DNA of 64,000 nucleotides, taken from Gallionella sp. (GTDB lineage: Bacteria > Pseudomonadota > Gammaproteobacteria > Burkholderiales > Gallionellaceae). A program made the translations under genes and the position numbers. Below the pieces are notes generated by a model that made no database searches, was not told where the DNA came from, and saw nothing but the letters and a program-made list of their open reading frames with translations. This document shows, piece after piece, positions 1-64,000 of the stretch (within the stretch, counting starts at the first letter, position 1; every line of letters starts with the position of its first letter). The stretch covers positions 13,338 to 77,337 of the forward strand of contig JBAZVL010000009.1 in the NCBI GenBank assembly GCA_041660905.1, read 5' to 3'.

Positions 1-263
1 AGGCGATGCTGGGTTGTACGTTGCCGGTAGATCTGCCGGAAGGCTCCGTGAATATCACCATACCGGCAGGTTCTGTCGCCGGTCGTCAGTTGCGGCTAAA
101 GGGCAGAGGAATACCCGGCCAGCCGCCGGGCGATCTCTATGCGGTGTTGTCTGTCGTGCAACCGCAGGCCGTCAGCGAAGCCGAAATACAGGCTTATCGC
201 AGCATGGCGGAAGCTTTCAATCGTTTTAATCCAAGGTCAGCCATGAAAGAGAATTCGCTATGA
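1..263 (+). CDS. cbpA: Curved DNA-binding protein CbpA (DnaJ-like co-chaperone), C-terminal fragment; 5' end lies outside the window
   Basis: Frame is open from the window start. The tail ...RLKGRGIPGQPPGDLYAVLSVVQP...AYRSMAEAF resembles the C-terminal domain of DnaJ/CbpA. A cbpM-like gene follows with an ATGA overlap. Confidence 0.75.
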   Translation, partial: AMLGCTLPVDLPEGSVNITIPAGSVAGRQLRLKGRGIPGQPPGDLYAVLSVVQPQAVSEAEIQAYRSMAEAFNRFNPRSAMKENSL

Positions 264-586
264 ACAATATCCTCGCAGGTTCAGTCATCGAGGAGGAAAA
301 CTGTCTGACCCTCGTCGAGTTGTGCGCGGCCAGCAGCGCCTCGGAAGAGCATGTGATTTCCTGGGTCATCGAAGGGGCGCTGGAACCGCGAGGGGATACG
401 CCAGAGGACTGGCAATTTCCTGGGCATGCGTTAAGGCGCACCCGACTGGCGCTGTCGTTTGCCTGCAATCTGGAGATTAACCCGCCGGGCGTGGCCTTAG
501 CCCTCGATTTGCTGGATCAGATCGCCGATTTAAAAGCCCGTCTGCGCAGATCCGGGTGTCACTCCCCAGCGGGGCGCAGGTTATGA
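260..586 (+). CDS. cbpM: Chaperone modulatory protein CbpM (MerR-like fold)
   Basis: 108 aa. The pattern LTLVELCAASSASEEHVISWVIEGALEP...WQF...LRRTRLALSF...LEINPPGVALALDLLDQI is typical of CbpM. ATG 260-262 overlaps the cbpA TGA at 261-263. Confidence 0.7.
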   Translation: MNNILAGSVIEEENCLTLVELCAASSASEEHVISWVIEGALEPRGDTPEDWQFPGHALRRTRLALSFACNLEINPPGVALALDLLDQIADLKARLRRSGCHSPAGRRL

Positions 587-1593
587 GTCCCATATATCTT
601 GGCAAACTGTCCGAAGGCGATCCCTTGCACGGTTATCTAAAGCACGATATTCAGCCGCAGATCAGCGGCGAGTGCGGCAGTGCCGGGTATCGCGTGTTCC
701 GTTTAAACGGTTCAAATGACGTTTATCTGTATGAAAACCGCGATGACGGCAGCAAGGTGGTCGGCAAGTTCTTTCGCTCTTTACGGAAAAGGGGGGTTGT
801 GAAGGCCGCCTCCAACCTGAGCCGTGAATTCGCCAACCTGTGCAAGATGCGAGATTTCGGGATGACCGGCTATCCACACGATGTCGTCAGACCCTTGGGC
901 TGCAATTACGCGATGAACGCGTTGCTGGTGACCGAATGTTGCGAGGGCGAATTGTTGAGTCAGGTGATATTGGATGCGCTGCAGTATGGCGACTACGGCA
1001 AGCTGTATCGCAAGCTGACCGCGCTGGCCTATTTTTTAGCGTCCTTTCACAACAAAACCGCCACGGGTGCCGGGGTCGATTTCAATCAGGACTGCAGCTA
1101 CATGGACAGCCTGATCGCCAAGTTGCGCGGGATTTCGGCAATAGGCGGGAGCGAGGCGCAGGAATTGTATGGCTTGCGCGATCAGTGGCGCAGGACGCCA
1201 CGCATGTGGGAAGACCAGAGGGTGCTGGTGCACGGCGACGCGACGCCTGAAAACTTTATGTTTGGCCGTGGGCTTAAGGTGGTGACCTTCGATCTGGAAC
1301 GGACTAAATACGCGGATCGCGTCTTCGACACAGGTCGTATCGCAGGCGAGTTGAAGCACTTCTTCATGCGCGCCACGGGCAGCCGGCATGCGGCCGACCC
1401 GTTTATCGGTCATTTTCTCTGGGAATATGCCTGCCATTTTCCGAACCGCGACAGCGCCTTTGAATCGATTTCCGGCAGAACACCGTTTTATATGGGGATT
1501 ACCCTGTTGCGCATTGCACGCAACCACTGGATAGACAACGACTATCGACGTCGCCTGATCGATGAGGCTCGTGAATGTCTGGTGAGGCGCTGA
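583..1593 (+). CDS. Aminoglycoside/choline-kinase-like (APH fold) phosphotransferase family protein
   Basis: The ORF is open from 556. The preferred ATG at 583 overlaps the cbpM stop (ATGA). It carries the Brenner-type catalytic motif HGDATPENFMF followed by FDLE. Confidence 0.7.
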   Translation: MSPIYLGKLSEGDPLHGYLKHDIQPQISGECGSAGYRVFRLNGSNDVYLYENRDDGSKVVGKFFRSLRKRGVVKAASNLSREFANLCKMRDFGMTGYPHDVVRPLGCNYAMNALLVTECCEGELLSQVILDALQYGDYGKLYRKLTALAYFLASFHNKTATGAGVDFNQDCSYMDSLIAKLRGISAIGGSEAQELYGLRDQWRRTPRMWEDQRVLVHGDATPENFMFGRGLKVVTFDLERTKYADRVFDTGRIAGELKHFFMRATGSRHAADPFIGHFLWEYACHFPNRDSAFESISGRTPFYMGITLLRIARNHWIDNDYRRRLIDEARECLVRR

Positions 1594-2336
1594 TGATCAT
1601 CAAAGCGATTATTTTCGATGTCAATGGCACGCTGATTGATATTCGCACCAATGAATGGCACGACGAGGTGTATCGCGTCATCAGCAATCTGCTCTCGTAT
1701 CAGGGCGTCCTGCTCAAACCCGAGATGGTCAAGGAATTGTATTTTCAGCTGATGAAGGCGCAGCGTAAGGCTTACGGCGAGCGGCACCCTGAATTCGATG
1801 CCATCGATATTTTTCGCCGGATTATTGTTTTGCAAGCGAGCGATTTTACCCGCAGCCTGCCGGCCGAGAAGCTCGAACAATTGCCGAGGTTGCTGGCCGA
1901 AGCTCACCGCGCCGCCTCTTGCCTCAGTTTGCAGACTTATCCGGACGTCATCGAGGTCCTTGAGCAACTACATGAAAGCTATCGTCTGGCGATTATCACC
2001 GACGCACAGGTCGCCTATGCCATTCCGGAACTCAATGCCGTCGGCCTGTCGGGATATTTCAATCCTGTCATCATCTCGGAACACTTCGGTTACCGTAAGC
2101 CAGACAAGCGTCTGTTCATGGCGGCGCTGACCGATATGGGTTTAAATGCCTCGGAAGTGGTGTATGTCGGCAACGACATGTACCGCGATGTATACGGGGC
2201 GCAGAGTATGGGGATTAAAACGGTATTCTTCAAATCGAATCAGGGCACACAGGAAAAAGAGGGCGTCAAAGCGGATTACATTATTTACAATTTTTCCGAA
2301 TTGCATAACGCCATCCGTTTTTTTGAGCGTCGTTAA
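1593..2336 (+). CDS. HAD superfamily hydrolase (motif I variant D-x-N)
   Basis: HAD motif I is IIFDVNGTL and the late motif is VGNDMYRDV. ATG 1593 shares one base with the upstream TGA (1591-1593). An alternative ATG lies at 1575. Confidence 0.8.
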   Translation: MIIKAIIFDVNGTLIDIRTNEWHDEVYRVISNLLSYQGVLLKPEMVKELYFQLMKAQRKAYGERHPEFDAIDIFRRIIVLQASDFTRSLPAEKLEQLPRLLAEAHRAASCLSLQTYPDVIEVLEQLHESYRLAIITDAQVAYAIPELNAVGLSGYFNPVIISEHFGYRKPDKRLFMAALTDMGLNASEVVYVGNDMYRDVYGAQSMGIKTVFFKSNQGTQEKEGVKADYIIYNFSELHNAIRFFERR

Positions 2337-2381
2337 CCGGGACGAAATCGTCTCTGAAATTTAAGCTATGCGGAGCAATCA

Positions 2382-2597
2382 ATGTTGAATGTTTATCAAA
2401 AATCCGAGCGCGTGTTGATCGTCAAAAAGATCAGGCGTGAGATGAATAATCTGCGGGAGGAGCTGCAAGAATGCCGTTACCATTTCGAGCGTAAGGTTGA
2501 GCTAAGAACTGAGCACTTGTTAAAACGCATCGCGGAACTGGAGTCCTGCAATGCCGGTCTTTGCGATCAGCTTGCCGGAACGAGCCCAACAAGCTGA
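2382..2597 (+). CDS. Hypothetical small coiled-coil protein (71 aa)
   Basis: An ORF with a charged heptad-like sequence (REELQECRYHFERKVELRTEHLLKRIAELE). No family was recognised. Confidence 0.3.
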   Translation: MLNVYQKSERVLIVKKIRREMNNLREELQECRYHFERKVELRTEHLLKRIAELESCNAGLCDQLAGTSPTS

Positions 2598-2649
2598 TGT
2601 TTTCAGTTGAGATAAATTATTGTTTTTTCTTAATGTATTGAATTTATTG

Positions 2650-3444
2650 TTATTTTGCAATTCCACCGGGATAGCAAAGCCCGCCGGTAATCTCTATCGT
2701 AGTCGCATTGAGGGCTTCATTCTCGACGCAAAAAGCGATCATGGCGGCAATTTCATCCGGCTCCAGCAGACGCCCCAGATGGACATCTTTGACGATCGCC
2801 TGCAGCGCATCCTGATTCATTGCGGTAAGCATGGGCGTCGCGGTATAGCCCGGGGCAATACCGACACAGCGAATGTGACGAATGCCGCGCATCAGGAATT
2901 CACCGATGATAATTTTCGGCATCAGCGCATCGGCCACCTTGCTTGCCGAGTAGTTGATCTGACCTACCTGACCTACCTTGTTGACCGAAGAGATCGGTAC
3001 CAGGAGCCCGGGCCAGCCGCCGTTCACCATCGCCTCGGCTGCATCGCGCAGCGTCAGAAACGTGCCGGTGAGATTGACATCGATTACCGCTTGCCAGCGA
3101 TCCAGCCCCATCTTGCGAGAAACCTGTCCGGTCTCATGGTCCAGTGACAGCATCAGGCCATCTCGTATGATGCCGGCTGCGCTGACCACTACGTTCAGTT
3201 TGCCGAAGGCTTCCAGCGTACCTCTGATGAATTTAGCGGTGTCCGCTTCGCGGGTCACATCGGCCTGTATGCCGATCACCTCGCCACCTGTCTGTTTGAT
3301 GTCGGCGACGACGCGATCTATGTTTTTCTGCACGCTGTCGATGATAGCTACTTTTGCCCCTCGCCTTGCAAAGTAACGGGCTATCGCTTCACCGATTCCG
3401 CCGGCACCGCCGGTGATGAGTACAACGCAATTTTTGATTTCCAT
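2650..3444 (-). CDS. Short-chain dehydrogenase/reductase (3-oxoacyl/3-hydroxyacyl reductase-like)
   Basis: The N-terminal Rossmann motif VVLITGGAGGIGEAIA and the YSASK catalytic motif are present. 264 aa. Confidence 0.85.
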   Translation of the reverse strand: MEIKNCVVLITGGAGGIGEAIARYFARRGAKVAIIDSVQKNIDRVVADIKQTGGEVIGIQADVTREADTAKFIRGTLEAFGKLNVVVSAAGIIRDGLMLSLDHETGQVSRKMGLDRWQAVIDVNLTGTFLTLRDAAEAMVNGGWPGLLVPISSVNKVGQVGQINYSASKVADALMPKIIIGEFLMRGIRHIRCVGIAPGYTATPMLTAMNQDALQAIVKDVHLGRLLEPDEIAAMIAFCVENEALNATTIEITGGLCYPGGIAK

Positions 3445-3487
3445 CGTTTTTCTCCTGTTATCTGATTTGAAGTGCGCGGCTGCGGCG

Positions 3488-3808
3488 TTATCGTGTTTGT
3501 TGGGCGCACGAGCTGCTGTCGCCCGGCCAGTTGATGAAATTGGGATGTGTCACGTCAGGACCTACCATTTTCATTCCGCTCACCAAACCGGGATGTGCGA
3601 CATCCGGCCCGACAATATTGACGCCCACCGGATAAATGATCCGTATCAACGCCTCGGCCTGAGCCATGGCATCGCAATCGCTCTGCGTGCCGAACAGTGC
3701 CGCGCCCACCTGGGCTGTTTTGCCATTGGCAAGTTGGCGGCTGATATTCCAGCCGGTGCCGGTCGTGGTGATAGAAAATTCGATATCGTTGTAAGTAAAG
3801 GTTTTCAT
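3488..3808 (-). CDS. Hypothetical protein (106 aa) between the thiolase-like and SDR genes
   Basis: The ORF starts 12 nt after the thiolase-like stop and has an internal duplication (VGPDVAHPGLV / VGPDVTHPNFI). No family was recognised. Confidence 0.45.
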   Translation of the reverse strand: MKTFTYNDIEFSITTTGTGWNISRQLANGKTAQVGAALFGTQSDCDAMAQAEALIRIIYPVGVNIVGPDVAHPGLVSGMKMVGPDVTHPNFINWPGDSSSCAQQTR

Positions 3809-3820
3809 GGTTGCCCCGGA

Positions 3821-5062
3821 TTAACGTTTTCTTAAAACTGTCACGCAATTGGTGACAGAGGAGCCGCCGACATTGAACACCACGCCGATGTCGGCTTTTT
3901 TGGCCTTGACGCCGATTGCCTCACCGATGAGTTGTTTGTAGATCAGCGTGTGCATGGAGGCTCCTGTCGCGCCCACCGGATGCCCCTTGGACTTCAGGCC
4001 GCCGGACAGGTTGACCGCGATGCGGTCGTCTCTGGTGTATCGACCGTCCAGATAGTCATAGCCTGCGCGTCCGTCCTGTGAGAAACCCAGCGCTTCGACA
4101 CAGAGAATCTGGTTGATGGTGAAGCAGTCGTGCACTTCGGCTAAATCGATGTCGGATGCGCTGATACCCGCTTCCTTGTAAGCCTTGGCAACGGCGTCTT
4201 TGCCTGCCATCAGTTCGTGCATATTGGGGCGCACGCTTTCGGCTAACCGTTCAACCGAATGGCCTATCCCCGCGATTTCCACGGCGCGGTGCGGGTCGCT
4301 GACCGCTGAAGTCAGCGTGACAACCAGCGCTGCTGCGCCATCGGAAACCAGTGAACAGTCGTGCAGGCGCAGCGGATCGGCGATCATCATGTTTTTGCAC
4401 TTGCCGCGCGCATCGGGTTGATTGAGGCTGATGATCTCCTCGACGCTGGCCGGGCCGTGTTTCATGTGCGCGAGCGGGTTTTCCGCACCGTTCTTGTATC
4501 CCAATGCGCCGACCGTCCAGAGCATGCGTTCGAACTCTTCGTTTGCTATGCCGTAGTGATCCCGATAGCCACGGGCGTAGGCGGCAAACAGCATCGGAAA
4601 TGACCAGCCCTTGGAACCCTCGCTGGGCCAGTGTGAACAGCAGGCCAAAACATGCGTCATCTGAGGCGTGGGCAGCAGATTCATTTTTTCGACACCGATA
4701 ACCAGCACACGGCGCGCTCGTCCCGCCTCCAAAGCGTAGATGGCGTTGTAGAGCGCCACCGAAGATGAGGCGCAAGCGCTCTCGCAGCGCGTCATCGGTT
4801 TGAAGCGCAGCGCCGGATCGATCTCTGCCGCAATGGGCGCGACATGCTCCTGATTGACGAACAGGGCAGGGGAGGAAGAGCCTATGTAGATGGCGTCGAT
4901 GTCTTTTGCCTCTAAGCCAGCATCCGCGATGGCACCGCGCCCGGCTTCGATCAGCAGCTGATAATAGGTGCGTGTATCGGTAACCAGTCCTGTCTTTTTA
5001 TCCCTGACGACAAAGGCGCCGAACTCGGTGTTATAGGCACCGATAATGCTGGCTTTGCTCAT
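3821..5062 (-). CDS. Thiolase-like protein (SCP-x / nonspecific lipid-transfer type thiolase domain)
   Basis: Thiolase-fold motifs are present (IGSSSP..., CESACASSSVAL active-site Cys region, C-terminal GHPVGATG and NVGGSS). ATG 5062 has the RBS AAAGGA 5 nt upstream. The ORF-track start at 5080 is a TTG. Confidence 0.85.
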   Translation of the reverse strand: MSKASIIGAYNTEFGAFVVRDKKTGLVTDTRTYYQLLIEAGRGAIADAGLEAKDIDAIYIGSSSPALFVNQEHVAPIAAEIDPALRFKPMTRCESACASSSVALYNAIYALEAGRARRVLVIGVEKMNLLPTPQMTHVLACCSHWPSEGSKGWSFPMLFAAYARGYRDHYGIANEEFERMLWTVGALGYKNGAENPLAHMKHGPASVEEIISLNQPDARGKCKNMMIADPLRLHDCSLVSDGAAALVVTLTSAVSDPHRAVEIAGIGHSVERLAESVRPNMHELMAGKDAVAKAYKEAGISASDIDLAEVHDCFTINQILCVEALGFSQDGRAGYDYLDGRYTRDDRIAVNLSGGLKSKGHPVGATGASMHTLIYKQLIGEAIGVKAKKADIGVVFNVGGSSVTNCVTVLRKR

Positions 5063-5111
5063 AGTGTCCTTTCGATACAAAACTTATTAATAATCAGATT
5101 ATTATCTTTAA

Positions 5112-5188
5112 CCTGCTTCCTGCTTCCTGCTTCCTGCTTCCTGCTTCCTGCTTCCTGCTTCCTGCTTCCTGCTTCCTGCTTCCGGCTT
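5112..5188. repeat. Heptanucleotide microsatellite (CCTGCTT)x10 perfect plus one degenerate unit (CCGGCTT)
   Basis: Counted directly: units start at 5112 and recur every 7 nt to 5181, then CCGGCTT. It is intergenic, 50 bp from the thiolase-like ATG (minus strand) and about 250 bp upstream of the tpsB start. Confidence 0.95.
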
Positions 5189-5398
5189 TCAGCTGTCCGC
5201 GCACTCGCCGCTCAGGGCGGGTGCGCTGTTGAACAGTACCGCTTGTCGCAGTGCGGGATAGTGCGCGAACGCACATAGCGAAGAGGTATTCCGGTTTGTT
5301 GCGCACAGTAGCTGTCTGGTCAATGGTGTGCTTTGTGCGCCAGGGCACCGACCGGGCAGGACGATCTCAAGCAAAGTCCGCCCTCACGTGAACTCTGC

Positions 5399-5416
5399 CC
5401 CCGCAGGTTTGCGGGG
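5399..5416 (+). promoter_or_regulatory. Stem-loop CCCCGCA-GGTT-TGCGGGG in the tpsB leader
   Basis: A 7-bp GC-rich stem with a GGTT loop, about 12 nt upstream of the GGAGG RBS of tpsB. Function unknown. Confidence 0.3.
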
Positions 5417-5437
5417 CTGTCACCTTCGGAGGTTGTC

Positions 5438-7096
5438 GTGCAAAAAAACAGATGGATCGCCTGTAGCCTGCTGCTCTTTAGCCAGAGTCCGCTGGCTGCG
5501 CAACCGCCCAATGCGGCGAGTCAAATTCAGCAAATTCCGGCTTCGCCAGTGCGGCAGCCGGCCTTAGAGGATACGGCGATTAGCCCGGTCGAACCGGCTG
5601 CGATTGAACAGGCTTACGAGGATAAAATTCGTGTGGACGTTCTGAAAATTGCCGGCGCACAGGCTTACCCAGAAGAAGTATTGCTGGGTGTTGCCGGTTT
5701 CAAAGCGGGGGATGAATTGACGCTGAACGCCTTGCGATCCATGACCAAAAAGATCGCAGATTATTATCACCGCAACGGTTATTTCGTGGCGCAAGCTTAT
5801 CTCCCTGTACAGGATATCAAGGAGGGGCGAGTGATCATCGCCGTGCTTGAGGGGCAATACGGTGACCTGATGCTGCGCAACCGGAGCACGCTCACTGACG
5901 ATCTGGCACACCGGATGCTGAACGGTCTACACCATAACGATCCGATCACCGCAGCGCCTCTGGAACATGCATTGCTGTCGCTGTCAGACATACCAGGCAT
6001 CAAAGTTCAGTCCACCCTGATTCCGGGCACTAATCAGGGGTATTCAGATTTGATCGTTGAGGTTGCGGACGGTCCGCGCATCTCGGGCAGCATCGATGCC
6101 GATAATGCCGGCAATCGTTACACCGGTGAGGGTCGTATCGGCGCGACGCTTAACCTCAATAATCCGGCGGGACTCGGCGATCAGGCCACACTGCGCGGCT
6201 TGACTTCGATATCCGGGCTGAACTATCTACGCGCCGCCTATCAGTCCCGCATCGGTAATGCAAAGGCGGGCATCGCGTACAGCCGCTTAGATTACGCGCT
6301 GGGGCGCGATTTCGCCGGTTTATCCGCTCATGGCACGGCCAGCATCGTGACGCTGTATGGCAATTATCCGCTGATCCGCTCGCGCAATAACAACCTTAAC
6401 ACGCAGATTTCATTGGAGAGTCGCGCCTTTCAGGACAAGGTCGATCTCACCTCCAGCGTCACCGATAAAAAATCTCAGGTATTGATGCTCAGTCTGTACG
6501 GCGATCATCGCGACAACCGGGGCGCGGGCGGCTTCAACGCCTATACCCTGAGCTGGACTACGGGACAGCTGAATTTGCAAAGCCCTGCCATGCAAAGCCT
6601 GGATGCCGCAACGGCGCAGAGCAATGGTCGTTACAACAAACTGGGTTTTGGTGCGATTCGTTTGCAAGGCGTGAGCACCGCTGCTTCGTTGTACCTCTCG
6701 TTCAGCGGGCAACTGGCCGGTAAGAATCTGGATGTGTCGGAAAAAATGCAGCTGGGTGGCATGAACGGCGTGCGCGCCTATCCTGAAGGCGAAGCTTATG
6801 CGGATCAGGGATATTTGATGAATCTGGAGGCCAGATATCAGCTGAATAATTTTTCTTCAGGGGTAATGCAGTTGATCGGTTTTGTCGATGCAGGCAGCGT
6901 GAACAGCAATAAATACCAGTGGGCTGCGGGTGCCAATCGCACCACTTTAAGCGGTGCGGGTGTCGGGGTGAACTGGAGCGCTACCCGTAGTTTGGTGGTG
7001 AAAGCGTTTTACGCTCGCAAACTGGGTAATGCAATCGCGCAGTCCGCGCCGGATAGCGCAGGGCGTTTCTGGATACAGGCCGTCCAGTATTTTTAA
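5438..7096 (+). CDS. ShlB/FhaC/HecB family two-partner-secretion outer-membrane transporter (TpsB)
   Basis: POTRA-like N-terminal region, 16-strand barrel-type sequence and a terminal ...GRFWIQAVQYF. GTG 5438 is preceded by GGAGG and followed by a signal peptide (WIACSLLLFSQSPLAA). The ORF is open from 5333. Confidence 0.9.
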   Translation: MQKNRWIACSLLLFSQSPLAAQPPNAASQIQQIPASPVRQPALEDTAISPVEPAAIEQAYEDKIRVDVLKIAGAQAYPEEVLLGVAGFKAGDELTLNALRSMTKKIADYYHRNGYFVAQAYLPVQDIKEGRVIIAVLEGQYGDLMLRNRSTLTDDLAHRMLNGLHHNDPITAAPLEHALLSLSDIPGIKVQSTLIPGTNQGYSDLIVEVADGPRISGSIDADNAGNRYTGEGRIGATLNLNNPAGLGDQATLRGLTSISGLNYLRAAYQSRIGNAKAGIAYSRLDYALGRDFAGLSAHGTASIVTLYGNYPLIRSRNNNLNTQISLESRAFQDKVDLTSSVTDKKSQVLMLSLYGDHRDNRGAGGFNAYTLSWTTGQLNLQSPAMQSLDAATAQSNGRYNKLGFGAIRLQGVSTAASLYLSFSGQLAGKNLDVSEKMQLGGMNGVRAYPEGEAYADQGYLMNLEARYQLNNFSSGVMQLIGFVDAGSVNSNKYQWAAGANRTTLSGAGVGVNWSATRSLVVKAFYARKLGNAIAQSAPDSAGRFWIQAVQYF

Positions 7097-7124
7097 GATG
7101 GCACACCTTGGTAGGGGTGATGAA

Positions 7125-9986
7125 ATGAATATACGATTTGAATTAAATAATATATTGAAAAATATAGTATTTTTAGAGTCTCTGCTGATTCCGTTGCAAG
7201 TTTCTGCGTTGCCCTCAGGCGGCGTGGTGTCGGCAGGCTCTGCCAGTATCAGCGCGTATGCCAGCGGGTTAACCATTACCCAGACCACGCAGAATGCGGC
7301 GATCAACTGGCAGCGTTTCAGTATCGGGACCAACGAGGCGGTGCGTTTCATTCAGCCAGCGTTCAATTCGGTGGCGCTTAACCGGGTGGTGGGGCAGGAT
7401 CCTTCCGCCATACTGGGCAGCCTGTCGGCCAATGGCCGGGTGTTTTTGATCAATCCGAATGGCATCCTGTTCGCGCCCGGCGCCTCGGTCAATGCGGGCG
7501 GTTTAGTTGCTTCCACCTTGAATATGACCGACGGCGACCTGATGGCTGGCCACTACCAATTTTCAGGCAACAGTAGCAGCACTGTCGTGAATCGGGGAAG
7601 CATCAACGCGGACGGCAGTTTTGTCGCCCTGCTGGGCGGCACGGTGAGGAATGAAGGTGTTATTTCAGCCAGGTTGGGTAGCGTTGCGCTGGCTGGCGGT
7701 ACGGCGATCACGCTGGATATCGCGGGCGACCAATTGTTGAATGTGGTGGTTCATCAGGGGGTGATGAATGCCCTGATCGAAAACAGCGGGCAGATTTTCG
7801 CCGATGGCGGGCAGGTACTGCTCAGCACGCAAAGTCTGGGTAATATGCTCTCCGGCGCGGTGAACAACACCGGCGTGATTCAGGCGCAGAGCCTAGCGCA
7901 GCAAAGCGGTACGATCAAACTGCTGGGCGATATGCAAAGCGGCGTCGTGAAGGCGGGCGGCATGCTGGACGCCAGCGCGCCCTATGGCGGCCACGGCGGT
8001 TTTGTCGAAACTTCCGCAGCTCAGGTTGCCGTCAGTGACAGCCTGATCCTGACCACCGCAGCCACATCAGGAGTAACGGGACTTTGGCTGATCGATCCAA
8101 AAGATTACACCATTGCTGCGTCTGGCGGCGACATCACCGGAGCTTTGTTAGCCCAAAAACTGCTGACCTCGAACATCAGCATTTTAAGCGGTGACGGATT
8201 CTCGGGCACGCGGGGCGATATCAACGTCAATACCCCTGTGCATTGGGCGGCAGCCACCACGCTGACCTTGAATGCGGTTCACGATGTACTGGTCAACGCG
8301 CCGGTTACGGCGGATACGGCAGGTGCTCATCTGGCGTTGATCGCCGGCAACGATATCGCTACCACTGGCACACTGAACGTAGTCGCGGCAGGTTCAGGCA
8401 TTGCGCTTGCCGCCGGCCACGATGTGCGCATCGGCGGCGACATCACGGCAACCGCCGCCAATTCCGTTCTCGATATCAGCGCCGCCAACAACCTCGTCAA
8501 CAATGCGGCGATCATGGCGGTGGCAGCGGGTACGACGATGACCCTGCATGCGGGCAACGATTTTAATTCGGCCGGCGCGATCACGGCCGTTGCGGCCAAC
8601 ACCACCCTCAATGTTACGGCAGGGCGAGATGTGATCGTCGGTGCCGCCATCGCGGCGGTCGCGGCGGATTCGGTGATCAGATTGGCGGCCGGTCGGGATG
8701 TGCTCACCATGGCAGCAGTTTCGGCGGGCGCTGCAACTACGCTGATAGAAATGAATGCCGGACATCATGTGACGATTGTTGCCGCCGTTAGCGCACCTGC
8801 CGCAGGTGCCTCCATCCGGTTGATTTCAGGATTGAACGGCAACGGCCCGGGGAGCGCCAATGGCACTGTCGCGCTGGCTGCTGCGGTCACATCGCCTAAT
8901 TTGACCGTTCGTTTCAATCCGGACGGTTATGCCAATACCGCCGCCGAAATCGCCGCCTATCCGGCACTTGCAGATGCAAAAGCCTGGGTGTATTTGCAGG
9001 GCAACAATAAAATTTACGATGGCGGCATTGCGGCCAGTCTGAGTTTGAGCGGCACGCCATCCGCCGCCTTGCTTCCCGGTACCGCCAGTTTTAACGATAA
9101 AAATGCGGGTCTGGCCAAAGCCATCAATTTTGCCAATTACGCCTTGACGGGTAGTGGTCAGTATTCCCTGTTCGCAACGACAGGGACTACCACGGCGAAC
9201 ATTGCTCAGCGTGACTTGAGCGTCACCGCCACCGGCAGCGACAAGGTCTACGACGGCACGACAGCGGACAGCGTGTTGTTACGCGATAACCGGATCGCGG
9301 GCGATACACTGAATTTAAGCTATGGGAGCGCGAATTTTACCGATCCGAACGCAGGTGCTGGCAAGTCCGTTATCGTCGGCGGACTCAATCTGGCCGGCCT
9401 GGATGCGGCCAACTATCGCCACAACAGTCTCTATGTCGCAACAGCCAATATCACCCCGGCGCAGCTGGACATTACCGCCGCCAATGCCAGCAAGACATAC
9501 GGACAGACGCCGACGCTGAGTGCCTTCTATGCGCGAGGGCTGGTCAACGGTGAAACCATAGGCGGAGTGACCGAAACCAGCCCCGGTACAGCTGCCGATG
9601 CAGGGGTGTCGGGCAGCCCGTATGCGATTACTCCGGGCCATGCCTATGGCGGGAACTTTGCTGCCGCCAACTACCGCATCACTTATGTAAACGGCGCTCT
9701 GGCGGTGATTCCGGCAGGACTGCTGGTGACAGCCGCTGATGCAACCAAGATTGCCGGACAGCATATGCTCTTGAGCGCTTTTACCGCCGATGGTCTGGTG
9801 AACGGTGAAACGATAGGTGCGTTTACCGAATCCAGTCCGGGCGAGGCTGCCAGTGCCCTGCCGGGTTCCTATGTCATCAAGTCAGGGCCCGCCGGAGGAG
9901 GGGGCTTCACTCCATCGAATTACACCATCGTTTACATCAACGGCACCTTGACGGTATTGCCGCTCACCGTGATACCCGCACCGTGA
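7125..9986 (+). CDS. TpsA exoprotein: filamentous-haemagglutinin-type TPS domain, beta-helical repeats, C-terminal YDG/MBG-type repeats
   Basis: The TPS secretion domain is recognisable (NWQRFSIG..., FLINPNGILFAPGASVNAGGLVAST). About 20-aa AGxDV...I.A.AA repeats follow. The C-terminus has KVYDGTTA and GLVNGET...NY.I.Y.NG.L.V modules. ATG 7125 has the RBS AGGGGTGA. Confidence 0.9.
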   Translation: MNIRFELNNILKNIVFLESLLIPLQVSALPSGGVVSAGSASISAYASGLTITQTTQNAAINWQRFSIGTNEAVRFIQPAFNSVALNRVVGQDPSAILGSLSANGRVFLINPNGILFAPGASVNAGGLVASTLNMTDGDLMAGHYQFSGNSSSTVVNRGSINADGSFVALLGGTVRNEGVISARLGSVALAGGTAITLDIAGDQLLNVVVHQGVMNALIENSGQIFADGGQVLLSTQSLGNMLSGAVNNTGVIQAQSLAQQSGTIKLLGDMQSGVVKAGGMLDASAPYGGHGGFVETSAAQVAVSDSLILTTAATSGVTGLWLIDPKDYTIAASGGDITGALLAQKLLTSNISILSGDGFSGTRGDINVNTPVHWAAATTLTLNAVHDVLVNAPVTADTAGAHLALIAGNDIATTGTLNVVAAGSGIALAAGHDVRIGGDITATAANSVLDISAANNLVNNAAIMAVAAGTTMTLHAGNDFNSAGAITAVAANTTLNVTAGRDVIVGAAIAAVAADSVIRLAAGRDVLTMAAVSAGAATTLIEMNAGHHVTIVAAVSAPAAGASIRLISGLNGNGPGSANGTVALAAAVTSPNLTVRFNPDGYANTAAEIAAYPALADAKAWVYLQGNNKIYDGGIAASLSLSGTPSAALLPGTASFNDKNAGLAKAINFANYALTGSGQYSLFATTGTTTANIAQRDLSVTATGSDKVYDGTTADSVLLRDNRIAGDTLNLSYGSANFTDPNAGAGKSVIVGGLNLAGLDAANYRHNSLYVATANITPAQLDITAANASKTYGQTPTLSAFYARGLVNGETIGGVTETSPGTAADAGVSGSPYAITPGHAYGGNFAAANYRITYVNGALAVIPAGLLVTAADATKIAGQHMLLSAFTADGLVNGETIGAFTESSPGEAASALPGSYVIKSGPAGGGGFTPSNYTIVYINGTLTVLPLTVIPAP

Positions 9987-10097
9987 TCAGGACTCACTAA
10001 CACGCTGCGTCAGCGACCTGCCTGAATGTGTGCCAGCGAACAAACAGCAGTGCAAGTAAAGGCGAATATGACCACATCGTTACAAGGGAGTCATCAC

Positions 10098-10640
10098 ATG
10101 TTGAATAAATCCGCTTTACGTCTGCCGGTTGCCGCCTTGATGCTGGCAGCTTCGGGGATGGCTAGCGCAGCCTCGGCCAGCACCTATTTTCCGGTCACCG
10201 CTTCCGTTTCGCAAAACTGTTCGATCAGCACCACTTCCGCGCTGGCATTTGCCGCCTATGATTCGGTGGGCACTAATGCGACGGCGGCATTAAATTCTAC
10301 CGGCCAGATCAGCGTCACTTGTTCCAAAGGTGCGGTGGGTTTGACGATAGGGATGGATGACGGCACGCATGGGGTAGGCGGCCAGCGCCAGATGATAGGA
10401 GGATCGGCAGCCGGCTTGTTGCAATACAACATTTTTCAACCGCCCGGCAATGCACCCGATACGGCCTGCACCTTTCCCGGTACCACGGCGTGGACGGCGA
10501 TCGGCACCGGCTTGCTGACGCTCACCAGAGCTCCGACCAATGTTTCTCGCCTTTACAACGTGTGCGGCACGATTCCCGGCGGTCAGGATGTCGCTGCCGA
10601 TTCTTATACCGACACGGTCGGCGCAACCATTAATTTTTAG
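10098..10640 (+). CDS. Spore-coat-U (SCPU) domain pilin, CsuA/B-like major subunit
   Basis: Signal peptide MLNKSALRLPVAALMLAASGMASA. SCPU-type pattern ...ISVTCSKG... and C-terminal GGQDVAADSYTDTVGATINF. ATG 10098 has the RBS AAGGGA. Confidence 0.8.
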   Translation: MLNKSALRLPVAALMLAASGMASAASASTYFPVTASVSQNCSISTTSALAFAAYDSVGTNATAALNSTGQISVTCSKGAVGLTIGMDDGTHGVGGQRQMIGGSAAGLLQYNIFQPPGNAPDTACTFPGTTAWTAIGTGLLTLTRAPTNVSRLYNVCGTIPGGQDVAADSYTDTVGATINF

Positions 10641-10642
10641 TC

Positions 10643-11422
10643 ATGGAGGCTGCTTTGAAGAACTCAATCTGTAATCCGAATATCACCGCTATTTTGCCGT
10701 TCAAGGCTCGCCAAGTTTGGCTGCTGACGCTACTCATGCCGTGTCTGGCTGGCGCTGCGGGCTGGGAGATCGACCCGATACGCGTTGCGTTGTCGGCAAA
10801 ACAACCGACTGCGACGGTCACGGTCAAAAACGAATCCGATCAATCCACCACGATACAGATACAGGCGGTCTCCTGGTCACAAAAGGAGGGTAAAGATATC
10901 TATAGTCCAAGCAGTGAATTGATTGTTTCGCCGCCTATCGTCAGCATAGCCGCGCACGGGGAACAGGTGATACGCGTAGGTTTGCGCCATAAAGTCAATA
11001 ACACGATCGAATCGGCTTATCGCATCAATTTGCAGGAACTGCCATCGCCTTCGAGTCCGGAATTTTCAGGCGTCAAAGTCGCACTGCGCATCGGTTTGCC
11101 GGTATTCGTGCAGCCTAAAGCCGGCAAGGCTACACCGAAAACCTCGTGGTCGGCGGTGCGGGGAGATGCCAGTGTTTTAAAAGTATCTGTTTTAAATCAA
11201 GGAAATACGCATATACAGGTATCTGATTTTTCTGTCTATGCAAAGGGACATGACGCGGCGATCGCGAGTGAATCGGGTACAAATTATGTGTTGGCGGGCC
11301 AGGCTCACGAATGGCTGCTGAAGATCAACGCATCAGAGCAAATTAACGACGGTCTTTTACATCTCAAGGCCTACACCGATGCGGCCATCATTGAAACAGA
11401 GCTTGTGCTGGATCAACCGTAG
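10643..11422 (+). CDS. Periplasmic pilus chaperone (PapD-like, CsuC-like)
   Basis: 259 aa with a signal peptide. The Ig-fold chaperone pattern IDPIRVALSAKQPTATVTVKNESDQSTTIQIQ is present. It sits between the pilin and usher genes. Confidence 0.8.
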   Translation: MEAALKNSICNPNITAILPFKARQVWLLTLLMPCLAGAAGWEIDPIRVALSAKQPTATVTVKNESDQSTTIQIQAVSWSQKEGKDIYSPSSELIVSPPIVSIAAHGEQVIRVGLRHKVNNTIESAYRINLQELPSPSSPEFSGVKVALRIGLPVFVQPKAGKATPKTSWSAVRGDASVLKVSVLNQGNTHIQVSDFSVYAKGHDAAIASESGTNYVLAGQAHEWLLKINASEQINDGLLHLKAYTDAAIIETELVLDQP

Positions 11423-13733
11423 CGCGGCAGGATGGCTGATCAGCACCGTTTGTCTGGCCTGTAGTGCTTTTGGCGCCGCTCTTCCACAGGAACCGGCGGC
11501 GGTACAAGCAGCTCCCCTGAAAGAGCGTCTGTTGCAGGTTGATATCGATCTGCAACAGCTCAACGAAACCGTGCTGGTGCTCGAAGATGAGACCGGCGCT
11601 TTCTATTTTCGTGATCAGGATCTGCAGCGCTGGCGACTTCGCCTCCCTAAAGCGGATACGCTCATCGCTTATCTGGGCGAGCACTATTATCCGCTCTCCG
11701 CGATTTCAGAGGTGGTGCCCGATTACGATCCGAAAACACTGACGCTGATGATTAAGGTTAAACCCGAGGCATTCACCGACACCACGCGCGTCATACGCTA
11801 TGGACGTATTCCCGGTGCGGTTAAACCGGATCCGGGCGGTTTTTTCAATTACGATCTGTTTGTCGCACAGTCAGCGGGTCTGATGCAGCGTGCCGGTCAA
11901 CTGGAACTGGGTTGGTTTAATCGTTCGGGTGTGCTCACCAGCACGGTGCTGGCAGAAGCGATCGGCAGCGGCGCTAGCCTGACACGGCTCGATACCAGCT
12001 GGACTGCGGACAATCCGCAAAAGTTACAAACCCTGACGCTGGGCGATGCGATCACATCGCCTGGCAGTTGGGGGCGTTCAGCACGTTACGGCGGCATCCG
12101 CTTTGGCAGCAACTTTGGCACACAGCCCGGACTGTTAACCTACACACCGCAAAAAGCGGTCGGGCAGGCGGTGCTGCCTTCCACAGTCGATGTGTTTATC
12201 AATAACGCGCTGGTTTCGCGCCAGCGGGTGCCTCCCGGCCCGTTCGCTATCAGCAATCTGCCGGTCGTCAGCGGTTCAGGTCAGATTCTGCTGGTGGTTC
12301 GCGATCTGCTGGGACGCGAACAGATTATCAGTCAGCCGTTTTATGCCAGTCAGTCGCTATTGCGTGCAGGGCTTGAGAGCTATTCGTACGAACTGGGCAG
12401 GGTACGCAATAACTTTGCTCTGAACAGCAATGATTACGGCGGCGCGATTGCCAGCGGCACTTACCGGCGCGGAATCAACGAACATCTCACCGGGGAGTTC
12501 CACACGGAAGCGATGCAGGGGCAGGCGACCGCAGGGGTAGGGGCGGATGTATTGCTGCCGAAAATCGGTACGCTCAATAGCCATATCGCAGCGAGTTACC
12601 GCAATAAAATTCAGGGGGCGATGGTCATGCTGGGGCTGGATCGGCAGGCTGATCCCTGGAGCGCGGGCGTGCGCACGCAGATCAACAGTGCGACTTTTAC
12701 ACAGATCGGTACGCTGGCGGCGCAATTACCCCCGATACACCAGAGTCACGTCAACCTGAGTTATCAGGCGCACCGTGGCGGCTCCTTTGGCGCGGTCTAT
12801 CTCTGGCAGCGCAATCGCAATCAGGCCGATATGCGCTTCGCGAGCTTCAGTTACAGCGTAGCACTTGGGAAAATCGGTTCGTTTACCCTGTCCGCGTTGC
12901 GCAATTTGACCGGGGAGGTGAGCACCACGATTTTCGCCCTGTTAAGCATCCAGCTGGAGGCGGCAACCAGTTTGAGTGTGAGTTCCCAGTCCACCACCAT
13001 GGCGGGCAATCTGTACACGACTACCTTGCAGCGCAATCTGTCGCCCGGCGTAGGGGATGGCTACCGGCTACAGTCGCGCAGCGACGGTATGCGAAAAGCG
13101 GGCTATCTGATACAGAATAACGCCGGTACTTATAGCGCCGATGTCGCGCAGAGCACGGGGGAGACGGCGACGCGCCTGAATGCGACGGGCGGTATCGCGG
13201 TGCTGGGCGGCAATGCCTTTATCAGCCGTCGCATCGAGCAGAGTTTTGCCGTGGTGCGCATTCCGGACTACCCGGGTGTGCGCGTGCTGGCGGATAATCA
13301 ACCCGCAGGCCGCACCGATGCCGATGGCAATGCGCTGATTCCGCGACTGCGCGCCTACGACAGGAACGTCATTTCGATCGATCAGCGGGATTTGCCGCTG
13401 GATGCGGAAATCGGCACGCTGAAACTGGAAGTCGTGCCTTATTACCGCAGCGGCATCAGCGTTCCATTCCCTATCCGCAGGTCACGCGCGTCGACCTTCA
13501 CCCTGCGACTAGCAAATGGAAACTCTGTTCCGGCAGGGGCGTTAATTAATATTAATAATCATATATATACAGTTGGTTATGAAGGTCAGGCCTATGTTGC
13601 AGGTCTGAATTCGGCTAATCATCTGGACGTTTCCTGGGGTGACCAACACTGTGAGCTGGATGTCCCCTATATCGCGACGGACGACCCGCTGCCCGATCTC
13701 GGTATTTTTGTCTGTAAAGGGGAGGGTGAATGA
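11379..13733 (+). CDS. Outer-membrane fimbrial usher (CsuD-like)
   Basis: 784 aa, with size and sequence character of an usher porin. It overlaps the chaperone 3' end. The start is uncertain. Confidence 0.85.
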   Translation: MRPSLKQSLCWINRSAAGWLISTVCLACSAFGAALPQEPAAVQAAPLKERLLQVDIDLQQLNETVLVLEDETGAFYFRDQDLQRWRLRLPKADTLIAYLGEHYYPLSAISEVVPDYDPKTLTLMIKVKPEAFTDTTRVIRYGRIPGAVKPDPGGFFNYDLFVAQSAGLMQRAGQLELGWFNRSGVLTSTVLAEAIGSGASLTRLDTSWTADNPQKLQTLTLGDAITSPGSWGRSARYGGIRFGSNFGTQPGLLTYTPQKAVGQAVLPSTVDVFINNALVSRQRVPPGPFAISNLPVVSGSGQILLVVRDLLGREQIISQPFYASQSLLRAGLESYSYELGRVRNNFALNSNDYGGAIASGTYRRGINEHLTGEFHTEAMQGQATAGVGADVLLPKIGTLNSHIAASYRNKIQGAMVMLGLDRQADPWSAGVRTQINSATFTQIGTLAAQLPPIHQSHVNLSYQAHRGGSFGAVYLWQRNRNQADMRFASFSYSVALGKIGSFTLSALRNLTGEVSTTIFALLSIQLEAATSLSVSSQSTTMAGNLYTTTLQRNLSPGVGDGYRLQSRSDGMRKAGYLIQNNAGTYSADVAQSTGETATRLNATGGIAVLGGNAFISRRIEQSFAVVRIPDYPGVRVLADNQPAGRTDADGNALIPRLRAYDRNVISIDQRDLPLDAEIGTLKLEVVPYYRSGISVPFPIRRSRASTFTLRLANGNSVPAGALININNHIYTVGYEGQAYVAGLNSANHLDVSWGDQHCELDVPYIATDDPLPDLGIFVCKGEGE

Positions 13734-14194
13734 GTCTGTTTTCGTGTCAAATCCGGCTCTGCTCAGCCAGTCTTATCGGGGGGCTACTGGCGGTTACCCC
13801 GGTCTATGCCGCGCCCTCTTGTTCGTTCAGGTCGGTTTCATCGGTCAGTTTCGGTGCGTATGATGTTTTTTCAACCCTGGCCAATAACAACGGGGTCGGC
13901 AGTCTGAGCATCAAATGCACGGGCGGGGCAAATTCTGTGGTCTCATTGAGCGCAGGCCAGAGCAATAATTTTGCGAACCGGGTGATGCGCAGCGGTGTGA
14001 ATCTCTTGAATTACAACCTGTATACCAGCACCGCACATGCGCTGGTGTGGGGAGATGGTTCGGGCGGCAGTCGTGTTATTTCCCCGGGCAATAACGGCAC
14101 GATCACCCTGAATATATTCGGACAGATACCCGCCGGTCAGGATGCCGCCGTCGGTATTTACACCGATAACATCACACTAACAGTCAGCTTCTAA
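13730..14194 (+). CDS. Spore-coat-U domain protein (second pilin or tip subunit, CsuE/CsuB-like)
   Basis: 154 aa with a signal peptide. It has ...LSIKCTGG... and C-terminal AGQDAAVGIYTDNITLTVSF, paralleling the first SCPU protein. There is an ATGA overlap with the usher stop. Confidence 0.75.
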   Translation: MSLFSCQIRLCSASLIGGLLAVTPVYAAPSCSFRSVSSVSFGAYDVFSTLANNNGVGSLSIKCTGGANSVVSLSAGQSNNFANRVMRSGVNLLNYNLYTSTAHALVWGDGSGGSRVISPGNNGTITLNIFGQIPAGQDAAVGIYTDNITLTVSF

Positions 14195-14228
14195 TCGACT
14201 ATTTTTCTCGATTTTGGCCAGATTTTGA

Positions 14229-14277
14229 ATTCGCTATTCGCTATTCGCTATTCGCTATTCGCTATTCGCTATTCGCT
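14229..14277. repeat. Heptanucleotide microsatellite (ATTCGCT)x7, perfect
   Basis: Counted directly. It begins 35 bp after the last pilus gene stop. A TGA at 14226-14228 immediately precedes it, and one frame stays open through it into ORF 14277-14483. Confidence 0.95.
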
Positions 14278-14483
14278 TGTGGCAAGATTGCGCGCAGCCG
14301 AACTTCAGCGAGGAGCAGGTGGAGGGTATCAAGCGACAGTTGCGCCACGAATACCGGGGCGAGCGTGTGTACATCGCCAAATTCCCGGACAAGCTGCACG
14401 ACATCATCCGGTCGCGCTTTACCGGTCGCTGTAAAAACGGCATAAATTACCGTGAACCAACAATGCACTGCGTGGGCGGGTAG
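14277..14483 (+). pseudogene. Possible remnant of a Mor-family (phage Mu middle-operon-regulator-like) gene
   Basis: The 68 codons include GERVYIAK...IIRSRFTGR...NYRE, reminiscent of the Mor motif G.QVYIP(K/R)...IR..FNGRN..EL. There is no ATG (TTG only), and the N-terminal part is replaced by the microsatellite. Weak call. Confidence 0.3.
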
Positions 14484-14560
14484 TCATCGGGCAGAACGGC
14501 CATTGACCAGTAATTAATTTTGATGCATAGTGACCATTATGACCAGAATGGTGAGATGAC

Positions 14561-14848
14561 ATGATTACTCAAACAAGCGCAGTGACTTTTAGACAAAATC
14601 TGGGCGAAATGCTCAATCAGGTGCAGTACAGACACGACAGCATCGTAATCAACAAAGATGGCAGGCCGGTTGCTGCATTGGTTGATGCCAGGTTGTTCGA
14701 GCGTATTCGGCGCATGCAAGCTCGTTTTGATGCGCTATGCCAGCGTATTGAATCAGGGTTTTCAAACGTACCTGAGGAAGACGGGATTGCTGAAATTAAT
14801 GCTGCTATTGAACTTGAGCGGGCATTAGCACGCACACCTAAGCGTTGA
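14561..14848 (+). CDS. Phd/YefM family type II antitoxin
   Basis: 95 aa. The N-terminus (FRQNLGEMLNQVQYRHDSIVINKDGRPVAALVDARLFERI) is typical of Phd/YefM. It lies directly upstream of a PIN gene. Confidence 0.85.
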   Translation: MITQTSAVTFRQNLGEMLNQVQYRHDSIVINKDGRPVAALVDARLFERIRRMQARFDALCQRIESGFSNVPEEDGIAEINAAIELERALARTPKR

Positions 14849-14854
14849 GTCGTC

Positions 14855-15286
14855 ATGGCCACGTTGCGTGTAGTTCTGGACACAAATGTGCTTCTCTCGG
14901 GTATTGCTTATCCGGCAAGCGTGCCGGGTAAAATAATGTCCGCGTGGCGATATGGCTCGATAGAGGTTTTACTGTCTGTTTATATCCTGGAAGAGTTGCG
15001 CCGCGTGTTGCCCCGACTGACTAACCGTCATGGTTTGACATCGGCGGAGATAGAAGACTTAGTTGATGCCCTGTCCTTGCAAGCGGAAATCATTGAACCG
15101 CTCCCTGTCGCAGATTCGGAGTTGCGTGATATTAACGATCAGCCTGTACTGGGCACTTTGCTGGCCGCACTTAAATTATCTGACGTGAACTACCTTATCA
15201 CCGGTGATAAGGATTTGCTGGTGCTGGCTGAACGCTACCCAATCGTGACCCCGGCAAATTTCTGGGCATTACATGCGGGATTCTGA
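14855..15286 (+). CDS. PIN-domain toxin (putative TA-system toxin component, PIN family)
   Basis: 143 aa with VVLDTNVLLSG at the N-terminus and ITGDKDLLVL near the C-terminus. It starts 6 nt after the antitoxin stop. Confidence 0.85.
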   Translation: MATLRVVLDTNVLLSGIAYPASVPGKIMSAWRYGSIEVLLSVYILEELRRVLPRLTNRHGLTSAEIEDLVDALSLQAEIIEPLPVADSELRDINDQPVLGTLLAALKLSDVNYLITGDKDLLVLAERYPIVTPANFWALHAGF

Positions 15287-15327
15287 TAGGGAAGTGTTGT
15301 GAGGCGTGGAAACTGAGACAAGAGTGA

Positions 15328-15611
15328 GCAAAAAAAATCAATGCTGCTGTAACTCACCATGATCGTGAGGTTGCCGAATTACGTGCAGATCGCGAACTTA
15401 CTGTTGAATACATGAAAGTCGCCATGGAGTCGCTCGATAATCCTGATGACCGTGCAACTGGACTCCTTGAGCTACGCACGGTCGCCGAAGCTTATGGCGG
15501 GCTTGGAGCTGTTGCTGCTGAAGCTGGATCAGCCGGGAAACACTTTGTCGAACCCTGTCTGCCAGAGGTAATTCGAACCTAAAAACCTTACTGGCAGCCA
15601 TGACCGGCTGA
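15328..15611 (+). pseudogene. Frameshifted, start-less HigA-like 'addiction module antidote' HTH gene
   Basis: Frame A reads ...HHDREVAELRADRELTVEYMKVAMESLDNPDDRATGLLELRTVAEAYGGLGAVAAEAG. After a shift near 15525-15532 a second frame reads ISRETLCRTLSARGNSNLKTLLAAMTG*, the HTH half of this family. A TGA lies immediately upstream and there is no start codon. Confidence 0.6.
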
Positions 15612-15894
15612 ACTTTGATTGCGGCCGCAATGCATGATCGTCACTGGTGCGCCCCCCTGATAAATCCCACAACTCTTTGTACACCGTTGGAATGCCAACT
15701 TGCTCTGCAACGAAGTAGGTTTCCGAATCCAAACTGGCGAGTAATATCGTGATGTCATTTTGTGATGGGACGCCTGACAGAAGAATCTCCCCCTAAGCCT
15801 TGTAGTTGGATGCATCACGATAAAGGTACTCAAAAATACAATATTCATTTGTACCGTCACAGGATGTCACGGACCGTTTTATAGTGAGTTGCAT
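15529..15894 (-). pseudogene. Small conserved-hypothetical gene (F.YLYRDASNYK family) interrupted by an in-frame TAG
   Basis: ATG 15894 lies 5 nt after the HNH stop codon. It reads MQLTIKRSVTSCDGTNEYCIFEYLYRDASNYKA-TAG(15795-15793)-GEILLSGVPSQNDITILLASLDSETYFVAEQVGIPTVYKELWDLSGG.... The 3' part runs into the HigA-like remnant on the other strand. Confidence 0.5.
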
Positions 15895-15899
15895 GATGC

Positions 15900-16688
15900 C
15901 TACATCCTATTGTCTACGAATAATATGTTTCTATGCCAAGCGATAAACTCGACTTGCGGCGCGAAGCGCTCTGGCGGCTCAATCGCTCGCCCATTGAGCG
16001 GCAATAGAACATTCCTTACGAAAGGCTCATCGCGCCGCCTCAGCTCATCTGAAACGATGATCTTGAAGTCATCGCTAAGCGTTATCAGTCCTTTGTCGAA
16101 TGCTCTGTCGTGGATCGCCGAAAGGCATAATCCATTGCTTGGGTTTAGGCGGTTCGCCTTGTCTTTGCTCCACGGCACAATGTGACTGGCAATTAACAAG
16201 CGAGGTTCGGACAAGCCTGACATACAGCAACGTCCACGATAACTACTCAGGACGGCACGGCGGAAAAAGTGCTGCTTGATCCTTTGTTCGGTCACCACAC
16301 GTCTAGTTTCACCAGTAAAATCAAGAAGTTCCTCTTGCTCGGTAATGTCCAATTCAATAACTGGTTCGGCTCCGGCTGCTTTGTTGAGTTGAGCGTTTAA
16401 CAATGCACATTCTAATGCGAGCTTCTCCCAATCGGCGTGAAATTCTGACCATATCTCTCGGTCAAGATTTGACGCACCATCGAGGCCTTTGCGTCCTGTG
16501 CTTGTGATTGCCGGGTCTAAGCTGGCAAAATTGACCAGTTTCATGGCTACTGCTCCGGGCGAACGGCCAATTAGTGTGGCAAGCTGGATAATTTCCCGAT
16601 TGCGGCTGTGAAGTTTGCCAAAGGGAAGTTGGCAATAAAGATAAAATGCCAGTTTTAGTTGCTCGTTAGTCCAGCGGTTTATAGCCAT
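15900..16688 (-). CDS. HNH endonuclease (HNH_2 / putative restriction endonuclease type)
   Basis: The C-terminal half has CCMSGL...LLIASHIVPW...NGLCLSAIHDRAFDKGLITL, the HNH nuclease motif of this family. ATG is at 16688; the ORF-track start at 16703 is a GTG. Confidence 0.8.
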   Translation of the reverse strand: MAINRWTNEQLKLAFYLYCQLPFGKLHSRNREIIQLATLIGRSPGAVAMKLVNFASLDPAITSTGRKGLDGASNLDREIWSEFHADWEKLALECALLNAQLNKAAGAEPVIELDITEQEELLDFTGETRRVVTEQRIKQHFFRRAVLSSYRGRCCMSGLSEPRLLIASHIVPWSKDKANRLNPSNGLCLSAIHDRAFDKGLITLSDDFKIIVSDELRRRDEPFVRNVLLPLNGRAIEPPERFAPQVEFIAWHRNILFVDNRM

Positions 16689-17062
16689 GACGTTTTTCGG
16701 CACTTCGAGAGCTTGCGCTTGCGGTGCCTACCCCTTAAGTTAATCTGACCGCATCAGTGTAGACGTATATTTAACTATGTGTGCGGCGTTTTTAAATGGT
16801 TGGCGATGTCAGGTCAGGCGTATGGATAATTCTTCTGTCGTGGTTGTGACCGATGTGCTCAGCAGAACTACGTAGCTCAGGCTTCGCACGGCAGCTTCCA
16901 GCGTGGCGGGGTAATCACCGGCAGTGCCAGATTACATCAGGCCAGATCATGGAGATGCTCATATTGATTGGGCATAGCGTGTAAATCCGGGCTATGGATA
17001 TATGGAATATTGATGTAATATCTATTCATTATTAATTCAATATACTGGCGGGTTTATCCAAA

Positions 17063-18442
17063 ATGGCACTCCCTGAATCTGTTTTCAAATTGCTGAGGGA
17101 CGGTCCGAAGTCCGCCAGAGCATTGTGTGAGCAGCTTGGTGTCAGTCAGCCGACATTCTCTCGATTGATGGCAGGGCAGGGAGTATCCATTCTCCGCTTC
17201 GGTAAGGCGCGCCAGTCACAGTATGCACTCCGGCGCAAGCTGGGTGCGCACGCAGATTTTCCACTTTACCGAGTCAGCGCTTCTGGAGAGTTGCAGCAGT
17301 GGGGCGTGCTTTATCCGATCATGCCTGAAGGATATCTGGTTGAAACTTGGCCGACATCAACTTGTGAAGCAAGGTTTGATCTCCATCCGGGGCTGCCCTG
17401 GTACTTGCAGAACATGCGTCCGCAAGGATTTCTGGGTCGTTCTTTTGCGCGTTTTCACGGGCCAATGTTGGGATTGCCCGCTGATCCTACTCGCTGGAGT
17501 GATGATCAGATGTTGCTCGCATTGGCAAATAACGGGTACGACACGCCGGGCAATCTGATGGTCGGTGAAGAATCCGCTTCTCATTTTCAGACGCGCGCGC
17601 TTTTTTCATCTCAGGAAGAATCTGCGGCGCCGATTCCGGCAGAGCAGCGGTTGCAGCAGTATCCAAAATTAGCACGACTGGCGTTGGCAGGTGAGGTGGT
17701 CGGTTCATCGGCGGGGGGAGAGCAACCTAAGTTCAATGTTGAAGTATTGCGTGAGGGTCTGTCCGTTCAGGTTATGGTCAAATTCACCGCACCGCAGGAC
17801 AACGCAGCGACGCTACGCTGGCGCAGTCTGCTGATTTGCGAATACATCGCTTCTCAGGTGCTGGGTGATTTATTTCCCTGTAGTGAAAGTGAATTGTTGA
17901 GCGCAGAGGTGGATGGATCGCATCAGTTGTTTTTGCAGACTTTGCGGTTTGACAGGGTAGACCGGCTGGGGCGGTCAGGTGTCGTTTCGCTCAAGTCACT
18001 CGATGATGAGTTCGCGGGGCTCGCAGCAGAGTGGCCGAAGATTACCGCCGAGTTGGTGCGAGCGGGGAAGCTGAGCGCGGATGTGCATCAGCAAGTACAA
18101 AAGTTGTACGTATTTGGCGTGCTGATCGGCAATGCCGATATGCACACCGGTAATCTTTCGTTTTTTGTGGATGATGTCACTAAAGCCGCGCCTGAATATA
18201 CTCTGGCGCCGGTGTACGACATGTTGCCTATGTCGCTGGCACCGCGCCCGTCCGGGCAGATTCCTGATGCTTTACCTATACCGAAAGTGAACATGAATCC
18301 GCCATTAGCCATCTGGCTGGAATTGCTGCCGCTGGCAATCCGCTACTGGCACCTGGTGGCCGCGCATCCTGATATATCAGAAGATGTAAGGGGTATGGCG
18401 CAGAAACAGGCAGAGCTTTTATCGCGTAGCGCCATTTTTTGA
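17063..18442 (+). CDS. yjjJ: HipA-family Ser/Thr kinase toxin with fused N-terminal HTH (YjjJ/HipH-like)
   Basis: N-terminal HTH (ARALCEQLGVSQPTFSRLM). HipA P-loop-like GGEQPKF and catalytic GNADMHTGNLSF are present. There is no separate hipB upstream. Confidence 0.8.
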   Translation: MALPESVFKLLRDGPKSARALCEQLGVSQPTFSRLMAGQGVSILRFGKARQSQYALRRKLGAHADFPLYRVSASGELQQWGVLYPIMPEGYLVETWPTSTCEARFDLHPGLPWYLQNMRPQGFLGRSFARFHGPMLGLPADPTRWSDDQMLLALANNGYDTPGNLMVGEESASHFQTRALFSSQEESAAPIPAEQRLQQYPKLARLALAGEVVGSSAGGEQPKFNVEVLREGLSVQVMVKFTAPQDNAATLRWRSLLICEYIASQVLGDLFPCSESELLSAEVDGSHQLFLQTLRFDRVDRLGRSGVVSLKSLDDEFAGLAAEWPKITAELVRAGKLSADVHQQVQKLYVFGVLIGNADMHTGNLSFFVDDVTKAAPEYTLAPVYDMLPMSLAPRPSGQIPDALPIPKVNMNPPLAIWLELLPLAIRYWHLVAAHPDISEDVRGMAQKQAELLSRSAIF

Positions 18443-18657
18443 TGACTTAGATGCGTAAATTTTCTGTGGATTTTGTAAGCGCAACCCGTATGTTGCCAAA
18501 CCATCAACTCGCGGGTGTCCAACGCGATCTACACCGGTATCATGCCGGCGCAGCCCTAAGGGCAGGAACTCTGGCATAAACAGACAACCGGGTGTACCGC
18601 AGACGGTTAGCTCGACTTGCCCGGTATGCGCAGGTCAAACAGGCAATGATGGCCCGT

Positions 18658-18852
18658 TTATTTTGCCAGTTGAATCGCGATATCACCCAATGAAGAAAAC
18701 ATCGCCGTCAAAATAAGCTTGTCCGTATCACGCTGGTTGTATTCCGGCATATCCCAATTCAATTCTTTGCGATATTTGCCTACCAAACCTAACATATCCG
18801 CGACAATTTCACGGCGGTGTGCATCCAATTCCTGCTGCTGAACTTTGCTCAT
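18658..18852 (-). CDS. Hypothetical small protein (64 aa)
   Basis: ATG with a good RBS (AAGGAAAC-ATC-ATG). Divergent from gspC. No family was recognised. Confidence 0.4.
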   Translation of the reverse strand: MSKVQQQELDAHRREIVADMLGLVGKYRKELNWDMPEYNQRDTDKLILTAMFSSLGDIAIQLAK

Positions 18853-19061
18853 GATGTTTCCTTGTTTGTGAGTGGGTGACCGACCATTACACCGGAGGAA
18901 TACCTCTGGCGTTGCCGCAATTTATTGGATTGCCAAACGTCTTTCTGTACGTTAACGCACGCAGTTTGCTGTGCCATCGATCCCTGACGGGTATGTGCGC
19001 TGACGTACAGAGCCTGATCTCTGCCTGCGTATACTCCGTGAGGAATCACAGGAGATTAACG

Positions 19062-19544
19062 ATGCGCTTGCCGGAAATATGTGAACTACCGTTGCGCAAA
19101 GTACCCGGCGCGGCTTGGGGCGTCTTCATGTGGCGCGTACTGGCGGTGCTGGTGATCGTCACCCTGCTGGTTCACTGGCTTTGGGTGCTGTTCGCGCCGC
19201 GCAGCATATCGGTATTGCCGGCCGTATTTCCACCGTCCAACGCTCATGCAGAACAACTGTTTGGCAGCGCGCAGCCGGTTTCTGTGTCAGCCGTGGCAAG
19301 CGTGATGCCCAATGTCAGGCTGGTTGGGGTGTTTGCCGGGACGCCGGGCTTTGCGGTGCTGGAACTGGATGGCAAGCATCAGCTGGGTCTGGCGACGGGG
19401 CATGACATTGTCGCCGGAGCGAAACTGGTCGAAGTGGCTAAGGATCATGTGGTGATTGAACGTGCCGGGGTGCGTCAGCAGATACTGCTGGTACGCCCTG
19501 AATTAAAAAATATTGAATTAAAACAGAATATTGCATTGAAATAG
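19062..19544 (+). CDS. gspC: Type II secretion system protein GspC-like (short form without PDZ)
   Basis: ATG 19062 has the RBS AGGAG. It has an N-terminal TM segment (VFMWRVLAVLVIVTLLVHWLWVLF) and an HR-like region (VRLVGVFAG...AVLELDGK...V.IERAGV). It lies directly upstream of gspD. Confidence 0.55.
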   Translation: MRLPEICELPLRKVPGAAWGVFMWRVLAVLVIVTLLVHWLWVLFAPRSISVLPAVFPPSNAHAEQLFGSAQPVSVSAVASVMPNVRLVGVFAGTPGFAVLELDGKHQLGLATGHDIVAGAKLVEVAKDHVVIERAGVRQQILLVRPELKNIELKQNIALK

Positions 19545-19602
19545 TCGCATGTTTAGCATTTGCCGCCCGGCAGTGTTTGAATCGTAAATTTTCTAGGGGT
19601 AT

Positions 19603-21633
19603 TTGATGAATTGGTTGGCACGATGGGTGTTATGCGGTGTGCTTGTCGTGTCGGCCATGGCGAGCCAGGCGGAAGAAATGATTTCGCTGAATTTCGTGAA
19701 TGCGGATATCGAAGAGGTGATACGCGCTATCTCGCAAATTACGCAGCGCAATTTTCTGGTCGATCCTCGCGTTAAAGGCAATATCAATATTGTCTCGGCT
19801 ACGCCGATTCCGGCAGGTTTAGCGTATGACACGCTGCTGTCCGCCTTGCGTTTGCAGGGATTTGCGGCGGTAGAGTCGAACGGGGTGACTAAAGTCATGC
19901 CGGAGGCGGATGGCAAACTTTATATTCCCGGTATCGGCGAGAAAAACGGCAGCAGCGATAAACTGATGACGCGCGTATTTATGCTGCATCACGAATCTGC
20001 GGTGCAGATGGTGCCTATTTTGCGTCCCCTGATCGCGCCCAATAATATAGTGCTGGCCTATCCCAATAACAACGCGCTGGTGGTGACCGACTATGCCAGC
20101 AATCTCAAACGCATCGAGCAAATTGTCGCTACGCTGGATCAGGCCCCGGTATCTGCCACCCTGGTCATTCCGGTGAAATATGCTTCGGTGATGGATCTGG
20201 CGCAAACCATCAACCGCTTGATGATGGATGGTTCGCTGGTCGCGGCAGGATCGACCGATGCCAGTCAGCGCTTTATGCTGATGGCGGATGCACGCACCAA
20301 TAGTCTGTTGCTCAAAACCGATAGTCCGGTGCGCATCAAGCGGGTGCAGGAGCTGGTGGAAAAGCTGGATATGCAGACCAGTGCGCCGGGCAATATACAC
20401 GTGGTCTATCTGAAAAATGCTGAGGCCGCGAAACTGGCGATCACGCTGCGCGCCGTGCTGAGCGGGGATACCGCGTCTGCGGCAGCGACTCCGGGCACGT
20501 CCAATTTAACAGCTGGTTCGCAGGTTGCGCCGACAGCGCCGGTGATGACGGGGGGGATGATACAGGCGGATACCGCCTCGAATGCCTTGATCATTACCGC
20601 GCCGGACGCCGTTTATAACAATTTGCGCGCGGTGGTGGAAATGCTGGATATACGGCGGGCGCAGGTGTTTGTCGAGGCGCTGATCGCCGAAGTGACGGCC
20701 GATAAGGCGGCAGAATTCGGTATTCAATGGCAGGCGCTCAACGGCATCAATAGCCCCGGTGCCAACATCATAGGCGGCACGAATTTCGGCACGACGGGAG
20801 CCGGGGGCGCTGCTGGTGCCGGTGGCGGCAATATCATCAGTGCGGCGGCCAACATCGGCACGGTGGGGCAGGGGCTGAATGTCGGCATCGTCCGAGGCAC
20901 CACGACCATCCCGGGGCTGGGCACCGTGCTCAATTTAGGGATGCTGGCCAGAGTCCTCGAAAACGATGCCAAGGCCAATATTCTCTCTACACCGAATTTG
21001 CTGACGCTGGACAACGAAGAGGCGAAGATCATCATCGGGCAAAATGTTCCTTTTATAACAGGCAGTTACGCGCAGACCGGCACGGCGGCGACCGCGTCCC
21101 CGTTTCAAACCATAGAGCGCAAAGATGTCGGGCTGACCTTGCGCATCAAGCCGCAGATATCGCAGGGGGGCACGGTCAAGCTGCAGGTCTATCAGGAAGT
21201 CTCCAGCGTGCAGTCCCAGACTATCAACAATGCCGCCGGTGTCATCACCAACAAGCGCTCGCTCGAATCCACCGTGCTGGTCGAGGAGGGGCAGATCATC
21301 GTGCTGGGCGGCCTGATACAGGATTCGGTGACCAATGGCGAGGACAAAGTGCCTGTGCTGGGCGATATTCCGCTGCTGGGCAATCTGTTCCGTCATGAAA
21401 CCCGCCAGCACTCCAAGACCAATCTGATGGTGTTCATCCGCCCCTATGTGATGCGCGATGCTCAGTCGCATCAGGGGCTGACACAGGATCGTTATGAATA
21501 TCTGCAGGGCGAGCAAAAGAAGAGTCAGTTGCCATCACGCATGATGCTGCCGGATATGCAGGCACCTACTTTGCCACCGCTTAGCAACGTTAAACCTGCG
21601 CCGGGAGTTGGCCTGTCGGCTGCGGTTAATTGA
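19603..21633 (+). CDS. gspD: Type II secretion system secretin GspD
   Basis: 676 aa with a signal peptide, N0-N3 domains, and a secretin core including IIGGTNFG... and VPVLGDIPLLGNLFR. Confidence 0.92.
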   Translation: MMNWLARWVLCGVLVVSAMASQAEEMISLNFVNADIEEVIRAISQITQRNFLVDPRVKGNINIVSATPIPAGLAYDTLLSALRLQGFAAVESNGVTKVMPEADGKLYIPGIGEKNGSSDKLMTRVFMLHHESAVQMVPILRPLIAPNNIVLAYPNNNALVVTDYASNLKRIEQIVATLDQAPVSATLVIPVKYASVMDLAQTINRLMMDGSLVAAGSTDASQRFMLMADARTNSLLLKTDSPVRIKRVQELVEKLDMQTSAPGNIHVVYLKNAEAAKLAITLRAVLSGDTASAAATPGTSNLTAGSQVAPTAPVMTGGMIQADTASNALIITAPDAVYNNLRAVVEMLDIRRAQVFVEALIAEVTADKAAEFGIQWQALNGINSPGANIIGGTNFGTTGAGGAAGAGGGNIISAAANIGTVGQGLNVGIVRGTTTIPGLGTVLNLGMLARVLENDAKANILSTPNLLTLDNEEAKIIIGQNVPFITGSYAQTGTAATASPFQTIERKDVGLTLRIKPQISQGGTVKLQVYQEVSSVQSQTINNAAGVITNKRSLESTVLVEEGQIIVLGGLIQDSVTNGEDKVPVLGDIPLLGNLFRHETRQHSKTNLMVFIRPYVMRDAQSHQGLTQDRYEYLQGEQKKSQLPSRMMLPDMQAPTLPPLSNVKPAPGVGLSAAVN

Positions 21634-21634
21634 A

Positions 21635-23122
21635 ATGAGCACAGAGAGCCGTTTTTCCCCTAAAAAAATACCCTATTCCTTTGCTAAAAGCCGGGGGGTG
21701 TTGCTGTGCAGTCTTAGCGCCGATCTGGCCGAAGTGAGCGTGCGCGCGGATGCGGCGGCAACTGTTCTGGCGGAGGTGCGTCGGGTGCTGGCGGTGCCGG
21801 TGCAGGCCCAATTGATCTCAATTGATGTGTTTGATCATGAGCTGGCGCAGGCCTATGGACAGGCCGATGGCTCGGCAGCCTCCATGGTCGATGATGTCGA
21901 GCAGGATATGGATTTGTCGCAACTGGTGAACGATCTGCCGCAAATCGAAGATCTGCTGGACGCCGACAGCGATGCGCCGGTGATCCGCATGATCAACGCG
22001 CTGCTCACCCAGGCCGTGCGCGAAAATGCCTCGGATATACATATCGAACCGTTCGAGACGCGCTCCGCCGTGCGCTTTCGGGTGGACGGCACCTTGAAAG
22101 ACGTGATCGAGCCGCACCGCGCCCTGCATGCGGCGATGGTGTCGCGCATCAAGATCATGGCGGAACTGGATATTGCCGAAAAGCGTCTGCCGCAGGATGG
22201 ACGCATCACCTTGAGGCTGGCCGGCAAGCCGGTCGATGTGCGCGTCTCGACCCTGCCGACCGGACACGGTGAACGGATTGTGTTGCGTCTGCTGGACAAG
22301 GCGGCGGGGCGGCTGGAACTGACCCGTTTGGGGATGGAGGGCGAGACGCTAGCCGCGATGGATGCGCTGGTGCATCAGCCGCACGGCATCGTGCTGGTCA
22401 CGGGACCTACCGGTTCCGGCAAGACCACCACGCTGTATGCCGCGCTGTCGCGCATCGACGCTACGGTGACCAACGTGATGACGGTGGAAGATCCGGTGGA
22501 ATACGATCTGGACGGTATCGGTCAAACTCAGGTCAATCCGCGCATCGAGATGACGTTTGCCCGTGCCTTGCGCGCCATTTTGCGTCAAGACCCTGACGTG
22601 ATCATGATAGGTGAAATCCGCGATCTGGAAACCGCTCAGATCGCGGTACAGGCCAGTCTGACCGGGCATCTGGTGCTGGCCACCTTGCACACCAATGACA
22701 CCGTCAGCTCGATCACCCGCCTGACCGATATGGCAGTCGAACCCTTTCTGTTGTCCTCCAGCCTGCTGGGCGTGCTGGCGCAACGTCTGCTGCGCACCCT
22801 GTGTGGCGAATGCCGCAAGCCTTATCAGCCGGATGCGATTGAGCGCGCGATGTTCGAGGCTAACGCCGTGCCCGAAATGCTTTACCGTCCCGTTGGCTGT
22901 GCGGCCTGTAATCAGACAGGTTACCGGGGGCGCAGCGGTATTTACGAGTTGCTGACCATAGATGACGGGATGCGTCACTTGATCCACGAGCGCGCCTCTG
23001 AACAGGAGTTGCGCGAATACGCCATGCAACACGGCATGCGCAGCATGCGCGAGGATGGGATGCGCTTGGTTGCAACCGGCAAAACTTCGCTGGAAGAGTT
23101 GCTGCGCGTCACGCGTGAATAG
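21635..23122 (+). CDS. gspE: Type II secretion ATPase GspE
   Basis: Walker A GPTGSGKTTTLYA, Asp/His boxes and a tetracysteine motif (CGEC...CAAC). ATG 21635 lies 1 nt after the gspD stop. Confidence 0.93.
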   Translation: MSTESRFSPKKIPYSFAKSRGVLLCSLSADLAEVSVRADAAATVLAEVRRVLAVPVQAQLISIDVFDHELAQAYGQADGSAASMVDDVEQDMDLSQLVNDLPQIEDLLDADSDAPVIRMINALLTQAVRENASDIHIEPFETRSAVRFRVDGTLKDVIEPHRALHAAMVSRIKIMAELDIAEKRLPQDGRITLRLAGKPVDVRVSTLPTGHGERIVLRLLDKAAGRLELTRLGMEGETLAAMDALVHQPHGIVLVTGPTGSGKTTTLYAALSRIDATVTNVMTVEDPVEYDLDGIGQTQVNPRIEMTFARALRAILRQDPDVIMIGEIRDLETAQIAVQASLTGHLVLATLHTNDTVSSITRLTDMAVEPFLLSSSLLGVLAQRLLRTLCGECRKPYQPDAIERAMFEANAVPEMLYRPVGCAACNQTGYRGRSGIYELLTIDDGMRHLIHERASEQELREYAMQHGMRSMREDGMRLVATGKTSLEELLRVTRE

Positions 23123-23124
23123 CG

Positions 23125-24342
23125 ATGGCCGCTTTCAGTTATCAGGCGCTCGATAGCAAAGGGCACAGGCTCACTGGCGTGGCGGAGGCGGATACCGTCA
23201 GGCAGGCGCGCGCCGCTCTGCGCGAATCGGGTTTGACCATCGTCGCCATTGCCGCCGTGTCTCAAGAGGCGATGAAGAACACGTCGAGCGGTCGCTGGCG
23301 GCGCGGCAGCTTATCGGTCGCGCAGCTGAGTCTGATTACCCGCCAGTTGGCCACCTTGCTCTCCGCCAGTCTGACGCTGGAGCAGGCGTTGAGCGCATTG
23401 ATAGAGCAAAGCGAGAATGAAACGGCGCGTTCCGTGCTGGCCGGTGTGCGCGCGGAAGTGTTAGGCGGACAGACTTTTGCCCGCGCACTGGGGCGCTATC
23501 CATCGATCTTTCCCGAGTTGTATCGTGCACTGGTCACTGCGGGGGAGTCATCCGGGGAATTGGGGCGCGTGATGTTGCGGCTGGCCGATTACACCGAATC
23601 CCGTCAGGCCTTGCGGCAAAAGGTGGTGTTAGCTTTCGTTTATCCTGCCATCGTCACGCTGGTGGCGCTGCTGGTGGTCGGCGGCTTGCTGATCTATGTG
23701 GTGCCGCAGGTGATAGGCGTGTTTGAACAGTCGCATCAAACCCTGCCGCTACTGACCCGTTCCCTGATCTGGGTGAGTGACGCCTTGCAGCAGTCCTGGG
23801 GATATTTGCTGCTGCTGATACTCGCAGCGGGCGTCACTATCCATTTTGTGCTGCGTCAGCCACGGCTGCGCTATCAGGCTCATCTTTTTCTGTTGCGACT
23901 GCCGGTTTTAGGGCGGCTGGTGCGCGGCATCAATACCGCGCGCATGGCCAGCACCATGGCGATCTTAGCCGGCAGCGGCGTACCGTTGATGGCGGGCTTG
24001 ACCGCTGCCGCCGGGGTGGTCAGCAATTTGCCGATGAGACAGGCGGTGGATGAGGCCGCCAAAATGGTGCGCGAAGGGGTAGGTCTGAGTCGTGCGCTTA
24101 GCGTTTCCGGATACTTTCCACCCTTGCTGGTTCATCTGATCGCCAGCGGCGAGGCCAGTGGTCAACTGGATGTGATGCTGGAACGCGCGGCCGCCCAGCA
24201 GGAACAGGAGGTCGGAAACTACACCACGATTTTGACTTCGCTGCTGGAGCCGGTGCTGATATTGACGATGGGCATCGTAGTGCTGCTGATCGTATTAGCC
24301 ATCCTGATGCCTATCATCGATATGAATCAGATGGTCAGATAG
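23125..24342 (+). CDS. gspF: Type II secretion inner-membrane platform protein GspF
   Basis: 405 aa with the duplicated GspF/PilC domain and 3 TM segments. It starts 2 nt after the gspE stop. Confidence 0.93.
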   Translation: MAAFSYQALDSKGHRLTGVAEADTVRQARAALRESGLTIVAIAAVSQEAMKNTSSGRWRRGSLSVAQLSLITRQLATLLSASLTLEQALSALIEQSENETARSVLAGVRAEVLGGQTFARALGRYPSIFPELYRALVTAGESSGELGRVMLRLADYTESRQALRQKVVLAFVYPAIVTLVALLVVGGLLIYVVPQVIGVFEQSHQTLPLLTRSLIWVSDALQQSWGYLLLLILAAGVTIHFVLRQPRLRYQAHLFLLRLPVLGRLVRGINTARMASTMAILAGSGVPLMAGLTAAAGVVSNLPMRQAVDEAAKMVREGVGLSRALSVSGYFPPLLVHLIASGEASGQLDVMLERAAAQQEQEVGNYTTILTSLLEPVLILTMGIVVLLIVLAILMPIIDMNQMVR

Positions 24343-24497
24343 ATATCGTTAATAATCATATAGTAATAATGGTTGCTGGCGCTGTGTTTTGCAGGCGCGA
24401 GCGTATTTGTTCATCACGGTTATGTTATTTACCGCACCGTGATGGTTTTGAAACAGGCACATAGTGACCTACGGTATCGACTGAATGGAGGCTATGT

Positions 24498-27197
24498 ATG
24501 CAAACCCCGCAAGATGTGGAAATTTATGCCAGGCGTGACTACGCGCTTGAATTGCTTAAAATTTCTGAAAGCCGATACCGCAGGCTATTTGAAACTGCAC
24601 GGGACGGAATTTTACTGCTCAATGCCGTGACCGCGCAGATCGAAGATGTGAACCCATATCTGATCGAGATGCTGGGTTACTCGCATGAGGAGTTTCTGGG
24701 TAAAAAACTTTGGGAAGTCGGTTCATTCGCGGATATTGCGCAGAGCAAGGAAATGTTCTCCGAGTTGCAAACCGATGGTTACGTCAGATACAAGGATCTT
24801 CCGCTCAAGACCAAGGCCGGGGCGAAAATTGCCGTGGAGTTCGTCAGCAATACTTATGACTGTGCCGGAATTTTGGTGATTCAATGCAATATCCGCGATA
24901 TCACCGAGCGCAACAACGATCAGGCCAAGATACAGCGCAATATTCAGCTCTATGCGGCGCTCAGCGAATGCAATAAAGCGATCGTGCATTGCGTCAGTGA
25001 AGAAGCTTTATTCCTGCAAGTGTGTCAGGCAGCGGTGAATTTCGGTGGTATGAAGATGGCCTGGGTAGGTTTGATCGCGCCGGAGACTCAGATGGTGAAC
25101 AAGGCGGTCAGTTTCGGGGATGACACCCGCTATCTGGATGATGTAATGATTTCGCTGGATTTGAACAGCACCTTCGGGCACAGCCCGACCGGCACGGCTA
25201 TCCGCGACAATCAACCTTACTGGTGTCAGGATTTTCTCAATGATCCCCTCAATACGCCCTGGCATGAACGGGCGATGAAGGCTGCGCTGGCCTCTTCCGC
25301 TTCGTTGCCACTGTACCGTCATGGCCTGGTGATTGGTGCTTTTATTTTGTATTCAGGTGAGGCGCGCGCTTTCGATGAGCCTGCCCGCAACTTGCTGGTT
25401 GAAATGTCTCTGGATATCAGCTTTGCGCTGGACAATCTTGCCCGGGAAGAACAGCGCAAGCTCAATGTCGATGAAATACAGTTCAGAAACACCATTTTGC
25501 TGACTCAGCAGGAGACGTCGCTCGATGCCATATTGGTGGTCGATGAGAACGTGGTGATCATCTCGTTTAACCAGAAATTTCTGGATATGTGGCTGATGTC
25601 ACCCGACAGTGCCCCTACCTGCCTGAACGACTTTAAGCTCGAATCCGTGGCCGGGCAACTCATGTATCCTGAAATTTTTATCGCACGGGTTCAGTATCTC
25701 AACGAACAACGCGTAGCCAAGAGCCGCGAGGAAATTGTGCTCAAGGACGGTCGAACCATCGATCAGTATTCCGCACCGATCACCTGTGTAGACGGGAAAT
25801 ATCACGGGCGGGTCTGGTATTTTCGCGACATTACCGAGCGCAAAGTGGCGGAAAACAAGATTGAACAACTGGCCTTTTACGATCCGCTGACCAGTCTGCC
25901 CAATCGTCGTCTGTTGCATGATCGTTTGCAGCACGCCCTGGTGGCCAGTGCGCGTCATGACAGTCACGGTGCGATCCTGTTTATCGATCTGGATAATTTT
26001 AAAACGCTCAATGACACGCAGGGGCATAACGTGGGCGATCTGTTGCTCACCGAGGTGGCAAACCGCTTGCAAGGGTGTGTGCGTGAACGGGATACGGTGG
26101 CTCGGGTGGGCGGCGATGAATTTGTCGTCATACTCGAAGAGCTTAGCGCTGATCTTTTGTTTGCTGTGGCACAAACGAAAGCCATCGGCGACAAGATACT
26201 CGCCAGCATCAGTCAGAAATACCTGCTCAATAGTTTCGAATATTATTGCTCGACCAGCATCGGCGTAAGCCTGTTTCTCAGTCAGGAAGTGACGGAAGAT
26301 GAACTGTTAAAGCGTGCTGATACGGCCATGTATCAGGCGAAAAGTGCAGGGCGAAATACCATGCGTTTTTATGATCCGGCCATGCAGGCCGTTTTGGAAA
26401 TCCACGCCGCTTTGGAGAGAGATCTGCGCCGCGCCGGTGAAAGAGACCAGTTCAAAATTTATTACCAGATGCAGGTTGATGATAAGGATCGTATTATTGG
26501 TGCGGAGGCATTGATACGCTGGCAGCATCCGCAACGCGGGCTGGTTTCTCCGCAGCAGTTTATTCCGCTGGCGGAAGAATCTGACCTGATACTATCCATC
26601 GGGCAGTGGGTTTTGCAGGCTGCATGCATTCAGCTCAAAGCGTGGGAAGCTGATCCGCTTACCTGCGATTTACATCTGTCGGTGAATGTCAGCGCGCGTC
26701 AATTTCAGCAACCTGATTTTGTCGATCAGGTCTGTCAAACGATCCAACAACACGGGGTCAACGCCAAGCTGCTCAAATTAGAACTCACGGAGGGGCTGGT
26801 GCTGGGCAAGATTGATGAGGCGATCTTCAAGATGAATGCGCTGCAGGAGCTGGGCGTGCGTTTCTCTATGGATGATTTCGGTACCGGGTATTCTTCCCTG
26901 GCGTATCTGACCAAGTTACCGCTCGATCAGTTGAAGATAGACCAGTCCTTTGTGCACAATGTCGGGGTGAAAAAAAGTGATGCACTGATCGTGCAGACCA
27001 TCATCGGCATGGCGCAAAACCTGGGGTTGGAGGTGATTGCAGAAGGGGTGGAAACCCAGGCACAGCGCGACTTTTTGCAGCAGCACGGTTGCCAGCTTTA
27101 TCAAGGCGCACTATTTGGGAACGCCGTTCCGGTGGAGGAATTCATCGCAAGCTTGAAGGCATTATTCATCACGCCAACCGCTGAACGCTATTTTTAA
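24498..27197 (+). CDS. PAS-GAF-PAS-GGDEF-EAL c-di-GMP turnover protein
   Basis: PAS signatures (YRRLFETARDGILLL; WYFRDITERK), a GAF-like region, RVGGDEFVVIL, EALIRW and DDFGTGYSSL. Both catalytic motifs look intact. Confidence 0.9.
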   Translation: MQTPQDVEIYARRDYALELLKISESRYRRLFETARDGILLLNAVTAQIEDVNPYLIEMLGYSHEEFLGKKLWEVGSFADIAQSKEMFSELQTDGYVRYKDLPLKTKAGAKIAVEFVSNTYDCAGILVIQCNIRDITERNNDQAKIQRNIQLYAALSECNKAIVHCVSEEALFLQVCQAAVNFGGMKMAWVGLIAPETQMVNKAVSFGDDTRYLDDVMISLDLNSTFGHSPTGTAIRDNQPYWCQDFLNDPLNTPWHERAMKAALASSASLPLYRHGLVIGAFILYSGEARAFDEPARNLLVEMSLDISFALDNLAREEQRKLNVDEIQFRNTILLTQQETSLDAILVVDENVVIISFNQKFLDMWLMSPDSAPTCLNDFKLESVAGQLMYPEIFIARVQYLNEQRVAKSREEIVLKDGRTIDQYSAPITCVDGKYHGRVWYFRDITERKVAENKIEQLAFYDPLTSLPNRRLLHDRLQHALVASARHDSHGAILFIDLDNFKTLNDTQGHNVGDLLLTEVANRLQGCVRERDTVARVGGDEFVVILEELSADLLFAVAQTKAIGDKILASISQKYLLNSFEYYCSTSIGVSLFLSQEVTEDELLKRADTAMYQAKSAGRNTMRFYDPAMQAVLEIHAALERDLRRAGERDQFKIYYQMQVDDKDRIIGAEALIRWQHPQRGLVSPQQFIPLAEESDLILSIGQWVLQAACIQLKAWEADPLTCDLHLSVNVSARQFQQPDFVDQVCQTIQQHGVNAKLLKLELTEGLVLGKIDEAIFKMNALQELGVRFSMDDFGTGYSSLAYLTKLPLDQLKIDQSFVHNVGVKKSDALIVQTIIGMAQNLGLEVIAEGVETQAQRDFLQQHGCQLYQGALFGNAVPVEEFIASLKALFITPTAERYF

Positions 27198-27238
27198 AAT
27201 TCCAACAATTAGCTACATCATCAAGCGATAATCAAAAT

Positions 27239-28393
27239 ATGCTTAACTTCACCTATTACAATCCGACGCGCATCCTGTTTGGTCAGGGGCGAATTGCCGA
27301 TCTGCCACATGAAATTCCTGCCGGTGCGCGGGTGTTGATCACCTATGGAGGTGGCAGCGTAGTCAAGACTGGCACGTTAGCCGAAGTGCGTACTGCACTC
27401 AAAGCGTACACGGTCTTCGAGTTCTCCGGCATCGAAGCCAATCCAACTTATGAAACATTGATGCGGGCGGTTGAACTTGCCCGCCGCGAAAAAATCGACT
27501 TTCTGCTTGCTGTCGGCGGTGGTTCGGTGATCGATGGCAGCAAATTTATCGCGGCGGCGATTCCCTTTGCGGGAGAACCCTGGGACATCCTGGCGCACCA
27601 CGCCGTGGTCAATAGCGCAATCGCTTTCGGCTGTGTACTGACCCTTGCGGCGACCGGTTCCGAGATGAATAGCGGTGCCGTGATTACCCGGCGGGAGGGG
27701 CGCGATAAGCTGGTCTTTTCAAGCCCGCTGGTCTTTCCCCGATTTTCGGTATTGGATCCGAGTAAAACGTTCACGCTGCCGCCGCGTCAAATCGCCAACG
27801 GGGTGGTTGATGCGTTCGTGCATGTGCTTGAACAATATCTGACTTATCCGGTTGATGCCAAGGTGCAGGATAGATTCGCCGAAGGCTTGCTGTTAACCTT
27901 GATCGAAGACGGCCCCAAGGCCTTGACGCAAGCCGATAATTATCCGGTGTGCGCCAATTTGATGTGGACGGCGACACTGGCGCTCAACGGTCTGATTGGT
28001 GCCGGAGTGCCACAGGACTGGGCAACGCATATGCTGGGCCATGAACTCACGGTATTGCACGGTCTGGATCATGCGCAGACCTTAGCCGTGGTATTACCCG
28101 CCATGCTCGAAGTGCGACGCGACGAAAAGCGCGAAAAATTGCTGCAATATGCAGATCGGGTCTGGGGTTTAAAGGAGGGCGGTGAGGAGGTGAGGATTGA
28201 TCTTGCCATCGCGCATACCCGGCAGTTTTTTGAGTCCTTGCAGGTATCCACCCGTCTGTCGGAGTACGGAATTTTTCGCGAGGCAATCCCGGCGCTGCTG
28301 GTGCAGCTAGAACGTCATGGCATGACGGCACTGGGCGAGCACGGCAATTTCAATCTGACCGATGCACAGCGTGTGTTTGAACTGGCGGCCTAA
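27239..28393 (+). CDS. yqhD: Iron-containing (group III) alcohol dehydrogenase, YqhD/butanol-dehydrogenase-like
   Basis: The N-terminus MLNFTYYNPTRILFGQGRIADL parallels YqhD. It has the GGGSVIDG motif and is 384 aa. Confidence 0.8.
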   Translation: MLNFTYYNPTRILFGQGRIADLPHEIPAGARVLITYGGGSVVKTGTLAEVRTALKAYTVFEFSGIEANPTYETLMRAVELARREKIDFLLAVGGGSVIDGSKFIAAAIPFAGEPWDILAHHAVVNSAIAFGCVLTLAATGSEMNSGAVITRREGRDKLVFSSPLVFPRFSVLDPSKTFTLPPRQIANGVVDAFVHVLEQYLTYPVDAKVQDRFAEGLLLTLIEDGPKALTQADNYPVCANLMWTATLALNGLIGAGVPQDWATHMLGHELTVLHGLDHAQTLAVVLPAMLEVRRDEKREKLLQYADRVWGLKEGGEEVRIDLAIAHTRQFFESLQVSTRLSEYGIFREAIPALLVQLERHGMTALGEHGNFNLTDAQRVFELAA

Positions 28394-28423
28394 CCGGTAT
28401 CACACCTGCGTCTAAGCCTTTGT

Positions 28424-29170
28424 TCATATAGAAATCTGGTAGACGCCGGGCGAAGACTCCGGCCCTAGATGATGCAGCAACTCGTTGAGCGCCGGCTGGT
28501 TAGCCGTGCGCGCGGTGCCGTAAAAATGAAAGCCTTGCGGGCGCGACCAGCCGCCCTGACCGCCTAGCAGCAATGCGCCGCCTTGTGTGCTCAAGGTAGC
28601 GCTAATCTTGTCCCGGCTTGCGTTGAGGTCAATTTGATAATCTCCCAACGGATGTACCGATGACATCGCTGAACCCGCCTCGCGCCAGCGCGCCGTGGCA
28701 TTGCCTTGCAGTGCATCTTCGGCATAAGTCAGTTGAGGGCTCTCGACCATCAAACTGCCGCTAAATTGTGCGGGTTTAAGATAGGGTGACAACTCGCTGA
28801 TGATGCCTGCCGGCAGCGGCAGGAGCACGTTGCTCAAAACCATTGATTTGCTATCAAGCAGCAACTGCATCGGTGCTTTTGCCTGCAGATTTTCCCAGGC
28901 CAGTGTGACGCTCAGTCGCCCCAGCAGCAAATCTTGCGGGTTGATCCGCCATTGCAGGGTGTGCAGGGCAAAACTGGCATGGTTAGCCATATTAAGCTGC
29001 GGGGTGGCGCTGCCATGCCAGATTGTTCCCCGGCAATTGGCCAGCGACAGCCGCTGATGGCTGAAATGTCCGGCGGCTGTATCGAGCAGGTAAGCCGGTG
29101 CGGTGACGATCAGTGCGCCCATGGCGTAGACGGCGGTAAACAGGGCGAGATAGCGGGTTTTAATCGTCAC
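28424..29170 (-). CDS. gspN: Type II secretion system protein GspN
   Basis: GTG 29170 is preceded by GGAG and overlaps the gspM stop (GTGA). It has an N-terminal TM segment and the GTIWHGSA motif. The ORF track extends to 29296. Confidence 0.7.
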   Translation of the reverse strand: MTIKTRYLALFTAVYAMGALIVTAPAYLLDTAAGHFSHQRLSLANCRGTIWHGSATPQLNMANHASFALHTLQWRINPQDLLLGRLSVTLAWENLQAKAPMQLLLDSKSMVLSNVLLPLPAGIISELSPYLKPAQFSGSLMVESPQLTYAEDALQGNATARWREAGSAMSSVHPLGDYQIDLNASRDKISATLSTQGGALLLGGQGGWSRPQGFHFYGTARTANQPALNELLHHLGPESSPGVYQISI

Positions 29171-29679
29171 GGTGTATCTCCGTTGGTGAGGGTCGCGCGG
29201 ATGGCCACCATGCCCGGATCGGCGAGTTGCGTGATGGCGACGGAATTCACGCGCAGATGTTGTGAAGTTTGCAATTCGCGCAGCCAGACCAGCCATTTTT
29301 CAAAGGAAACTGAGGTCAGGGTGATGCGTGCGCCGTTGGGTTCCTGAGCGGTGACGGTGGTCAGTTCCGTGAACAAGGGATGGCGTGTGGCGGATTCCTC
29401 GATGGCGGTCTTGACAGCCTGGGCATCCATTACCGCCAGACGGGGACGATGGCGCAATTCTTCGACTTGTTTTACAGCCTGGCGTATTTGCTCGGATTGC
29501 ATGCGCAGTTGCGGCAGCCGGGTATGCAGTTTGCCAAGCGCTTCATGCGCGGGTTGCCAGAGCAGGAAATAGCACAACAAAGGCAGCGCGATGGATAAAC
29601 CGAGCAGAATGGCGCGGCGTTCTTGCAGCGCACGGGTGTCCCAGTGTTGCTGTCGCAGCGTTTTAAGGTAGGCGTTCAT
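29167..29679 (-). CDS. gspM: Type II secretion system protein GspM
   Basis: 170 aa with a single TM segment (ILLGLSIALPLLCYFLLW). Its position between gspL and gspN fits. The start shares one base with the gspL stop (TAATG). Confidence 0.75.
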   Translation of the reverse strand: MNAYLKTLRQQHWDTRALQERRAILLGLSIALPLLCYFLLWQPAHEALGKLHTRLPQLRMQSEQIRQAVKQVEELRHRPRLAVMDAQAVKTAIEESATRHPLFTELTTVTAQEPNGARITLTSVSFEKWLVWLRELQTSQHLRVNSVAITQLADPGMVAIRATLTNGDTP

Positions 29680-30887
29680 TACAGTCCCTCCAGCGTGATG
29701 GTGAGTTTGCCTTGCCGTCCGTCAGGCAGGTCGTGCATGTCGCTGCTGCGCACTTTTAATCCTTTGTTTTTAAATGTTTTTTCTAGCTTGTCGAAACCGG
29801 CGGCGCTGGCTAGTTTGATGTCGAGTTCAAGTTTTCCCGATTCATAATTTAAACTGTGCACCGATTTGGGCGGCAACGGGGTAATTCTGTCCAGCAGTGC
29901 GATGAAATCAGCATCATCGACAACCCCGGCGGCATGGCGCAGTCCGGCCAGATTGCGTTGCATTTGCAAAGGAGCGTCCACCAGTGTGCTGTCATCGCCA
30001 AAGGCATTGCGAAAGCGCTGTTCTATAGTTTGCGTCAGTTCGCGCTTTTCACCGGCCAGTTTGAGCCATTCCAGATGTGTACCTGCCACTTCAATCAGGA
30101 AGGCTGCGATCAGGATAAACAACAGCGGGCGCATTTTGGTCAGAGCATCGAACAGACGCAGTGAGGGGCTAAAGTCGCCGCACAGTAAATTGGGCGTCGT
30201 CTCGCTGATCGGCGCATCGCGCCAATTCCAGCACTCGCCCGCGACTAGCGGCACAGGCAGATCCCAGGCAGGTAAAGTATCAACCTGATCGGAGGACTGA
30301 AAACGCAGTTCAATCTGGCCCGGGGCGCGGGTTCCTGCCGCAGTCAGTGTTTGTATCAGTGCCAGCGGCGGCGTGTGCAGATCACCGCAATCCAGGGCGA
30401 GTCCGGTGGTGTTAGAAGTGCGCAAGAACCCGTTTTTCCCGTCCAAAACCAGCGTCCAGCCGTCAGCAGGCAGAGCGGGCATGATCGATTCGGCAATCAG
30501 ACGGCGCAACGGCAAACCGGCCGCCGTGGCGTCGGTGATAATTTGCCGGAGCCAGGGCTTGGCCATGACGGAGACAGCAATTTGGCCGGACTCCGCTGAG
30601 TTGGCATACGCTGCATGTAGCTCATCCGGTTCAGTGAGCGCGTGTTCTTCGGCGATGAAGGGGAGGGCTGCGAGCCAGCGGCGCTGATTGCCGGGCGGTT
30701 TGGGGGCAGTGAAGATCAGCACGCGATCGGCGGCCAGAATGCCTACACATTCAGCGGCCTTGGGCATGTTCGCTAACACCGACTGACCTTGTTCCAGCAG
30801 TTTTCCTGACTCATCGGATAAGGCCCAGGGGCAGAGGCTGCTGCTGTCGCGCCACCCGGATGAAAAATAGATACGCAGTATGCTCAT
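29679..30887 (-). CDS. gspL: Type II secretion system protein GspL
   Basis: 402 aa with a cytoplasmic actin-like domain, one TM segment and a periplasmic domain. Gene order supports the call. Confidence 0.8.
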   Translation of the reverse strand: MSILRIYFSSGWRDSSSLCPWALSDESGKLLEQGQSVLANMPKAAECVGILAADRVLIFTAPKPPGNQRRWLAALPFIAEEHALTEPDELHAAYANSAESGQIAVSVMAKPWLRQIITDATAAGLPLRRLIAESIMPALPADGWTLVLDGKNGFLRTSNTTGLALDCGDLHTPPLALIQTLTAAGTRAPGQIELRFQSSDQVDTLPAWDLPVPLVAGECWNWRDAPISETTPNLLCGDFSPSLRLFDALTKMRPLLFILIAAFLIEVAGTHLEWLKLAGEKRELTQTIEQRFRNAFGDDSTLVDAPLQMQRNLAGLRHAAGVVDDADFIALLDRITPLPPKSVHSLNYESGKLELDIKLASAAGFDKLEKTFKNKGLKVRSSDMHDLPDGRQGKLTITLEGL

Positions 30888-31618
30888 GTCAAGGCCACCA
30901 TTTCAAAAATCCCCAGCAGAATCGGCTGATGTAACAAGTAAATCGCCAAGCTATGGCGTCCGGCCAGTGCCAGCGGCTGCATGCTGGACAGGGGGGCTTT
31001 CAGCCAGTCTGGCTGAGGCTGATTCACAATTAATCGCCCTACAATAATTCCTGCCAGAACTACGCCAAACCAGGGAAGAAACGGCACGTAATCTTCGGTA
31101 AACGGCTTGTAGGTCATCAATCCCAGCCATTGCAGGGCGGGGGTGTTAAATACCGGATGACTGACGCTAAGGCCGATGGTCAGGCAAAGCAATGCAGAGG
31201 CCAGCGTGAGGTAATGCAAGCGCACAAACAGGCGGCCAATCAGACTGGCTAGCAGGATGAAATGCAGGATGCCGAAAAAGATGAAGCTCTGCGGAAACAT
31301 CAGATAGCTGCCCAGCGAGACGGCCAGGCAGGCGGCCAGCAACCGTGCTTGTCTGTGCCAGAATGAAGTCGAGCAGGGACGTTGCGCGTTGAGCACCAGA
31401 CTGATGCCGGCCAGCAGTAAAAACAGCGTGACGATAAAGGCGCGGGCGGACAGCCAGAAGGGCGCACCATTGAAATCCTGCTGTATCCAGCCGTGAAAAT
31501 TCATATCGAAACTCGCGTGATAAGCGATCATCAACACGATCGCGACGCCGCGCAGCACATCGATCAGCACGATACGGTGCGGCACCAACAGGGCGGCGGT
31601 TTGCCGGATCGCGCTCAT
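30884..31618 (-). CDS. DUF1624 / heparan-alpha-glucosaminide N-acetyltransferase-like polytopic membrane protein
   Basis: The N-terminus RIVLIDVLRGVAIVLMIAYH is typical of DUF1624, with about 7 TM segments. ATGA overlaps occur at both ends, with the gspK stop (31615-31618) and the gspL start (30884-30887). Confidence 0.65.
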   Translation of the reverse strand: MSAIRQTAALLVPHRIVLIDVLRGVAIVLMIAYHASFDMNFHGWIQQDFNGAPFWLSARAFIVTLFLLLAGISLVLNAQRPCSTSFWHRQARLLAACLAVSLGSYLMFPQSFIFFGILHFILLASLIGRLFVRLHYLTLASALLCLTIGLSVSHPVFNTPALQWLGLMTYKPFTEDYVPFLPWFGVVLAGIIVGRLIVNQPQPDWLKAPLSSMQPLALAGRHSLAIYLLHQPILLGIFEMVALT

Positions 31619-32535
31619 TGTACGCTCTGCCATACCACCATAGGCCAGCCTCCGGTGCGCTGCAACAACGCCTGCGTGGTGACTTGAGCGCGGGCGACCC
31701 TGGCGCGGCCGGTCACCCGGAAAAAGCTGCTTTTTACCGATAAATCGTTATTGTTCATATTTTTAACTCCATTTTGTGCACGTTGTGTGAAATCCTTCAT
31801 GTCCTTGAAGGGACGGCTTTGACGCTCCCGCACCAGAACGCGGGCATCGGATAACTTCATCTCCGGGATGATCGCAGCGAGTACCTCTGCGGAGGCGAAA
31901 TTGACATTGACCGGCATCGAGAGCGGCAATACGCTGACGAAGGGGCGCAAACGCTCGATGCTGCGCTCGTCGAAACCCTTCACCAGCGTTAATTCGCCCA
32001 GTTCTGCCAGCGGTTTATTCGCGCTGCGGCACGGCACAGATTTCGACAGGTAATAAACATCCTCGGCGCCACCCGGATACTGGGCTTCGCTGTCGCTGTC
32101 CATCCAATCGGCCAGCGCGATGGACAGATCGCCGGACAGCCCCAGCAGGGTCAGTAGACGCTGGAATTGCGCGATATCGGCCGCGCTGCTTTTCCCGTTG
32201 CGCACCAGATTATTCAGGTTGAACAAGCCTTGCAGGTCCTCAATGACGCCGATCACCTCCCCCTGATCCACCGGCATCGCGGGCAGACGCAGCGCCCAAA
32301 TCTCTCCCTGATGATCGGTTTGATTGGCGTTCGCATCATCGGCCAGCACCGCACGCGCCCAGTCTATGCCGGCAACACCTAAGCGTCTGGCCTGTGCGCG
32401 ATCAAACTGACTCTCCACCTGACGCTGCCATAGTTGCTGTTGCTGAGCCAGATAAGTTGCCAGTACCGTGGCGATCGCGACGATCAGCATCACCAGGATG
32501 ATGGCAACGCCGCGCTGATGAGTATGCCGGTTCAT
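31615..32535 (-). CDS. gspK: Type II secretion minor pseudopilin GspK
   Basis: The N-terminus QRGVAIILVMLIVAIATVLATYL is characteristic. 306 aa. Confidence 0.85.
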   Translation of the reverse strand: MNRHTHQRGVAIILVMLIVAIATVLATYLAQQQQLWQRQVESQFDRAQARRLGVAGIDWARAVLADDANANQTDHQGEIWALRLPAMPVDQGEVIGVIEDLQGLFNLNNLVRNGKSSAADIAQFQRLLTLLGLSGDLSIALADWMDSDSEAQYPGGAEDVYYLSKSVPCRSANKPLAELGELTLVKGFDERSIERLRPFVSVLPLSMPVNVNFASAEVLAAIIPEMKLSDARVLVRERQSRPFKDMKDFTQRAQNGVKNMNNNDLSVKSSFFRVTGRARVARAQVTTQALLQRTGGWPMVVWQSVQ

Positions 32536-33128
32536 TGCAGTGCGAAAACCCGGCTGATTTTCTCGCCGCTGAGTAAGGTCAGGTTTACTTCAGCCGCCTG
32601 CGGCAGTCCTCCCGTAGCGCTGACAGGCGGCCACTGGGTTTGCCAGTCACCGCTGCTCCCCATATAGCGCAGGGAAAATTCGCGCACCCCTTCGAGTAGC
32701 GGATAGCGCGCAGGCCGGGTACGCTGAGCCAGATCAAGCACTGGCCAGCTAAGCATCACGATAGCATTTTGTTCCAGTCGGTAGCCTATGCGTTGCGGCG
32801 CCATGTGATTAACTCCCTGATCGCTGGTGCCCGCGCGGGTAAAGGAAAGTTCAGCATCGTCTTCGCCCACCACCACGGCATGTCCTATCCATTCAGGCTG
32901 TGATTGCCCGCCGGTATCACGCACGCGGCGGCGCTCAGCCTGCGCGATATCCTGATCGAGGCGTGAAAAAAAGAAGGAGAGGTGTTGCCATTTCTTTGTC
33001 TCGGCGCTGACCCGTTCGCGCGTTTGCAACACGGCATCCAACCCGCGATAGCCTGCGACCGACAGCAACGCGAGGATCACGATGGAGACTAACAGTTCGA
33101 TCAGGGTGAAGCCACTCTGATTATTCAT
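32532..33128 (-). CDS. gspJ: Type II secretion minor pseudopilin GspJ
   Basis: Prepilin leader and N-terminus (SGFTLIELLVSIVILALL). 198 aa. ATGA overlaps at both ends. Confidence 0.85.
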   Translation of the reverse strand: MNNQSGFTLIELLVSIVILALLSVAGYRGLDAVLQTRERVSAETKKWQHLSFFFSRLDQDIAQAERRRVRDTGGQSQPEWIGHAVVVGEDDAELSFTRAGTSDQGVNHMAPQRIGYRLEQNAIVMLSWPVLDLAQRTRPARYPLLEGVREFSLRYMGSSGDWQTQWPPVSATGGLPQAAEVNLTLLSGEKISRVFALQ

Positions 33129-33514
33129 AGTCGCCGGAACTGCACAAGGTAGCCGCTCAAGTGGCGTAGCGAGTTGTGGGGGGCGGTTGATAAGGCAACG
33201 CTCACTTCGATGCGGCGAAACGCCGGGTTGGGCGTGGCGCTGATCTTTTCATCCCACAAAAACACCATGCCGGCCTGTGTCTGTTCGCCCTGAGCCGTGC
33301 CTGCGGGCAGCCAGTCGCCGCGTCCGGCATGCAGCGCGAGGCGATTTTGCGCGACCCAGTCGGCCAGCACGCGTACTCGCAGTGCATCGACGTGGCTGGT
33401 GCCAGCTCCTGTTGCGCGTAACACGGCTGCCATGGCAATAGCGAGTATCGCCAGCGCCACCAGCGATTCGAGCAGGGTAAATCCGCCTTGCCGGTTTAGC
33501 TTGTCGAGGTTCAT
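33125..33514 (-). CDS. gspI: Type II secretion minor pseudopilin GspI
   Basis: N-terminus GGFTLLESLVALAILAIAM. 129 aa. Confidence 0.85.
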   Translation of the reverse strand: MNLDKLNRQGGFTLLESLVALAILAIAMAAVLRATGAGTSHVDALRVRVLADWVAQNRLALHAGRGDWLPAGTAQGEQTQAGMVFLWDEKISATPNPAFRRIEVSVALSTAPHNSLRHLSGYLVQFRRL

Positions 33515-34068
33515 GGCGAACTGCTGCTATCTTGCGAGGCAATCACATCCCCTGTGCTTTTTCCGCTGACGATGGCATTGCCGTACTGATTACCCAGATT
33601 GATGCGATAGGGCAGGGCAAAGCCGTAAGCCGCCATCGACAATCGATCGCCCTGCTTAATAACTTGATTTTCAAGCATAATTTGACTGATGCGGATGCCT
33701 TCCGGCAGTTCTCGCGGACGCAGGAGTTTGTCGTTCTCTATGCGCACCCAGTCGTTATATTCATTTTTCTCCCAGAAGCGATAGTGCGATCCCTCGCCCG
33801 ACCAGCCCAGCGTACGTCCACTGGCTTGCGCTTCCAAGCCCGCATTTTCCAGCAGCAACGCCAGTCGAACGCTTTCCTCGCGCAACACGGCGCGCTTATC
33901 CGGCATCAATTGCACCGCCGTCATGCCCAGCGTGATGCCTATCACCACCAGCACCACCAGCAGCTCCACCAGGGTAAAACCCCGTAAAGGATGCCGGATG
34001 CAGGATTTAGGATTTAGGATGCCGGATGAAGGATGCCGGACTGCTTTTAAAAAGTTTACAAGTCCCAT
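33511..34068 (-). CDS. gspH: Type II secretion minor pseudopilin GspH with an unusually long (about 30 aa) leader
   Basis: The cleavage and N-terminal motif RGFTLVELLVVLVVIGITLG sits at residues 29-48. The only in-frame start is ATG 34068, which overlaps gspG by 13 nt. The leader is encoded by a heptamer repeat. Confidence 0.8.
   Translation of the reverse strand: MGLVNFLKAVRHPSSGILNPKSCIRHPLRGFTLVELLVVLVVIGITLGMTAVQLMPDKRAVLREESVRLALLLENAGLEAQASGRTLGWSGEGSHYRFWEKNEYNDWVRIENDKLLRPRELPEGIRISQIMLENQVIKQGDRLSMAAYGFALPYRINLGNQYGNAIVSGKSTGDVIASQDSSSSP
33987..34042. repeat. Degenerate heptanucleotide array, 8 units NNGGATK (plus-strand reading), inside the gspH 5' end
   Basis: Read directly: AAGGATG CCGGATG CAGGATT TAGGATT TAGGATG CCGGATG AAGGATG CCGGACT. 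On the minus strand it encodes RHPSSGILNPKSCIRHP. Confidence 0.8.
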
Positions 34069-34493
34069 GATCCGATGTCCGCATCAGTGCCTTCGCCGCC
34101 CGCTTCCCGGTTTGCGCCGAAACTCATCACATCGACGTCGCCATGCAAGCCCGGTTGCAGATATTTATAGGGTGAACCCCAGGGGTCTTTGGGCAGCTTT
34201 TCCAGATAGCCGTTGCCCTTCCAGTTCTCCGGCACAGGGGCGCTGACCGGTTTTTTGACCAGTGCCTGCAGGCCCTGCTCGGTGGAGGGGTAGCGCATGT
34301 TGTCGAGTTTGTAGAGTTTTAACGCCTGTGAAATCGCACCGATATCCTGTCTGGCGGCCGTGACGCGCGCCTCATCCGGGCGGCTCATCACTTTGGGAAC
34401 GATCAAGGCGGCGAGCACCGCTATGATGACGATCACCACCATCACTTCAATCAGGGTAAATCCAGTGCTGGATGTTTTGTTTTTCATGTTCAA
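34056..34493 (-). CDS. gspG: Type II secretion major pseudopilin GspG
   Basis: N-terminus GFTLIEVMVVIVIIAVLAALIVP, then the conserved DIGAISQALKLYKLDN..YPSTEQGLQALV and GANREAGGEG. The RBS is AAGGAG. Confidence 0.93.
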   Translation of the reverse strand: MNMKNKTSSTGFTLIEVMVVIVIIAVLAALIVPKVMSRPDEARVTAARQDIGAISQALKLYKLDNMRYPSTEQGLQALVKKPVSAPVPENWKGNGYLEKLPKDPWGSPYKYLQPGLHGDVDVMSFGANREAGGEGTDADIGSWDL

Positions 34494-34533
34494 ACTCCTT
34501 GAGTTTATTGATTTTAAAACTAATATTTATTCT

Positions 34534-36105
34534 TTATGCGCAATCTGTTTTTCTATGACTGCCGGCGAATTCGACGGCAACATCGAGCGATGCGGTGAAC
34601 TCATCGATCTTGATGGGTTTACTCAGATAGCGAAAAAAGCCTGACTTCATCCCTGTTTCAATATCCAGCGGCATGGCATTTGCACTGAGCGCCATCACCG
34701 GAATATGTGCGGTGAGCTTGTCGGTGCGCAAAATCTGCAGTGCTTCGATACCGCTCATTCCCGGCAGGTTGATGTCCATCAAGACGACATCCGGTTGAAA
34801 GGTGCGCGCCATGTCGATGCCGTCCAGCGCGTTGACTGCCGTCAGCAGACGAAAGCCGGGACGGCGTGCGATGATTTGTTCGACCAGTTTCATATTCGCC
34901 GGATTGTCTTCCACGTAGAGCAGCGTACCGTGAGGCGGCGGGAGCGCCTGGGTCGGGGTGTTTGCCGTAACGGTTTCCGTGCCTGTGCCGGAATCCAGTT
35001 CAAACCAGAACAGACTGCCTACATCGACCCGGCTTTCCACCCCCATGCGTCCTTCCATCAGTTCAACCAGACGCAGGGCGACCACCAGTCCGATGCCGGT
35101 ACCTTCTTGATTGCCCGACTCCTGGCCTAAGCGGTTGAATGCCTGAAACAGTTGAGTCATTTTTTCAGGCGCCAAACCCAGTCCCGTATCACGGATATTC
35201 ACGCGCGTGCGTCCCTCGCCACTGGTGGTCAGGGTGACCTTGATGCTGCCATTCTGGCGGTTGTATTTGATCGCGTTGGATAACAGATTGATGAGCACTT
35301 GTTTGACACGCGTCCGGTCGGCCAGCACAAAACAGGGGGTAGCAAATTCAGGGAAACTCATCCGTATTCCGTGTTGCTGTGCTTGCAGGGCGAGCATGCT
35401 CTGGCACTCGGACATCACTTCAGACAGCGATACCGGCTGGAATTGCAGCGGCACGTGTCCGGACTCGATCTTGGCAAGATCGAGGATCTCGTTGATCAGC
35501 TTGAGCAGATGCCAGCCCGCCTGAAGTATCTGCGTGATGCTGTCCTTCTGCGCAGAGGTCGGCGATTGTGCGTCAGACTCCATCAACTGGGCAAAACCCA
35601 GGATGGCGTTGAGCGGGCTGCGCAGCTCATGGCTCATGCCGGAGAGAAAATTGGTCTTGGCCAGATTGGCTTTTTCAGCCACAAAAGTGGCGCGCTCCAA
35701 TTGATTGTTTATTTTCTTGAGCGCCAGATGATTCTTCACGCGTGCCATCACGATAGGCGGACTGACGGGCTTGGTGATGTAATCGACCGCCCCCAGTTCC
35801 AGTCCCCTCTGTTCATCTTTCATTTCGACCTTAGCCGTGAGGAAAATCACCGGGATATTTTTTGTCCTGGCATTTGACTTCAGTTGCCGGCAAACCTCGT
35901 AGCCATCCATGCCGGGCATCATGATGTCGAGCAGAATCAGATCGGGCGGCGTGGCCGATGCGGCAATTTTTAAGGCCTTCTCACCGCTGGTGGCGACTTT
36001 TACCCGATACTCATTTCTCAGTAAATTGCTCATCAGTGCCAGATTTTCCGGCGCATCATCGACCAGCAATAGGGTGGGTCTTGTGTCAAAGTTAAGTGGG
36101 TTCAT
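34534..36105 (-). CDS. Hybrid histidine kinase, REC-HisKA-HATPase-REC
   Basis: N-terminal REC ([11 protein letters not shown]...[14 protein letters not shown]), H-box [14 protein letters not shown], an HATPase G-box, and a C-terminal REC ([11 protein letters not shown]...DINLPGMSG). Its stop is 40 nt from the gspG ATG, with no obvious terminator. Confidence 0.9.
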
Positions 36106-36114
36106 GGCGAGCCT

Positions 36115-37275
36115 TTAAGCGGGCCATCCTGCATCAGCTTGCATCAGATAGTCCTTTTTCTTGTCCATGTCGGCATCCGTATCGACAAAGCGCCGGGCGA
36201 TGGTGCGAAACTCCTCTTGTATCTCCAGGAAGGCGTCCAGCATAGTGGCATCAAAATGGCTGCCTCGGCCTTCGCGCATAATCTGTACCGCCTTTTCATG
36301 CGACATGCCCGCTTTGTAGACGCGCCGACTGATCAACGCATCGTAAACATCGGCCACCGCCATCAGTCGCGCAGCGATAGGGATGTCATCGCCGGCTAAA
36401 CCTTCCGGATAGCCGCTGCCGTCCCATTTTTCCTGATGGGAGTAGGAGATAGACTTGGCCATGGTGAGGAACTCTACGCTGGTGCCCAGCGCCGTTTCAG
36501 CGTGCACGATGGCATCGCGTCCCAGCGTGGTGTGGGTTTTCATGATTTCAAACTCATGGGGTTCGAAACGCCCCGGTTTTAGCAGGATGCGATCGGGAAT
36601 GCCGACCTTGCCGATGTCGTGCAGCGGTGCCGATTTAAACAGCATATTGATGTTGCTGTCAGTCAAATACCAGGCAAATTTCGGATGGTCTTGTAACTTT
36701 TCGGCCAGCGCCTTGACATAAAACTGGGTGCGCCGTATATGGTTGCCGGTGTCGGAGTCGCGCGTTTCTGCCAAAGAGGCCATGGCCAAAATAGTCACAT
36801 CCTGAATAGCGCTCACTTCCAGAGTACGTTTGACGACCTCGCGTTCCAGGAACTCGTTTTGATCGCGCAAAAAACTCTCCATGGCGGTCAGCGCCAGATA
36901 GTTTTTGACGCGCGCCAGCACGATAGGGGGACTGATGGGTTTGGTGATGTAATCGACCGCGCCTAAGCTCAGCCCCGTCAACTCATCATCCATCTCGGAT
37001 TTTGCGGTCAGAAATATCACCGGAATATGCAAGGTTTTCGGATCGCGCTTGAGCTGCCGGCAGACCTCATAACCATCCAGTTCCGGCATCATGATGTCGA
37101 GCAGAATCAAGGCGGGCGGCGCGTCCGATCGTGCAATTTTCAGCGCCTTCTCGCCGCTGTTGGCAATTTTCACCTTGTAGTCATCGCAAAGCAGGTTGCT
37201 CATCAAAGTCAGATTGTCAGGGGCATCATCCACCACCAGGATCGTGGGCTTGTCGGTGAAACTAAAGGATTCCAT
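36115..37275 (-). CDS. Response regulator with HD-GYP c-di-GMP phosphodiesterase domain (RpfG-like)
   Basis: REC (ILVVDDAPDNL...LLDIMMPELDGYEV) plus HDIGKVGIPD and EKWDGSGYPEGL. ATG 37275 has the RBS GGAG and overlaps the upstream gene by 14 nt. Confidence 0.9.
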   Translation of the reverse strand: MESFSFTDKPTILVVDDAPDNLTLMSNLLCDDYKVKIANSGEKALKIARSDAPPALILLDIMMPELDGYEVCRQLKRDPKTLHIPVIFLTAKSEMDDELTGLSLGAVDYITKPISPPIVLARVKNYLALTAMESFLRDQNEFLEREVVKRTLEVSAIQDVTILAMASLAETRDSDTGNHIRRTQFYVKALAEKLQDHPKFAWYLTDSNINMLFKSAPLHDIGKVGIPDRILLKPGRFEPHEFEIMKTHTTLGRDAIVHAETALGTSVEFLTMAKSISYSHQEKWDGSGYPEGLAGDDIPIAARLMAVADVYDALISRRVYKAGMSHEKAVQIMREGRGSHFDATMLDAFLEIQEEFRTIARRFVDTDADMDKKKDYLMQADAGWPA

Positions 37276-40200
37276 GATCACTCCTTGCTGTTCTGTAAAG
37301 CACCGCTTCGGTGAGTAGTGCGAGCGTTTTTTCAAAATCAAAGGCGTTCATACTCTGACTGAGCCTGCGATAGTGAGCGGGGAAGGCCGCATTGAGCAGA
37401 TCTGCATTTTCCAGCATTAAATCAGAGGCCTGGGAGTCATCATCCGCCAGCAGTGCGGTCAGCTTGTCGCAGACTAGTGTGAGTCTTTGCAGGTCTACCG
37501 TGACCGCTGTTTTAGATGCTTCATCAGGCAGTTGCGCTTCCAGTTGAGCGATGAGCTGAACCAGCGGTGCAGCCAGCGCATCTATGCTGAGGTTGATTTC
37601 TCCACGGGGCTGTTGTTGTTTGATGGCGGTTTCCAGCTTTTCTGCCAGATGCTGCAAGTCGCCCGCACCGATATTGCCGGACGCGCCCTTCAAGGTGTGA
37701 ACCAGTCGTTCGGCCGTGACCCAGTCATGCTCATCCAGCGCCTTAATGATTTTCTGTATCGTCAGCTTTTCTCCGCCGACGAAGGTGCGCAGCATCGACA
37801 GGTAGAGCGATTGTTTACCCAGTACGCGACGAAGCCCGTTGACCGTGTCGAGCCCGTCGATGACAGGCACTCGTTCGGCCGCTTGCACCGCCCGTGTCAT
37901 CACACAGTTTTTTGCGGATAAGGCGGCGTGCGGCTTGACCCATTTGAGCAATGCTTTCCACAGTTCTTCCGGTTCTATCGGTTTGGCGACGTGATCGTTC
38001 ATGCCCGCCGCCATGCAGCGGTCGCGGTCTCCTTGCATGGCATTGGCCGTCATAGCCACGATCGGCAATTGGTCAAAGCGCGCCTGTTTGCGGATATTTA
38101 ATGTCGCCGTCACGCCATCCATGACCGGCATCTGCATGTCCATCAGCACAATGTCGTAGTCGGTGCTGTTCAATTTTTCCAGCGCCAACTGACCATTTTC
38201 AGCCAGATCAACGATGAAACCGGCATCGGTCAGCAGTTCGGTTGCGACTTCCTGATTCAGGTCGTTGTCTTCGACCAGCAGGATGTGCGCGCCCTCAATG
38301 CCGGCCAGTTTCAAGAAGGTATCGCTAGGCGCGCCACCGTAAATACGTTGTTCATCGACGACACCGCCCAGAATACGCACTACGCTGTCGAATAGAACAG
38401 AGGCGCTGGCAGGCTTGATCAGCACGTCTTCGATACCGGCCGCTTCTGCATCACGGATCACTTCTTCAGAGCCGTAACTGGTTAGCAGCATCCGGTGCGG
38501 AATGAACTCAAGCGGCAGATATTTGAGTTGTTTAGCCGTTTCAATGCCATCCATGCCCGGCATTTGCCAGTCCAGAAAGACGATTTCAAAAGGTTTTTTT
38601 ATCAAGTCCGCACGACTGACCGCTTCGATGGCCGTTTTGCCCGACTGCGCCTGTTCTACCTTCAGCCCCATGTTGCCAAGCAACTCGGCGAGCACCAGCC
38701 GGGCGTTTTCGTTGTCATCGACCACCAGAACGCGACGGCCTTGCAAATCAGCCGATAAGGCCAGTTTGCGCTGTTGCCCGCTGCTTTTTCCCATATGCGC
38801 GGTAAACCAGAACGTGCTGCCACGCCCGGGCTCGCTTTCCACGCCGACTTCGCCGCCCATCAGTTCGGCCAGTTTTTTGGAGATAACCAGTCCCAGCCCG
38901 GTACCGCCGAATTTTCGGGTGATTGAGGTGTCGGCCTGAGAGAAACGGTGGAATAACTGTTTGATCTGTTCCTCATTCAGACCGATACCGGTATCACGCA
39001 CCGCACAGTAGAGCAGAATGCTGTCGTCGCTCTGTTCCTTGATGCGAATGATGATACCGACTTCGCCTTGTTCGGTGAATTTGACCGCATTGTTGCAGTA
39101 GTTGATCAGAATTTGCCCCAGCCTCAACTGATCGCCGATTAACTTGAGCGGGACGTGTCGATCCACGTTGAACACCAGTTCCAGACCTTTGCTGGCCGTT
39201 TTTTCGGCGATCAGGTTAGCCACATTGTCGAGCACTTTTTCGAGCTCGAACTCGGTGTGCTCTATGGTCAGTTTGCCGGCCTCAATTTTGGAGAAATCGA
39301 GGATGTCGTTGATGATGCCCAGCAGATGGCGGCCTGAACCCTGAATTTTATTGATGTAATCGCGCTGACGCGGCGTCAGTTCCGTCTTCAGAGCCAGATG
39401 CGACATGCCGATAATCGCATTCATCGGCGTGCGAATTTCGTGGCTCATATTGGACAGGAAATCCGATTTGGCGAGATTGGCCTTTTCCGCGACCGACATA
39501 GCGCTTTCCAGTTCGACGTTCTTTTCCCGCAATACCTGATCCAGACGTTTGCGTTCGGTGACATCGCGTGCGGCTGAAAACACCCCTTGCAGCTTACGGT
39601 CACGATCGTAAAAGGTCGTCGAGTTATAGGACACCACGGTTTTCCTGCCGTCGCGCGCGCGCGCGGTCAATTCGTAGTCGGGCACTTTCTTTTTAATCAG
39701 CACCTGCTTGATGGCAGCTTCCGCACGATCAGGATCGGTAAAGTAATTTTTAAACGGCGCGCCGATCAGCTCGTCGCGCGTGCAGGCGGTGAGTGCTTCC
39801 ATCTGTTTGTTGACGTCGGTGATGATGCCGGCGGGGTCGGTGATGGTGATCGCATCGATGTTGGATTCAATCAGCGAACGGGTATAAAACTGCTGGTCGC
39901 GCAGCCGCTGATCGAGCTTTTTCTGCTCCTCTTCGACCTGCTTGCGCGCGGTGTTGTCGGTGCCGATCAACAAGTAACCGATGATGACATCCTGTGCGTC
40001 GCGCAAGGCGGTCACCGAGACGACCGCCGGAAAGCGGCTGCCATCCTTGCGGATATAGGTCAGCTCATAGATGTCCTCGATGCCGCGTGAGGCCTTGAAT
40101 ACCAGCGCTTCAAATCCCGGGGTAATCTGGGTGTCCAATTCGATGCTCAAGGCTTCTGCGCGGACGATGACTTCCTGCGGATCGGAGATGTCGGCCGGGG

Positions 40201-41290
40201 TGATCTTGTTCATCACCTCCATCGCGGTATAGCCTAACATGCGCTCGGCACCGACGTTGAAAATCTGAATTACGCCATTGGCATCAGTGGCGATGCTGGA
40301 GAAGTTGGCACTGTTAAAAATGGCGCTCTGCAAGGCATCGGCTTTCAACAGCGCTTCTTCAGCCTGCTTGCGTGCGGTGTTGTCGGTGCCGATCAACAAA
40401 TAGCCGATGATGACATCCTGTGCATCGCGCAATGCGGTGACCGAAACGACTGCGGGGAAGCGGCTGCCATCCTTGCGGATATAAGTCAGCTCATAGATAT
40501 CTTCGATGCCGCGTGCCGCCTTGAACACCAGCGCTTCAAAGCCCGGCGTGATGGGCGTGCCCAGTTCTGCGCTCAGGGCTTCCGCGCGCACGATCACTTC
40601 CTGCGGGTCGGAGATGTCGGCCGGGGTGATCTTATTCATCACTTCCATCGCGGTGTAACCCAGCATACGCTCGGCACCGACGTTGAAAATCTGAATCACG
40701 CCACGGGCATCGGTGGCGATGCTGGAGAAATTGGCGCTGTTGAAGATCGCGCTCTGCAAGGCGCCCGCCTTGAGCAGGGCTTCTTCAGCCTGTTTTCGTG
40801 CGGTGTTGTCAGTGCCGATCAGCAAATAGCCGATGATGATATCCTGCGCATCTCTTAGGGCCGTGACCGAGACGACAGCGGGGAAACGGCTGCCATCCTT
40901 GCGGATATAGGTCAGCTCATAGATATCCTCAATGCCGCGCGCAGCCTTGAACACCAGCGCTTCAAAGCCCGGCGTGATGGGCGTGCCCAGTTCAATGCTC
41001 AAGGCTTCCGCGCGCACGATGACTTCCTGCGGGTCAGAGATATCGGCCGGGGTGATCTTATTCACCACTTCCAGCGCGGTGTAGCCTAACATGCGCTCGG
41101 CACCGACGTTGAAAATCTGGATCACTCCTTTGGCATCGGTGGCGATGCTGGAGAAATTGGCGCTGTTAAAAATAGCACTTTGCAGCGCCCCGGTTTTGAT
41201 CAGTGCTTCCTCGCGCTGAACCTCGGAGATGACATCCGCTATACCCGATGAAGGTTTGACCGCAATCGTGTCATAAATGGCTAGTGGCAT
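37262..41290 (-). CDS. Large hybrid sensor kinase: 3 near-identical PAS modules, a fourth PAS, HisKA, HATPase, 2 REC, Hpt
   Basis: H-box [14 protein letters not shown], two receiver domains ([12 protein letters not shown]; [13 protein letters not shown]) and a C-terminal Hpt (HTLKGASGNIGA). ATG 41290 has the RBS GAAGG; the ORF-track start at 41296 is a TTG. Confidence 0.9.
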   Translation of the reverse strand: MPLAIYDTIAVKPSSGIADVISEVQREEALIKTGALQSAIFNSANFSSIATDAKGVIQIFNVGAERMLGYTALEVVNKITPADISDPQEVIVRAEALSIELGTPITPGFEALVFKAARGIEDIYELTYIRKDGSRFPAVVSVTALRDAQDIIIGYLLIGTDNTARKQAEEALLKAGALQSAIFNSANFSSIATDARGVIQIFNVGAERMLGYTAMEVMNKITPADISDPQEVIVRAEALSAELGTPITPGFEALVFKAARGIEDIYELTYIRKDGSRFPAVVSVTALRDAQDVIIGYLLIGTDNTARKQAEEALLKADALQSAIFNSANFSSIATDANGVIQIFNVGAERMLGYTAMEVMNKITPADISDPQEVIVRAEALSIELDTQITPGFEALVFKASRGIEDIYELTYIRKDGSRFPAVVSVTALRDAQDVIIGYLLIGTDNTARKQVEEEQKKLDQRLRDQQFYTRSLIESNIDAITITDPAGIITDVNKQMEALTACTRDELIGAPFKNYFTDPDRAEAAIKQVLIKKKVPDYELTARARDGRKTVVSYNSTTFYDRDRKLQGVFSAARDVTERKRLDQVLREKNVELESAMSVAEKANLAKSDFLSNMSHEIRTPMNAIIGMSHLALKTELTPRQRDYINKIQGSGRHLLGIINDILDFSKIEAGKLTIEHTEFELEKVLDNVANLIAEKTASKGLELVFNVDRHVPLKLIGDQLRLGQILINYCNNAVKFTEQGEVGIIIRIKEQSDDSILLYCAVRDTGIGLNEEQIKQLFHRFSQADTSITRKFGGTGLGLVISKKLAELMGGEVGVESEPGRGSTFWFTAHMGKSSGQQRKLALSADLQGRRVLVVDDNENARLVLAELLGNMGLKVEQAQSGKTAIEAVSRADLIKKPFEIVFLDWQMPGMDGIETAKQLKYLPLEFIPHRMLLTSYGSEEVIRDAEAAGIEDVLIKPASASVLFDSVVRILGGVVDEQRIYGGAPSDTFLKLAGIEGAHILLVEDNDLNQEVATELLTDAGFIVDLAENGQLALEKLNSTDYDIVLMDMQMPVMDGVTATLNIRKQARFDQLPIVAMTANAMQGDRDRCMAAGMNDHVAKPIEPEELWKALLKWVKPHAALSAKNCVMTRAVQAAERVPVIDGLDTVNGLRRVLGKQSLYLSMLRTFVGGEKLTIQKIIKALDEHDWVTAERLVHTLKGASGNIGAGDLQHLAEKLETAIKQQQPRGEINLSIDALAAPLVQLIAQLEAQLPDEASKTAVTVDLQRLTLVCDKLTALLADDDSQASDLMLENADLLNAAFPAHYRRLSQSMNAFDFEKTLALLTEAVLYRTARSDHGIL
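39914..41191. repeat. Intragenic tandem triplication, 3 x 426 bp (142-aa PAS module)
   Basis: The unit GALQSAIFNSANFSSIATDA.GVIQIFNVGAERMLGYTA...LLIGTDNTARKQAEEALLKA occurs three times with only a few substitutions. DNA landmarks recur at about 39941, 40366 and 40795, a 426-bp period. Confidence 0.9.
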
Positions 41291-41552
41291 GTTCAACCTT
41301 CGTTTATATCAGTGTTACATAGACAAACTTGTACTCACCGGCGATTAAGACGCCCGGTTTGCAGATTTCTACCAGCGACTTAGCAACAGTACTGAAACAT
41401 GTTGAGGAGAACGTTAGACTGGTGTGCTTAAATTACGCGGAGCTACTTAGGGTGTCTGTACGCTGTCGCACACAGAAACGACGGGAGGGGAAAAGGGAGG
41501 CTGAATTTGGCTGTGCTGACGGGTTGGTGATCAATGCACGGAACTAGGGTAG

Positions 41553-43124
41553 TCAATCTGGTATTTTTTCCGTATAGCGGGGCAGTGTGACGGTCAGCGT
41601 GGTGCTGTTTTCCGGGTCGGAAACCTGTAGCGTCAGGCTGCCATTTTGCGCTTCGCTGAGCAGCCTCGCGGAATAGGTGCCCAGACCGGTTCCGCCTTGT
41701 TTGCCAGAGGTGATGAACTTGTCGAAAAAATGCTCGCGTATTTCTAGGGGGACAGCGCCTTTGTTCACGATCACGATCTCAAGCGGGGTGACATTGTTGA
41801 GTGTCACGGTTACCCGGCTATTTTCAGGCGAAGCCTCGCAGGCATTCTTGATCAGATTTTGGAACAGGGAATAGCAGAACATGGCATCACCCAGCACTCG
41901 CGGTATTTCTTCGCCTAGCAACTGGTCGGTGTCGATCGCAATACTGAGACGTTTTCCGGCAAAAGTAGCGCGGAAAATATCGACGATGCGGTGTAGTAGG
42001 CCGGTAATTTTTACCGGTTGTGCGTTCAACTTGAAGCGCCCTGTTTCTATCTTGAACAGCTCCGTGGACATATTGATCATGTTGAGCGCCTGTAAGGCGG
42101 TTTCCTCGATGACACGAAGTCGTGCGATCTGTTTATTGCTCATCGAGTCCTCCTTTTCCATGGCTTGCAGGAGCCCGATGACAGCGGCGAGCGGTTCTCT
42201 CATGTCATGACGCGTGATGTGCTCGACATCCTCGCGTAGACGGGCCAGTTCCAGCATCGCATCGTAATTGATCTGTAGTTGCTTGTGCAGTTCGACAAAG
42301 TGCATGAAGTTGCGCACACGCGGTTTGAGCCTGTCAGGGTCGACGGGTTTGGTTACGAAGTCGACCGCGCCTAACGCCATACCCTTGAGGCGCGCCTCTT
42401 CGCTGTCCATGGCGGTGACAAAGATCACCGGGATAGATTCCGATACCGGGTGTGCACGCATGCGATGAGCCACTTCCAGCCCATCCATGCCGGGCATCAT
42501 GATGTCGAGCAGCACCAGATCAGGCGGATTGTTCGACTGACAGATGCTCAGTGCCTTTAGGCCGTTATGTGCGATGCGTACCCGGTATTCGTCCTTGAAT
42601 AGATTCGAGATCAACATCAAATTGTCCGGTGTGTCGTCTACCACGAGGATGGTAGGTCGTGTGCCGGGTTTAGCTACTTCAACGACGCAGGCAGGCATGT
42701 CCTTAACGGGCTGGGCGGGGAGGTCGGATACGGCCTGTTTGGGCCTGATGCCCAGTGCTTTTTCAATATGGACAGACAGGTTGTTCGCCGTGTACGGTTT
42801 GACCAGCAGGTCGCTCACCCCCCAGGCGATTGCTTCATCGACTCGGTGTCGTTCGGCTTCTGCGGTGATCATGATAAAAGGGATGCGCGATAATTTTTTG
42901 TCGGCACGCACCAGTTTGAGCAGTTCGAGCCCCGTCATCACCGGCATATTCCAGTCGGATAGCACTATGTCCACCCGGTGATTGCGCAGCAGATTCATCG
43001 CCTCCACACCATGGGCGGCCGTCAGTATGATCGTAGCGCCCATCGCCCGCAGCTGGCCGGCTGTCACTTTGCGCATCGGTTCGAAGTCGTCGACGACCAG
43101 AAAAACCATTTGTTTGGTGATCAT
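41553..43124 (-). CDS. REC-REC-histidine kinase
   Basis: CheY-like REC (FLVVDDFEPMR...SDWNMPVMTG), a second RpfG-type REC (ILVVDDTPDNL...[11 protein letters not shown]), the H-box-like ITRHDMREPLAAVIG and an HATPase (GGTGLGTYSARLL). Confidence 0.85.
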   Translation of the reverse strand: MITKQMVFLVVDDFEPMRKVTAGQLRAMGATIILTAAHGVEAMNLLRNHRVDIVLSDWNMPVMTGLELLKLVRADKKLSRIPFIMITAEAERHRVDEAIAWGVSDLLVKPYTANNLSVHIEKALGIRPKQAVSDLPAQPVKDMPACVVEVAKPGTRPTILVVDDTPDNLMLISNLFKDEYRVRIAHNGLKALSICQSNNPPDLVLLDIMMPGMDGLEVAHRMRAHPVSESIPVIFVTAMDSEEARLKGMALGAVDFVTKPVDPDRLKPRVRNFMHFVELHKQLQINYDAMLELARLREDVEHITRHDMREPLAAVIGLLQAMEKEDSMSNKQIARLRVIEETALQALNMINMSTELFKIETGRFKLNAQPVKITGLLHRIVDIFRATFAGKRLSIAIDTDQLLGEEIPRVLGDAMFCYSLFQNLIKNACEASPENSRVTVTLNNVTPLEIVIVNKGAVPLEIREHFFDKFITSGKQGGTGLGTYSARLLSEAQNGSLTLQVSDPENSTTLTVTLPRYTEKIPD

Positions 43125-43159
43125 TGTTCGCCTTTGCGCCGCTGACTAAGATAGATGGG

Positions 43160-46100
43160 CTAATGAAGAACCCGTTTTTCGGCCTGTTCCACGGGTAAAT
43201 GACGGACTATCTGCGCAATGAGAATGCCCAGCGGTCCTGAGAGCGCGTCCATGATTCGTTTGATCTCATCGGGTGCTGCCTGCTTTTTGATCGCCAGTTC
43301 AAGCTCTGCGGCCAACGGCTGAACCTGACTGGCGCCGATATTGCCTGATGAACTCTTAAGATCATGTGCGCAACGTTCAGCGAGAGCCAGGTCAGTGGCG
43401 TCGAGTGCCGTTTGAATTTTCTGCAGCGCGTCTTGTCCGTTGCTGACAAATTTACGCAGCATCGACAGATAGAGGGATTTCTTGCCCAACACGCGACGCA
43501 GGCCATTGACCATGTCCAGTCCGTCGATGCCATCAGGTAATTCGGTACTCACGGGTGCCGGGTGCACGATGAGGCGAACCGCGTGTTTGGGTGGTATCCA
43601 TTTGAGCAGCGCCGCCCACAGCTCTTCCGGTTCGATCGGTTTTGCAACGTGGTCATTCATCCCCGCCTCAAGACAGCGCTCACGGTCACCTTGCATGGCG
43701 TTGGCCGTCATCGCCACCACGGGCAGGTTCTGGAAGCGTGGCTGTTTGCGGATAAGCCGGGTCGCGCTAACCCCGTCCATGACCGGCATCTGCATGTCCA
43801 TCAGCACGATGTCGTATTCTGCATCCTCCAGTTTGTCCAGCGCGAGCTGACCATTTTCGGCCAGATCCACACTGAATCCGGCATATTTCAACAGTTCGGT
43901 AGCGACTTCCTGATTGAGGTCGTTGTCCTCTACCAGCAGAATGCGGGCGCCTGCGATGGTGGCTAATTGTTCAAAGGTGTCGGATTGTGCGTCTACCAGA
44001 GTGCGCGGTCCATCGACAACGCCACCTAAGACGCGAACCACTCCATCGAACAGCAAAGAGGCATTGACCGGTTTGATCAGGATATCCTCGAAACCGGTAT
44101 CATCGGCACGCTTGATGACTTCCTCACGTCCGTAAGCGGTCACCATGATCAGGTGAGGCGTACGGTTAAGCGGCAAATCCTTGAGTTTCTTTGCAGTCTC
44201 TATGCCGTCCATGCCCGGCATTTGCCAGTCTAAAAAGACGATATCGAAGGGTAATCCCAGTGCTTCGGCACGACTGACCATGTCGATGGCGGATTTTCCA
44301 GAATCGGCCTGTTCGACGCTGAGCCGCATATTGCCCAGCAGGTCACCTAGCACCATGCGTGCATTTTCGTTATCGTCGACCACCAGTACGCGACGACCTT
44401 GTAAATCGCCAGACAGCACGGAGGTGCGTTGCTGGCTGGTGCTTTTTCTCAGACGCGCGGTAAACCAGAACGTGCTGCCCAGCCCCGGCTCGCTCTCAAC
44501 CCCGACTTCGCCACCCATCAGTTCAGCCAGCTTTTTGGAGATGGCAAGCCCCAGACCCGTGCCGCCAAATTCGCGGGTGATCGAGGTGTCCGCCTGCGAA
44601 AAGCGCTGAAATAAGCGGCTCATTTGCTCCTTGTTCAGTCCGATTCCGGTATCGCGTACGGCGAAATAGAGCACAATTTCCGTTTCGGTTTGCTCCTTGA
44701 CTCGGATTACGATGCCGACTTCGCCTAACTCGGTAAATTTAACCGCATTGTTGCAGTAATTGATCAGAATTTGTCCCAGACGGAGCGGATCGCCGATCAG
44801 TTTGAACGGCACACGCCGGTCTACATCGAAGATCAGTTCCAGATTCTTCGCTGCCGATTTTTCTCCAATTAGACTGGCGACATTATCGAGGACTTTTTCG
44901 AGATCGAATTCGGCGTGCTCCACCATCAGTTTGCCGGCTTCGATCTTGGAAAAGTCCAGAATATCGTTGATGATGCCGAGCAGATGACGACCTGATCCTT
45001 GGATTTTATTGATGTAATCGCGTTGACGGGTGGTGAGGTCGGTTTTGAGTGCCAGGTGTGACATACCGATGATGGAATTCATCGGGGTGCGGATTTCATG
45101 GCTCATGTTTGAGAGGAAGTCGGATTTTGCAAGATTGGCTTTTTCCGCTGCTGCGCGTGCGCTCTTGAGTTCAATGTTCCTGTCCAGCAGCAGTAATGCC
45201 TGGCGATTGCGTTCCGTCACATCGCGCGCTGCGGCAAATACGCCCTGCAGTACACCGTCCCCGTTATAGAAGGTTGCCGCATTGAAGGATACCTCCGTGT
45301 TCTGGCCATCGACTGCACGGACGGTGAGTTCATAGTCGCTGACCTTTTGTTCGATGATCACACGCTGTATGCCTGCCTCGGCACGTTGCGGATCGGTGAA
45401 ATAGTTTCTGAACGAGCTGCCGATCAGATCAATGCGGGTGCATCCGGTCAAGGCTTCCATCTGTTTGTTAACATCGGTGATGTTGCCGGACAGATCGGTG
45501 GTCATGATCGCATCGATGTTAGATTCGATCAGTGAGCGCGTGTAAAACTGCTGTTCGCGCAGCGCCTGCTGCACGGCATACTCGTCCGTTACATCGCGAA
45601 ATACCAGTACAGCACCATTGATGCGACCTTCACGGTCGCGTATCGGTGCGCAACTGTCTGCAATATCGCGTTCTTCGCCGCCTTGGGCAATCAGCACGGT
45701 GTGATTTGCGAGTCCAAAGACCGTTCCATGCAGCAGCGCTTGCATAACCGGAATGGTCGCGGGTTGTCGGGTTTCCTTATGGATAATATGGAAAATTTCA
45801 TCTATCGGGTGACCCAGAGCTTGATTCTGCGTCCAACCGGTGAGCACTTCGGCTAAGGGGTTCATCAGTGCAACCCCGGCATCGATATCGGTGGCGATGA
45901 CGGCATCACCGATGGAATTGAGGGTGATGGCCAGTTTTTCCTCGCTTAACTGCAAGGAAATGTTGGTGTGTTGCAGTTGTGTGTTCATTTCCTCCTGTAT
46001 CGTGAGTAAATGCTGTGTCTCTTTGTGCACCAGTTCCTTGAGCCGTTGCTGGTGTGAGCGATACAGCAGGTAAGCGAAGGACAGTGCAAACAGCAGGGTG

Positions 46101-46666
46101 CACAAACTGACGATCACGATGATGGTAAACAGATAGCGCATGCTAGCCTGAAACTCCTCGTCGTGCGCCTCCATCCTGGCTTGCTCGGCCCGGGTAAATT
46201 CCCGAACTTCGACCCGAATCATATCCATCAGTTGCTTGCCCTGACTGCCACTGACTGCGGCGATCACGCCTATCATGTCCTGATTGCGGCGAAATTCGAT
46301 GACGCGCGCCATTTCCAGCAGTTTGCCATCCAAAAGCGGAGCGATCGCGTTCAGGTGATGAAGGGATGGATTGTCCGTCGCATCCTTGCGCAAGGCGTCA
46401 AGCTGACCGGTAATGTGGCTTTTTTCGGCCACATATGGTTGCAAGAAAGCCTTATCTCCGGTCAGCAGATAACCCCGTTGCCCGGTTTCCATGTCTTTTA
46501 AGGCGGAGAGCAGTTCATTCGCATTGTTGAGCAGCAAAAATGACTCGTGACGAGCCTTGGCCGCTTCTTTCATTTTCTCGAATGCCTGAAATGACAACGC
46601 CAGCACCAGCAAGACCAGGAAGATTGCGCCGCCCAGCCATGCACCTGTTTTATGGTTTGAATTCAA
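43160..46666 (-). CDS. CHASE3-PAS-PAS hybrid sensor kinase (HisKA, HATPase, 2 REC, Hpt)
   Basis: CHASE3 signature [20 protein letters not shown] after TM1. The transmitter is about 85% identical by eye to that of 37262-41290. TTG 46666 is preceded by GGAGGG; the ORF is open to 46720 (also a TTG). Confidence 0.85.
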
Positions 46667-46839
46667 AATTTCCCTCCGCTGCTCGGGTTGTTCAGATGTG
46701 TTGTCCTGCGAGGTTCGCAACGACAGTTCGGTATTGTTTTTTAATACACCGTTTCACCATAACCTTGCGGGCGGTGTGCATCTGTGCGCTGGCGAACAAA
46801 GGAATGCGAGGGGGAGGGGGAGGTGGAGGTGGCGTACTT

Positions 46840-46871
46840 CGTTAATCCGGTCACTGGCAACCGGATTAACG
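46840..46871 (-). terminator. Perfect 12-bp stem-loop (CGTTAATCCGGT-N8-ACCGGATTAACG) 13 nt after the response-regulator stop
   Basis: The inverted repeat was read directly. It lacks a following U-run on the minus strand; a C-rich tract follows instead. A terminator role is therefore uncertain. Confidence 0.35.
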
Positions 46872-46883
46872 CATGAGAGGGTG

Positions 46884-47720
46884 TTAAAGCAGTTTTTCAA
46901 GGCCGGAACGGGTCACTTCCTTGCCTATGCCCCGGTAGCCGGTGTATCTGCCGGTCTGATCAAACATGGGTTCGCCGCTGACCATCATGTGCTGATGAGA
47001 CCCGTCTGAATTGACTCTGGAGTAGATAAAATCAAGGAAGGGGAGGCGGGCGGCCAGATATTCCAGCAGCAGCTCGCGTTCCTCCTCGTTCCAGATGGCG
47101 CCCTGATCGTCGCGGATACAGCCTGATTTCTCATCAGGTTGGATGCCCAACATGTCAAACACCGGACCAAAAATTCGGGTGAAATGGCCATTTTCGTCCT
47201 GTTCCCAATACCAGTCGGAAGACAGTTCGGTAAGACGGCGAAAACGCGCTTCACTGGCGCGCAGCTCGTTGGTGCGTTCCAGAACGGTCTGTTCCAGCAG
47301 CTTGTTTTGATTTTCCAGCTTCTTATGCAGCAGACGCACCTCTAGGATGTTGCGTATGCGCGTCTGAACTTCGGTTAGATCAAACGGTTTGGCGATAAAA
47401 TCTTTTGCACCCGCTGAGAGTGCGCGCAGTTTATGGTCGGGTTGAGCCGTGATGACTATGATGGGCAGATAATCATCCTCATTGATTTTTTTGAGTTTTT
47501 CCATCACCTGAAAGCCATCCATGCCGGGCATTTTCAGATCGAGCAGGATCAAATCGTAAGCGTGTTGACAGTGCAGGTCATACACGGCATAGGGATCCAT
47601 GGTGGAAGTAACACAGGTATAGCCAGAATCGCCGAGCAGTTCGCCAAGTAAAATGACATTGGACTGCTGATCGTCAACGATCAGTATGCTGGCTTTAAGA
47701 ATTTCCTGCTCGGTAATCAT
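46884..47720 (-). CDS. Response regulator, REC plus C-terminal PAS-like domain
   Basis: REC (ILIVDDQQSNV...LLDLKMPGMDGFQV...KPFD), a coiled-coil linker and a PAS-like SSDWYWEQDENGHFTRI...GYRGIGKEVT. ATGA overlap with the upstream kinase. Confidence 0.85.
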   Translation of the reverse strand: MITEQEILKASILIVDDQQSNVILLGELLGDSGYTCVTSTMDPYAVYDLHCQHAYDLILLDLKMPGMDGFQVMEKLKKINEDDYLPIIVITAQPDHKLRALSAGAKDFIAKPFDLTEVQTRIRNILEVRLLHKKLENQNKLLEQTVLERTNELRASEARFRRLTELSSDWYWEQDENGHFTRIFGPVFDMLGIQPDEKSGCIRDDQGAIWNEEERELLLEYLAARLPFLDFIYSRVNSDGSHQHMMVSGEPMFDQTGRYTGYRGIGKEVTRSGLEKLL

Positions 47721-49072
47721 GGGGGTTCTCCATTTTTTATTAATATATTCAACGTCTTATTGATATTTCGGGGGGTGGGGTCGCGTGTCAGCTCGATCCA
47801 GAATTCGCTGCCCACCCCGACTGTGCTTTTCACACCGATGCTGCCGCTCATCAGTTCTATGAGTTTCTTGGAAAATACCAAGCCGATGCCGGTGCCCTCC
47901 GTGGCGCTGTGTTCAAAGCCCAGACGGTTGAATGGCTGAAAAAGCTGGGCTATCTTCTCCTCCGGCAGTCCTTCGCCGCTGTCTTTGATGCCGATGCGGA
48001 TGTGTTCAATACCCGCCGTACATTCGACGACGATCTTGCCATTTTCACGGTTGTACTTGATGGCATTGTTAAGCAGGTTAATCAGCACCTGCTTTAAGCG
48101 GATGCGATCTGCATTGACCAGCCAGCTTTTATCGAAAGGGATAAATTCCAAATGGATGCCGTGTTGCTGCGCCTGCAAATCGATCAGGGTCTGGCATTCC
48201 AGCATCACTTCAGTCAATAAAATCGACTCGAGTGAGAGTGAAAGCTTGCCGGACTCGATGGTTGCCATATCTAGCGTTTCATTAATTAATTCAAGAAGAT
48301 ACCAGCCCGCCTTGCTAATTTGTTTCAATCTGGAGCTCTGCACCGTGGTGGGGGCGGGCGAACCGGATTCTAGCAGCTGGCTAAAGCCTAAAATGGTATT
48401 GAGCGGAGTGCGCAACTCATGGCTCATATTGGACAAAAATTCTGATTTGGCACGATTGGCTTTTTCCGCGACCAGTTTAGCGTTCTCCAATCGAGTCTGG
48501 GTGATTTGCAGTTGTTCGGTGAGCATTTGCGCTTCAATATTGGCAATTACCAGTCGTTCATTCACTTGTTGCAACAAAATGCTGTGGCGTTCGTTTGCAT
48601 CCTGACTGATCTGGGTTGCATCCTGCCTGATTCCCGTTGCATCCTGACTGGTCTGAGTGGCTTCCTGCCTGATTTCCGTTGCATTCTGGCTGGACTGTGT
48701 CGCCTCCTGACTGATTCCCGTTGCATCCTGGCTGGACTGGGTCGCCTCCTGACTTATTCCCGTTGCATTCTGGCTGGACTGGGTCGCCTCTTGACTGATT
48801 CCCGTTGCATCCTGGCTGGACTGGGTCGCCTCCTGGCTGATTCCCGTTGCATTCTGGCTGGACTGGGTCGCCTCCTGGCTAATTCCCGTTGCATCCTGAC
48901 TGGTTTGGGTTGCATCCTGTCTGATTCCGGTTGCCGTCTGCCGCTCAGCAATTGTCGTGTGCATATTCTTTTCACGCAAGTTGGCTATGACGCTAACGGT
49001 CATTACTGAAACACCTTCGTGTTGGCTGACTAAATCAGGTTCAGTCAGGTCATTCTGATCAACAAGCAGCAT
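47717..49072 (-). CDS. Cytoplasmic histidine kinase with an N-terminal array of 16 heptapeptide repeats
   Basis: H-box SHELRTPLNTILGF and an HATPase (GTGIGLVFSKKLIELMSG). No TM segment is evident. Residues 47-158 are AT..SQ(D/E/N) repeats. It starts 18 nt after the KaiC-like stop. Confidence 0.85.
   Translation of the reverse strand: MLLVDQNDLTEPDLVSQHEGVSVMTVSVIANLREKNMHTTIAERQTATGIRQDATQTSQDATGISQEATQSSQNATGISQEATQSSQDATGISQEATQSSQNATGISQEATQSSQDATGISQEATQSSQNATEIRQEATQTSQDATGIRQDATQISQDANERHSILLQQVNERLVIANIEAQMLTEQLQITQTRLENAKLVAEKANRAKSEFLSNMSHELRTPLNTILGFSQLLESGSPAPTTVQSSRLKQISKAGWYLLELINETLDMATIESGKLSLSLESILLTEVMLECQTLIDLQAQQHGIHLEFIPFDKSWLVNADRIRLKQVLINLLNNAIKYNRENGKIVVECTAGIEHIRIGIKDSGEGLPEEKIAQLFQPFNRLGFEHSATEGTGIGLVFSKKLIELMSGSIGVKSTVGVGSEFWIELTRDPTPRNINKTLNILIKNGEPP
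48599..48934. repeat. Coding tandem repeat, 16 x 21 bp (effectively 8 x 42 bp) encoding ATGISQE/ATQSSQ(D/N)
   Basis: Read from the translation: ATGIRQD ATQTSQD (ATGISQE ATQSSQN/D)x5 ATEIRQE ATQTSQD ATGIRQD ATQISQD. The DNA repeat is visible from 48599. Confidence 0.9.
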
Positions 49073-49090
49073 CGGTATTCGCCTCGATTT

Positions 49091-50563
49091 TCACCGGTTT
49101 GGTATGGGGTTGAGCGTCGGGCTGCCAGACATCAGTCCGGTGTAGTCAGTCAGGGTGTCGCCTATCTCGATCCCATTGTGCTTGATGTCGTACAGGCGGA
49201 TGTCTTTGCTGTGCGAGCTACCGCGAACTTTAACCACGGAGAACACGCGCTTGAATTGACCTGAAATTTCTACATAGCGCTGGACGATAATGGCATCGGC
49301 TAGAAAGGCGCTGCCGAATTGACTGAAGCGCAAGTCGGTGTAACGGTCTTCCAGCTCCGAGGTCATCAGCACGCTCACCCCCAAACTGGTCAGTTGAGCC
49401 ACCATACGGTACAAGGAACCCCGGAAATCTTCACTGAATTCGGGGGCGAGGGCTAATTCGAAGCCGGAGAGCGAGTCGATCACCACGCGCGTCGCTTTCA
49501 TGCGGCTGATCATTTGAATCAGATCGTGCAGGGTTTCATCGATGGACAGATCCAGAGAACGGGTATCGATGACGCCCACGCTGCCCGAATTGACCATGGC
49601 CTGCAAGGTATTGCCCAGCAGCTGATTCGGGCTTTTCTCGAAGGCGGCAATTACACCGGTTTCGCCATTGCGTGCACCTTCGGCGAGAAATTCGGTCGCC
49701 ATCACCGTTTTCCCGGAACCCGAGGGTCCGACCACCAGCAAGGAATATCCGACCGGCAATCCGCCTCCCATCATCTCATCGAGGCCGGCAATCCCCATGG
49801 CAATGCGTCGTTCACCGGTTGTGGCGCTGGGCGTTGAGTCCGACTTAGGGGCAGAATCAATGATCGCACGCGGAAAGACCTGTAGCCCTTCATTGCTGAT
49901 GCGGAAGGTATGTAAACCGGGCACCTGAGCCTGTCCGCGCATTTTGACCACCTGCATCTTTCGCACCATCGAATTGCGCTGCAAGCTTTGTGACAGCCAC
50001 AAAATACCATCCGCTACGGTAAATACCGGGGTGGATTCGGCTTCCGGTGTCAGATATTCACCGATCAGAAAGGTGGTTGCCTGCCAGCTGGTCATTTGCA
50101 GTCCGAGTTGTTGCACAAATTTTTGCAGATCGGACGCGGTCTGGTCATTTTGTCTGGAGGCTTGCACCACGGAGCGAAAAGAATCGACAAATACCAGGCT
50201 TGGAGAATAATTCATCACTTCAGCACTGATGCGTGCCAGCACTTTGTCAAAATTGCCATCTATCAGTTCAGCCGAAAGATTGACGAAGCGCAGCGCTTGA
50301 TTCATTTTGTCGAAATTAAAGAAAGAAAACTGCTGCTGATAACGCAGCATTTTTAACGCAGGTTCGCCCAGCACGGTAAAAAACAGCGCGCGATGATCGG
50401 GCGTGGCCAGTGCAAACATGATCTGGTGAGCTAGGGTGGTTTTACCGCTCCCCGGCGTTCCTGCAATCAGGTTAAATGAGTATTCCGGCAAACCGCCCCC
50501 CAGCAGATCATCTAGGCCGGGTACGCCTGTTTTCAGGCGACGTATTTCTACCTTGTTACTCAT
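49091..50563 (-). CDS. kaiC: KaiC-like double RecA-domain ATPase
   Basis: Two KaiC/RecA-like halves, each with GLD..LGGGLP and a Walker A (GTPGSGKT; GPSGSGKT). The C-terminal block YVEISGQFKRVFSVVKVRGSSHSKDIRLYDI resembles KaiC YVEIRGEMSRAINVFKMRGSWHDK. Confidence 0.88.
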   Translation of the reverse strand: MSNKVEIRRLKTGVPGLDDLLGGGLPEYSFNLIAGTPGSGKTTLAHQIMFALATPDHRALFFTVLGEPALKMLRYQQQFSFFNFDKMNQALRFVNLSAELIDGNFDKVLARISAEVMNYSPSLVFVDSFRSVVQASRQNDQTASDLQKFVQQLGLQMTSWQATTFLIGEYLTPEAESTPVFTVADGILWLSQSLQRNSMVRKMQVVKMRGQAQVPGLHTFRISNEGLQVFPRAIIDSAPKSDSTPSATTGERRIAMGIAGLDEMMGGGLPVGYSLLVVGPSGSGKTVMATEFLAEGARNGETGVIAAFEKSPNQLLGNTLQAMVNSGSVGVIDTRSLDLSIDETLHDLIQMISRMKATRVVIDSLSGFELALAPEFSEDFRGSLYRMVAQLTSLGVSVLMTSELEDRYTDLRFSQFGSAFLADAIIVQRYVEISGQFKRVFSVVKVRGSSHSKDIRLYDIKHNGIEIGDTLTDYTGLMSGSPTLNPIPNR

Positions 50564-50978
50564 TATCTAATTCCTTGGTGGTGTGAGCCGGGGTGTTTAA
50601 TTTCCAGGCCGTACGTAAAATACTTAAGGTGAGCTGCACGCCGATCAACGATTTGAGGATGTTGGTAAACGTGGTCAGCAACAACCTGTTTGCGGCATGG
50701 ACTTGTTCTGGCGAATGCAATGCATAGGTTGCTTTCAGGTCGTGAAAGTAGGTCGGCGGCGGGTCGGAATTGATGCCGGACTCAAGCCAGGGGAAGCTGG
50801 CCTTTGAAAGCAGCAGACTCCGCGCGTAGAGCGAGGCGAAGCCTCCTTCACCGACGATCGAAATAATTTCTGTGGCCATTTGCTCCCATGCTTCAATCGG
50901 GTCAATAGCGATCGTCTCGGATTGCTGCCAGATGATGCTTTCAATCAGTTGCTGGCTAACGAGGTTGTCAGTTTTCAT
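50556..50978 (-). CDS. Hypothetical protein (140 aa) overlapping the start of the KaiC-like gene
   Basis: ATG 50978 (the ORF-track TTG is at 50990). There is an 8-nt overlap with the KaiC-like ATG. No family was recognised, and it is not KaiA- or KaiB-like by eye. Confidence 0.5.
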   Translation of the reverse strand: MKTDNLVSQQLIESIIWQQSETIAIDPIEAWEQMATEIISIVGEGGFASLYARSLLLSKASFPWLESGINSDPPPTYFHDLKATYALHSPEQVHAANRLLLTTFTNILKSLIGVQLTLSILRTAWKLNTPAHTTKELDNE

Positions 50979-51089
50979 ATAAAAAATCAAAAAGTGAGTC
51001 TGAATTTTGACAAGGGTGTAAACATCCGTCTTCGTGCCAGCACGCTATGTCAGGCAGCGTTATTTGGGCTGCATCGGGACAGTCTATAC

Positions 51090-51869
51090 TCAATCGTTGA
51101 CATGACTCGAACTATTATCATTCCAGCGAGTGACGGTTCTGTTTGTTGCGCTATCGCTGAGCAGACGACGGTATTCTTTTTTCACCACCTGATAACATTC
51201 GCAGGCATAGGACTCCAGATTGGTGCGATTGAGTATGGTGATGTGACCCCGGCGGTAACTGATCAGCCCCAATCGCTGTAAATTGCCGGCTGTTTCGGTG
51301 ATGCCTTCGCGGCGCACGCCCAGCATGCCTGCGATCAGTTCCTGCGTCATGGTCAGTTCGTTGCCGGGCAGGCGATCCAGCGTCTGCAATAACAAGCGAC
51401 ACAATTGCTGTTCAACCGAATGATGGCGATTGCACACCGCTGTTTGGGAAATATGAGAAATCAGTGCCTGAGTGTAGCGCAGCAGTACTCGCATCACTTG
51501 CCCTGCGCGATTGAACTCTTCCATGATCAATCTGGCCTGTATCCGGTAGCCATGCCCCCCCGAATAGACGGCGGCGCGACTGGTGGTGGAATTTTCTCCC
51601 ATAAAAAGCGAGATGCCATGCACCCCCTCGCGACCTATGCCGGCAATTTCGGCCATTGCGCCGTTTTCCATGATGTAATGCAAAGAGACGATTGCGCTGG
51701 TCGGAAAATAAACATAGTTCAATTTTCTGCCTGATTCATAAATGATTTCACCGAGCGGCATGGCAACCAGTTCCAGATGAGGATGAATGCGCTCGAATAC
51801 CTCCTGAGAGAATGAGGCGATCAGCTGATTTTGCCTGGGATCGTGCGGCGTGGGTAACAATGCGGCCAT
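51090..51869 (-). CDS. Crp/Fnr family transcriptional regulator
   Basis: A cNMP-binding beta-roll region plus a C-terminal HTH (MTQELIAGMLGVRREGITETAGNLQRLGLISYRRGHITI). Confidence 0.85.
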   Translation of the reverse strand: MAALLPTPHDPRQNQLIASFSQEVFERIHPHLELVAMPLGEIIYESGRKLNYVYFPTSAIVSLHYIMENGAMAEIAGIGREGVHGISLFMGENSTTSRAAVYSGGHGYRIQARLIMEEFNRAGQVMRVLLRYTQALISHISQTAVCNRHHSVEQQLCRLLLQTLDRLPGNELTMTQELIAGMLGVRREGITETAGNLQRLGLISYRRGHITILNRTNLESYACECYQVVKKEYRRLLSDSATNRTVTRWNDNSSSHVND

Positions 51870-52149
51870 GTTTTCGTCCGGTGAAGCTGCGATTGACGGA
51901 TGTCACAACAAATCAGGAAGCTAAAAGATCGTTTTCTGAATCGGTTTGCTACTTATAACACGATAAGCGGTGAGGTTATGCGTGCTGGCGCACATGGGGA
52001 CGGCTGTATCCGCAGCGGATTGTTGGGTCATCTCTGACCGTGCCGCCTTTATCCATGCGAGTGCATAATTTTTTTGTCCTGTCACACCGGCGTCTGACAG
52101 TCTTTCCTGACGGTTGGCGTGGAATGTATCTCTTAGCATGATGCGCTCC

Positions 52150-52563
52150 TTATTGATGGTTTTCATGTCTGTGATGCTTATTGCTGTCGTGACGGTCATG
52201 CTTGTCGTTTCTTTTCCGGTCGCGATGCTCTGCCTGATAGCGTGGTACATATTCACGCTGATACCAGTTTTCCTGCACGAAGTAGACTTGCTCATCGCAG
52301 GCGTTATAGTCTCTGCAATGACGTCGCCAGTTTCTTGCATGACCCGGTGGTACGCGCAGATAAACCGGTGCGCGATGTATGTCACTTCGTTCGATCATTC
52401 TCGGTTGACGATAAAGTAACTGCGGGGGAGGGTAGTCGCCCATATCGAGACGTCCGTAGAAACCCGGTTGGCCAATGCTCAGCGATACGCCAACATCGGC
52501 GGCTTGGGCCGGCGGGGATAGCGTGGCAACCAGCATGACGGCGCCGAATAATAAGTTTTCCAT
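52150..52563 (-). CDS. Secreted hypothetical protein with a His/Arg/Asp-rich tail
   Basis: ATG 52563 has the RBS GGGGAGAG. Signal peptide MENLLFGAVMLVATLSPPAQA. Conserved-looking PPGHARNWRRHCRDYNAC. The tail is HRDRKRNDKHDRHDSNKHHRHENHQ. Confidence 0.55.
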   Translation of the reverse strand: MENLLFGAVMLVATLSPPAQAADVGVSLSIGQPGFYGRLDMGDYPPPQLLYRQPRMIERSDIHRAPVYLRVPPGHARNWRRHCRDYNACDEQVYFVQENWYQREYVPRYQAEHRDRKRNDKHDRHDSNKHHRHENHQ

Positions 52564-52590
52564 GTTAACTCTCCCCGGTTGAGTCACAAT

Positions 52591-53274
52591 TTACTGGCTG
52601 CTCTGTCCTTTGAGGTTGAGCACGATGCGCCGGTTGGGTTGCAGACAGCGTATCAATTTCAGATTCATATGATGGGCACGACCTTTGATCTTGTCGCAGG
52701 CAACCACAGGTTCCGATTCGCCTTTGGCAACGGTGGTGATGCGTTTTTCATCGATTCCCTGTGCAACCAGATAGCCAGCCACTGCATCGGCACGGCGTTG
52801 GGAGAGCGCCAGGTTGTATTCTTCGCTGCCGATGCGGTCGGCGTGACCGGTTATTTTCACTTCGCCGTCATTGGGATATTTCTTCATCATGCCGATGATC
52901 CCGTCATTGATTTGCTGTTTGCCCTCGGCGCTGATTTCGGCTTTGTTATAGGCAAACAGCGTTTCAGTTTGCAGTGTGTAAGGCGTATAAACCACGCGCC
53001 TGACTGTAACGGGCAGGCTAGGCGCGGCGATAGGCGGCGTCGAATCCACCTCCGCCACCGGTACTGCTTTTTTAACCGGCGTCCCCTCGCATTCAGCGAT
53101 CGCCATGGCCGGTGTCCAGTAACCGGTGTGTATGCACAAGCCGGCAGGAGTCCTGACTAACGCACCCCGGCTGTCCAGCAGATAACCTGCACGGTTAGTG
53201 TCGTCCGCCATCGCTGTGTTGCACAAGATGGTGAGTGCAAGGGCATTCAATAATAATTTTTTTGAGGTTTTCAT
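52591..53274 (-). CDS. OmpA-family peptidoglycan-associated protein
   Basis: A signal peptide and a C-terminal OmpA_C domain (ITGHADRIGSEEYNLALSQRRADAVAGYL). Confidence 0.85.
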   Translation of the reverse strand: MKTSKKLLLNALALTILCNTAMADDTNRAGYLLDSRGALVRTPAGLCIHTGYWTPAMAIAECEGTPVKKAVPVAEVDSTPPIAAPSLPVTVRRVVYTPYTLQTETLFAYNKAEISAEGKQQINDGIIGMMKKYPNDGEVKITGHADRIGSEEYNLALSQRRADAVAGYLVAQGIDEKRITTVAKGESEPVVACDKIKGRAHHMNLKLIRCLQPNRRIVLNLKGQSSQ

Positions 53275-53656
53275 GATGTTGGCAGACTCAGATTAGATGG
53301 CCGAGTGTCACGGTTTCAAAACTGTTCTGCTGTGCGCTGCCGCACATAGGCGCATGAATTAACGCAAATGTTTGTAGTTGGTTGGAAGCTAGCTCTTATA
53401 ACTTTCATCCTGATCACTGTCCGGTTTAAGACAATCGATCTTTATGCCTAAACTCGCCAACCTACAGGCTGATGGTAAATCGTTTTTTCTATGTGCTTTA
53501 GCGCACAGAGTCGCGACCTCAAAAGCCGGATAAAGAGAGTAGGGCTGGAATCTTGCGCAGTATCGGTTGATTCACCTTTAACGGCCTGACCTGATTGAGA
53601 TTCACGGTAACTAGCGGATCGGACCGGTTCTTTTTAAACAAAATGCGGAGAATAAA

Positions 53657-55597
53657 ATGAAAAAGCTTGAATGGTTGAGCAGACCGGTACAGTGGTTGAT
53701 AGCCTCGTTGCTGTTTGGATTAGTCGCATTATTTGCAGGATGCGGCGGAAGTGGTGCATCTGGTGTGTCAGCCCCCGCGCCGGGCAGTAGTTTGGGCGTA
53801 ACAGCTCCAAGTCCCACCGTGGTCGCTGTGGTCCCGCTCGCTGATGCAACAGGTGTGCCAGTCAATATCAAAAAGATAACGGCTGCTTTCAGCAACACGA
53901 TGGATTCTGTCACGTTGACCTCAGCGAATTTCACTCTGTCTTGTCCGGCTGCACCGGTTGCCGGTGGCGTTGTCAGTTATCTGGCGGCGGGTAATGTCGC
54001 AACATTATCGCTACCCGTAGCCAATCTTCCAGCGTCGACGCAATGCACGGTAACCGTGACCACCGGGGTGCGCGATGCAAGCGGTGTCGCGCTGGCGGGT
54101 AACTATGTGTGGAAATTTACTACCGGAATTGCGGCAGACACAGCGCCGCCGAGCGTCGCTTTGACGGTTCCCGTTGACGGTGTGACTGGTGTCGCAACCA
54201 ACACCATGGTGTCAGCTTCTTTTAGTGAAAACATGGATCCGGCGAGTATCACGGCAACCAGCTTCACGGTAGCAAACACGACAGCAGGGGGCGGGGCGGT
54301 AGTAGGGGCGGTCACCTATCTGCTGGGCTCTAAAGTCGCGACCTTTACGCCGGCAGCAACGTTGCCTGCCAGCAGTTTATATACGGTGACGATAAGCACG
54401 ACAGTCGCAGATTTGGCCGGAAACCTGATGGCGGCCAACAAGGTGTGGACTTTTACCACGGGGGCGGCTGCGGTAACCAGTGTTTTTCCGGGAGTGGCCG
54501 GAACGCCGGGCGCTTCTACCACTGATCCTACCGTAAACTCGGCTAACCCGAGCAATGGTGCGATCAACGTGGCGACCAGTACCAATCAATGGACGGGTTC
54601 GGCTAATGTGGTGACGGGTAAGCTGCTGACCGCAAACTTCAGCCAGACGATGAACCCGGCAACCATCACAACCCCGGGTGTTTTTACGCTCAAGGAAACG
54701 GTCGCCGGTACTAATGTGCCCGGTAGTGTGGTCATCAATGCCACGAATACTGCCGCGACCTTTACACCGACTGTCGCCGCTCTGATGCCGAATACATTTT
54801 ATACCGTCACTGTTTCGACTGCGGCGCTGAACGCGGGCGGCATGGCCATGGCGAATGCGGTGGTATGGGGGTTCAAAACCAACGGGGTGGCGTTAACTGA
54901 ACAAGCGCCCGTTGAACTTGGCAGCGCTGGAAATTACACGATTTTCGCACTTACCGGGATTGCCAATGCCACCACGCCGGCGGTCATTGCCGGAGACATG
55001 GGGGTGGGGCCTGGCGTGACATCTACGGCGATCACCGGTCCCTGGGCGTTAACCTTGCCCGCCGCAAGTGCATTTTCCACGTCGGCGCAAGTCAGCGGAA
55101 AAGTCTATGCTTTTGATTATGCCAACCCCACTCCGGCTTATGTAACGACAGCCGCTGCGGACATGAATGCCGCCTACAACGATGCTTTTGGCCGGACTGC
55201 CGCTGTCGGTGCTGCGTTCTTGAATGTCGGCGGCGGATCGCTGAGCGGATTAACGTTGCCGCCCGGAACTTACACCTGGGGTAGCGCCGTTACCTTGCCA
55301 TTTGGCACTAACCTCACGCTGGCAGGTGGCCCTGATGATGTCTGGATTTTCCAGATTAGCGGAACACTGACCACCGCCGCGAATACCAATGTATTTCTCA
55401 GTGGCGGCGCGCGCGCCAAAAATGTGTTCTGGCAGACGTCAGGTGCCGTAACGCTGGGCGCTACCGCACACATTGAAGGGGTGGTGCTGTCTAAGACTGC
55501 GATAAATTTTGGCAATCAGGCGACGGCGAACAGCCGGTTGCTGGCGCAAACCGCCGTCAATCTTGATCAGAATGCCGTCGCACAACCCGTTCCGTAA
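53657..55597 (+). CDS. Lipoprotein with three Ig-like (SbsA/Big_5-type) domains and a C-terminal DUF3494 ice-binding-like beta-solenoid domain
   Basis: Lipobox LFAGC. Repeated P..GATGV..N..I.A.FS..MD modules. C-terminal LGSAGNYTIFALTGI..., LPPGTYTWGSAV, DVWIFQISGTLTTAANTNV, AKNVFWQTSGAVTLGATAHIEGVVLSKTAI and SRLLAQTAVNLDQN match the DUF3494 pattern. Confidence 0.8.
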   Translation: MKKLEWLSRPVQWLIASLLFGLVALFAGCGGSGASGVSAPAPGSSLGVTAPSPTVVAVVPLADATGVPVNIKKITAAFSNTMDSVTLTSANFTLSCPAAPVAGGVVSYLAAGNVATLSLPVANLPASTQCTVTVTTGVRDASGVALAGNYVWKFTTGIAADTAPPSVALTVPVDGVTGVATNTMVSASFSENMDPASITATSFTVANTTAGGGAVVGAVTYLLGSKVATFTPAATLPASSLYTVTISTTVADLAGNLMAANKVWTFTTGAAAVTSVFPGVAGTPGASTTDPTVNSANPSNGAINVATSTNQWTGSANVVTGKLLTANFSQTMNPATITTPGVFTLKETVAGTNVPGSVVINATNTAATFTPTVAALMPNTFYTVTVSTAALNAGGMAMANAVVWGFKTNGVALTEQAPVELGSAGNYTIFALTGIANATTPAVIAGDMGVGPGVTSTAITGPWALTLPAASAFSTSAQVSGKVYAFDYANPTPAYVTTAAADMNAAYNDAFGRTAAVGAAFLNVGGGSLSGLTLPPGTYTWGSAVTLPFGTNLTLAGGPDDVWIFQISGTLTTAANTNVFLSGGARAKNVFWQTSGAVTLGATAHIEGVVLSKTAINFGNQATANSRLLAQTAVNLDQNAVAQPVP

Positions 55598-55627
55598 GTC
55601 TTGAGCTAGTAAGCTATCATGCGGTGT

Positions 55628-55659
55628 AAACAGGAAGACTCTGGTGAGTTTTCCTGTTT
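55628..55659 (+). terminator. Stem-loop AAACAGGAA-N14-TTCCTGTTT after the ice-binding-like gene
   Basis: A 9-bp perfect stem 30 nt after the stop, followed by a partly T-rich stretch. Confidence 0.4.
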
Positions 55660-55754
55660 CCTTGTGAACACGACAGTTAGGTCTTTAATCGCAGGTCAGG
55701 GGGATGGTTGATGAAGCCGACGTGAGTGGTGATGGAGGCGAGGTAAAACCATGC

Positions 55755-55776
55755 AGGGGGTGTAAATACACCCCCT
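55755..55776 (-). terminator. Stem-loop AGGGGGTGT-ATTT-ACACCCCCT followed by GCATGGTTTT (minus sense), after the thiolase gene
   Basis: A 9-bp GC-rich stem with a tetraloop 10 nt after the thiolase stop. A U-run follows 6 nt downstream. Confidence 0.5.
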
Positions 55777-55785
55777 TGCTCAATA

Positions 55786-56961
55786 CTATCGTTCGATCGC
55801 CAGCGCAACACCCATGCCGCCACCGATACACAAGGAGGCCAGACCTTTTTTCGCATCGCGACGCGCCATTTCATGCACCAGAGAAACCAGCACACGCGCA
55901 CCGCTCGCACCGATCGGGTGACCTATCGCGATCGCGCCGCCATTGACGTTGATTTTCGATGTGTCCCAGGCCATTTCACGGTTAACCGCGATCGCCTGAG
56001 CCGCAAAAGCCTCGTTGATTTCCATCAGATCCAGATCTTCGGCGCTCCAATCGGCTTTTTCCAGACAGAGGCGACTGGCTGAAATCGGGCCCAACCCCAT
56101 CACGCTGGGATCAATCCCGGTTGCTGCGTAAGCCTTGATCGTAGCCAGTGGCGTCAAACCGAGTTCTTTCGCTTTAGAACCTGACATCAGCATCAGCATC
56201 GCTGCGCCATCGTTGATGCCGGATGCGTTACCCGCCGTGACCGAACCCGCTTTATCGAAAGCCGGACGCAAGCCGGAGAGCATATCGAGTGTTGTGCCGT
56301 GACGTGGATATTCATCCGCATCGACCACGGTGTCGCCCTTTTTGCCTTTGATGGTGTGAGGCGCGATTTCATCGGTAAACTTACCGGATTTCTGCGCAGC
56401 CTCGGCTTTGTTCTGCGAGGCGCAAGCAAATTCATCCTGCTCAGCGCGGGTGATGCCGTATTGCTTGGCGACATTTTCAGCCGTCACACCCATGTGGTAG
56501 TCGTTGTAGACATCCCACAAACCATCCACGATCATACTGTCGATCAGCTTGCCATCGCCCATACGTAAACCGTTGCGTGAACCACTCAATACATGAGGCG
56601 ACATACTCATGCTTTCCTGTCCGCCGGCGATCACGACGGCAGCATCGCCGCTCTTGATCGCCTGCGCGCCCAGCATGATCGCCTTGAGACTGGAACCACA
56701 CACCATATTGATGGTCATCGCCGGCACATCATGCGGTAAGCCCGCCTTAATGACAGACTGGCGTGCCGGGTTTTGTCCTGAACCTGAAGTCAGTACCTGA
56801 CCTAAAATTACCTCATCAACCTGATCGCCGGTCACTCCGGTACGCGACAGCAAATCGCGTATCACGGTCGCGCCCAAATCGACCGCAGAAACATTACCAA
56901 ATGCGCCGCCAAATTTGCCAACGGCAGTTCTTGCTGCTGCAACGATTACTACGCTTTCCAT
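55786..56961 (-). CDS. Acetyl-CoA C-acetyltransferase (thiolase II)
   Basis: [19 protein letters not shown], the active-site Cys region [10 protein letters not shown], and C-terminal [22 protein letters not shown] 56961 has the RBS AAGGGA. Confidence 0.92.
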
Positions 56962-57163
56962 AACATTTCCCTTGATTATGCCAACTTGATTGATAAGAAA
57001 CGACACCGGAGATCTCGTGTGGAGTGTATATCAACCCGATTAGGATTGCCACCCGGCACGATGTGGCGGTTGAGGGCTGTGCATCAACAGGATAAATAAG
57101 GCATGACGAACCGGGTGCTGGAGGGTCGCATGACAGTTACTTCTGTATCGAGCAGAGAACCTG

Positions 57164-58357
57164 TCAAACATCGAACTTCATGGCGATGGCGTTCAAATGT
57201 CCTGCTGCTGCGACCATGCGCTGTGCATCTGAGAGGCATTTGTTGGTGTAGCTGGTGACTTTGTCGGTGTTGGTTTCATTTTCCGCGATGCGCGCCAATA
57301 CAATGCCGACCAGCATCTGCTGGTCATCGGCCGCATCGCGGACGGCTTCGACGGTGCGCTTCATGTCTGAGGTGGCTTTTTCAATCTGCACAAAGGTTTC
57401 CGAAGAATGGCGTGAAGCTTCCAGGCCGACTCTCACCGCGTTGGCATTTTCATCTGAAAGCAGCACCGTTGAAGCGACATCTAAGCTGACCCGTTGCAGT
57501 ACCGTGTCGATACGGCGGGTAGCCTGAGCCGCCTGTTCGGAGAGCTTTCTGACCTCATCTGCCACCACGGCAAAGCCGCGACCTTGTTCGCCTGCGCGTG
57601 CGGCTTCGATGGCTGCATTGAGTGCGAGCAGATTGGTCTGATCGGCAATGGCGCGGATGTCGGCGATGGCGGCCTCGACTTCTTTTGCGCTGGATTTAAG
57701 GCTGGCGGCATTCGCCGAAATTTTCCCGCTGGCGGCATCGAGGGCTGAAATCGCCTGTTCGGTTGCCTGTACATGCAGGACGCCGTTGCACACCAGTTCG
57801 TCGGCGGAGGCGGCGCTATTTCCCGCATCTCCTGACAATGACAAGATGCTTTCTGCCTCATCCGCCATGCCATGCACGACCTTGATGATTTCATGTGCAT
57901 TGGTATGGTATTCGTTCATGTTATCGCCTAAGGATGACATGGCGGTGACGATCTCTTTGGCGGCGCTGTCGACCGAGTTGGCCGATTGCGCCATGTCGCT
58001 CAGGGTAGATCTTAAACTGTTGGTCATGGCGTCAAAGCCTTCGGTGATTTCGCCTACCGTATCCATGCTGCGCACGCCGCAGCCTTCACGCAGATCGCCT
58101 TTACCTATGCGTGCGGAGGCTAAAGCGACGAGTTTGAGTTTGCTGATTAACTGCCATTCGATGAGCTTGTAGTTGAACAGGCCGATGGTGATGCCGGACA
58201 CAACACAGCCGACGCAGAACCAGAGCAGCATACCTTCTTTCCAGACCACGAAGAAATTGGCGTAGAAGGGGAAGACCATACCCATGGACAGGCCGAAACC
58301 CAAAAAGGACAGTTTTAACCGTCCGAGTATCGAAGAGGCCTCCGCGCGATTGGTCAT
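57164..58357 (-). CDS. Methyl-accepting chemotaxis protein (short membrane-anchored form)
   Basis: Two N-terminal TM segments with almost no periplasmic loop, a HAMP-like region, and the highly conserved signalling hairpin [33 protein letters not shown]. Confidence 0.88.
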
Positions 58358-58387
58358 GGTATTTCCCGTCTTTAATTGATAAAGGGG

Positions 58388-59260
58388 TTAATCAGGTAAA
58401 AGCGCGCTTATCCTATCCAAGAAGCGCGCGCGATACAAGAGGCGAGGGTGGGTGGCGTCATCGATAAAAGCCTCTCTGTCATGCAGTACATTGTTGCACA
58501 ACAGTCCCATGCCCGATTCCAGGGTGCCACGATAGATATGTTCGTTGTCTGAGGCTAAGATCATTTCAAGCTGTTTAACAGCGGCGAGCGTATCCGGGTG
58601 CCATACTATGCTGCGGGTTCGGGCGGTATATCTCATGTGGAGCTGCCCGTTCCGTACCGAAAATACCGGGCCGGACTGTGCGGCGCGCGCCACACCGTGT
58701 TCATCGGTGCGTTCAGGAATGGTCATGGCGTTCGCGCTGGAGAGGACGCGGATATAGTCCGGGTTCGCATCGCGCAGCCGTAAATAGGCCATTTCATGAT
58801 CCATGAGGCGGTTTTCGCCGCCTTGCCCCGCGCGATGCACACAATGTAAAACCATGCCGAGGATATCTCGTTCAGGCGGGTTGTAGTAACCGTCCGTATG
58901 CCATTTAATCGGCCGATCGGTATATGGAATATATTGCTGGCGCGTTCCCTTGTCGAACACGCGAATTTCAGAAATCCCGTCACCATCAGCCAGCCAGTTG
59001 GCATCGAGATGTTCGAGTCCAAACTGTTTGCCGAGCAGACGGGGAATCTGGGTGTCTGCAATTTTCACCGGACTGGCATAGATTGCCATATTGCAGTTAC
59101 GGATGCGCTGACTCAATGCTTCGTGCTCTGAGGGAAGCAGCGCGCGCGGGTCGCGAACGTGAATGATCAGATCTTCGATGCTGCGCGGTGCACAGGATAA
59201 TTTACCCTCCCGCCAGCGCAGGTAGGCGTCATTATCCTCAAGGTCAAATGGATTTGCCAT
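58388..59260 (-). CDS. TauD/TfdA-family Fe(II)/2-oxoglutarate dioxygenase-like protein
   Basis: About 290 aa with an H-x-D motif in IKWHTDGYY and overall TauD-like character. ATG 59260 lies 1 nt after the upstream TAA; the ORF-track TTG is at 59269. Confidence 0.65.
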   Translation of the reverse strand: MANPFDLEDNDAYLRWREGKLSCAPRSIEDLIIHVRDPRALLPSEHEALSQRIRNCNMAIYASPVKIADTQIPRLLGKQFGLEHLDANWLADGDGISEIRVFDKGTRQQYIPYTDRPIKWHTDGYYNPPERDILGMVLHCVHRAGQGGENRLMDHEMAYLRLRDANPDYIRVLSSANAMTIPERTDEHGVARAAQSGPVFSVRNGQLHMRYTARTRSIVWHPDTLAAVKQLEMILASDNEHIYRGTLESGMGLLCNNVLHDREAFIDDATHPRLLYRARFLDRISALLPD

Positions 59261-59261
59261 G

Positions 59262-59876
59262 TTAATCAATGGCTTGTGCTGGTCTTGCTCGCGCGGGGCG
59301 AACCGGGCGCGGCTTGCGCAGTTCGGTGCTGGATAAATCGCGCATGGTTTTCTCCAGCATCTTGACCGCTTCCGGTGCTTCTATGCTCATCATCTGGTCG
59401 GTGATCCAGATGCTGTCGCGCTCGCCCATGTGTGAAGCGATGCAATAAGCCAGATAGCGCAGAAAGGCAAATTCGGGGCCGGACTCGGTGTAGCTAAATT
59501 CAGCATATTCATCCGCGCGCTGATTCAGCTTGTCGATAAACTGCTGTTTGCATTCAGCGATCGTTCCGCCTAGCAATCGACTCTGGTTTTCAGCATAGGT
59601 CTCTGCCAGTCGGTTCGCTAAAGTGGTCGTGAATTCGATGCGGCCGTCCGGTAAAAACTGGCGATAGGCGATCCGATCGGCTACCTGCACCAGAAATACC
59701 AGCACTTCACTCAAGAACAGGAAGTATTCCTCCCCTACGTCGATGGAGAAATGGGCCAGACGTGTCTGCTTGAGTACGTTGTCGCCGATACGCCAGGCAA
59801 CAAACGACAGCGCATCGGCAATTTCTTGCGGAGACTTTGATCGCCCACTTTGATACCAATTGCTTTTGATGCGCAT
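59262..59876 (-). CDS. Hypothetical protein (204 aa)
   Basis: A clean ORF 17 nt downstream of the tandem-TusA gene with an Arg/Pro-rich tail. No family was recognised. Confidence 0.55.
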   Translation of the reverse strand: MRIKSNWYQSGRSKSPQEIADALSFVAWRIGDNVLKQTRLAHFSIDVGEEYFLFLSEVLVFLVQVADRIAYRQFLPDGRIEFTTTLANRLAETYAENQSRLLGGTIAECKQQFIDKLNQRADEYAEFSYTESGPEFAFLRYLAYCIASHMGERDSIWITDQMMSIEAPEAVKMLEKTMRDLSSTELRKPRPVRPARARPAQAID

Positions 59877-59893
59877 GTCAGATTGTCACCGGG

Positions 59894-60379
59894 TCAGGCT
59901 TTTTGCAGGAAAAACTCAAATTCACCCGCGCCGATACTGACGGTGCTGATGATTTTAACGCCAGTCATATCAGACCATCCGATGATGTCAGTCTGTATCC
60001 CGGGGCAATTGCTCACCAGTTTCAGGATTTCGCCGCTATTCATACCGTTCAACAGTTTTTTGGCTTCAACAATCGGGCCGGGGCACACAACGCCACGGAT
60101 ATCCAGAATCACGTTAGCCGCCAGTTCGATCCCTTTGCCCTTCATGATATAAAAACCCGTACCGCCATCCGTCATCGGTTCGGTTTTAACTACCTGATTG
60201 TCGGTTTGTTCAGCCCACGAGAATAGGTCATCCTTCGTGCCTGGACAATCGGAGATCAAGAGCAGAATTTGCTCATCCTGCAGGTCCTTGACCAGGCGCT
60301 TTGCACCCAGCAGCGGAGCCGGACAGCTCAAGCCGCGCATATCCAGTTTGACGTTGGCGTGTATAGTATTTTGGCTCAT
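59894..60379 (-). CDS. Tandem TusA-domain sulfur carrier (two TusA/SirA-like domains in one polypeptide)
   Basis: There are two copies of the TusA active-site motif: LDMRGLSCPAPLLGAKR and LDIRGVVCPGPIVEAKK (Cys-Pro-x-Pro). 161 aa. Confidence 0.8.
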   Translation of the reverse strand: MSQNTIHANVKLDMRGLSCPAPLLGAKRLVKDLQDEQILLLISDCPGTKDDLFSWAEQTDNQVVKTEPMTDGGTGFYIMKGKGIELAANVILDIRGVVCPGPIVEAKKLLNGMNSGEILKLVSNCPGIQTDIIGWSDMTGVKIISTVSIGAGEFEFFLQKA

Positions 60380-60407
60380 ATGGTGTGTCCCGTTGGTTGA
60401 GGAATGA

Positions 60408-60737
60408 TTAATACCCGCCCTTACCTAATGGCTGGGGCAAGCCGGCTACTTTGGCTGCTTGTTTGGCAGGTCCCAGTGGGAACAGGTCGTAGAGTGCCTT
60501 GCTGTCAGCTTCTGGCCAGAATTCATTCACGGCCTTGAGCATATTGCGGAAATTCGGGGTTGCACCGTTTTCACGATATTCCTCACGCATGAAGTTGATG
60601 ATTTCCCAGTGCTTGGGGGTTAATTCAAGATTTTCGGCTGCGGCAATCACTTCCACCGCCTCGTCGCTAAAATCCGCTTCAAGTAAAAAACCGTCATCAT
60701 TGCATTCCACTTCAGTGCCGCCGATCAGATATCCCAT
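60408..60737 (-). CDS. DsrC/TusE-family protein lacking both conserved C-terminal cysteines
   Basis: LELTPKHWEIINFMREEY...LYDLFPLGPAKQAAKVAGLPQPLGKGGY aligns with DsrC ...GPAKQAC.FAGLPKPTGCV. ATG 60737 has the RBS GGAGAGG; the ORF track extends to 60827. Confidence 0.8.
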   Translation of the reverse strand: MGYLIGGTEVECNDDGFLLEADFSDEAVEVIAAAENLELTPKHWEIINFMREEYRENGATPNFRNMLKAVNEFWPEADSKALYDLFPLGPAKQAAKVAGLPQPLGKGGY

Positions 60738-60777
60738 TTCATTCCTCTCCGTAAAAAAATAAATAAAAAAACTTACG

Positions 60778-61380
60778 TTATTCCAGACTGGAAATAACTT
60801 TGTAAGGTACAAAAATTCCGCAACCAAACTGACGTGATTCGCCCAATCCGTGGTGTTGCAGCTTCATGGACGCTTCCGGTGTTAAATCATGTAATACCAG
60901 ACTATAGCCGTTGATTTGCTGTGCAGGGCCACTCAGCGTGTGCCGCTTGCCGCAGATAATCTTGCCGGAAATACCCATTTGCGTAAACTGTTGATTGATT
61001 TCATTGATAAAGCGCATTTCATCGGCGTCACCCGTCACCAGTTGAGCGTGTATGGTAGGGTAATATTTAATGGCGCGATGCTTACACACGCCCAGCTTGA
61101 GTTGGTTGCCCGAAACATTCAATTGCCGGCCTGATAAAGCTGCGGCGGTGTCGGCCAAATCAGAGGGTATGCGCAACACTAGTTTGGCGCGTTTGGGTAA
61201 CGAGGCGGTCACGCTCTGCTCGATGCTGCGCAGGGGCAGTACACCGATATTCGGATGGGCTGACAGCGCCGGTACCAGCTGGCACAGGGTATCCCACAAC
61301 TCGAACGGATAGTCTGCCGTGAGCATCTGGCCTTCCAAATCAAAAACAAGATCGATGATGTTGGTCGCGGTATGGCTCAT
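60778..61380 (-). CDS. Cas6/Cmx6-like (type I-MYXAN Cas6 family) RAMP protein, orphan
   Basis: 200 aa. The N-terminus is IDLVFDLEGQMLTADYPFELW and the C-terminal glycine-rich loop is LQHHGLGESRQFGCGIFVPY, as I recall for Cmx6-type Cas6. Recognition is from memory only, with no profile search. Confidence 0.55.
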   Translation of the reverse strand: MSHTATNIIDLVFDLEGQMLTADYPFELWDTLCQLVPALSAHPNIGVLPLRSIEQSVTASLPKRAKLVLRIPSDLADTAAALSGRQLNVSGNQLKLGVCKHRAIKYYPTIHAQLVTGDADEMRFINEINQQFTQMGISGKIICGKRHTLSGPAQQINGYSLVLHDLTPEASMKLQHHGLGESRQFGCGIFVPYKVISSLE

Positions 61381-61592
61381 TTGTTGTCTTGTCCGTCAGC
61401 CCACTCTGTCATCGCGGACGCCCAAAGGCGTGCGGTGGCAGGATCGATATCGAAAATCGTAAAACGCCTAGCCTCGCGTATGCGTATGCGCATCAGACTC
61501 ATGCCGCCTTCCACGTGGACAATTTGCTGCAGGTCAATTTCCTGACCACCCAATGGAACTTTAAAGCTGTGTAGCGGGATTATCTCAGACAT
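61377..61592 (-). CDS. Hypothetical small protein (71 aa) translationally coupled to the Cas6-like gene
   Basis: Its stop overlaps the Cas6-like ATG (ATGA at 61377-61380). ATG is at 61592, with an alternative TTG at 61601. No family was recognised. Confidence 0.45.
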   Translation of the reverse strand: MSEIIPLHSFKVPLGGQEIDLQQIVHVEGGMSLMRIRIREARRFTIFDIDPATARLWASAMTEWADGQDNK

Positions 61593-61700
61593 GGGTAACA
61601 AGTTTGGATTATAGACCGTGGTAGTTTAGATCAAAATGCATGACCGAAATGTAAGTTGTGAGTCTAGTGCTTAAAGTGCGTAAGTTCAAATACTAGTATG

Positions 61701-61718
61701 GGGTAGGAATACCTACCC
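61701..61718. promoter_or_regulatory. 18-bp palindrome GGGTAGG-AATA-CCTACCC in the divergent dsrA / Cas6-like-operon intergenic region
   Basis: A perfect 7-bp inverted repeat read directly, about 110 nt from the small-ORF ATG and about 195 nt from the dsrA ATG. It is an operator candidate only. Confidence 0.3.
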
Positions 61719-61872
61719 TAAAGGGTTATAAAAAATACCCGCTCAGGGTGATGGTGTGAGTGGCGCTAGCACGTACAATGGCGGCATATTTTGAGCGATG
61801 GGATGCGCTGGTTATTACGCGACTCACCCCAAAGGTATCACAGGTTCCCGTCTTAGCCGGGTTATTAAATAG

Positions 61873-61890
61873 TTGCCCCGGTTGGGGCAA
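61873..61890 (+). promoter_or_regulatory. Stem-loop TTGCCCC-GGTT-GGGGCAA in the dsrA leader
   Basis: A 7-bp stem with a GGTT loop, ending 21 nt before the dsrA ATG and 10 nt before the AAGGAAG RBS. Confidence 0.3.
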
Positions 61891-61911
61891 AGCAACGAAA
61901 AGGAAGACATC

Positions 61912-63207
61912 ATGGCGAAAAAGCTGCATGACACCCCGAATCTCGATGAGCTGGAAAAAGGCGAATGGCCTAGTTTTGTAACTGGCCTTAAGGAACTTGC
62001 AAAGGAAAAAGATTACGTAGTTGATCTTTTGGGTCAGCTGGAAACTTCTTACAAGAACCGTAAGGGTTACTGGAAGGGTGGTACGGTTGGTGTGTACGGC
62101 TACGGCGGTGGTGTTATTCCTCGCTTTACCGAACTGAAGGATGAGGCTGGTCAGCCGGTGTTTAAAGATGCCGCTGAGTTTCATACTATCCGCGTGATGC
62201 CGCCCCCAGGTATGCACTACGATACCGCTATCCTGCGTAAGTTCTGCGATATCTGGGATCAGCACGGTTCAGGTCTGATTGCGTTTCACGGTCAATCCGG
62301 CGATATCATGTTCCAGGGTGCGACGACTGAAAACGTTCAAAAAGCCTTTGATGAAATCAATGAGTTGGGTTTCGATCTGGGTGGCGCGGGTCCTGCTGTA
62401 CGTACTTCCATGTCTTGCGTGGGTGCTGCGCGTTGCGAGCAGTCATGCTACGACGAGGCGCGTGCACATCGTTCCGTGTTGAACACCTTCCTGGACGATA
62501 TTCACCGTCCATCGCTGCCATACAAATTTAAGTTCAAGTTCTCCGGTTGCCCGAATGACTGTATGGACTCTGTGCAGCGTGCAGACATGGCTGTGATCGG
62601 TACATGGCGCGATAACATCCGCACCGATGAAGGTCTGGCGAAGAAGTGGTTTGCTAAGCACGGTATGGATGAACTGGTAAATGACGTGGTTGCGCGTTGC
62701 CCGACCAAGACTTTCCAGGTTAAAGAAATTGGCAAGATCAAGGCTGGCGAGCATATCTCCAGCGTAGCGGTCAGCGATACACATGCCGTTGAAATCAACA
62801 ATCAGGATTGCGTACGTTGTATGCACTGTATCAATGTTATGACAGGCGCGCTGGCGACCGGAACTGACAAGGGTGCAACAGTTCTGATCGGTGGTAAGAG
62901 CCATCTGAAGATCGGTGGATTGATGGGTACGGTGGTTATTCCTTTCATCAAACTCGATACCGAAGAAAATGTTGAAAAACTGGTTGATTTCGCACAGCGC
63001 ACGATCGAGTTTTTTGCAGAAAATGCACTGGAACATGAGCGTACCGGTGAAATGATCGAGCGTATTGGTTTGGCTAATTTCCTGGATGCCATGGAAATCG
63101 ATGTAGATCCAGCCATGGTAAGTTCGCCACGCATGAATCCGTATGTTCGTACGGATGGATGGGATGACGAAGTTGCTAAGATTAATGCCAAGAAGCAAGC
63201 CGCCTGA
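61912..63207 (+). CDS. dsrA: Dissimilatory sulfite reductase alpha subunit (oxidative/reverse-type DsrA)
   Basis: MAKKLHDTPNLDELEKGEWPSFVTGLKE... is typical of DsrA. Siroheme/FeS Cys clusters are present (SCVGAARCEQSC; FSGCPNDC) along with a ferredoxin-like insert (CVRCMHCINV). Confidence 0.93.
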   Translation: MAKKLHDTPNLDELEKGEWPSFVTGLKELAKEKDYVVDLLGQLETSYKNRKGYWKGGTVGVYGYGGGVIPRFTELKDEAGQPVFKDAAEFHTIRVMPPPGMHYDTAILRKFCDIWDQHGSGLIAFHGQSGDIMFQGATTENVQKAFDEINELGFDLGGAGPAVRTSMSCVGAARCEQSCYDEARAHRSVLNTFLDDIHRPSLPYKFKFKFSGCPNDCMDSVQRADMAVIGTWRDNIRTDEGLAKKWFAKHGMDELVNDVVARCPTKTFQVKEIGKIKAGEHISSVAVSDTHAVEINNQDCVRCMHCINVMTGALATGTDKGATVLIGGKSHLKIGGLMGTVVIPFIKLDTEENVEKLVDFAQRTIEFFAENALEHERTGEMIERIGLANFLDAMEIDVDPAMVSSPRMNPYVRTDGWDDEVAKINAKKQAA

Positions 63208-63218
63208 GGAGATAGAAG

Positions 63219-64000
63219 ATGAATCAAGCAGTTACTAAGCCACAAATGCGTAAGCCAAAAGAGACAGGTGTTCCGGATAACAAGCAATATCTGCATCCGA
63301 CGCTGTTGAAGAACTACGGTGACTGGCGTTACCACGATCGTCCACGTCCGGGCGTATTGCACCACGTTGCTAACAGCGGCGATGAGGTATGGACGGTTCG
63401 TGCCGGTACGGCGCGCCAGATGGATGTCTACACAATTCGTTTGTTGTGCGATATCGCGGATAACTTCGCTGAAGGTCGTGTACGTTTCACGATTCGTTCT
63501 AACATCGAATTTATCGTCTCTGACGAAGCGAAGGTCGCTCCAATGATCGCTGAACTGGAGAAGCATGGCTTCCCGGTCGGTGGTACAGGTAACTCGATCA
63601 CCATGATCGCACACACTCAAGGATGGTTGCATTGCGACATTCCTGGTACGGATGCATCTGGTGTGGTCAAGTCGCTGATGGATGAGCTGATCGTCGAATT
63701 CAAGCGCGAAGAAATGCCTAACCGTGTTCACTTGTCGACTTCATGCTGCGAAATCAATTGCGGCGGTCAGGCTGACATCGCGATCATCGTTCAGCACACT
63801 AAGCCGCCTGTGATCAATCACGAGCTGGTAGCTAACGTGTGTGAGCGTCCGGCGGTGGTTGCACGTTGCCCGGTTGCGGCGATTCGCCCTGCTATGGTGA
63901 ACGGTAAGCCTTCACTGGAAATCGATGAATCTAAGTGTATGTGCTGCGGTGCTTGCTACCCTCCATGCCCACCAATGCAGATCAACGATCCTGAGTATTC
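63219..64000 (+). CDS. dsrB: Dissimilatory sulfite reductase beta subunit DsrB, 3' end outside the window
   Basis: My own translation from ATG 63219 (RBS GAGGAG) gives MNQAVTKPQMRKPKETGVPDNKQYLHPTLLKNYGDWRYHDRPRPGVLHHV...TSCCEINCGGQADIAI...CMCCGACYPPCP. It is open to the window end and absent from the ORF track for that reason. Confidence 0.92.
   Translation, partial: MNQAVTKPQMRKPKETGVPDNKQYLHPTLLKNYGDWRYHDRPRPGVLHHVANSGDEVWTVRAGTARQMDVYTIRLLCDIADNFAEGRVRFTIRSNIEFIVSDEAKVAPMIAELEKHGFPVGGTGNSITMIAHTQGWLHCDIPGTDASGVVKSLMDELIVEFKREEMPNRVHLSTSCCEINCGGQADIAIIVQHTKPPVINHELVANVCERPAVVARCPVAAIRPAMVNGKPSLEIDESKCMCCGACYPPCPPMQINDPEY

Follow-up and report, generated by a model that had tools for sequence, protein, structure and literature searches.

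A KaiC-like ATPase, a conserved small partner protein and stalk-bearing output enzymes at a Gallionella locus: a putative non-circadian signalling device

The analyzed DNA, a stretch of 64,000 nucleotides from Gallionella sp. (contig JBAZVL010000009.1; hereafter the window), contains a compact gene group on the minus strand. The gene for a protein of 140 amino acids (p140) is followed by the genes for a KaiC-like ATPase, a histidine kinase (HK) and a REC-PAS-like response regulator, as was established from the ORF listing and by direct reading of the junctions. The features of the locus are:

51090-51869, minus strand: Crp/Fnr-family regulator (Pfam: HTH_Crp_2 9.2e-14, weak cNMP_binding)
50998-51011, minus strand: degenerate 14-nt palindrome GTCAAAATTCAGAC (upstream-region alignment and scan)
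50556-50978, minus strand: p140, 140 aa, ATG start; homologues use the equivalent Met
49091-50563, minus strand: KaiC-like ATPase, 490 aa (Pfam PF06745, twice)
47717-49072, minus strand: soluble HK, 451 aa (Pfam HisKA and HATPase_c)
48595-48934, minus strand: 42-nt tandem repeat within the HK gene (TRF)
48506-48577, minus strand: conserved LLQQVNERLVIANIEAQMLTEQLQ ("LQQAN") helix, HK residues 166-189 (phmmer)
46884-47720, minus strand: REC-PAS-like response regulator, 278 aa (Pfam Response_reg and weak PAS_9)
43160-46720, minus strand: CHASE3-PAS-HK-REC-REC-Hpt hybrid kinase (Pfam)

The four genes had been described as tightly coupled, and re-reading of the sequence bore this out. The genes for p140 and the ATPase overlap by 8 nt (...GAT AAT GAG TAA over ATG AGT AA), and an AAGGAA Shine-Dalgarno motif for the ATPase gene sits within the p140 codons. 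The TGA of the ATPase gene is followed by an 18-nt gap containing GAGG and then by the ATG of the HK gene, and the HK and regulator genes share an ATGA overlap with GGAG ahead of it. The preliminary description had given the range 47717-50978, which omits nearly the whole REC-PAS gene named in its title. Its placement of a Crp/Fnr gene (HTH_Crp_2) upstream on the same strand was right; the gene lies 111 nt from p140.

The ATPase is of the double-domain KaiC type, as had been proposed, with two PF06745 stretches (E 4.6e-70) and the Walker A sites GTPGSGKT (G35-T42) and GPSGSGKT (G279-T286). Both Walker A sites, the Walker B Asp residues, the Lys/Arg fingers and E309 of the CII domain are invariant in 74 orthologues, and in the alignment this general base is followed by K310. 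The catalytic Glu-Glu pair of the CI domain is replaced by L65-G66, invariantly Leu-Gly in the orthologues. The CI motif 'LGEP' retains a Glu one position downstream, with which CI may still hydrolyse ATP. A MAFFT alignment of T. elongatus KaiC and the 74 orthologues placed A419-F420, invariant as 'GSAF', at the KaiC phosphosites S431-T432, and HMMER against the PDB KaiC gave the same result, so that the Ala-Phe originally assigned by eye was correct. S414 (at the position of T426) and S418 (at position 430) lie beside the lost phosphosites and are likewise invariant; they could serve as alternative phosphosites, restoring a phosphorylation-based mechanism. Relative to KaiC, the protein is shorter by 5 residues in the B-loop region and lacks the C-terminal KaiA-binding tail.

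The best Foldseek matches of the AF2 model of the ATPase were all full-length KaiC (TM 0.75-0.8), and the NCBIfam scores lie far below the curated KaiC cut-offs. An identity as RadA/Sms was rejected (NCBIfam RadA 53 bits versus a cut-off of 403; top Foldseek matches KaiC), in agreement with the initial assignment to the KaiC type. The protein has weak RecA/RadA/DnaB Pfam matches at the P-loop and carries neither a zinc finger nor a Lon or DNA-binding domain. Some orthologues are named 'RAD55 family ATPase' at NCBI, and some databases use the automatic name 'serine/threonine protein kinase'. A search with an S. elongatus KaiB sequence yielded no KaiB-like ORF in the window or in 85 related loci, and the cassette contains neither kaiA nor kaiB, as the earlier view had it.

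The p140 protein yielded no match in Pfam, NCBIfam or PADLOC, and no PDB sequence match with either a single-sequence or a profile query. Its AF2 model (pLDDT 83.7) is all-helical with six helices, and Foldseek revealed no PDB fold match (best E 2.8, TM <0.3). The concern that p140 might be a KaiA- or KaiB-like fold or a housekeeping protein was not borne out. The family comprises 2,612 representative clusters at E<=1e-3. The homologues collected numbered 54. Aligned homologues all share a Gly-rich motif (V-G-E-G-G-F-x-S-L-Y-x-R-S) and three Trp residues, and have no conserved Cys or His and no cofactor motif. A comparison of p140 with the N-terminal module of the output enzymes by hhalign indicated no relation (Prob 0.1), and therefore a KaiB/SasA-style mimicry model is unsupported. 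As neither a fold nor a motif could be recognised in p140, any role assigned to it, be it regulator, adaptor or sensor, is conjectural.

The co-conservation of p140 with the ATPase is strict. The two genes adjoin, with p140 first, in all 84 loci that contain both. They overlap in 82 of these (68 by 8 nt, eight by 4 nt, five by 11 nt and one by 16 nt), while a gap of 2-4 nt separates them in the other two, and an AAGGAG or AAGGAA Shine-Dalgarno motif lies within the last p140 codons. As the junction is kept in 84 independent loci, the arrangement is far beyond chance. Even a distant p140 (P0204, E ~6e-25 to the profile) precedes the same KaiC-like subtype.

The N-terminus of the HK (H-box His218) is an input module that is shared with other HKs and with GGDEF-EAL proteins and consists of a short head, a heptad-repeat stalk and a conserved helix. 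As noted before, a KaiB-like N-domain is absent. The repeat of the HK is also real: TRF reported 8.1 copies of 42 nt with 88% matches, and the unit encodes the heptad pairs SQEATQS SQDATGI, which form the variable part of the stalk. Comparable 21/42-nt arrays are present in loci L021, L024 and L081; these DNA expansions arose independently. Of 22 proteins, 19 have a stalk length that equals 55+7n residues, in a range of 55-279, and the 42-nt repeat of the window is, on this sequence comparison, one case of a heptad-quantised stalk common to the output enzymes, a point that the preliminary description had missed. In the window, Ser, Thr and Gln are abundant in the stalk, whereas the heptads of most relatives read R-E-D-A-A-x-L, with few Ser/Thr. 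The LLQQVNERLVIANIEAQMLTEQLQ helix continues into the DHp domain of the HK; in the output enzymes generally, this helix joins either the H-box region or a GGDEF domain without a shift in register.

Matches to the module were found by phmmer in 58 of 80 genome loci. Only HK proteins carried it in 24 of these, only GGDEF-EAL proteins in 21 and both kinds in 10, while three were untyped. When loci with at least 2.5 kb of DNA downstream of the ATPase gene were considered, the next same-strand gene or genes encoded the module in 61 of 62, the exception being L057. Many genomes encode a hybrid HK-REC as the kinase, or a GGDEF-EAL enzyme that replaces or joins the kinase. The hosts of the system are freshwater and sediment Proteobacteria, and many of the host genomes come from cold or glacial habitats. 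The ATPase is found in Methylococcales, Gallionellaceae, Sulfuricellaceae, Thiobacillaceae, Burkholderiaceae and others, with identities of 72-79% across Beta- and Gammaproteobacteria, compared to 42-56% for p140.

The regulator contains a REC domain (Response_reg; D61) with PDB matches, while the C-terminal PAS-like domain that had been named alongside it matched PAS_9 only below the cut-off (E 1.2e-4). No DNA-binding domain was detected, and the likeness to KaiC-SasA-RpaA that had been drawn is therefore loose. In an alignment of 13 orthologues the regulator showed 64-97% identity. The REC-PAS and Crp genes accompany the core in only about one quarter of the loci; the Crp/Fnr gene varies in order and reached 57-69% identity in related loci (tblastn). 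The CHASE3 hybrid kinase is co-located with the core in this subset as well, with permuted order in L037 and L065 (context viewed in L081, L084, L037 and L065). Cold-shock and HSP20 genes lie near the core in L084, the sole locus with called genes that was checked. As the REC-PAS and Crp genes are present in only one quarter of the loci, the outputs vary and the module recurs in 61 of 62 loci, the conserved unit consists of p140, the ATPase and a module-bearing output, and not of four genes as had been assumed.

The element GTCAAAATTCAGAC starts 33 nt 5' of the p140 ATG and is a degenerate copy of a conserved palindrome (consensus GTCGTTATATCGAC). A scan of 83 loci and the window detected it with at most two mismatches in 27 loci, starting 30-35 nt 5' of the start codon in 24 of them; 5.6% of shuffled upstream regions contained a match. 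It occurs with or without an adjacent Crp gene and could act as an operator or promoter element for the p140 operon.

The loci themselves show which genes are present, how these are coupled and conserved, which active-site residues are substituted, and that the outputs have a module in common that keeps to a heptad register. With modest confidence, these features are probably best explained by a non-circadian KaiC-type device, ATP-driven and non-oscillating, which comprises p140, the ATPase and at least one output enzyme. With Ala-Phe in place of the KaiC phosphosites, it would be a switch or a slow ATPase timer without a phosphorylation oscillator, and a non-oscillating switch is plausible for the ATPase. 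All protein-protein contacts, the course of the signal and its physiological input are inferred. The co-produced p140 and ATPase would form a complex, the latter presumably a hexamer like KaiC. The nucleotide state of the ring would be set by the catalytically intact CII, while CI, without its Glu-Glu pair, probably only binds nucleotide. p140 would act as a ring regulator or adaptor in the functional slot of KaiB/KaiA in clocks. The outputs would sense the nucleotide state through their common N-terminal module, and the signal would pass along a parallel coiled-coil stalk to the DHp or GGDEF domain and switch the enzyme. There is precedent in the Pseudomonas KaiC homologues, which bind their cognate kinase via its N-terminal domain (bioRxiv 10.1101/2022.01.26.477890). 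Two-component and c-di-GMP outputs could thus be steered, by the HK in the window and elsewhere by a hybrid kinase and/or GGDEF-EAL protein. In the window the HK would phosphorylate the ATGA-coupled regulator, which may feed the large phosphorelay and HD-GYP array downstream.

It is conceivable, albeit fairly unlikely, that the ATPase is instead a kinase or phosphorylation hourglass that modifies S414/S418, p140 or the output stalk, with the phosphorylation level as the signal. The invariance of both Ser residues, the retained E309, the kinase name in some databases and the Ser-, Thr- and Gln-rich stalk of the window would fit, and in Pseudomonas group II, which lacks S431/T432, nearby Thr residues have been proposed as phosphosites (bioRxiv 10.1101/2022.01.26.477890). 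However, the names are automatic, no kaiB is available for a dephosphorylation phase, and the substrate-like stalk residues are not conserved, as the heptads of most relatives contain few Ser/Thr. Unlikely as well is that p140 is a sensor of a small ligand, temperature or redox state that gates the ATPase, which would be a mere amplifier for the outputs. p140 is encoded by the most upstream gene, diverges faster than the ATPase, as is common for sensors, and has the invariant Gly-rich motif and Trp residues; many hosts are cold or glacial, and cold-shock and HSP20 genes lie near the L084 locus. Yet conserved Cys/His, a cofactor motif and a fold match to a ligand-binding domain are missing, and the habitat link is anecdotal.

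A role of the ATPase in DNA repair or recombination (RadA, RadB, 'RAD55 family'), with an unrelated kinase in a chance or purely regulatory neighbourhood, is very improbable. The RAD55 name and the weak P-loop matches point that way, but the order of p140, ATPase and signalling enzyme is kept in 61 of 62 loci from two classes, zinc finger, Lon and DNA-binding domains are absent, the RadA score is 53 versus 403 bits, and KaiC accounts for all of the top structural matches. Hardly credible is a true circadian or hourglass clock with kaiB elsewhere in the genome. The KaiC fold and domain order and the view of only 64 kb of the genome would allow it, but Ala-Phe at S431/T432 contradicts a clock, the CI Glu-Glu pair, the full B-loop region and the C-terminal tail are gone, the scores are far under the curated KaiC cut-offs, and kaiB was not found in 85 loci. 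Taken together, p140, the ATPase and the stalk-bearing outputs would define an uncharacterised signalling device.

The cyanobacterial KaiABC/SasA-RpaA system also has a small co-expressed partner, p140 being in the genomic slot of kaiB/kaiA. Unlike cyanobacterial KaiC, the ATPase of the window lacks S431/T432, the CI Glu-Glu pair and the KaiA-binding tail and has a shorter B-loop region, and the locus differs further in having no KaiA/KaiB, a kinase without a thioredoxin-like domain and a regulator without a DNA-binding domain. The KaiBC hourglass timers of Rhodopseudomonas palustris (PMC4794148) and Rhodobacter sphaeroides (PDB 8dba/8fwi) likewise use a non-cyanobacterial KaiC without KaiA, but have kept the phosphosites and an adjacent kaiB. 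The ATPase scored 117 bits against the purple-bacterial and 204 bits against the cyanobacterial KaiC (HMMER, PDB), and reached 82 bits for ArlH, where the NCBIfam cut-off is 215. Archaeal single-domain KaiC-like ATPases such as ArlH have been proposed as signal-transduction hubs (cited in PMC5847659). They resemble the window in combining a RecA-fold ATPase with small lineage-specific partners and signalling outputs, but are single-domain proteins with different partners.

KaiC homologues beside a kinase, without KaiA/KaiB or phosphosites, were catalogued in Ramlibacter in 2011 (PMC3164672) and in Pseudomonas in 2022 (bioRxiv 10.1101/2022.01.26.477890), so that such a cassette is not novel in itself. 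The 'third family' of De Luca et al. (2011; PMC3164672) matches the window in the absence of kaiA/kaiB and in its HK or GGDEF/EAL neighbours; its phosphosites are poorly conserved (SS, SA, SF, AF ...), with 'AF' listed explicitly, and 'hypothetical proteins' are drawn in the supplementary maps. However, the family was called heterogeneous and left unanalysed, and a conserved partner, an N-terminal module and a heptad rule were not reported. The 'Nt_HK' family of that study, with SY/TY sites and a REC/KaiB-like N-domain, is a different system. In the Pseudomonas modules (Terrettaz et al., bioRxiv 10.1101/2022.01.26.477890), too, a proteobacterial KaiC homologue shares an operon with an HK, and often with a non-DNA-binding regulator, while KaiB is missing. 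The resemblance is strongest for group II, in which S431/T432 are likewise replaced by residues that cannot be phosphorylated. By its published description, group II has Thr residues nearby, in contrast to 'RFS-x-FGSAF' in the window subtype. A p140-like partner was not reported there, and the Pseudomonas kinase docks via a PAS domain, whereas the N-terminus of the window-type kinase is a heptad stalk; the alternative GGDEF-EAL outputs also set the window-type system apart. Three features appear to be new: the pairing with p140, the CI Leu-Gly in a conserved KaiC-like protein, and the shared output module.

The KaiC-like ATPase gene was found in a compact minus-strand cassette, which comprises the following features from upstream to downstream, a Crp/Fnr-type gene included:

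51090-51869, minus strand: Crp/Fnr-type gene, HTH_Crp_2 (Pfam)
111 nt: spacer between the Crp/Fnr-type gene and p140
50556-50978, minus strand: p140, encoding a 140-aa protein; ATG start, the same Met being the start in homologues
49091-50563, minus strand: KaiC-like gene, two KaiC domains (PF06745)
47717-49072, minus strand: histidine kinase, HisKA and HATPase_c (Pfam)
46884-47720, minus strand: REC-PAS-like regulator, Response_reg and a sub-threshold PAS_9

The p140 and KaiC-like genes overlapped by 8 nt (ATGAGTAA), and a Shine-Dalgarno sequence, AAGGAA, was located within the penultimate codons of p140. The KaiC-like gene was separated from the kinase gene by 18 nt, which include GAGG, and the kinase and regulator genes overlapped by ATGA, with GGAG just before. 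The ORF listing and the junction sequences thus agreed with the gene anatomy that had been proposed in a preliminary description of this DNA; the cassette genes were as described there, but its coordinate range had left out most of the regulator gene. The HisKA H-box, HATPase_c and REC all scored above the Pfam cut-offs, with H218 of the kinase within 'SHELRTP' and the acceptor aspartate D61 of the regulator within 'LLDLKMPGMDG'. An Rfam scan of the window matched no RNA elements, and promoter and terminator scans were uninformative, yielding a single promoter-like site on the wrong strand.

When one genome was scanned for each species, 120 species had a relative, and 80 loci were retrieved. 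The hosts include Methylobacter and other Methylococcales, Gallionella, Sulfuriferula, Sulfurirhabdus, Thiobacillus, Nitrotoga, Nitrosospira, Rhodoferax, Polaromonas, Undibacterium, Glaciimonas, Collimonas, a Chromatiaceae MAG and others. The KaiC-like gene directly followed p140 in every locus that was not cut at a contig end, and even a distant p140 protein (P0204) was still followed by the same KaiC-like subtype. Counted from the p140 stop codon, the two genes overlapped by 8 nt in 68 of 84 loci, by 4 nt in eight, by 11 nt in five and by 16 nt in one, and the remaining two had a gap of 2-4 nt. AAGGAG or AAGGAA (in one case AAGGAT) was present just upstream at all 8-nt-overlap junctions listed. 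The p140 and KaiC-like genes are translationally coupled, and the C-terminus 'KEFKNE' of p140, in a tail that is disordered in the AF2 model, is conserved because the junction is constrained at the nucleotide level. Across taxa the KaiC-like proteins were 72-79% identical, compared to 42-56% for p140 (50-56% for the nearest species-level relatives of the window).

In loci L001-L080, the KaiC-like proteins of Gammaproteobacteria (Methylobacter) and Betaproteobacteria (Gallionella, Sulfuriferula, Rhodoferax) were about 78% identical and the p140 proteins about 48%; the value for the KaiC-like proteins may exceed the expectation for vertical descent, and horizontal spread between bacteria that share freshwater and sediment habitats, very strong constraint, or both might account for it. 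Undibacterium arcticum KCTC 42986 has two copies of the system in one genome (loci L021 and L024), and the KaiC-like match in L024 begins only at residue 166, so that this copy may be frameshifted or a pseudogene. In a Nitrosospira MAG (L033; 11836-12222 and 12209-13393) a second, truncated p140 abuts a GGDEF-EAL gene, whose product carries the N-terminal module described below, without a second KaiC-like gene. The 391-aa database protein P0180 had been considered as a p140-KaiC fusion. This was rejected, as p140 is joined to the CII half only, which points to a deletion or a misassembly; other long forms of p140 were mis-called starts. P0180 and the truncated copy of L033 both break within or just after the 'AN.LL..T' helix of p140, and both could be rearrangements or assembly errors.

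A word-indexed search yielded 54 homologues of p140, and a profile search against 1.84 billion representatives yielded 2,612 clusters at E<=1e-3 (1,115 at E<=1e-10), nearly all of them with a length of about 140 aa. Nineteen columns were invariant, including W31, G43-E44-G46, R53-S54, W64 and W125. The AF2 model was confident (pLDDT 83.7, pTM 0.79) and all-helical with six helices. A Foldseek search of the PDB, KaiA and KaiB entries included, gave nothing better than E 2.8 with a TM of at most 0.3, and single-sequence and profile searches of the PDB sequences were empty, as were searches of Pfam at E<=10, of NCBIfam and of PADLOC. As p140 had no known match, it is not KaiA, KaiB or any housekeeping protein, in line with the preliminary description, which had suggested that it may be a novel partner. 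Specifically, neither fold, sequence nor profile matched the thioredoxin-like alpha/beta fold of KaiB or the C-terminal four-helix-bundle dimer domain of KaiA. By analogy to KaiB and the SasA N-domain, it had also been considered that the p140 helix 'AANRLLLITFTD..GEQLT' mimics the helix 'QQANAHLVIATIEA..AEQV' of the output enzymes, and this idea was discarded (hhalign Prob 0.1, E 0.58). The p140 family, with its roughly 2,600 clusters at 50% identity, is without any database model and deserves one.

The third part of the system is an output enzyme. In the related loci the KaiC-like gene was followed by a histidine kinase gene (often a hybrid HK-REC) and/or a GGDEF-EAL gene, and the proteins of both types start with a common module of three parts. 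The short, polar/acidic head ('MNRNDNDG.SDTDDPGQ...RRESAVIDDEA') is followed by a stalk of heptads built on the pattern h-R-[E/Q]-[D/E/N]-A-x-x, for example 'LREDAAH LREGNAT'. The window itself has 'SQEATQS SQDATGI', and its close relatives have 'VRQDATx'. The stalk is followed by a conserved helix, '..SDDHM.MLQQANAHLVIATIEAQKLAEQVQ', which continues directly into the kinase in one enzyme type and into 'LDHLAHHD.LT.LPNR' of the GGDEF domain in the other. Among 58 genome loci with a phmmer match to the helix, 24 had only a kinase, 21 only a GGDEF-EAL protein and ten had both, while three could not be typed. Where 2.5 kb or more of sequence followed the KaiC-like gene, a module was encoded downstream on the same strand in 61 of 62 loci. 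A Pfam search with the module (N-terminus of the kinase) matched no domain, and a 59-aa module profile gave three short matches in a collection of 5.8 billion proteins, the query being too short for the E-value scale. Like p140, the module lacks a database model and deserves one.

In 19 of the 22 proteins in which both anchors could be located, the head anchor and the helix were 55, 62, 69, 76, 83, 97, 132 or 279 residues apart, in agreement with 55+7n. The stalk length thus varies fivefold, yet the heptad register is kept. The a and d positions are occupied by Ala and by Val, Ile or Leu. These features are characteristic of an uninterrupted coiled coil whose phase relative to the output domain has to be preserved. 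At the DNA level the stalks are young tandem arrays:

window: 42-nt unit, 8.1 copies
L021, GGDEF-EAL gene: same 42-nt unit, 5.9 copies
L024, GGDEF-EAL gene: same 42-nt unit, 16.1 copies
L081: 21-nt unit, 14 copies

In two loci, Methylobacter svalbardensis and a related MAG (L001, 12611-14608; L013, 12653-14650), a REC domain replaces head and stalk of the GGDEF-EAL protein and the 'LQLQQANEHLVVATIEA' helix is retained, which points to the helix as the transmission element and to head and stalk as an exchangeable input.

The preliminary description had treated the four genes as a unit. The locus comparison upheld this for p140, the KaiC-like ATPase and a signalling output, but the REC-PAS-like regulator was found with this core in only about a quarter of the loci, as were the Crp/Fnr-type gene and a CHASE3 hybrid kinase. 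Thirteen orthologues of the regulator were 64-97% identical. The gene order of the window was retained in close relatives (p140 76-95% identical), and two loci (L037 and L065) had the permuted order Crp, hybrid HK, REC-PAS, p140, KaiC, HK. A 17-kb array of signalling genes on the minus strand, with the cassette at its head, is present in the window and includes the following genes:

minus strand: REC-REC-HK
37262-41296, minus strand: multi-PAS hybrid kinase of 1,344 aa
36115-37341, minus strand: REC-HD-GYP, probable c-di-GMP phosphodiesterase
34534-36105, minus strand: REC-HK-REC, kinase core 54% identical to the KaiC-linked kinase, with REC in place of the stalk

The neighbouring REC-HD-GYP gene ties the cassette to c-di-GMP in the window as well, although a module-bearing GGDEF-EAL gene is missing there. 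The 1,344-aa kinase contains three near-identical PAS units of about 125 aa ('LLKAGALQSAIFNSANFSSIATDAKGVIQIFNVGAERMLGYTA...'). Repeated copies of the same unit form the kinase that directly follows the KaiC-like protein in M. svalbardensis and the related MAG (L001, 10102-12657; L013, 9943-12699), and this kinase opens with a remnant of the module, 'SDDHITMLQQ'. Just downstream of the array (29679-34068, minus strand) lie genes with the N-terminal prepilin-type signal 'GFTLIELLV', which look like genes for type II secretion pseudopilins and assembly proteins. On the plus strand, positions 53657-55597 encode a secreted-looking protein of 646 aa, rich in Ala, Thr, Gly and Val; a protein in L081, alike in length and position, has Big_5 and Ice_binding Pfam domains. 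Glacial or cold habitats are home to many of the bacteria with the KaiC-like system. In L084, a close relative of the window (5165-5932, minus strand), cold-shock (CSD) and HSP20 genes lie on the opposite strand just upstream of the Crp, p140 and KaiC-like genes.

Upstream of p140 a 14-nt palindrome was detected, GTCGTTATATCGAC, with the consensus GTCG(T/A)TATA(T/A)CGAC. With at most two mismatches, it began 30-35 nt before the p140 start codon in 24 loci. It lay at about this distance in L001, L013, L022, L025, L028, L036, L039, L054, L059, L073, L078 and others, and at 53 nt in L064, and it occurred with or without an adjacent Crp/Fnr gene. The window has a degenerate version (GTCAAAATTCAGAC, 50998-51011, minus strand). 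The palindrome may serve as an operator or overlap a -10 box.

The best match of the KaiC-like ATPase among PDB sequences was cyanobacterial KaiC (204 bits, HMMER), and the top structural matches of its AF2 model (pLDDT 73) were solely full-length KaiC proteins (TM 0.75-0.81, 24-29% identity). The tandem RecA-like KaiC domains were verified by the two PF06745 stretches and the KaiC-fold match of the model. However, the protein scored below the cut-offs of the curated KaiC equivalogs (NF006799, 246 versus 408 bits; TIGR02655, 168 versus 546). The 120 best database relatives were all at least 77% identical and bear the generic names 'circadian clock protein KaiC', 'ATPase domain-containing protein', 'RAD55 family ATPase' and 'serine/threonine protein kinase'. 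A RadA/Sms identity was rejected, since TIGR00416 reached 53 bits against a cut-off of 403 and matched the P-loop region only, all structural neighbours were KaiC, and the RadA/Sms layout of one RecA domain between a zinc finger and a Lon-like domain is not that of this protein; the earlier assignment to the KaiC type is thereby corroborated. A reading as a defence system was also dismissed, PADLOC being empty for p140 and giving P-loop-level matches alone for the ATPase.

To map residues, the protein was aligned to T. elongatus KaiC together with 74 orthologues. Both Walker A motifs (GTPGSGKT and GPSGSGKT), the Walker B residues D127 and D363 and the Lys/Arg fingers were invariant. In CII, E318 is retained as E309 and E319 is changed to K310. 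The CI glutamate pair E77/E78 of KaiC sets the slow ATPase of the clock; here it is replaced by L65-G66, invariant within the motif FTVLGEP, and some CI activity may persist through the glutamate one position further on. The phosphosites S431/T432 are replaced by an invariant A419-F420, so that the Ala-Phe pair, previously read by eye, was confirmed; the position of T426 is occupied by S414, and S418 is likewise invariant. Compared with T. elongatus KaiC, the B-loop region lacks five residues, and the chain ends six residues past the A-loop equivalent and thus has no KaiA-binding tail. Searched with a KaiB sequence, neither the 64-kb window nor 85 related loci contained a KaiB-like ORF. The tested sequence features (phosphosites, CI pair, tail and B-loop, cut-offs) contradict a clock KaiC sensu stricto.

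The conserved unit has three parts, namely p140, the KaiC-like ATPase and a module-bearing output enzyme. In the ATPase the CII site is intact, the CI site is degenerate and the KaiC phosphosites are missing, and a register-preserving coiled-coil stalk links the unit to two types of output enzymes. In the mechanism that is proposed, p140 would bind to the KaiC-like ring and tune or read its nucleotide cycle, the output enzymes would dock via the N-terminal module that they share, much as kinases of Pseudomonas bind their KaiC by an N-terminal domain, and the stalk would carry a conformational signal to DHp or GGDEF. For this model as a whole we see a somewhat better than even chance. Its main rival is a variant based on phosphorylation, which could make use of the invariant S414 and S418 or of trans-phosphorylation; this variant is considered improbable. 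Next comes the idea that the sensor is p140 itself, the more variable of the two coupled proteins, which is ranked slightly lower still. A true clock and a role in DNA repair are both contradicted by the tested features.

Beyond the mechanism of binding, docking and stalk transmission, it is tempting to speculate, tentatively and with the odds rather against it, that p140, the KaiC-like ATPase and the stalk module constitute an unrecognised class of cytoplasmic input device, in which a RecA-fold hexamer and a partner with a new fold replace a conventional sensor domain and drive two-component and c-di-GMP enzymes through a coiled coil that can freely change its length by whole heptads. If so, the slow ATPase cycle of the ring would report energy state, temperature or elapsed time without a phosphorylation cycle, and the system would be related to the Kai system as a descendant or cousin without clock function, in which an unrelated protein fills the KaiB-like slot.

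In Kai biology, the system bears on the roles of the many non-cyanobacterial KaiC homologues and on the partners that replace KaiA and KaiB. The subtype offers an unusually clean handle on both: an obligate, translationally coupled partner with a fold without known match, a very strongly constrained ATPase (about 78% identity between two proteobacterial classes) with a degenerate CI and no phosphosites, and a portable module that is proposed to dock and to transmit from the ATPase to phosphorelay and c-di-GMP outputs. The whole-heptad rule of stalk length is a natural experiment on signal transmission by coiled coils. As the system is present in culturable strains (Sulfuriferula multivorans, S. 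plumbiphila, S. nivalis, Methylobacter svalbardensis, Undibacterium arcticum, Collimonas and Nitrincola), it is directly testable. The literature searched, which covers few subscription journals, contained nothing on the obligate partner or on KaiC in the host genera, nor a description of the invariant loss of the CI pair, of an N-terminal module common to kinases and c-di-GMP enzymes or of a heptad-quantised stalk.

The general kind of cassette has precedents. KaiC homologues without KaiA/KaiB beside kinases or GGDEF/EAL proteins and with degenerate phosphosites have been catalogued, the 'AF' pair explicitly (PMC3164672), and Pseudomonas KaiC homologues have been studied experimentally, including kinases that dock via their N-terminal domain (bioRxiv 10.1101/2022.01.26.477890). 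The headline of the preliminary description, a KaiC-like cassette lacking KaiA and KaiB, is therefore not new. As in the Pseudomonas and Ramlibacter modules, a KaiC homologue is followed by a histidine kinase in one operon without kaiB (in the window after 18 nt). In contrast to the N-terminal PAS domain of the Pseudomonas kinase and the REC/KaiB-like 'RtaNt' of Ramlibacter, the kinase of the present system carries a heptad stalk and a helix.

Follow-up and report, generated by a model that had tools for sequence, protein, structure and literature searches.

A Cas6/Cmx6-family protein encoded next to the dsrAB genes of a Gallionella species was found to belong to a large, old and CRISPR-independent clade of dsr-linked proteins, and a CRISPR-free Cas6 has very probably been exapted and dedicated to the dsr locus. 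This protein represents an undescribed second life for a Cas protein, present in many betaproteobacteria. A first-pass annotation of the 64-kb stretch of DNA analyzed here (hereafter the window) had supposed that such a case was new; in agreement with this, our literature search found neither a CRISPR-free Cas6 relative in a dsr locus nor a paper on a CRISPR-independent Cas6-fold protein in the Dsr pathway.

Identification of a Cas6/Cmx6-family protein

The ORF of interest (N-terminus ...NIIDLVFDLEGQMLTADYPFELWD; C-terminus ...LQHHGLGESRQFGCGIFVPYKVISSLE) had been noted for its resemblance to Cas6 of the I-MYXAN (Cmx6) type, a resemblance borne out by Pfam, TIGR02807, the PDB match and an AF2 model. 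It matched Pfam PF09559 over its full length (E=1.1e-52, 179 bits; cutoff 26.7) and scored 136.9 bits against TIGR02807 (an equivalog model; cutoff 98.85), and PADLOC Cas6 models matched it at 7.6e-53. The best PDB sequence match was 8fcj_B (E=2.9e-14); chain B of 8FCJ and 8FCU is the Cas6 subunit in the Cascade of a type I-B CAST. The AF2 model (pLDDT 95.8) superimposed on 8fcj_B/8fcu_B with a TM of 0.87-0.88 and an rmsd of 2.0 Å, followed by many Cas6/Cas6e structures, and the predicted fold contained both elements anticipated by the first-pass annotation, that is, two tandem RRM/ferredoxin-like domains and a C-terminal glycine-rich loop. On the basis of profile matches and the model, the ORF is a bona fide Cas6/Cmx6-family protein, with a resemblance far beyond chance. 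It should be noted that annotation pipelines name these proteins 'type I-MYXAN CRISPR-associated protein Cas6/Cmx6'.

Organization of the accessory operon

The features of the locus are listed in Table 1. The layout described at first pass, including the ATGA overlap and the short gaps, could be confirmed for every gene.

Table 1 Features of the Cas6-like cassette and of the divergent dsr control region in the window
Feature	Position	Strand	Remarks
Terminator-like hairpin	58307-58324	(-)	Near the TauD-like gene
TauD/TfdA-family Fe(II)/2-oxoglutarate dioxygenase-like gene	58388-59260	(-)	PF02668, E=1.4e-15; 1-nt gap; last core member
Conserved orphan protein, 204 aa	59262-59876	(-)	Core cassette; 17-nt gap
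Tandem TusA-TusA sulfur-carrier gene	59894-60379	(-)	PF01206 twice, E=6.8e-35; 28-nt gap
DsrC/TusE/RspA-family gene, 109 aa	60408-60737	(-)	PF04358, E=5.5e-32; 40-nt gap
Cas6-like gene, 200 aa	60778-61380	(-)	Cmx6/PF09559 family, CRISPR-independent dsr-linked clade
DUF6967 partner, 71 aa from ATG	61377-61592	(-)	PF22295, E=6e-28
Divergent control region	61593-61911		Several blocks conserved in at least 75-90% of about 80 loci
Operator-like inverted repeat ACCC-TTTA-GGGT	61715-61726		Right half overlapped by palindrome 61701-61718
Second operator-like inverted repeat ACCC-TGAGC-GGGT	61737-61749		Conserved spacer blocks
Hairpin TTGCCCC-GGTT-GGGGCAA (7 bp, 4-nt loop)	61873-61890	(+)	dsrA leader, 21 nt upstream of ATG
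dsrA, reverse-type dissimilatory sulfite reductase alpha subunit	61912-63207	(+)	First gene of the divergent dsr operon

The stop codon of the DUF6967 gene overlaps the ATG of the Cas6-like gene. The DUF6967 ORF would encode 74 aa if started at TTG 61601; in other loci, gene callers start it at the ATG (71 aa). The DsrC-like neighbor had been described as lacking cysteine. This held for the C-terminus, where both redox cysteines are missing from the arm ...GLPQPLGKGGY, but one Cys is present near the N-terminus. Across loci, the C-terminus reads invariantly GLPQP[L/Y/K]GKGGY and the last 15 residues are free of Cys in 148 of 149 cases. This protein, which is very acidic (median pI 4.7), is thus not a DsrC sensu stricto, as defined by two C-terminal Cys (...PKPTGCV).

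The tandem TusA retains both CPxP cysteines and is an optional member, occurring in most Gallionellaceae-type loci and missing from all 80 divergent-clade loci. The 204-aa protein, with no match in Pfam, NCBIfam, PADLOC or PDB, is kept at 40-66% identity in both clades. A Cas1 remnant was considered for it and rejected: its faint PDB matches (E 0.13-0.5) were no better than that to allophycocyanin, and no Pfam Cas1 match occurred among 25 members of the family. The TauD-like protein shows weak similarity to trimethyllysine and gamma-butyrobetaine dioxygenases, and its WHTD iron-binding motif was found in 85 of 100 loci.

Recurrence beside dsrAB without CRISPR

The distribution of the cassette was surveyed in 9 metagenome loci, 80 species-level genomes and 80 divergent metagenome contigs, plus the loci L093 and L183. 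Wherever the flanks permitted, the order DUF6967-Cas6-(DsrC-like)-[TusA-TusA]-204-aa protein-TauD, divergent from dsrA, was found in all of the approximately 170 loci, in which Cas6 identity ranged from 28 to 100% and the Cas6-like proteins were accompanied throughout by dsr and sulfur-relay genes. The divergent neighbor in each locus was 72-94% identical to the window dsrA and carried Pfam NIR_SIR annotations. The neighborhood survey suggested at first pass therefore showed the Cas6-like/DUF6967 pair recurring next to dsrAB in every related locus examined. One divergent-clade locus came from a Polaromonas MAG. Another homolog (P0210), on a 3-kb contig, had an AAA/NB-ARC-TPR protein upstream.

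As had been stated from the sequence, the window contained no repeat-spacer array and no other cas gene; the latter held for all of its 36 large ORFs, and no Rfam CRISPR-DR match was obtained either. The sole match of the array search, at 48.6 kb, was a 42-bp in-frame tandem repeat. The ±10-kb surroundings of 96 loci, together 1.48 Mb, likewise contained no CRISPR array or cas gene.

Divergence from CRISPR-linked Cmx6 proteins

The CRISPR-linked Cmx6 proteins were located on cyanobacterial plasmids in complete operons (cas6-cas3-cmx8-cas7-cas5-cas1-cas2). They formed a separate clade in a neighbor-joining tree, which only 4 of the best 144 representatives joined. The median pI of the dsr clade was 7.2 with a net charge of 0, whereas that of the CRISPR-linked relatives was 9.4 with a net charge of +6.5. 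Four basic residues conserved in CRISPR-linked Cmx6 (R112, K117, R129 and K181) were lost in the dsr clade, and five residues (E120, C142, G143, H163 and K193) were invariant in 170 dsr-clade sequences and absent from the CRISPR-linked relatives. R63 is a further invariant residue gained by the dsr clade. Common to both clades were R69, S170 and Q174 as well as the glycine-rich loop (G177, G179, R182, G185, C186, G187 and F189). Gene context, phylogeny and surface charge all failed to place the dsr-linked protein in a type I-D/I-MYXAN/I-B CRISPR-Cas system.

Position 23, at the start of helix α1 (motif A-D-H-N/G-Y), is His in seven of the eight CRISPR-linked proteins; we take this His23 to be the putative catalytic residue, as assigned by its position. 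Tyr or His occupied the position in about 90% of sequences: the window and 80 of 89 Gallionellaceae-type loci have Tyr, and 60 of 80 divergent-clade loci have His. Among 73 unique divergent-clade sequences, nine carry A, F, S or C there, which makes a conserved nuclease function unlikely. An apparent Y/H covariation between positions 23 and 192 was rejected, because it is explained by phylogeny and no covariation was observed within clades.

The DUF6967 partner

DUF6967 lies directly upstream of the Cas6-like gene in every locus with enough flank, and it was missing from the CRISPR-linked Cmx6 operons examined. Its invariant core (HxEGGMSLxRIRIRExKRFTIFDIDPxTA) is rich in Arg, and its AF2 model (pLDDT 91.4) has a ββββα topology. 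The best fold matches were PUR repeats and Whirly proteins, with non-significant Foldseek E-values (0.3-1.5) and a TM of 0.61-0.67 to the query, or 0.74 to Pur-alpha repeat III. Topology and size agree with PUR/Whirly, whereas there is no sequence similarity, and no Pfam PurA, Whirly or DUF3276 match was obtained in 40 DUF6967 members at E<=10.

Control region and searches for RNA elements

The spacer between the dsrA ATG (61912, (+)) and the cassette measures 319 bp, or 310 bp if the TTG is taken as the DUF6967 start. The conserved blocks may include a σ70-like promoter, TTGAAC (61684-61689)-N17-TAGACT (61661-61666). The perfect palindrome reported at first pass in this spacer was indeed present, two such sequences being found; however, the 7+4+7 palindrome GGGTAGG-TATT-CCTACCC at 61701-61718 is not itself conserved and overlaps a DNA operator-like repeat. 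The repeat pattern, ACCC-N4/5-GGGT, occurred at 2.37 per kb in the spacers versus 0.043 per kb elsewhere (55-fold). It lies 100-150 bp upstream of DUF6967 and was seen in both clades, with 78 of 139 spacers carrying it. Since the ACCC/GGGT pairs are invariant and show no covariation, they fit a site in DNA rather than a stem in RNA. The cassette is divergent from dsrABEFHCMKL... via a shared control region with operator-like sites, so that co-regulation with sulfur oxidation is most likely. On thiosulfate, Sideroxydans lithotrophicus ES-1 induces its dsr operon (PMC8788666). Judging from synteny, this strain presumably carries the cassette (presumed orthologs Slit_1687-1692, which lie between dsrA, Slit_1686, and sox, Slit_1696).

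Searches of both leaders, that of dsrA and that of the cassette, for a conserved covarying hairpin gave none (RNAalifold consensus -1.3 and -2.5 kcal/mol), the leader MFE z-scores (-0.30 and -0.64 versus -0.01 for the control) did not support structure, and Rfam at permissive thresholds returned nothing relevant for the window and three loci. A conserved structure in the cassette 5' region was discarded, as only the DNA-operator CCC/GGG was predicted there, without covariation. The dsrA-leader hairpin (TTGCC...GGCAA) was present in window-type and Gallionella-type clades and missing from Sideroxydans-type loci; we regard it as a candidate, clade-specific RNA element and as a lead only. In type I-D repeats, the terminal stem is followed by ACTGAAAC. 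Most dsrA leaders show ...GGGCAACGCG-ACTGAAAG-GAAG, and the window has ACGAAAAG. A CRISPR-repeat-like element in the dsrA leader was nevertheless rejected: the actual repeats of CRISPR-linked Cmx6 loci differ (GATGCC-N4-GGCGT-TGAGCAC), the hairpin is clade-specific, and neither RNAalifold nor shuffling z-scores support it.

Proposed role and alternative explanations

We tentatively propose that the Cas6-like protein and DUF6967 act as an RNA-binding regulatory module on dsr or sulfur-relay mRNAs, a reading that is plausible but falls somewhat short of probable. The Cas6-like protein and the translationally coupled DUF6967 would form a complex that binds nucleic acid, most likely RNA, to which the former may contribute its retained glycine-rich loop together with the invariant R69 and R182, and the latter its Arg-rich β-sheet. 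By recognizing a specific transcript, the module could tune how strongly dsr or sulfur-relay mRNAs are expressed or how stable they are, and it would more probably be a binder or chaperone than an efficient nuclease. The retained loop, the mostly Tyr/His position 23, the co-occurrence of DUF6967, the enrichment of operator-like repeats and the induction of dsr in ES-1 are consistent with this reading; against it stand the failure to find a covarying hairpin or an Rfam match, the loss of basic charge and the non-significance of the PUR-like match. A more specific version, which we consider unlikely, is that of a domesticated sequence-specific RNA-recognition module that processes or protects the leader of the dsr mRNA, or hands a specific RNA to the sulfur-relay and dioxygenase enzymes of the cassette for modification.

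The new invariant residues C142, H163, E120 and K193 may hint at a different chemistry. They are central to an explanation at the protein level, possible although somewhat unlikely, in which the Cas6 fold would serve sulfur trafficking as an adaptor or carrier without RNA: together with the ancestral C186, these residues would form a site for binding or modifying the GKGGY arm of the DsrC-like protein, or for taking sulfur from TusA. The loss of the basic charge and of four conserved Arg/Lys residues would suit such a role, as would the invariance of these four residues and G143 in the dsr clade and not in the CRISPR-linked relatives, the strict linkage to a DsrC-like protein whose invariant arm is Cys-free, and the fact that the searches found no RNA element; according to the strand register of the model, C142 and H163 should also share a face on neighboring strands. 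However, no part of the protein is better conserved than the glycine-rich loop, a hallmark of RNA binding by Cas6, the partner DUF6967 resembles a nucleic-acid binder in its predicted fold, and TusA is dispensable, being absent from the whole divergent clade.

The operator-like repeats raise another explanation, in which one or more of the DUF6967, Cas6-like and DsrC-like proteins would bind ACCC-N4/5-GGGT as a transcription factor and control the divergent promoters. We consider this improbable. The repeats are conserved and strongly enriched between the operons of both clades, no classical regulator gene was seen within the cassette, and single-stranded DNA, like RNA, is a ligand of PUR/Whirly-like folds; moreover, DsrC of Allochromatium vinosum reportedly binds dsr promoter DNA. 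On the other hand, we know of no Cas6-fold protein that acts as a sequence-specific regulator binding double-stranded DNA, the DsrC-like protein is strongly acidic, and a symmetric palindrome of 12-13 bp suits a dimeric HTH factor of the classical type, whose gene may lie elsewhere. Finally, an ordinary crRNA-processing Cas6 that serves a distant CRISPR-Cas locus in trans and lies near dsr by chance would agree with the pipeline name 'type I-MYXAN' Cas6/Cmx6, with the score above the TIGR02807 equivalog cutoff and with a view of this genome that spans 64 kb. This explanation is extremely improbable in the face of an identical dsr context in about 170 loci despite Cas6 identities as low as 28%, the separation from the CRISPR-linked clade, the absence of arrays within ±10 kb of any locus checked, the loss of charge, conserved basic residues and (in the window) His23, and the tight coupling to DUF6967, a gene missing from the CRISPR-linked operons examined.

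Significance

These results would add a new kind of exaptation, that is, a lone Cas6 without other CRISPR parts, maintained by purifying selection across hundreds of species for a role in housekeeping or energy metabolism. They also have a practical consequence: every dsr-clade member is misannotated as 'type I-MYXAN CRISPR-associated', so that CRISPR counts come out too high for Gallionellaceae and related MAGs. In addition, a conserved accessory operon of five genes, with a shared operator, is defined next to dsrAB of betaproteobacterial sulfur and iron oxidizers, for which we found no earlier description, and it offers candidate regulators of the rDsr pathway, whose control is poorly understood. 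If the RNA-recognition reading is true, dissimilatory sulfur oxidation would have a direct link to RNA metabolism, and this would be the first Cas protein to serve as a dedicated post-transcriptional part of an energy-metabolism pathway.

Comparison with known systems

The DsrC/TusE/RspA family has been divided such that RspA-type members lack the redox cysteines (PMC8477390). The DsrC-like neighbor resembles these in its PF04358 fold family and in the missing C-terminal Cys, and differs from them in its own invariant arm (GLPQPxGKGGY) and in its obligatory linkage to the Cas6-like protein and DUF6967. To our knowledge, this linkage has not been described before. In A. vinosum, the accessory dsr genes dsrR and dsrS are reportedly implicated in post-transcriptional control of dsr expression, DsrR being IscA-like. 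The same job is proposed here for the Cas6-like/DUF6967 pair, likewise small accessory proteins encoded with dsr; however, DsrR and DsrS have unrelated folds and are encoded inside the dsr operon, whereas the pair belongs to a divergent cassette, and no homology is implied.

With the Cas6/Cmx6 proteins of type I-D/'I-MYXAN' and I-B CAST systems, the dsr-clade protein shares the family, the double RRM/ferredoxin fold (TM 0.88), the loop G-x-G-x2-R-x2-G-C-G-x-F-x-P and the residues D22, R69, S170 and Q174. Unlike them, it invariably belongs to a dsr-accessory operon that includes DUF6967, is neutral and has its own invariant residues. Known family members such as Synechocystis Cas6-1 cut the repeat hairpin 8 nt from its 3' end (PMC5741207), and the Cas6-1 paper does not define the catalytic residues of Cmx6; no such hairpin substrate was detectable at the dsr loci.

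CASTs, type IV systems, the Streptomyces I-E/STAND module and haloarchaeal HRAMP are exapted or derived CRISPR modules (PMC8730458), and no case of Cas6 in energy metabolism is among the exaptations reviewed there. Like the dsr-linked Cas6, they are used outside immunity and have lost the adaptation genes and sometimes the arrays. Yet they keep multi-subunit Cascade-like effectors and occur in defense or mobile-element contexts, whereas the dsr case consists of a single Cas6 at a chromosomal energy-metabolism locus.

Identification of a Cas6-family protein beside dsrAB

The 200-aa protein encoded next to dsrA, for which the first-pass annotation had proposed a Cas6/Cmx6 identity, belongs to the Cas6 family. 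It matched Pfam PF09559 'Cas6' over its full length (E=1.1e-52) and NCBIfam TIGR02807 cas6_cmx6 with 136.9 bits (cutoff 98.85), and the PADLOC Cas6 models concurred. Its closest solved relative by sequence was 8fcj_B, the Cas6 subunit of the type I-B CAST Cascade (E=2.9e-14), and the alignment spanned the full length, G-rich loop included. The AlphaFold2 model (pLDDT 95.8, pTM 0.90; 51-sequence alignment as input) superimposed on 8fcu_B/8fcj_B with a TM of 0.87-0.88 and an rmsd of 2.0 Å, followed by classical Cas6 and Cas6e structures. Profile, sequence and predicted-structure comparisons all bore out the proposed identity.

The ORFs were exactly as previously described, with the Cas6-like ATG overlapping the stop of its upstream partner (ATGA), and, given the position of dsrA on the other strand, the divergent spacer is 319 bp long. 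The earlier view that nothing else in the 64 kb is CRISPR-related also held, as the window contained no repeat-spacer array and no Rfam match, and its 36 large ORFs included no further cas gene.

Features of the cassette and the dsrA spacer
Feature	Position	Strand	Description
Cas6-like ORF	60778-61380	-	200 aa; N-terminus MSHTATNIIDLVFDLEGQMLTADYPFELWD; C-terminus LQHHGLGESRQFGCGIFVPYKVISSLE
DUF6967 ORF	61377-61592	-	71 aa counted from ATG
DsrC-like gene	60408-60737	-	40-nt gap after Cas6-like
Tandem TusA gene	59894-60379	-	28-nt gap after DsrC-like
Unknown gene	59262-59876	-	204 aa; 17-nt gap after TusA
TauD-like gene	58388-59260	-	1-nt gap after 204-aa gene
dsrA start	61912	+	Strand opposite the cassette
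ACCC-N4/5-GGGT inverted repeats	61737-61749, 61715-61726		Between divergent dsrA and cassette promoters; same positions in the homologous loci L002-L183

Several other features of the window were observed. A 42-bp tandem repeat at 48595-48934 (8.1 copies, 88% matches), in frame within the 451-aa ORF 47717-49072(-), codes for a 14-residue protein repeat; it is not a CRISPR array. A 426-bp tandem repeat at 39930-41184 (2.9 copies, 87% matches) lies within the 1344-aa ORF 37262-41296(-) and probably reflects serial duplication of PAS-type sensor domains in a large signalling protein. Two heptanucleotide microsatellites, each perfect or nearly so, CCTGCTT x11 (5112-5188) and ATTCGCT x7 (14229-14277), lie within intergenic regions or close to them and may act as slipped-strand phase-variation switches. 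One large ORF matched the PADLOC 'HNH' type II restriction-enzyme model (E=1e-118), and others matched SduA/DUF4263-like and ZorB/MotB-like models. The gene at 53657-55597(+) encodes a secreted protein of 646 aa with Big_5 Ig-like repeats and is probably the source of an Ice_binding-like match (PF11999, E=2.6e-57), a domain not usually seen in freshwater sulfur or iron oxidisers.

Occurrence and conservation of the cassette

Hundreds of Cas6-like relatives were found (840 matches in one search; 985 clusters at 50% identity in another). All readable neighbourhoods had an identical layout: DUF6967 directly upstream, genes for a 109-aa DsrC-like, an orphan ~200-aa and a TauD-like protein downstream, and dsrA divergent at ~450-600 bp, followed by dsrBEFHCMKL and further genes. 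This layout was confirmed by tblastn in 80 species-representative genomes of Gallionella, Sideroxydans, Sideroxyarcus and other Nitrosomonadales or Burkholderiales MAGs (Cas6 identity 39-60%), and the same was seen in 80 metagenome contigs from a divergent sub-clade (only 28-39%), one named member of which is a Polaromonas MAG. The pairing beside dsr noticed in a single window is recurrent. Small ORF, Cas6 and DsrC were still in order around four cluster representatives of 30-35% identity (P0138, P0150, P0230 and P0269). Because the tandem TusA was confined to the window's clade, the core cassette comprises five genes. Cas6 was its fastest-evolving member (28-60% identity vs 72-94% for DsrA, 56-83% for DsrC-like and 46-76% for DUF6967). 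Across 1.48 Mb of homologous loci, no CRISPR-like array was found. A DNA search with the encoded pattern GCG[IL]F[VIM]P[HY]K matched at least 593 species genomes; as the pattern holds the clade-specific Lys193, we infer that most of them carry the dsr-type protein.

The Cas6-like protein is independent of CRISPR and under purifying selection. Together with DUF6967 it is a fixed member of an operon of five to six genes, whose control region is shared with the dsr operon and which spans a wide range of betaproteobacterial sulfur and iron oxidisers. The genomic pattern is very robust.

In the window, a methyl-accepting chemotaxis protein gene (57164-58357(-)) comes next after the cassette. About one-third of Gallionellaceae-type loci have it at the same position (66-80% identity), a hint that taxis may be connected with this sulfur locus.

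Comparison with CRISPR-linked Cmx6

Genuine CRISPR-linked Cmx6 proteins were found on cyanobacterial plasmids, at 22-32% identity, within cas6-cas3-cmx8-cas7-cas5-cas1-cas2 operons with arrays. They formed their own clade in an NJ tree, and of the 144 top representatives just 4 grouped with it. One protein grouping there, P0210 (2396-3031 of locus L092), lies on a short contig downstream of a gene for a 714-aa AAA/NB-ARC and TPR (STAND-like) protein (2-2146) and may represent another non-canonical Cas6 context.

Both groups share F12, G16, D22, R69, G83, S170 and Q174 as well as the entire G-rich loop (G177, G179, R182, G185, C186, G187, F189 and P191). R112, K117, R129 and R145 were invariant only in CRISPR-linked Cmx6, which also has K181 (7/8 sequences) and His23 (7/8), the latter where helix α1 begins, within the motif A-D-H-N/G-Y. 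Among the dsr-type proteins, the window's clade has Tyr at position 23 and the divergent clade has mostly His; 9 of 73 sequences from the latter carry A, F, S or C instead. R63, E120, C142, G143 and K193 were specific to the dsr clade and invariant over 170 sequences, with H163 in 169; by the strand register of the model, C142 and H163 should be neighbours on adjacent strands. CRISPR-linked Cmx6 was strongly basic (median pI 9.37, net +6.5), whereas the dsr clade had a median pI of 7.19 and net 0 (window protein, pI 7.07). Thus, the dsr clade has kept the hallmark RNA-binding loop, while much of its basic surface is gone and new invariant polar residues have appeared.

Other cassette proteins

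The partner protein is a Pfam DUF6967 member (E=6e-28) and is more conserved than the Cas6-like protein, with the invariant core HxEGGMSLxRIRIRExKRFTIFDIDPxTA. Its predicted structure is ββββα (pLDDT 91.4). The recurrent best fold matches were Pur-alpha PUR repeats (TM 0.61-0.67; 0.74 relative to repeat III) and Whirly proteins, at non-significant E values of 0.3-1.5. PUR repeats and Whirly proteins both bind single-stranded nucleic acid. No sequence support for such a relation was found, and the modelled likeness is a lead only.

The C-terminal arm of the DsrC-like protein was essentially invariant (GLPQP[L/Y/K]GKGGY; 149 loci; window 60408-60440), and 148 of these loci lacked Cys there. Where DsrC ends in ...TGCV, this arm carries a conserved Lys and finishes in Gly-Gly-Tyr; the protein, which belongs with RspA-type family members, cannot perform DsrC thiol chemistry. 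The TauD-like protein retains the WHTD iron-binding motif (85/100 loci) and shows weak similarity to the dioxygenases of trimethyllysine and gamma-butyrobetaine; given the conserved Lys, modification of this residue of the arm by the co-encoded enzyme is a possibility. For the 204-aa protein, Pfam, NCBIfam, PADLOC and PDB gave no match, and it represents an orphan family; its faint Cas1 matches were noise.

Control region and candidate RNA targets

The perfect palindrome reported in the first-pass annotation is present, and the spacer holds two perfect ones of the 7-4-7 type. The reported one, at 61701-61718, was not conserved as such and only overlaps the right half-site of a different element, the ACCC-N4/5-GGGT inverted repeat at 61715-61726. 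Spacer blocks were conserved in 75-90% of loci, and two of these blocks are the inverted repeats. The repeats occurred at 2.37 per kb in spacers vs 0.043 per kb elsewhere (55-fold enrichment), in both clades and at a constant 100-150 bp from DUF6967. Their pairs were invariant and without covariation, as would suit a DNA operator bound by a dimeric regulator but not an RNA stem; they probably bind such a regulator of the Dsr regulon. The other conserved blocks are consistent with a putative σ70-like cassette promoter, TTGAAC-N17-TAGACT.

The other palindrome (61873-61890) forms a dsrA leader hairpin, TTGCCCC-GGTT-GGGGCAA, 21 nt before the ATG. A TTGCC...GGCAA stem occurred in many loci; it was clade-specific and missing from Sideroxydans-type loci; the repeats of real Cmx6 systems differ from it in appearance. 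RNAalifold yielded only a weak 4-bp stem in dsrA leaders, and leader folding energies (139 loci) were not convincingly below dinucleotide shuffles (mean z of -0.30 for dsrA, -0.64 for the cassette and -0.01 for the control). Rfam gave nothing for an RNA target, and the cassette 5' region had no covarying structure. No RNA substrate was identified by these searches.

The window ends inside dsrB. In locus L003, the dsrB-dsrE spacer contains a near-perfect stem-loop of ~75 nt (7011-7090), which drew spurious miRNA-like Rfam matches and might influence mRNA stability or attenuation inside the dsr operon.

Possible functions

The retained G-rich loop is consistent with a Cas6-like protein that would form an RNA-binding module with DUF6967 and act on dsr or relay transcripts at the post-transcriptional level, more probably by binding them than as an efficient nuclease. 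This is the most likely reading, held at somewhat less than even confidence. A protein-level adaptor or sulfur-relay role that would use the new invariant Cys/His site is rather unlikely but deserves serious weight. A DNA-level regulator working at the ACCC-N4/5-GGGT operators is a further alternative, which we consider improbable. A genuine CRISPR Cas6 working in trans would agree with the family assignment, but the homologous loci are free of arrays and the CRISPR-linked proteins form a separate clade; we give it hardly any credence.

Annotation and relation to known systems

Databases auto-name all members, including all those at NCBI, 'type I-MYXAN CRISPR-associated protein Cas6/Cmx6', which is functionally misleading, and this systematic mis-annotation will inflate CRISPR-Cas counts in these lineages. 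For the protein clusters P0004/P0415 (86% identical to the window protein), one source calls a 200-aa member 'CRISPR-associated endonuclease/helicase Cas3'.

No description of this system turned up in literature searches on Cmx6, DUF6967, stand-alone or exapted Cas6, or Cas6 together with DsrC or dsrAB, and the cassette genes go unmentioned in the papers on the Gallionellaceae pangenome and the ES-1 transcriptome. A 2022 review of Cas exaptations covers CASTs, type IV systems, the Streptomyces I-E/STAND module and HRAMP, and a solo Cas6 in a metabolic locus is absent from it (PMC8730458). What is new here is a Cas6-family protein in a CRISPR-free role.
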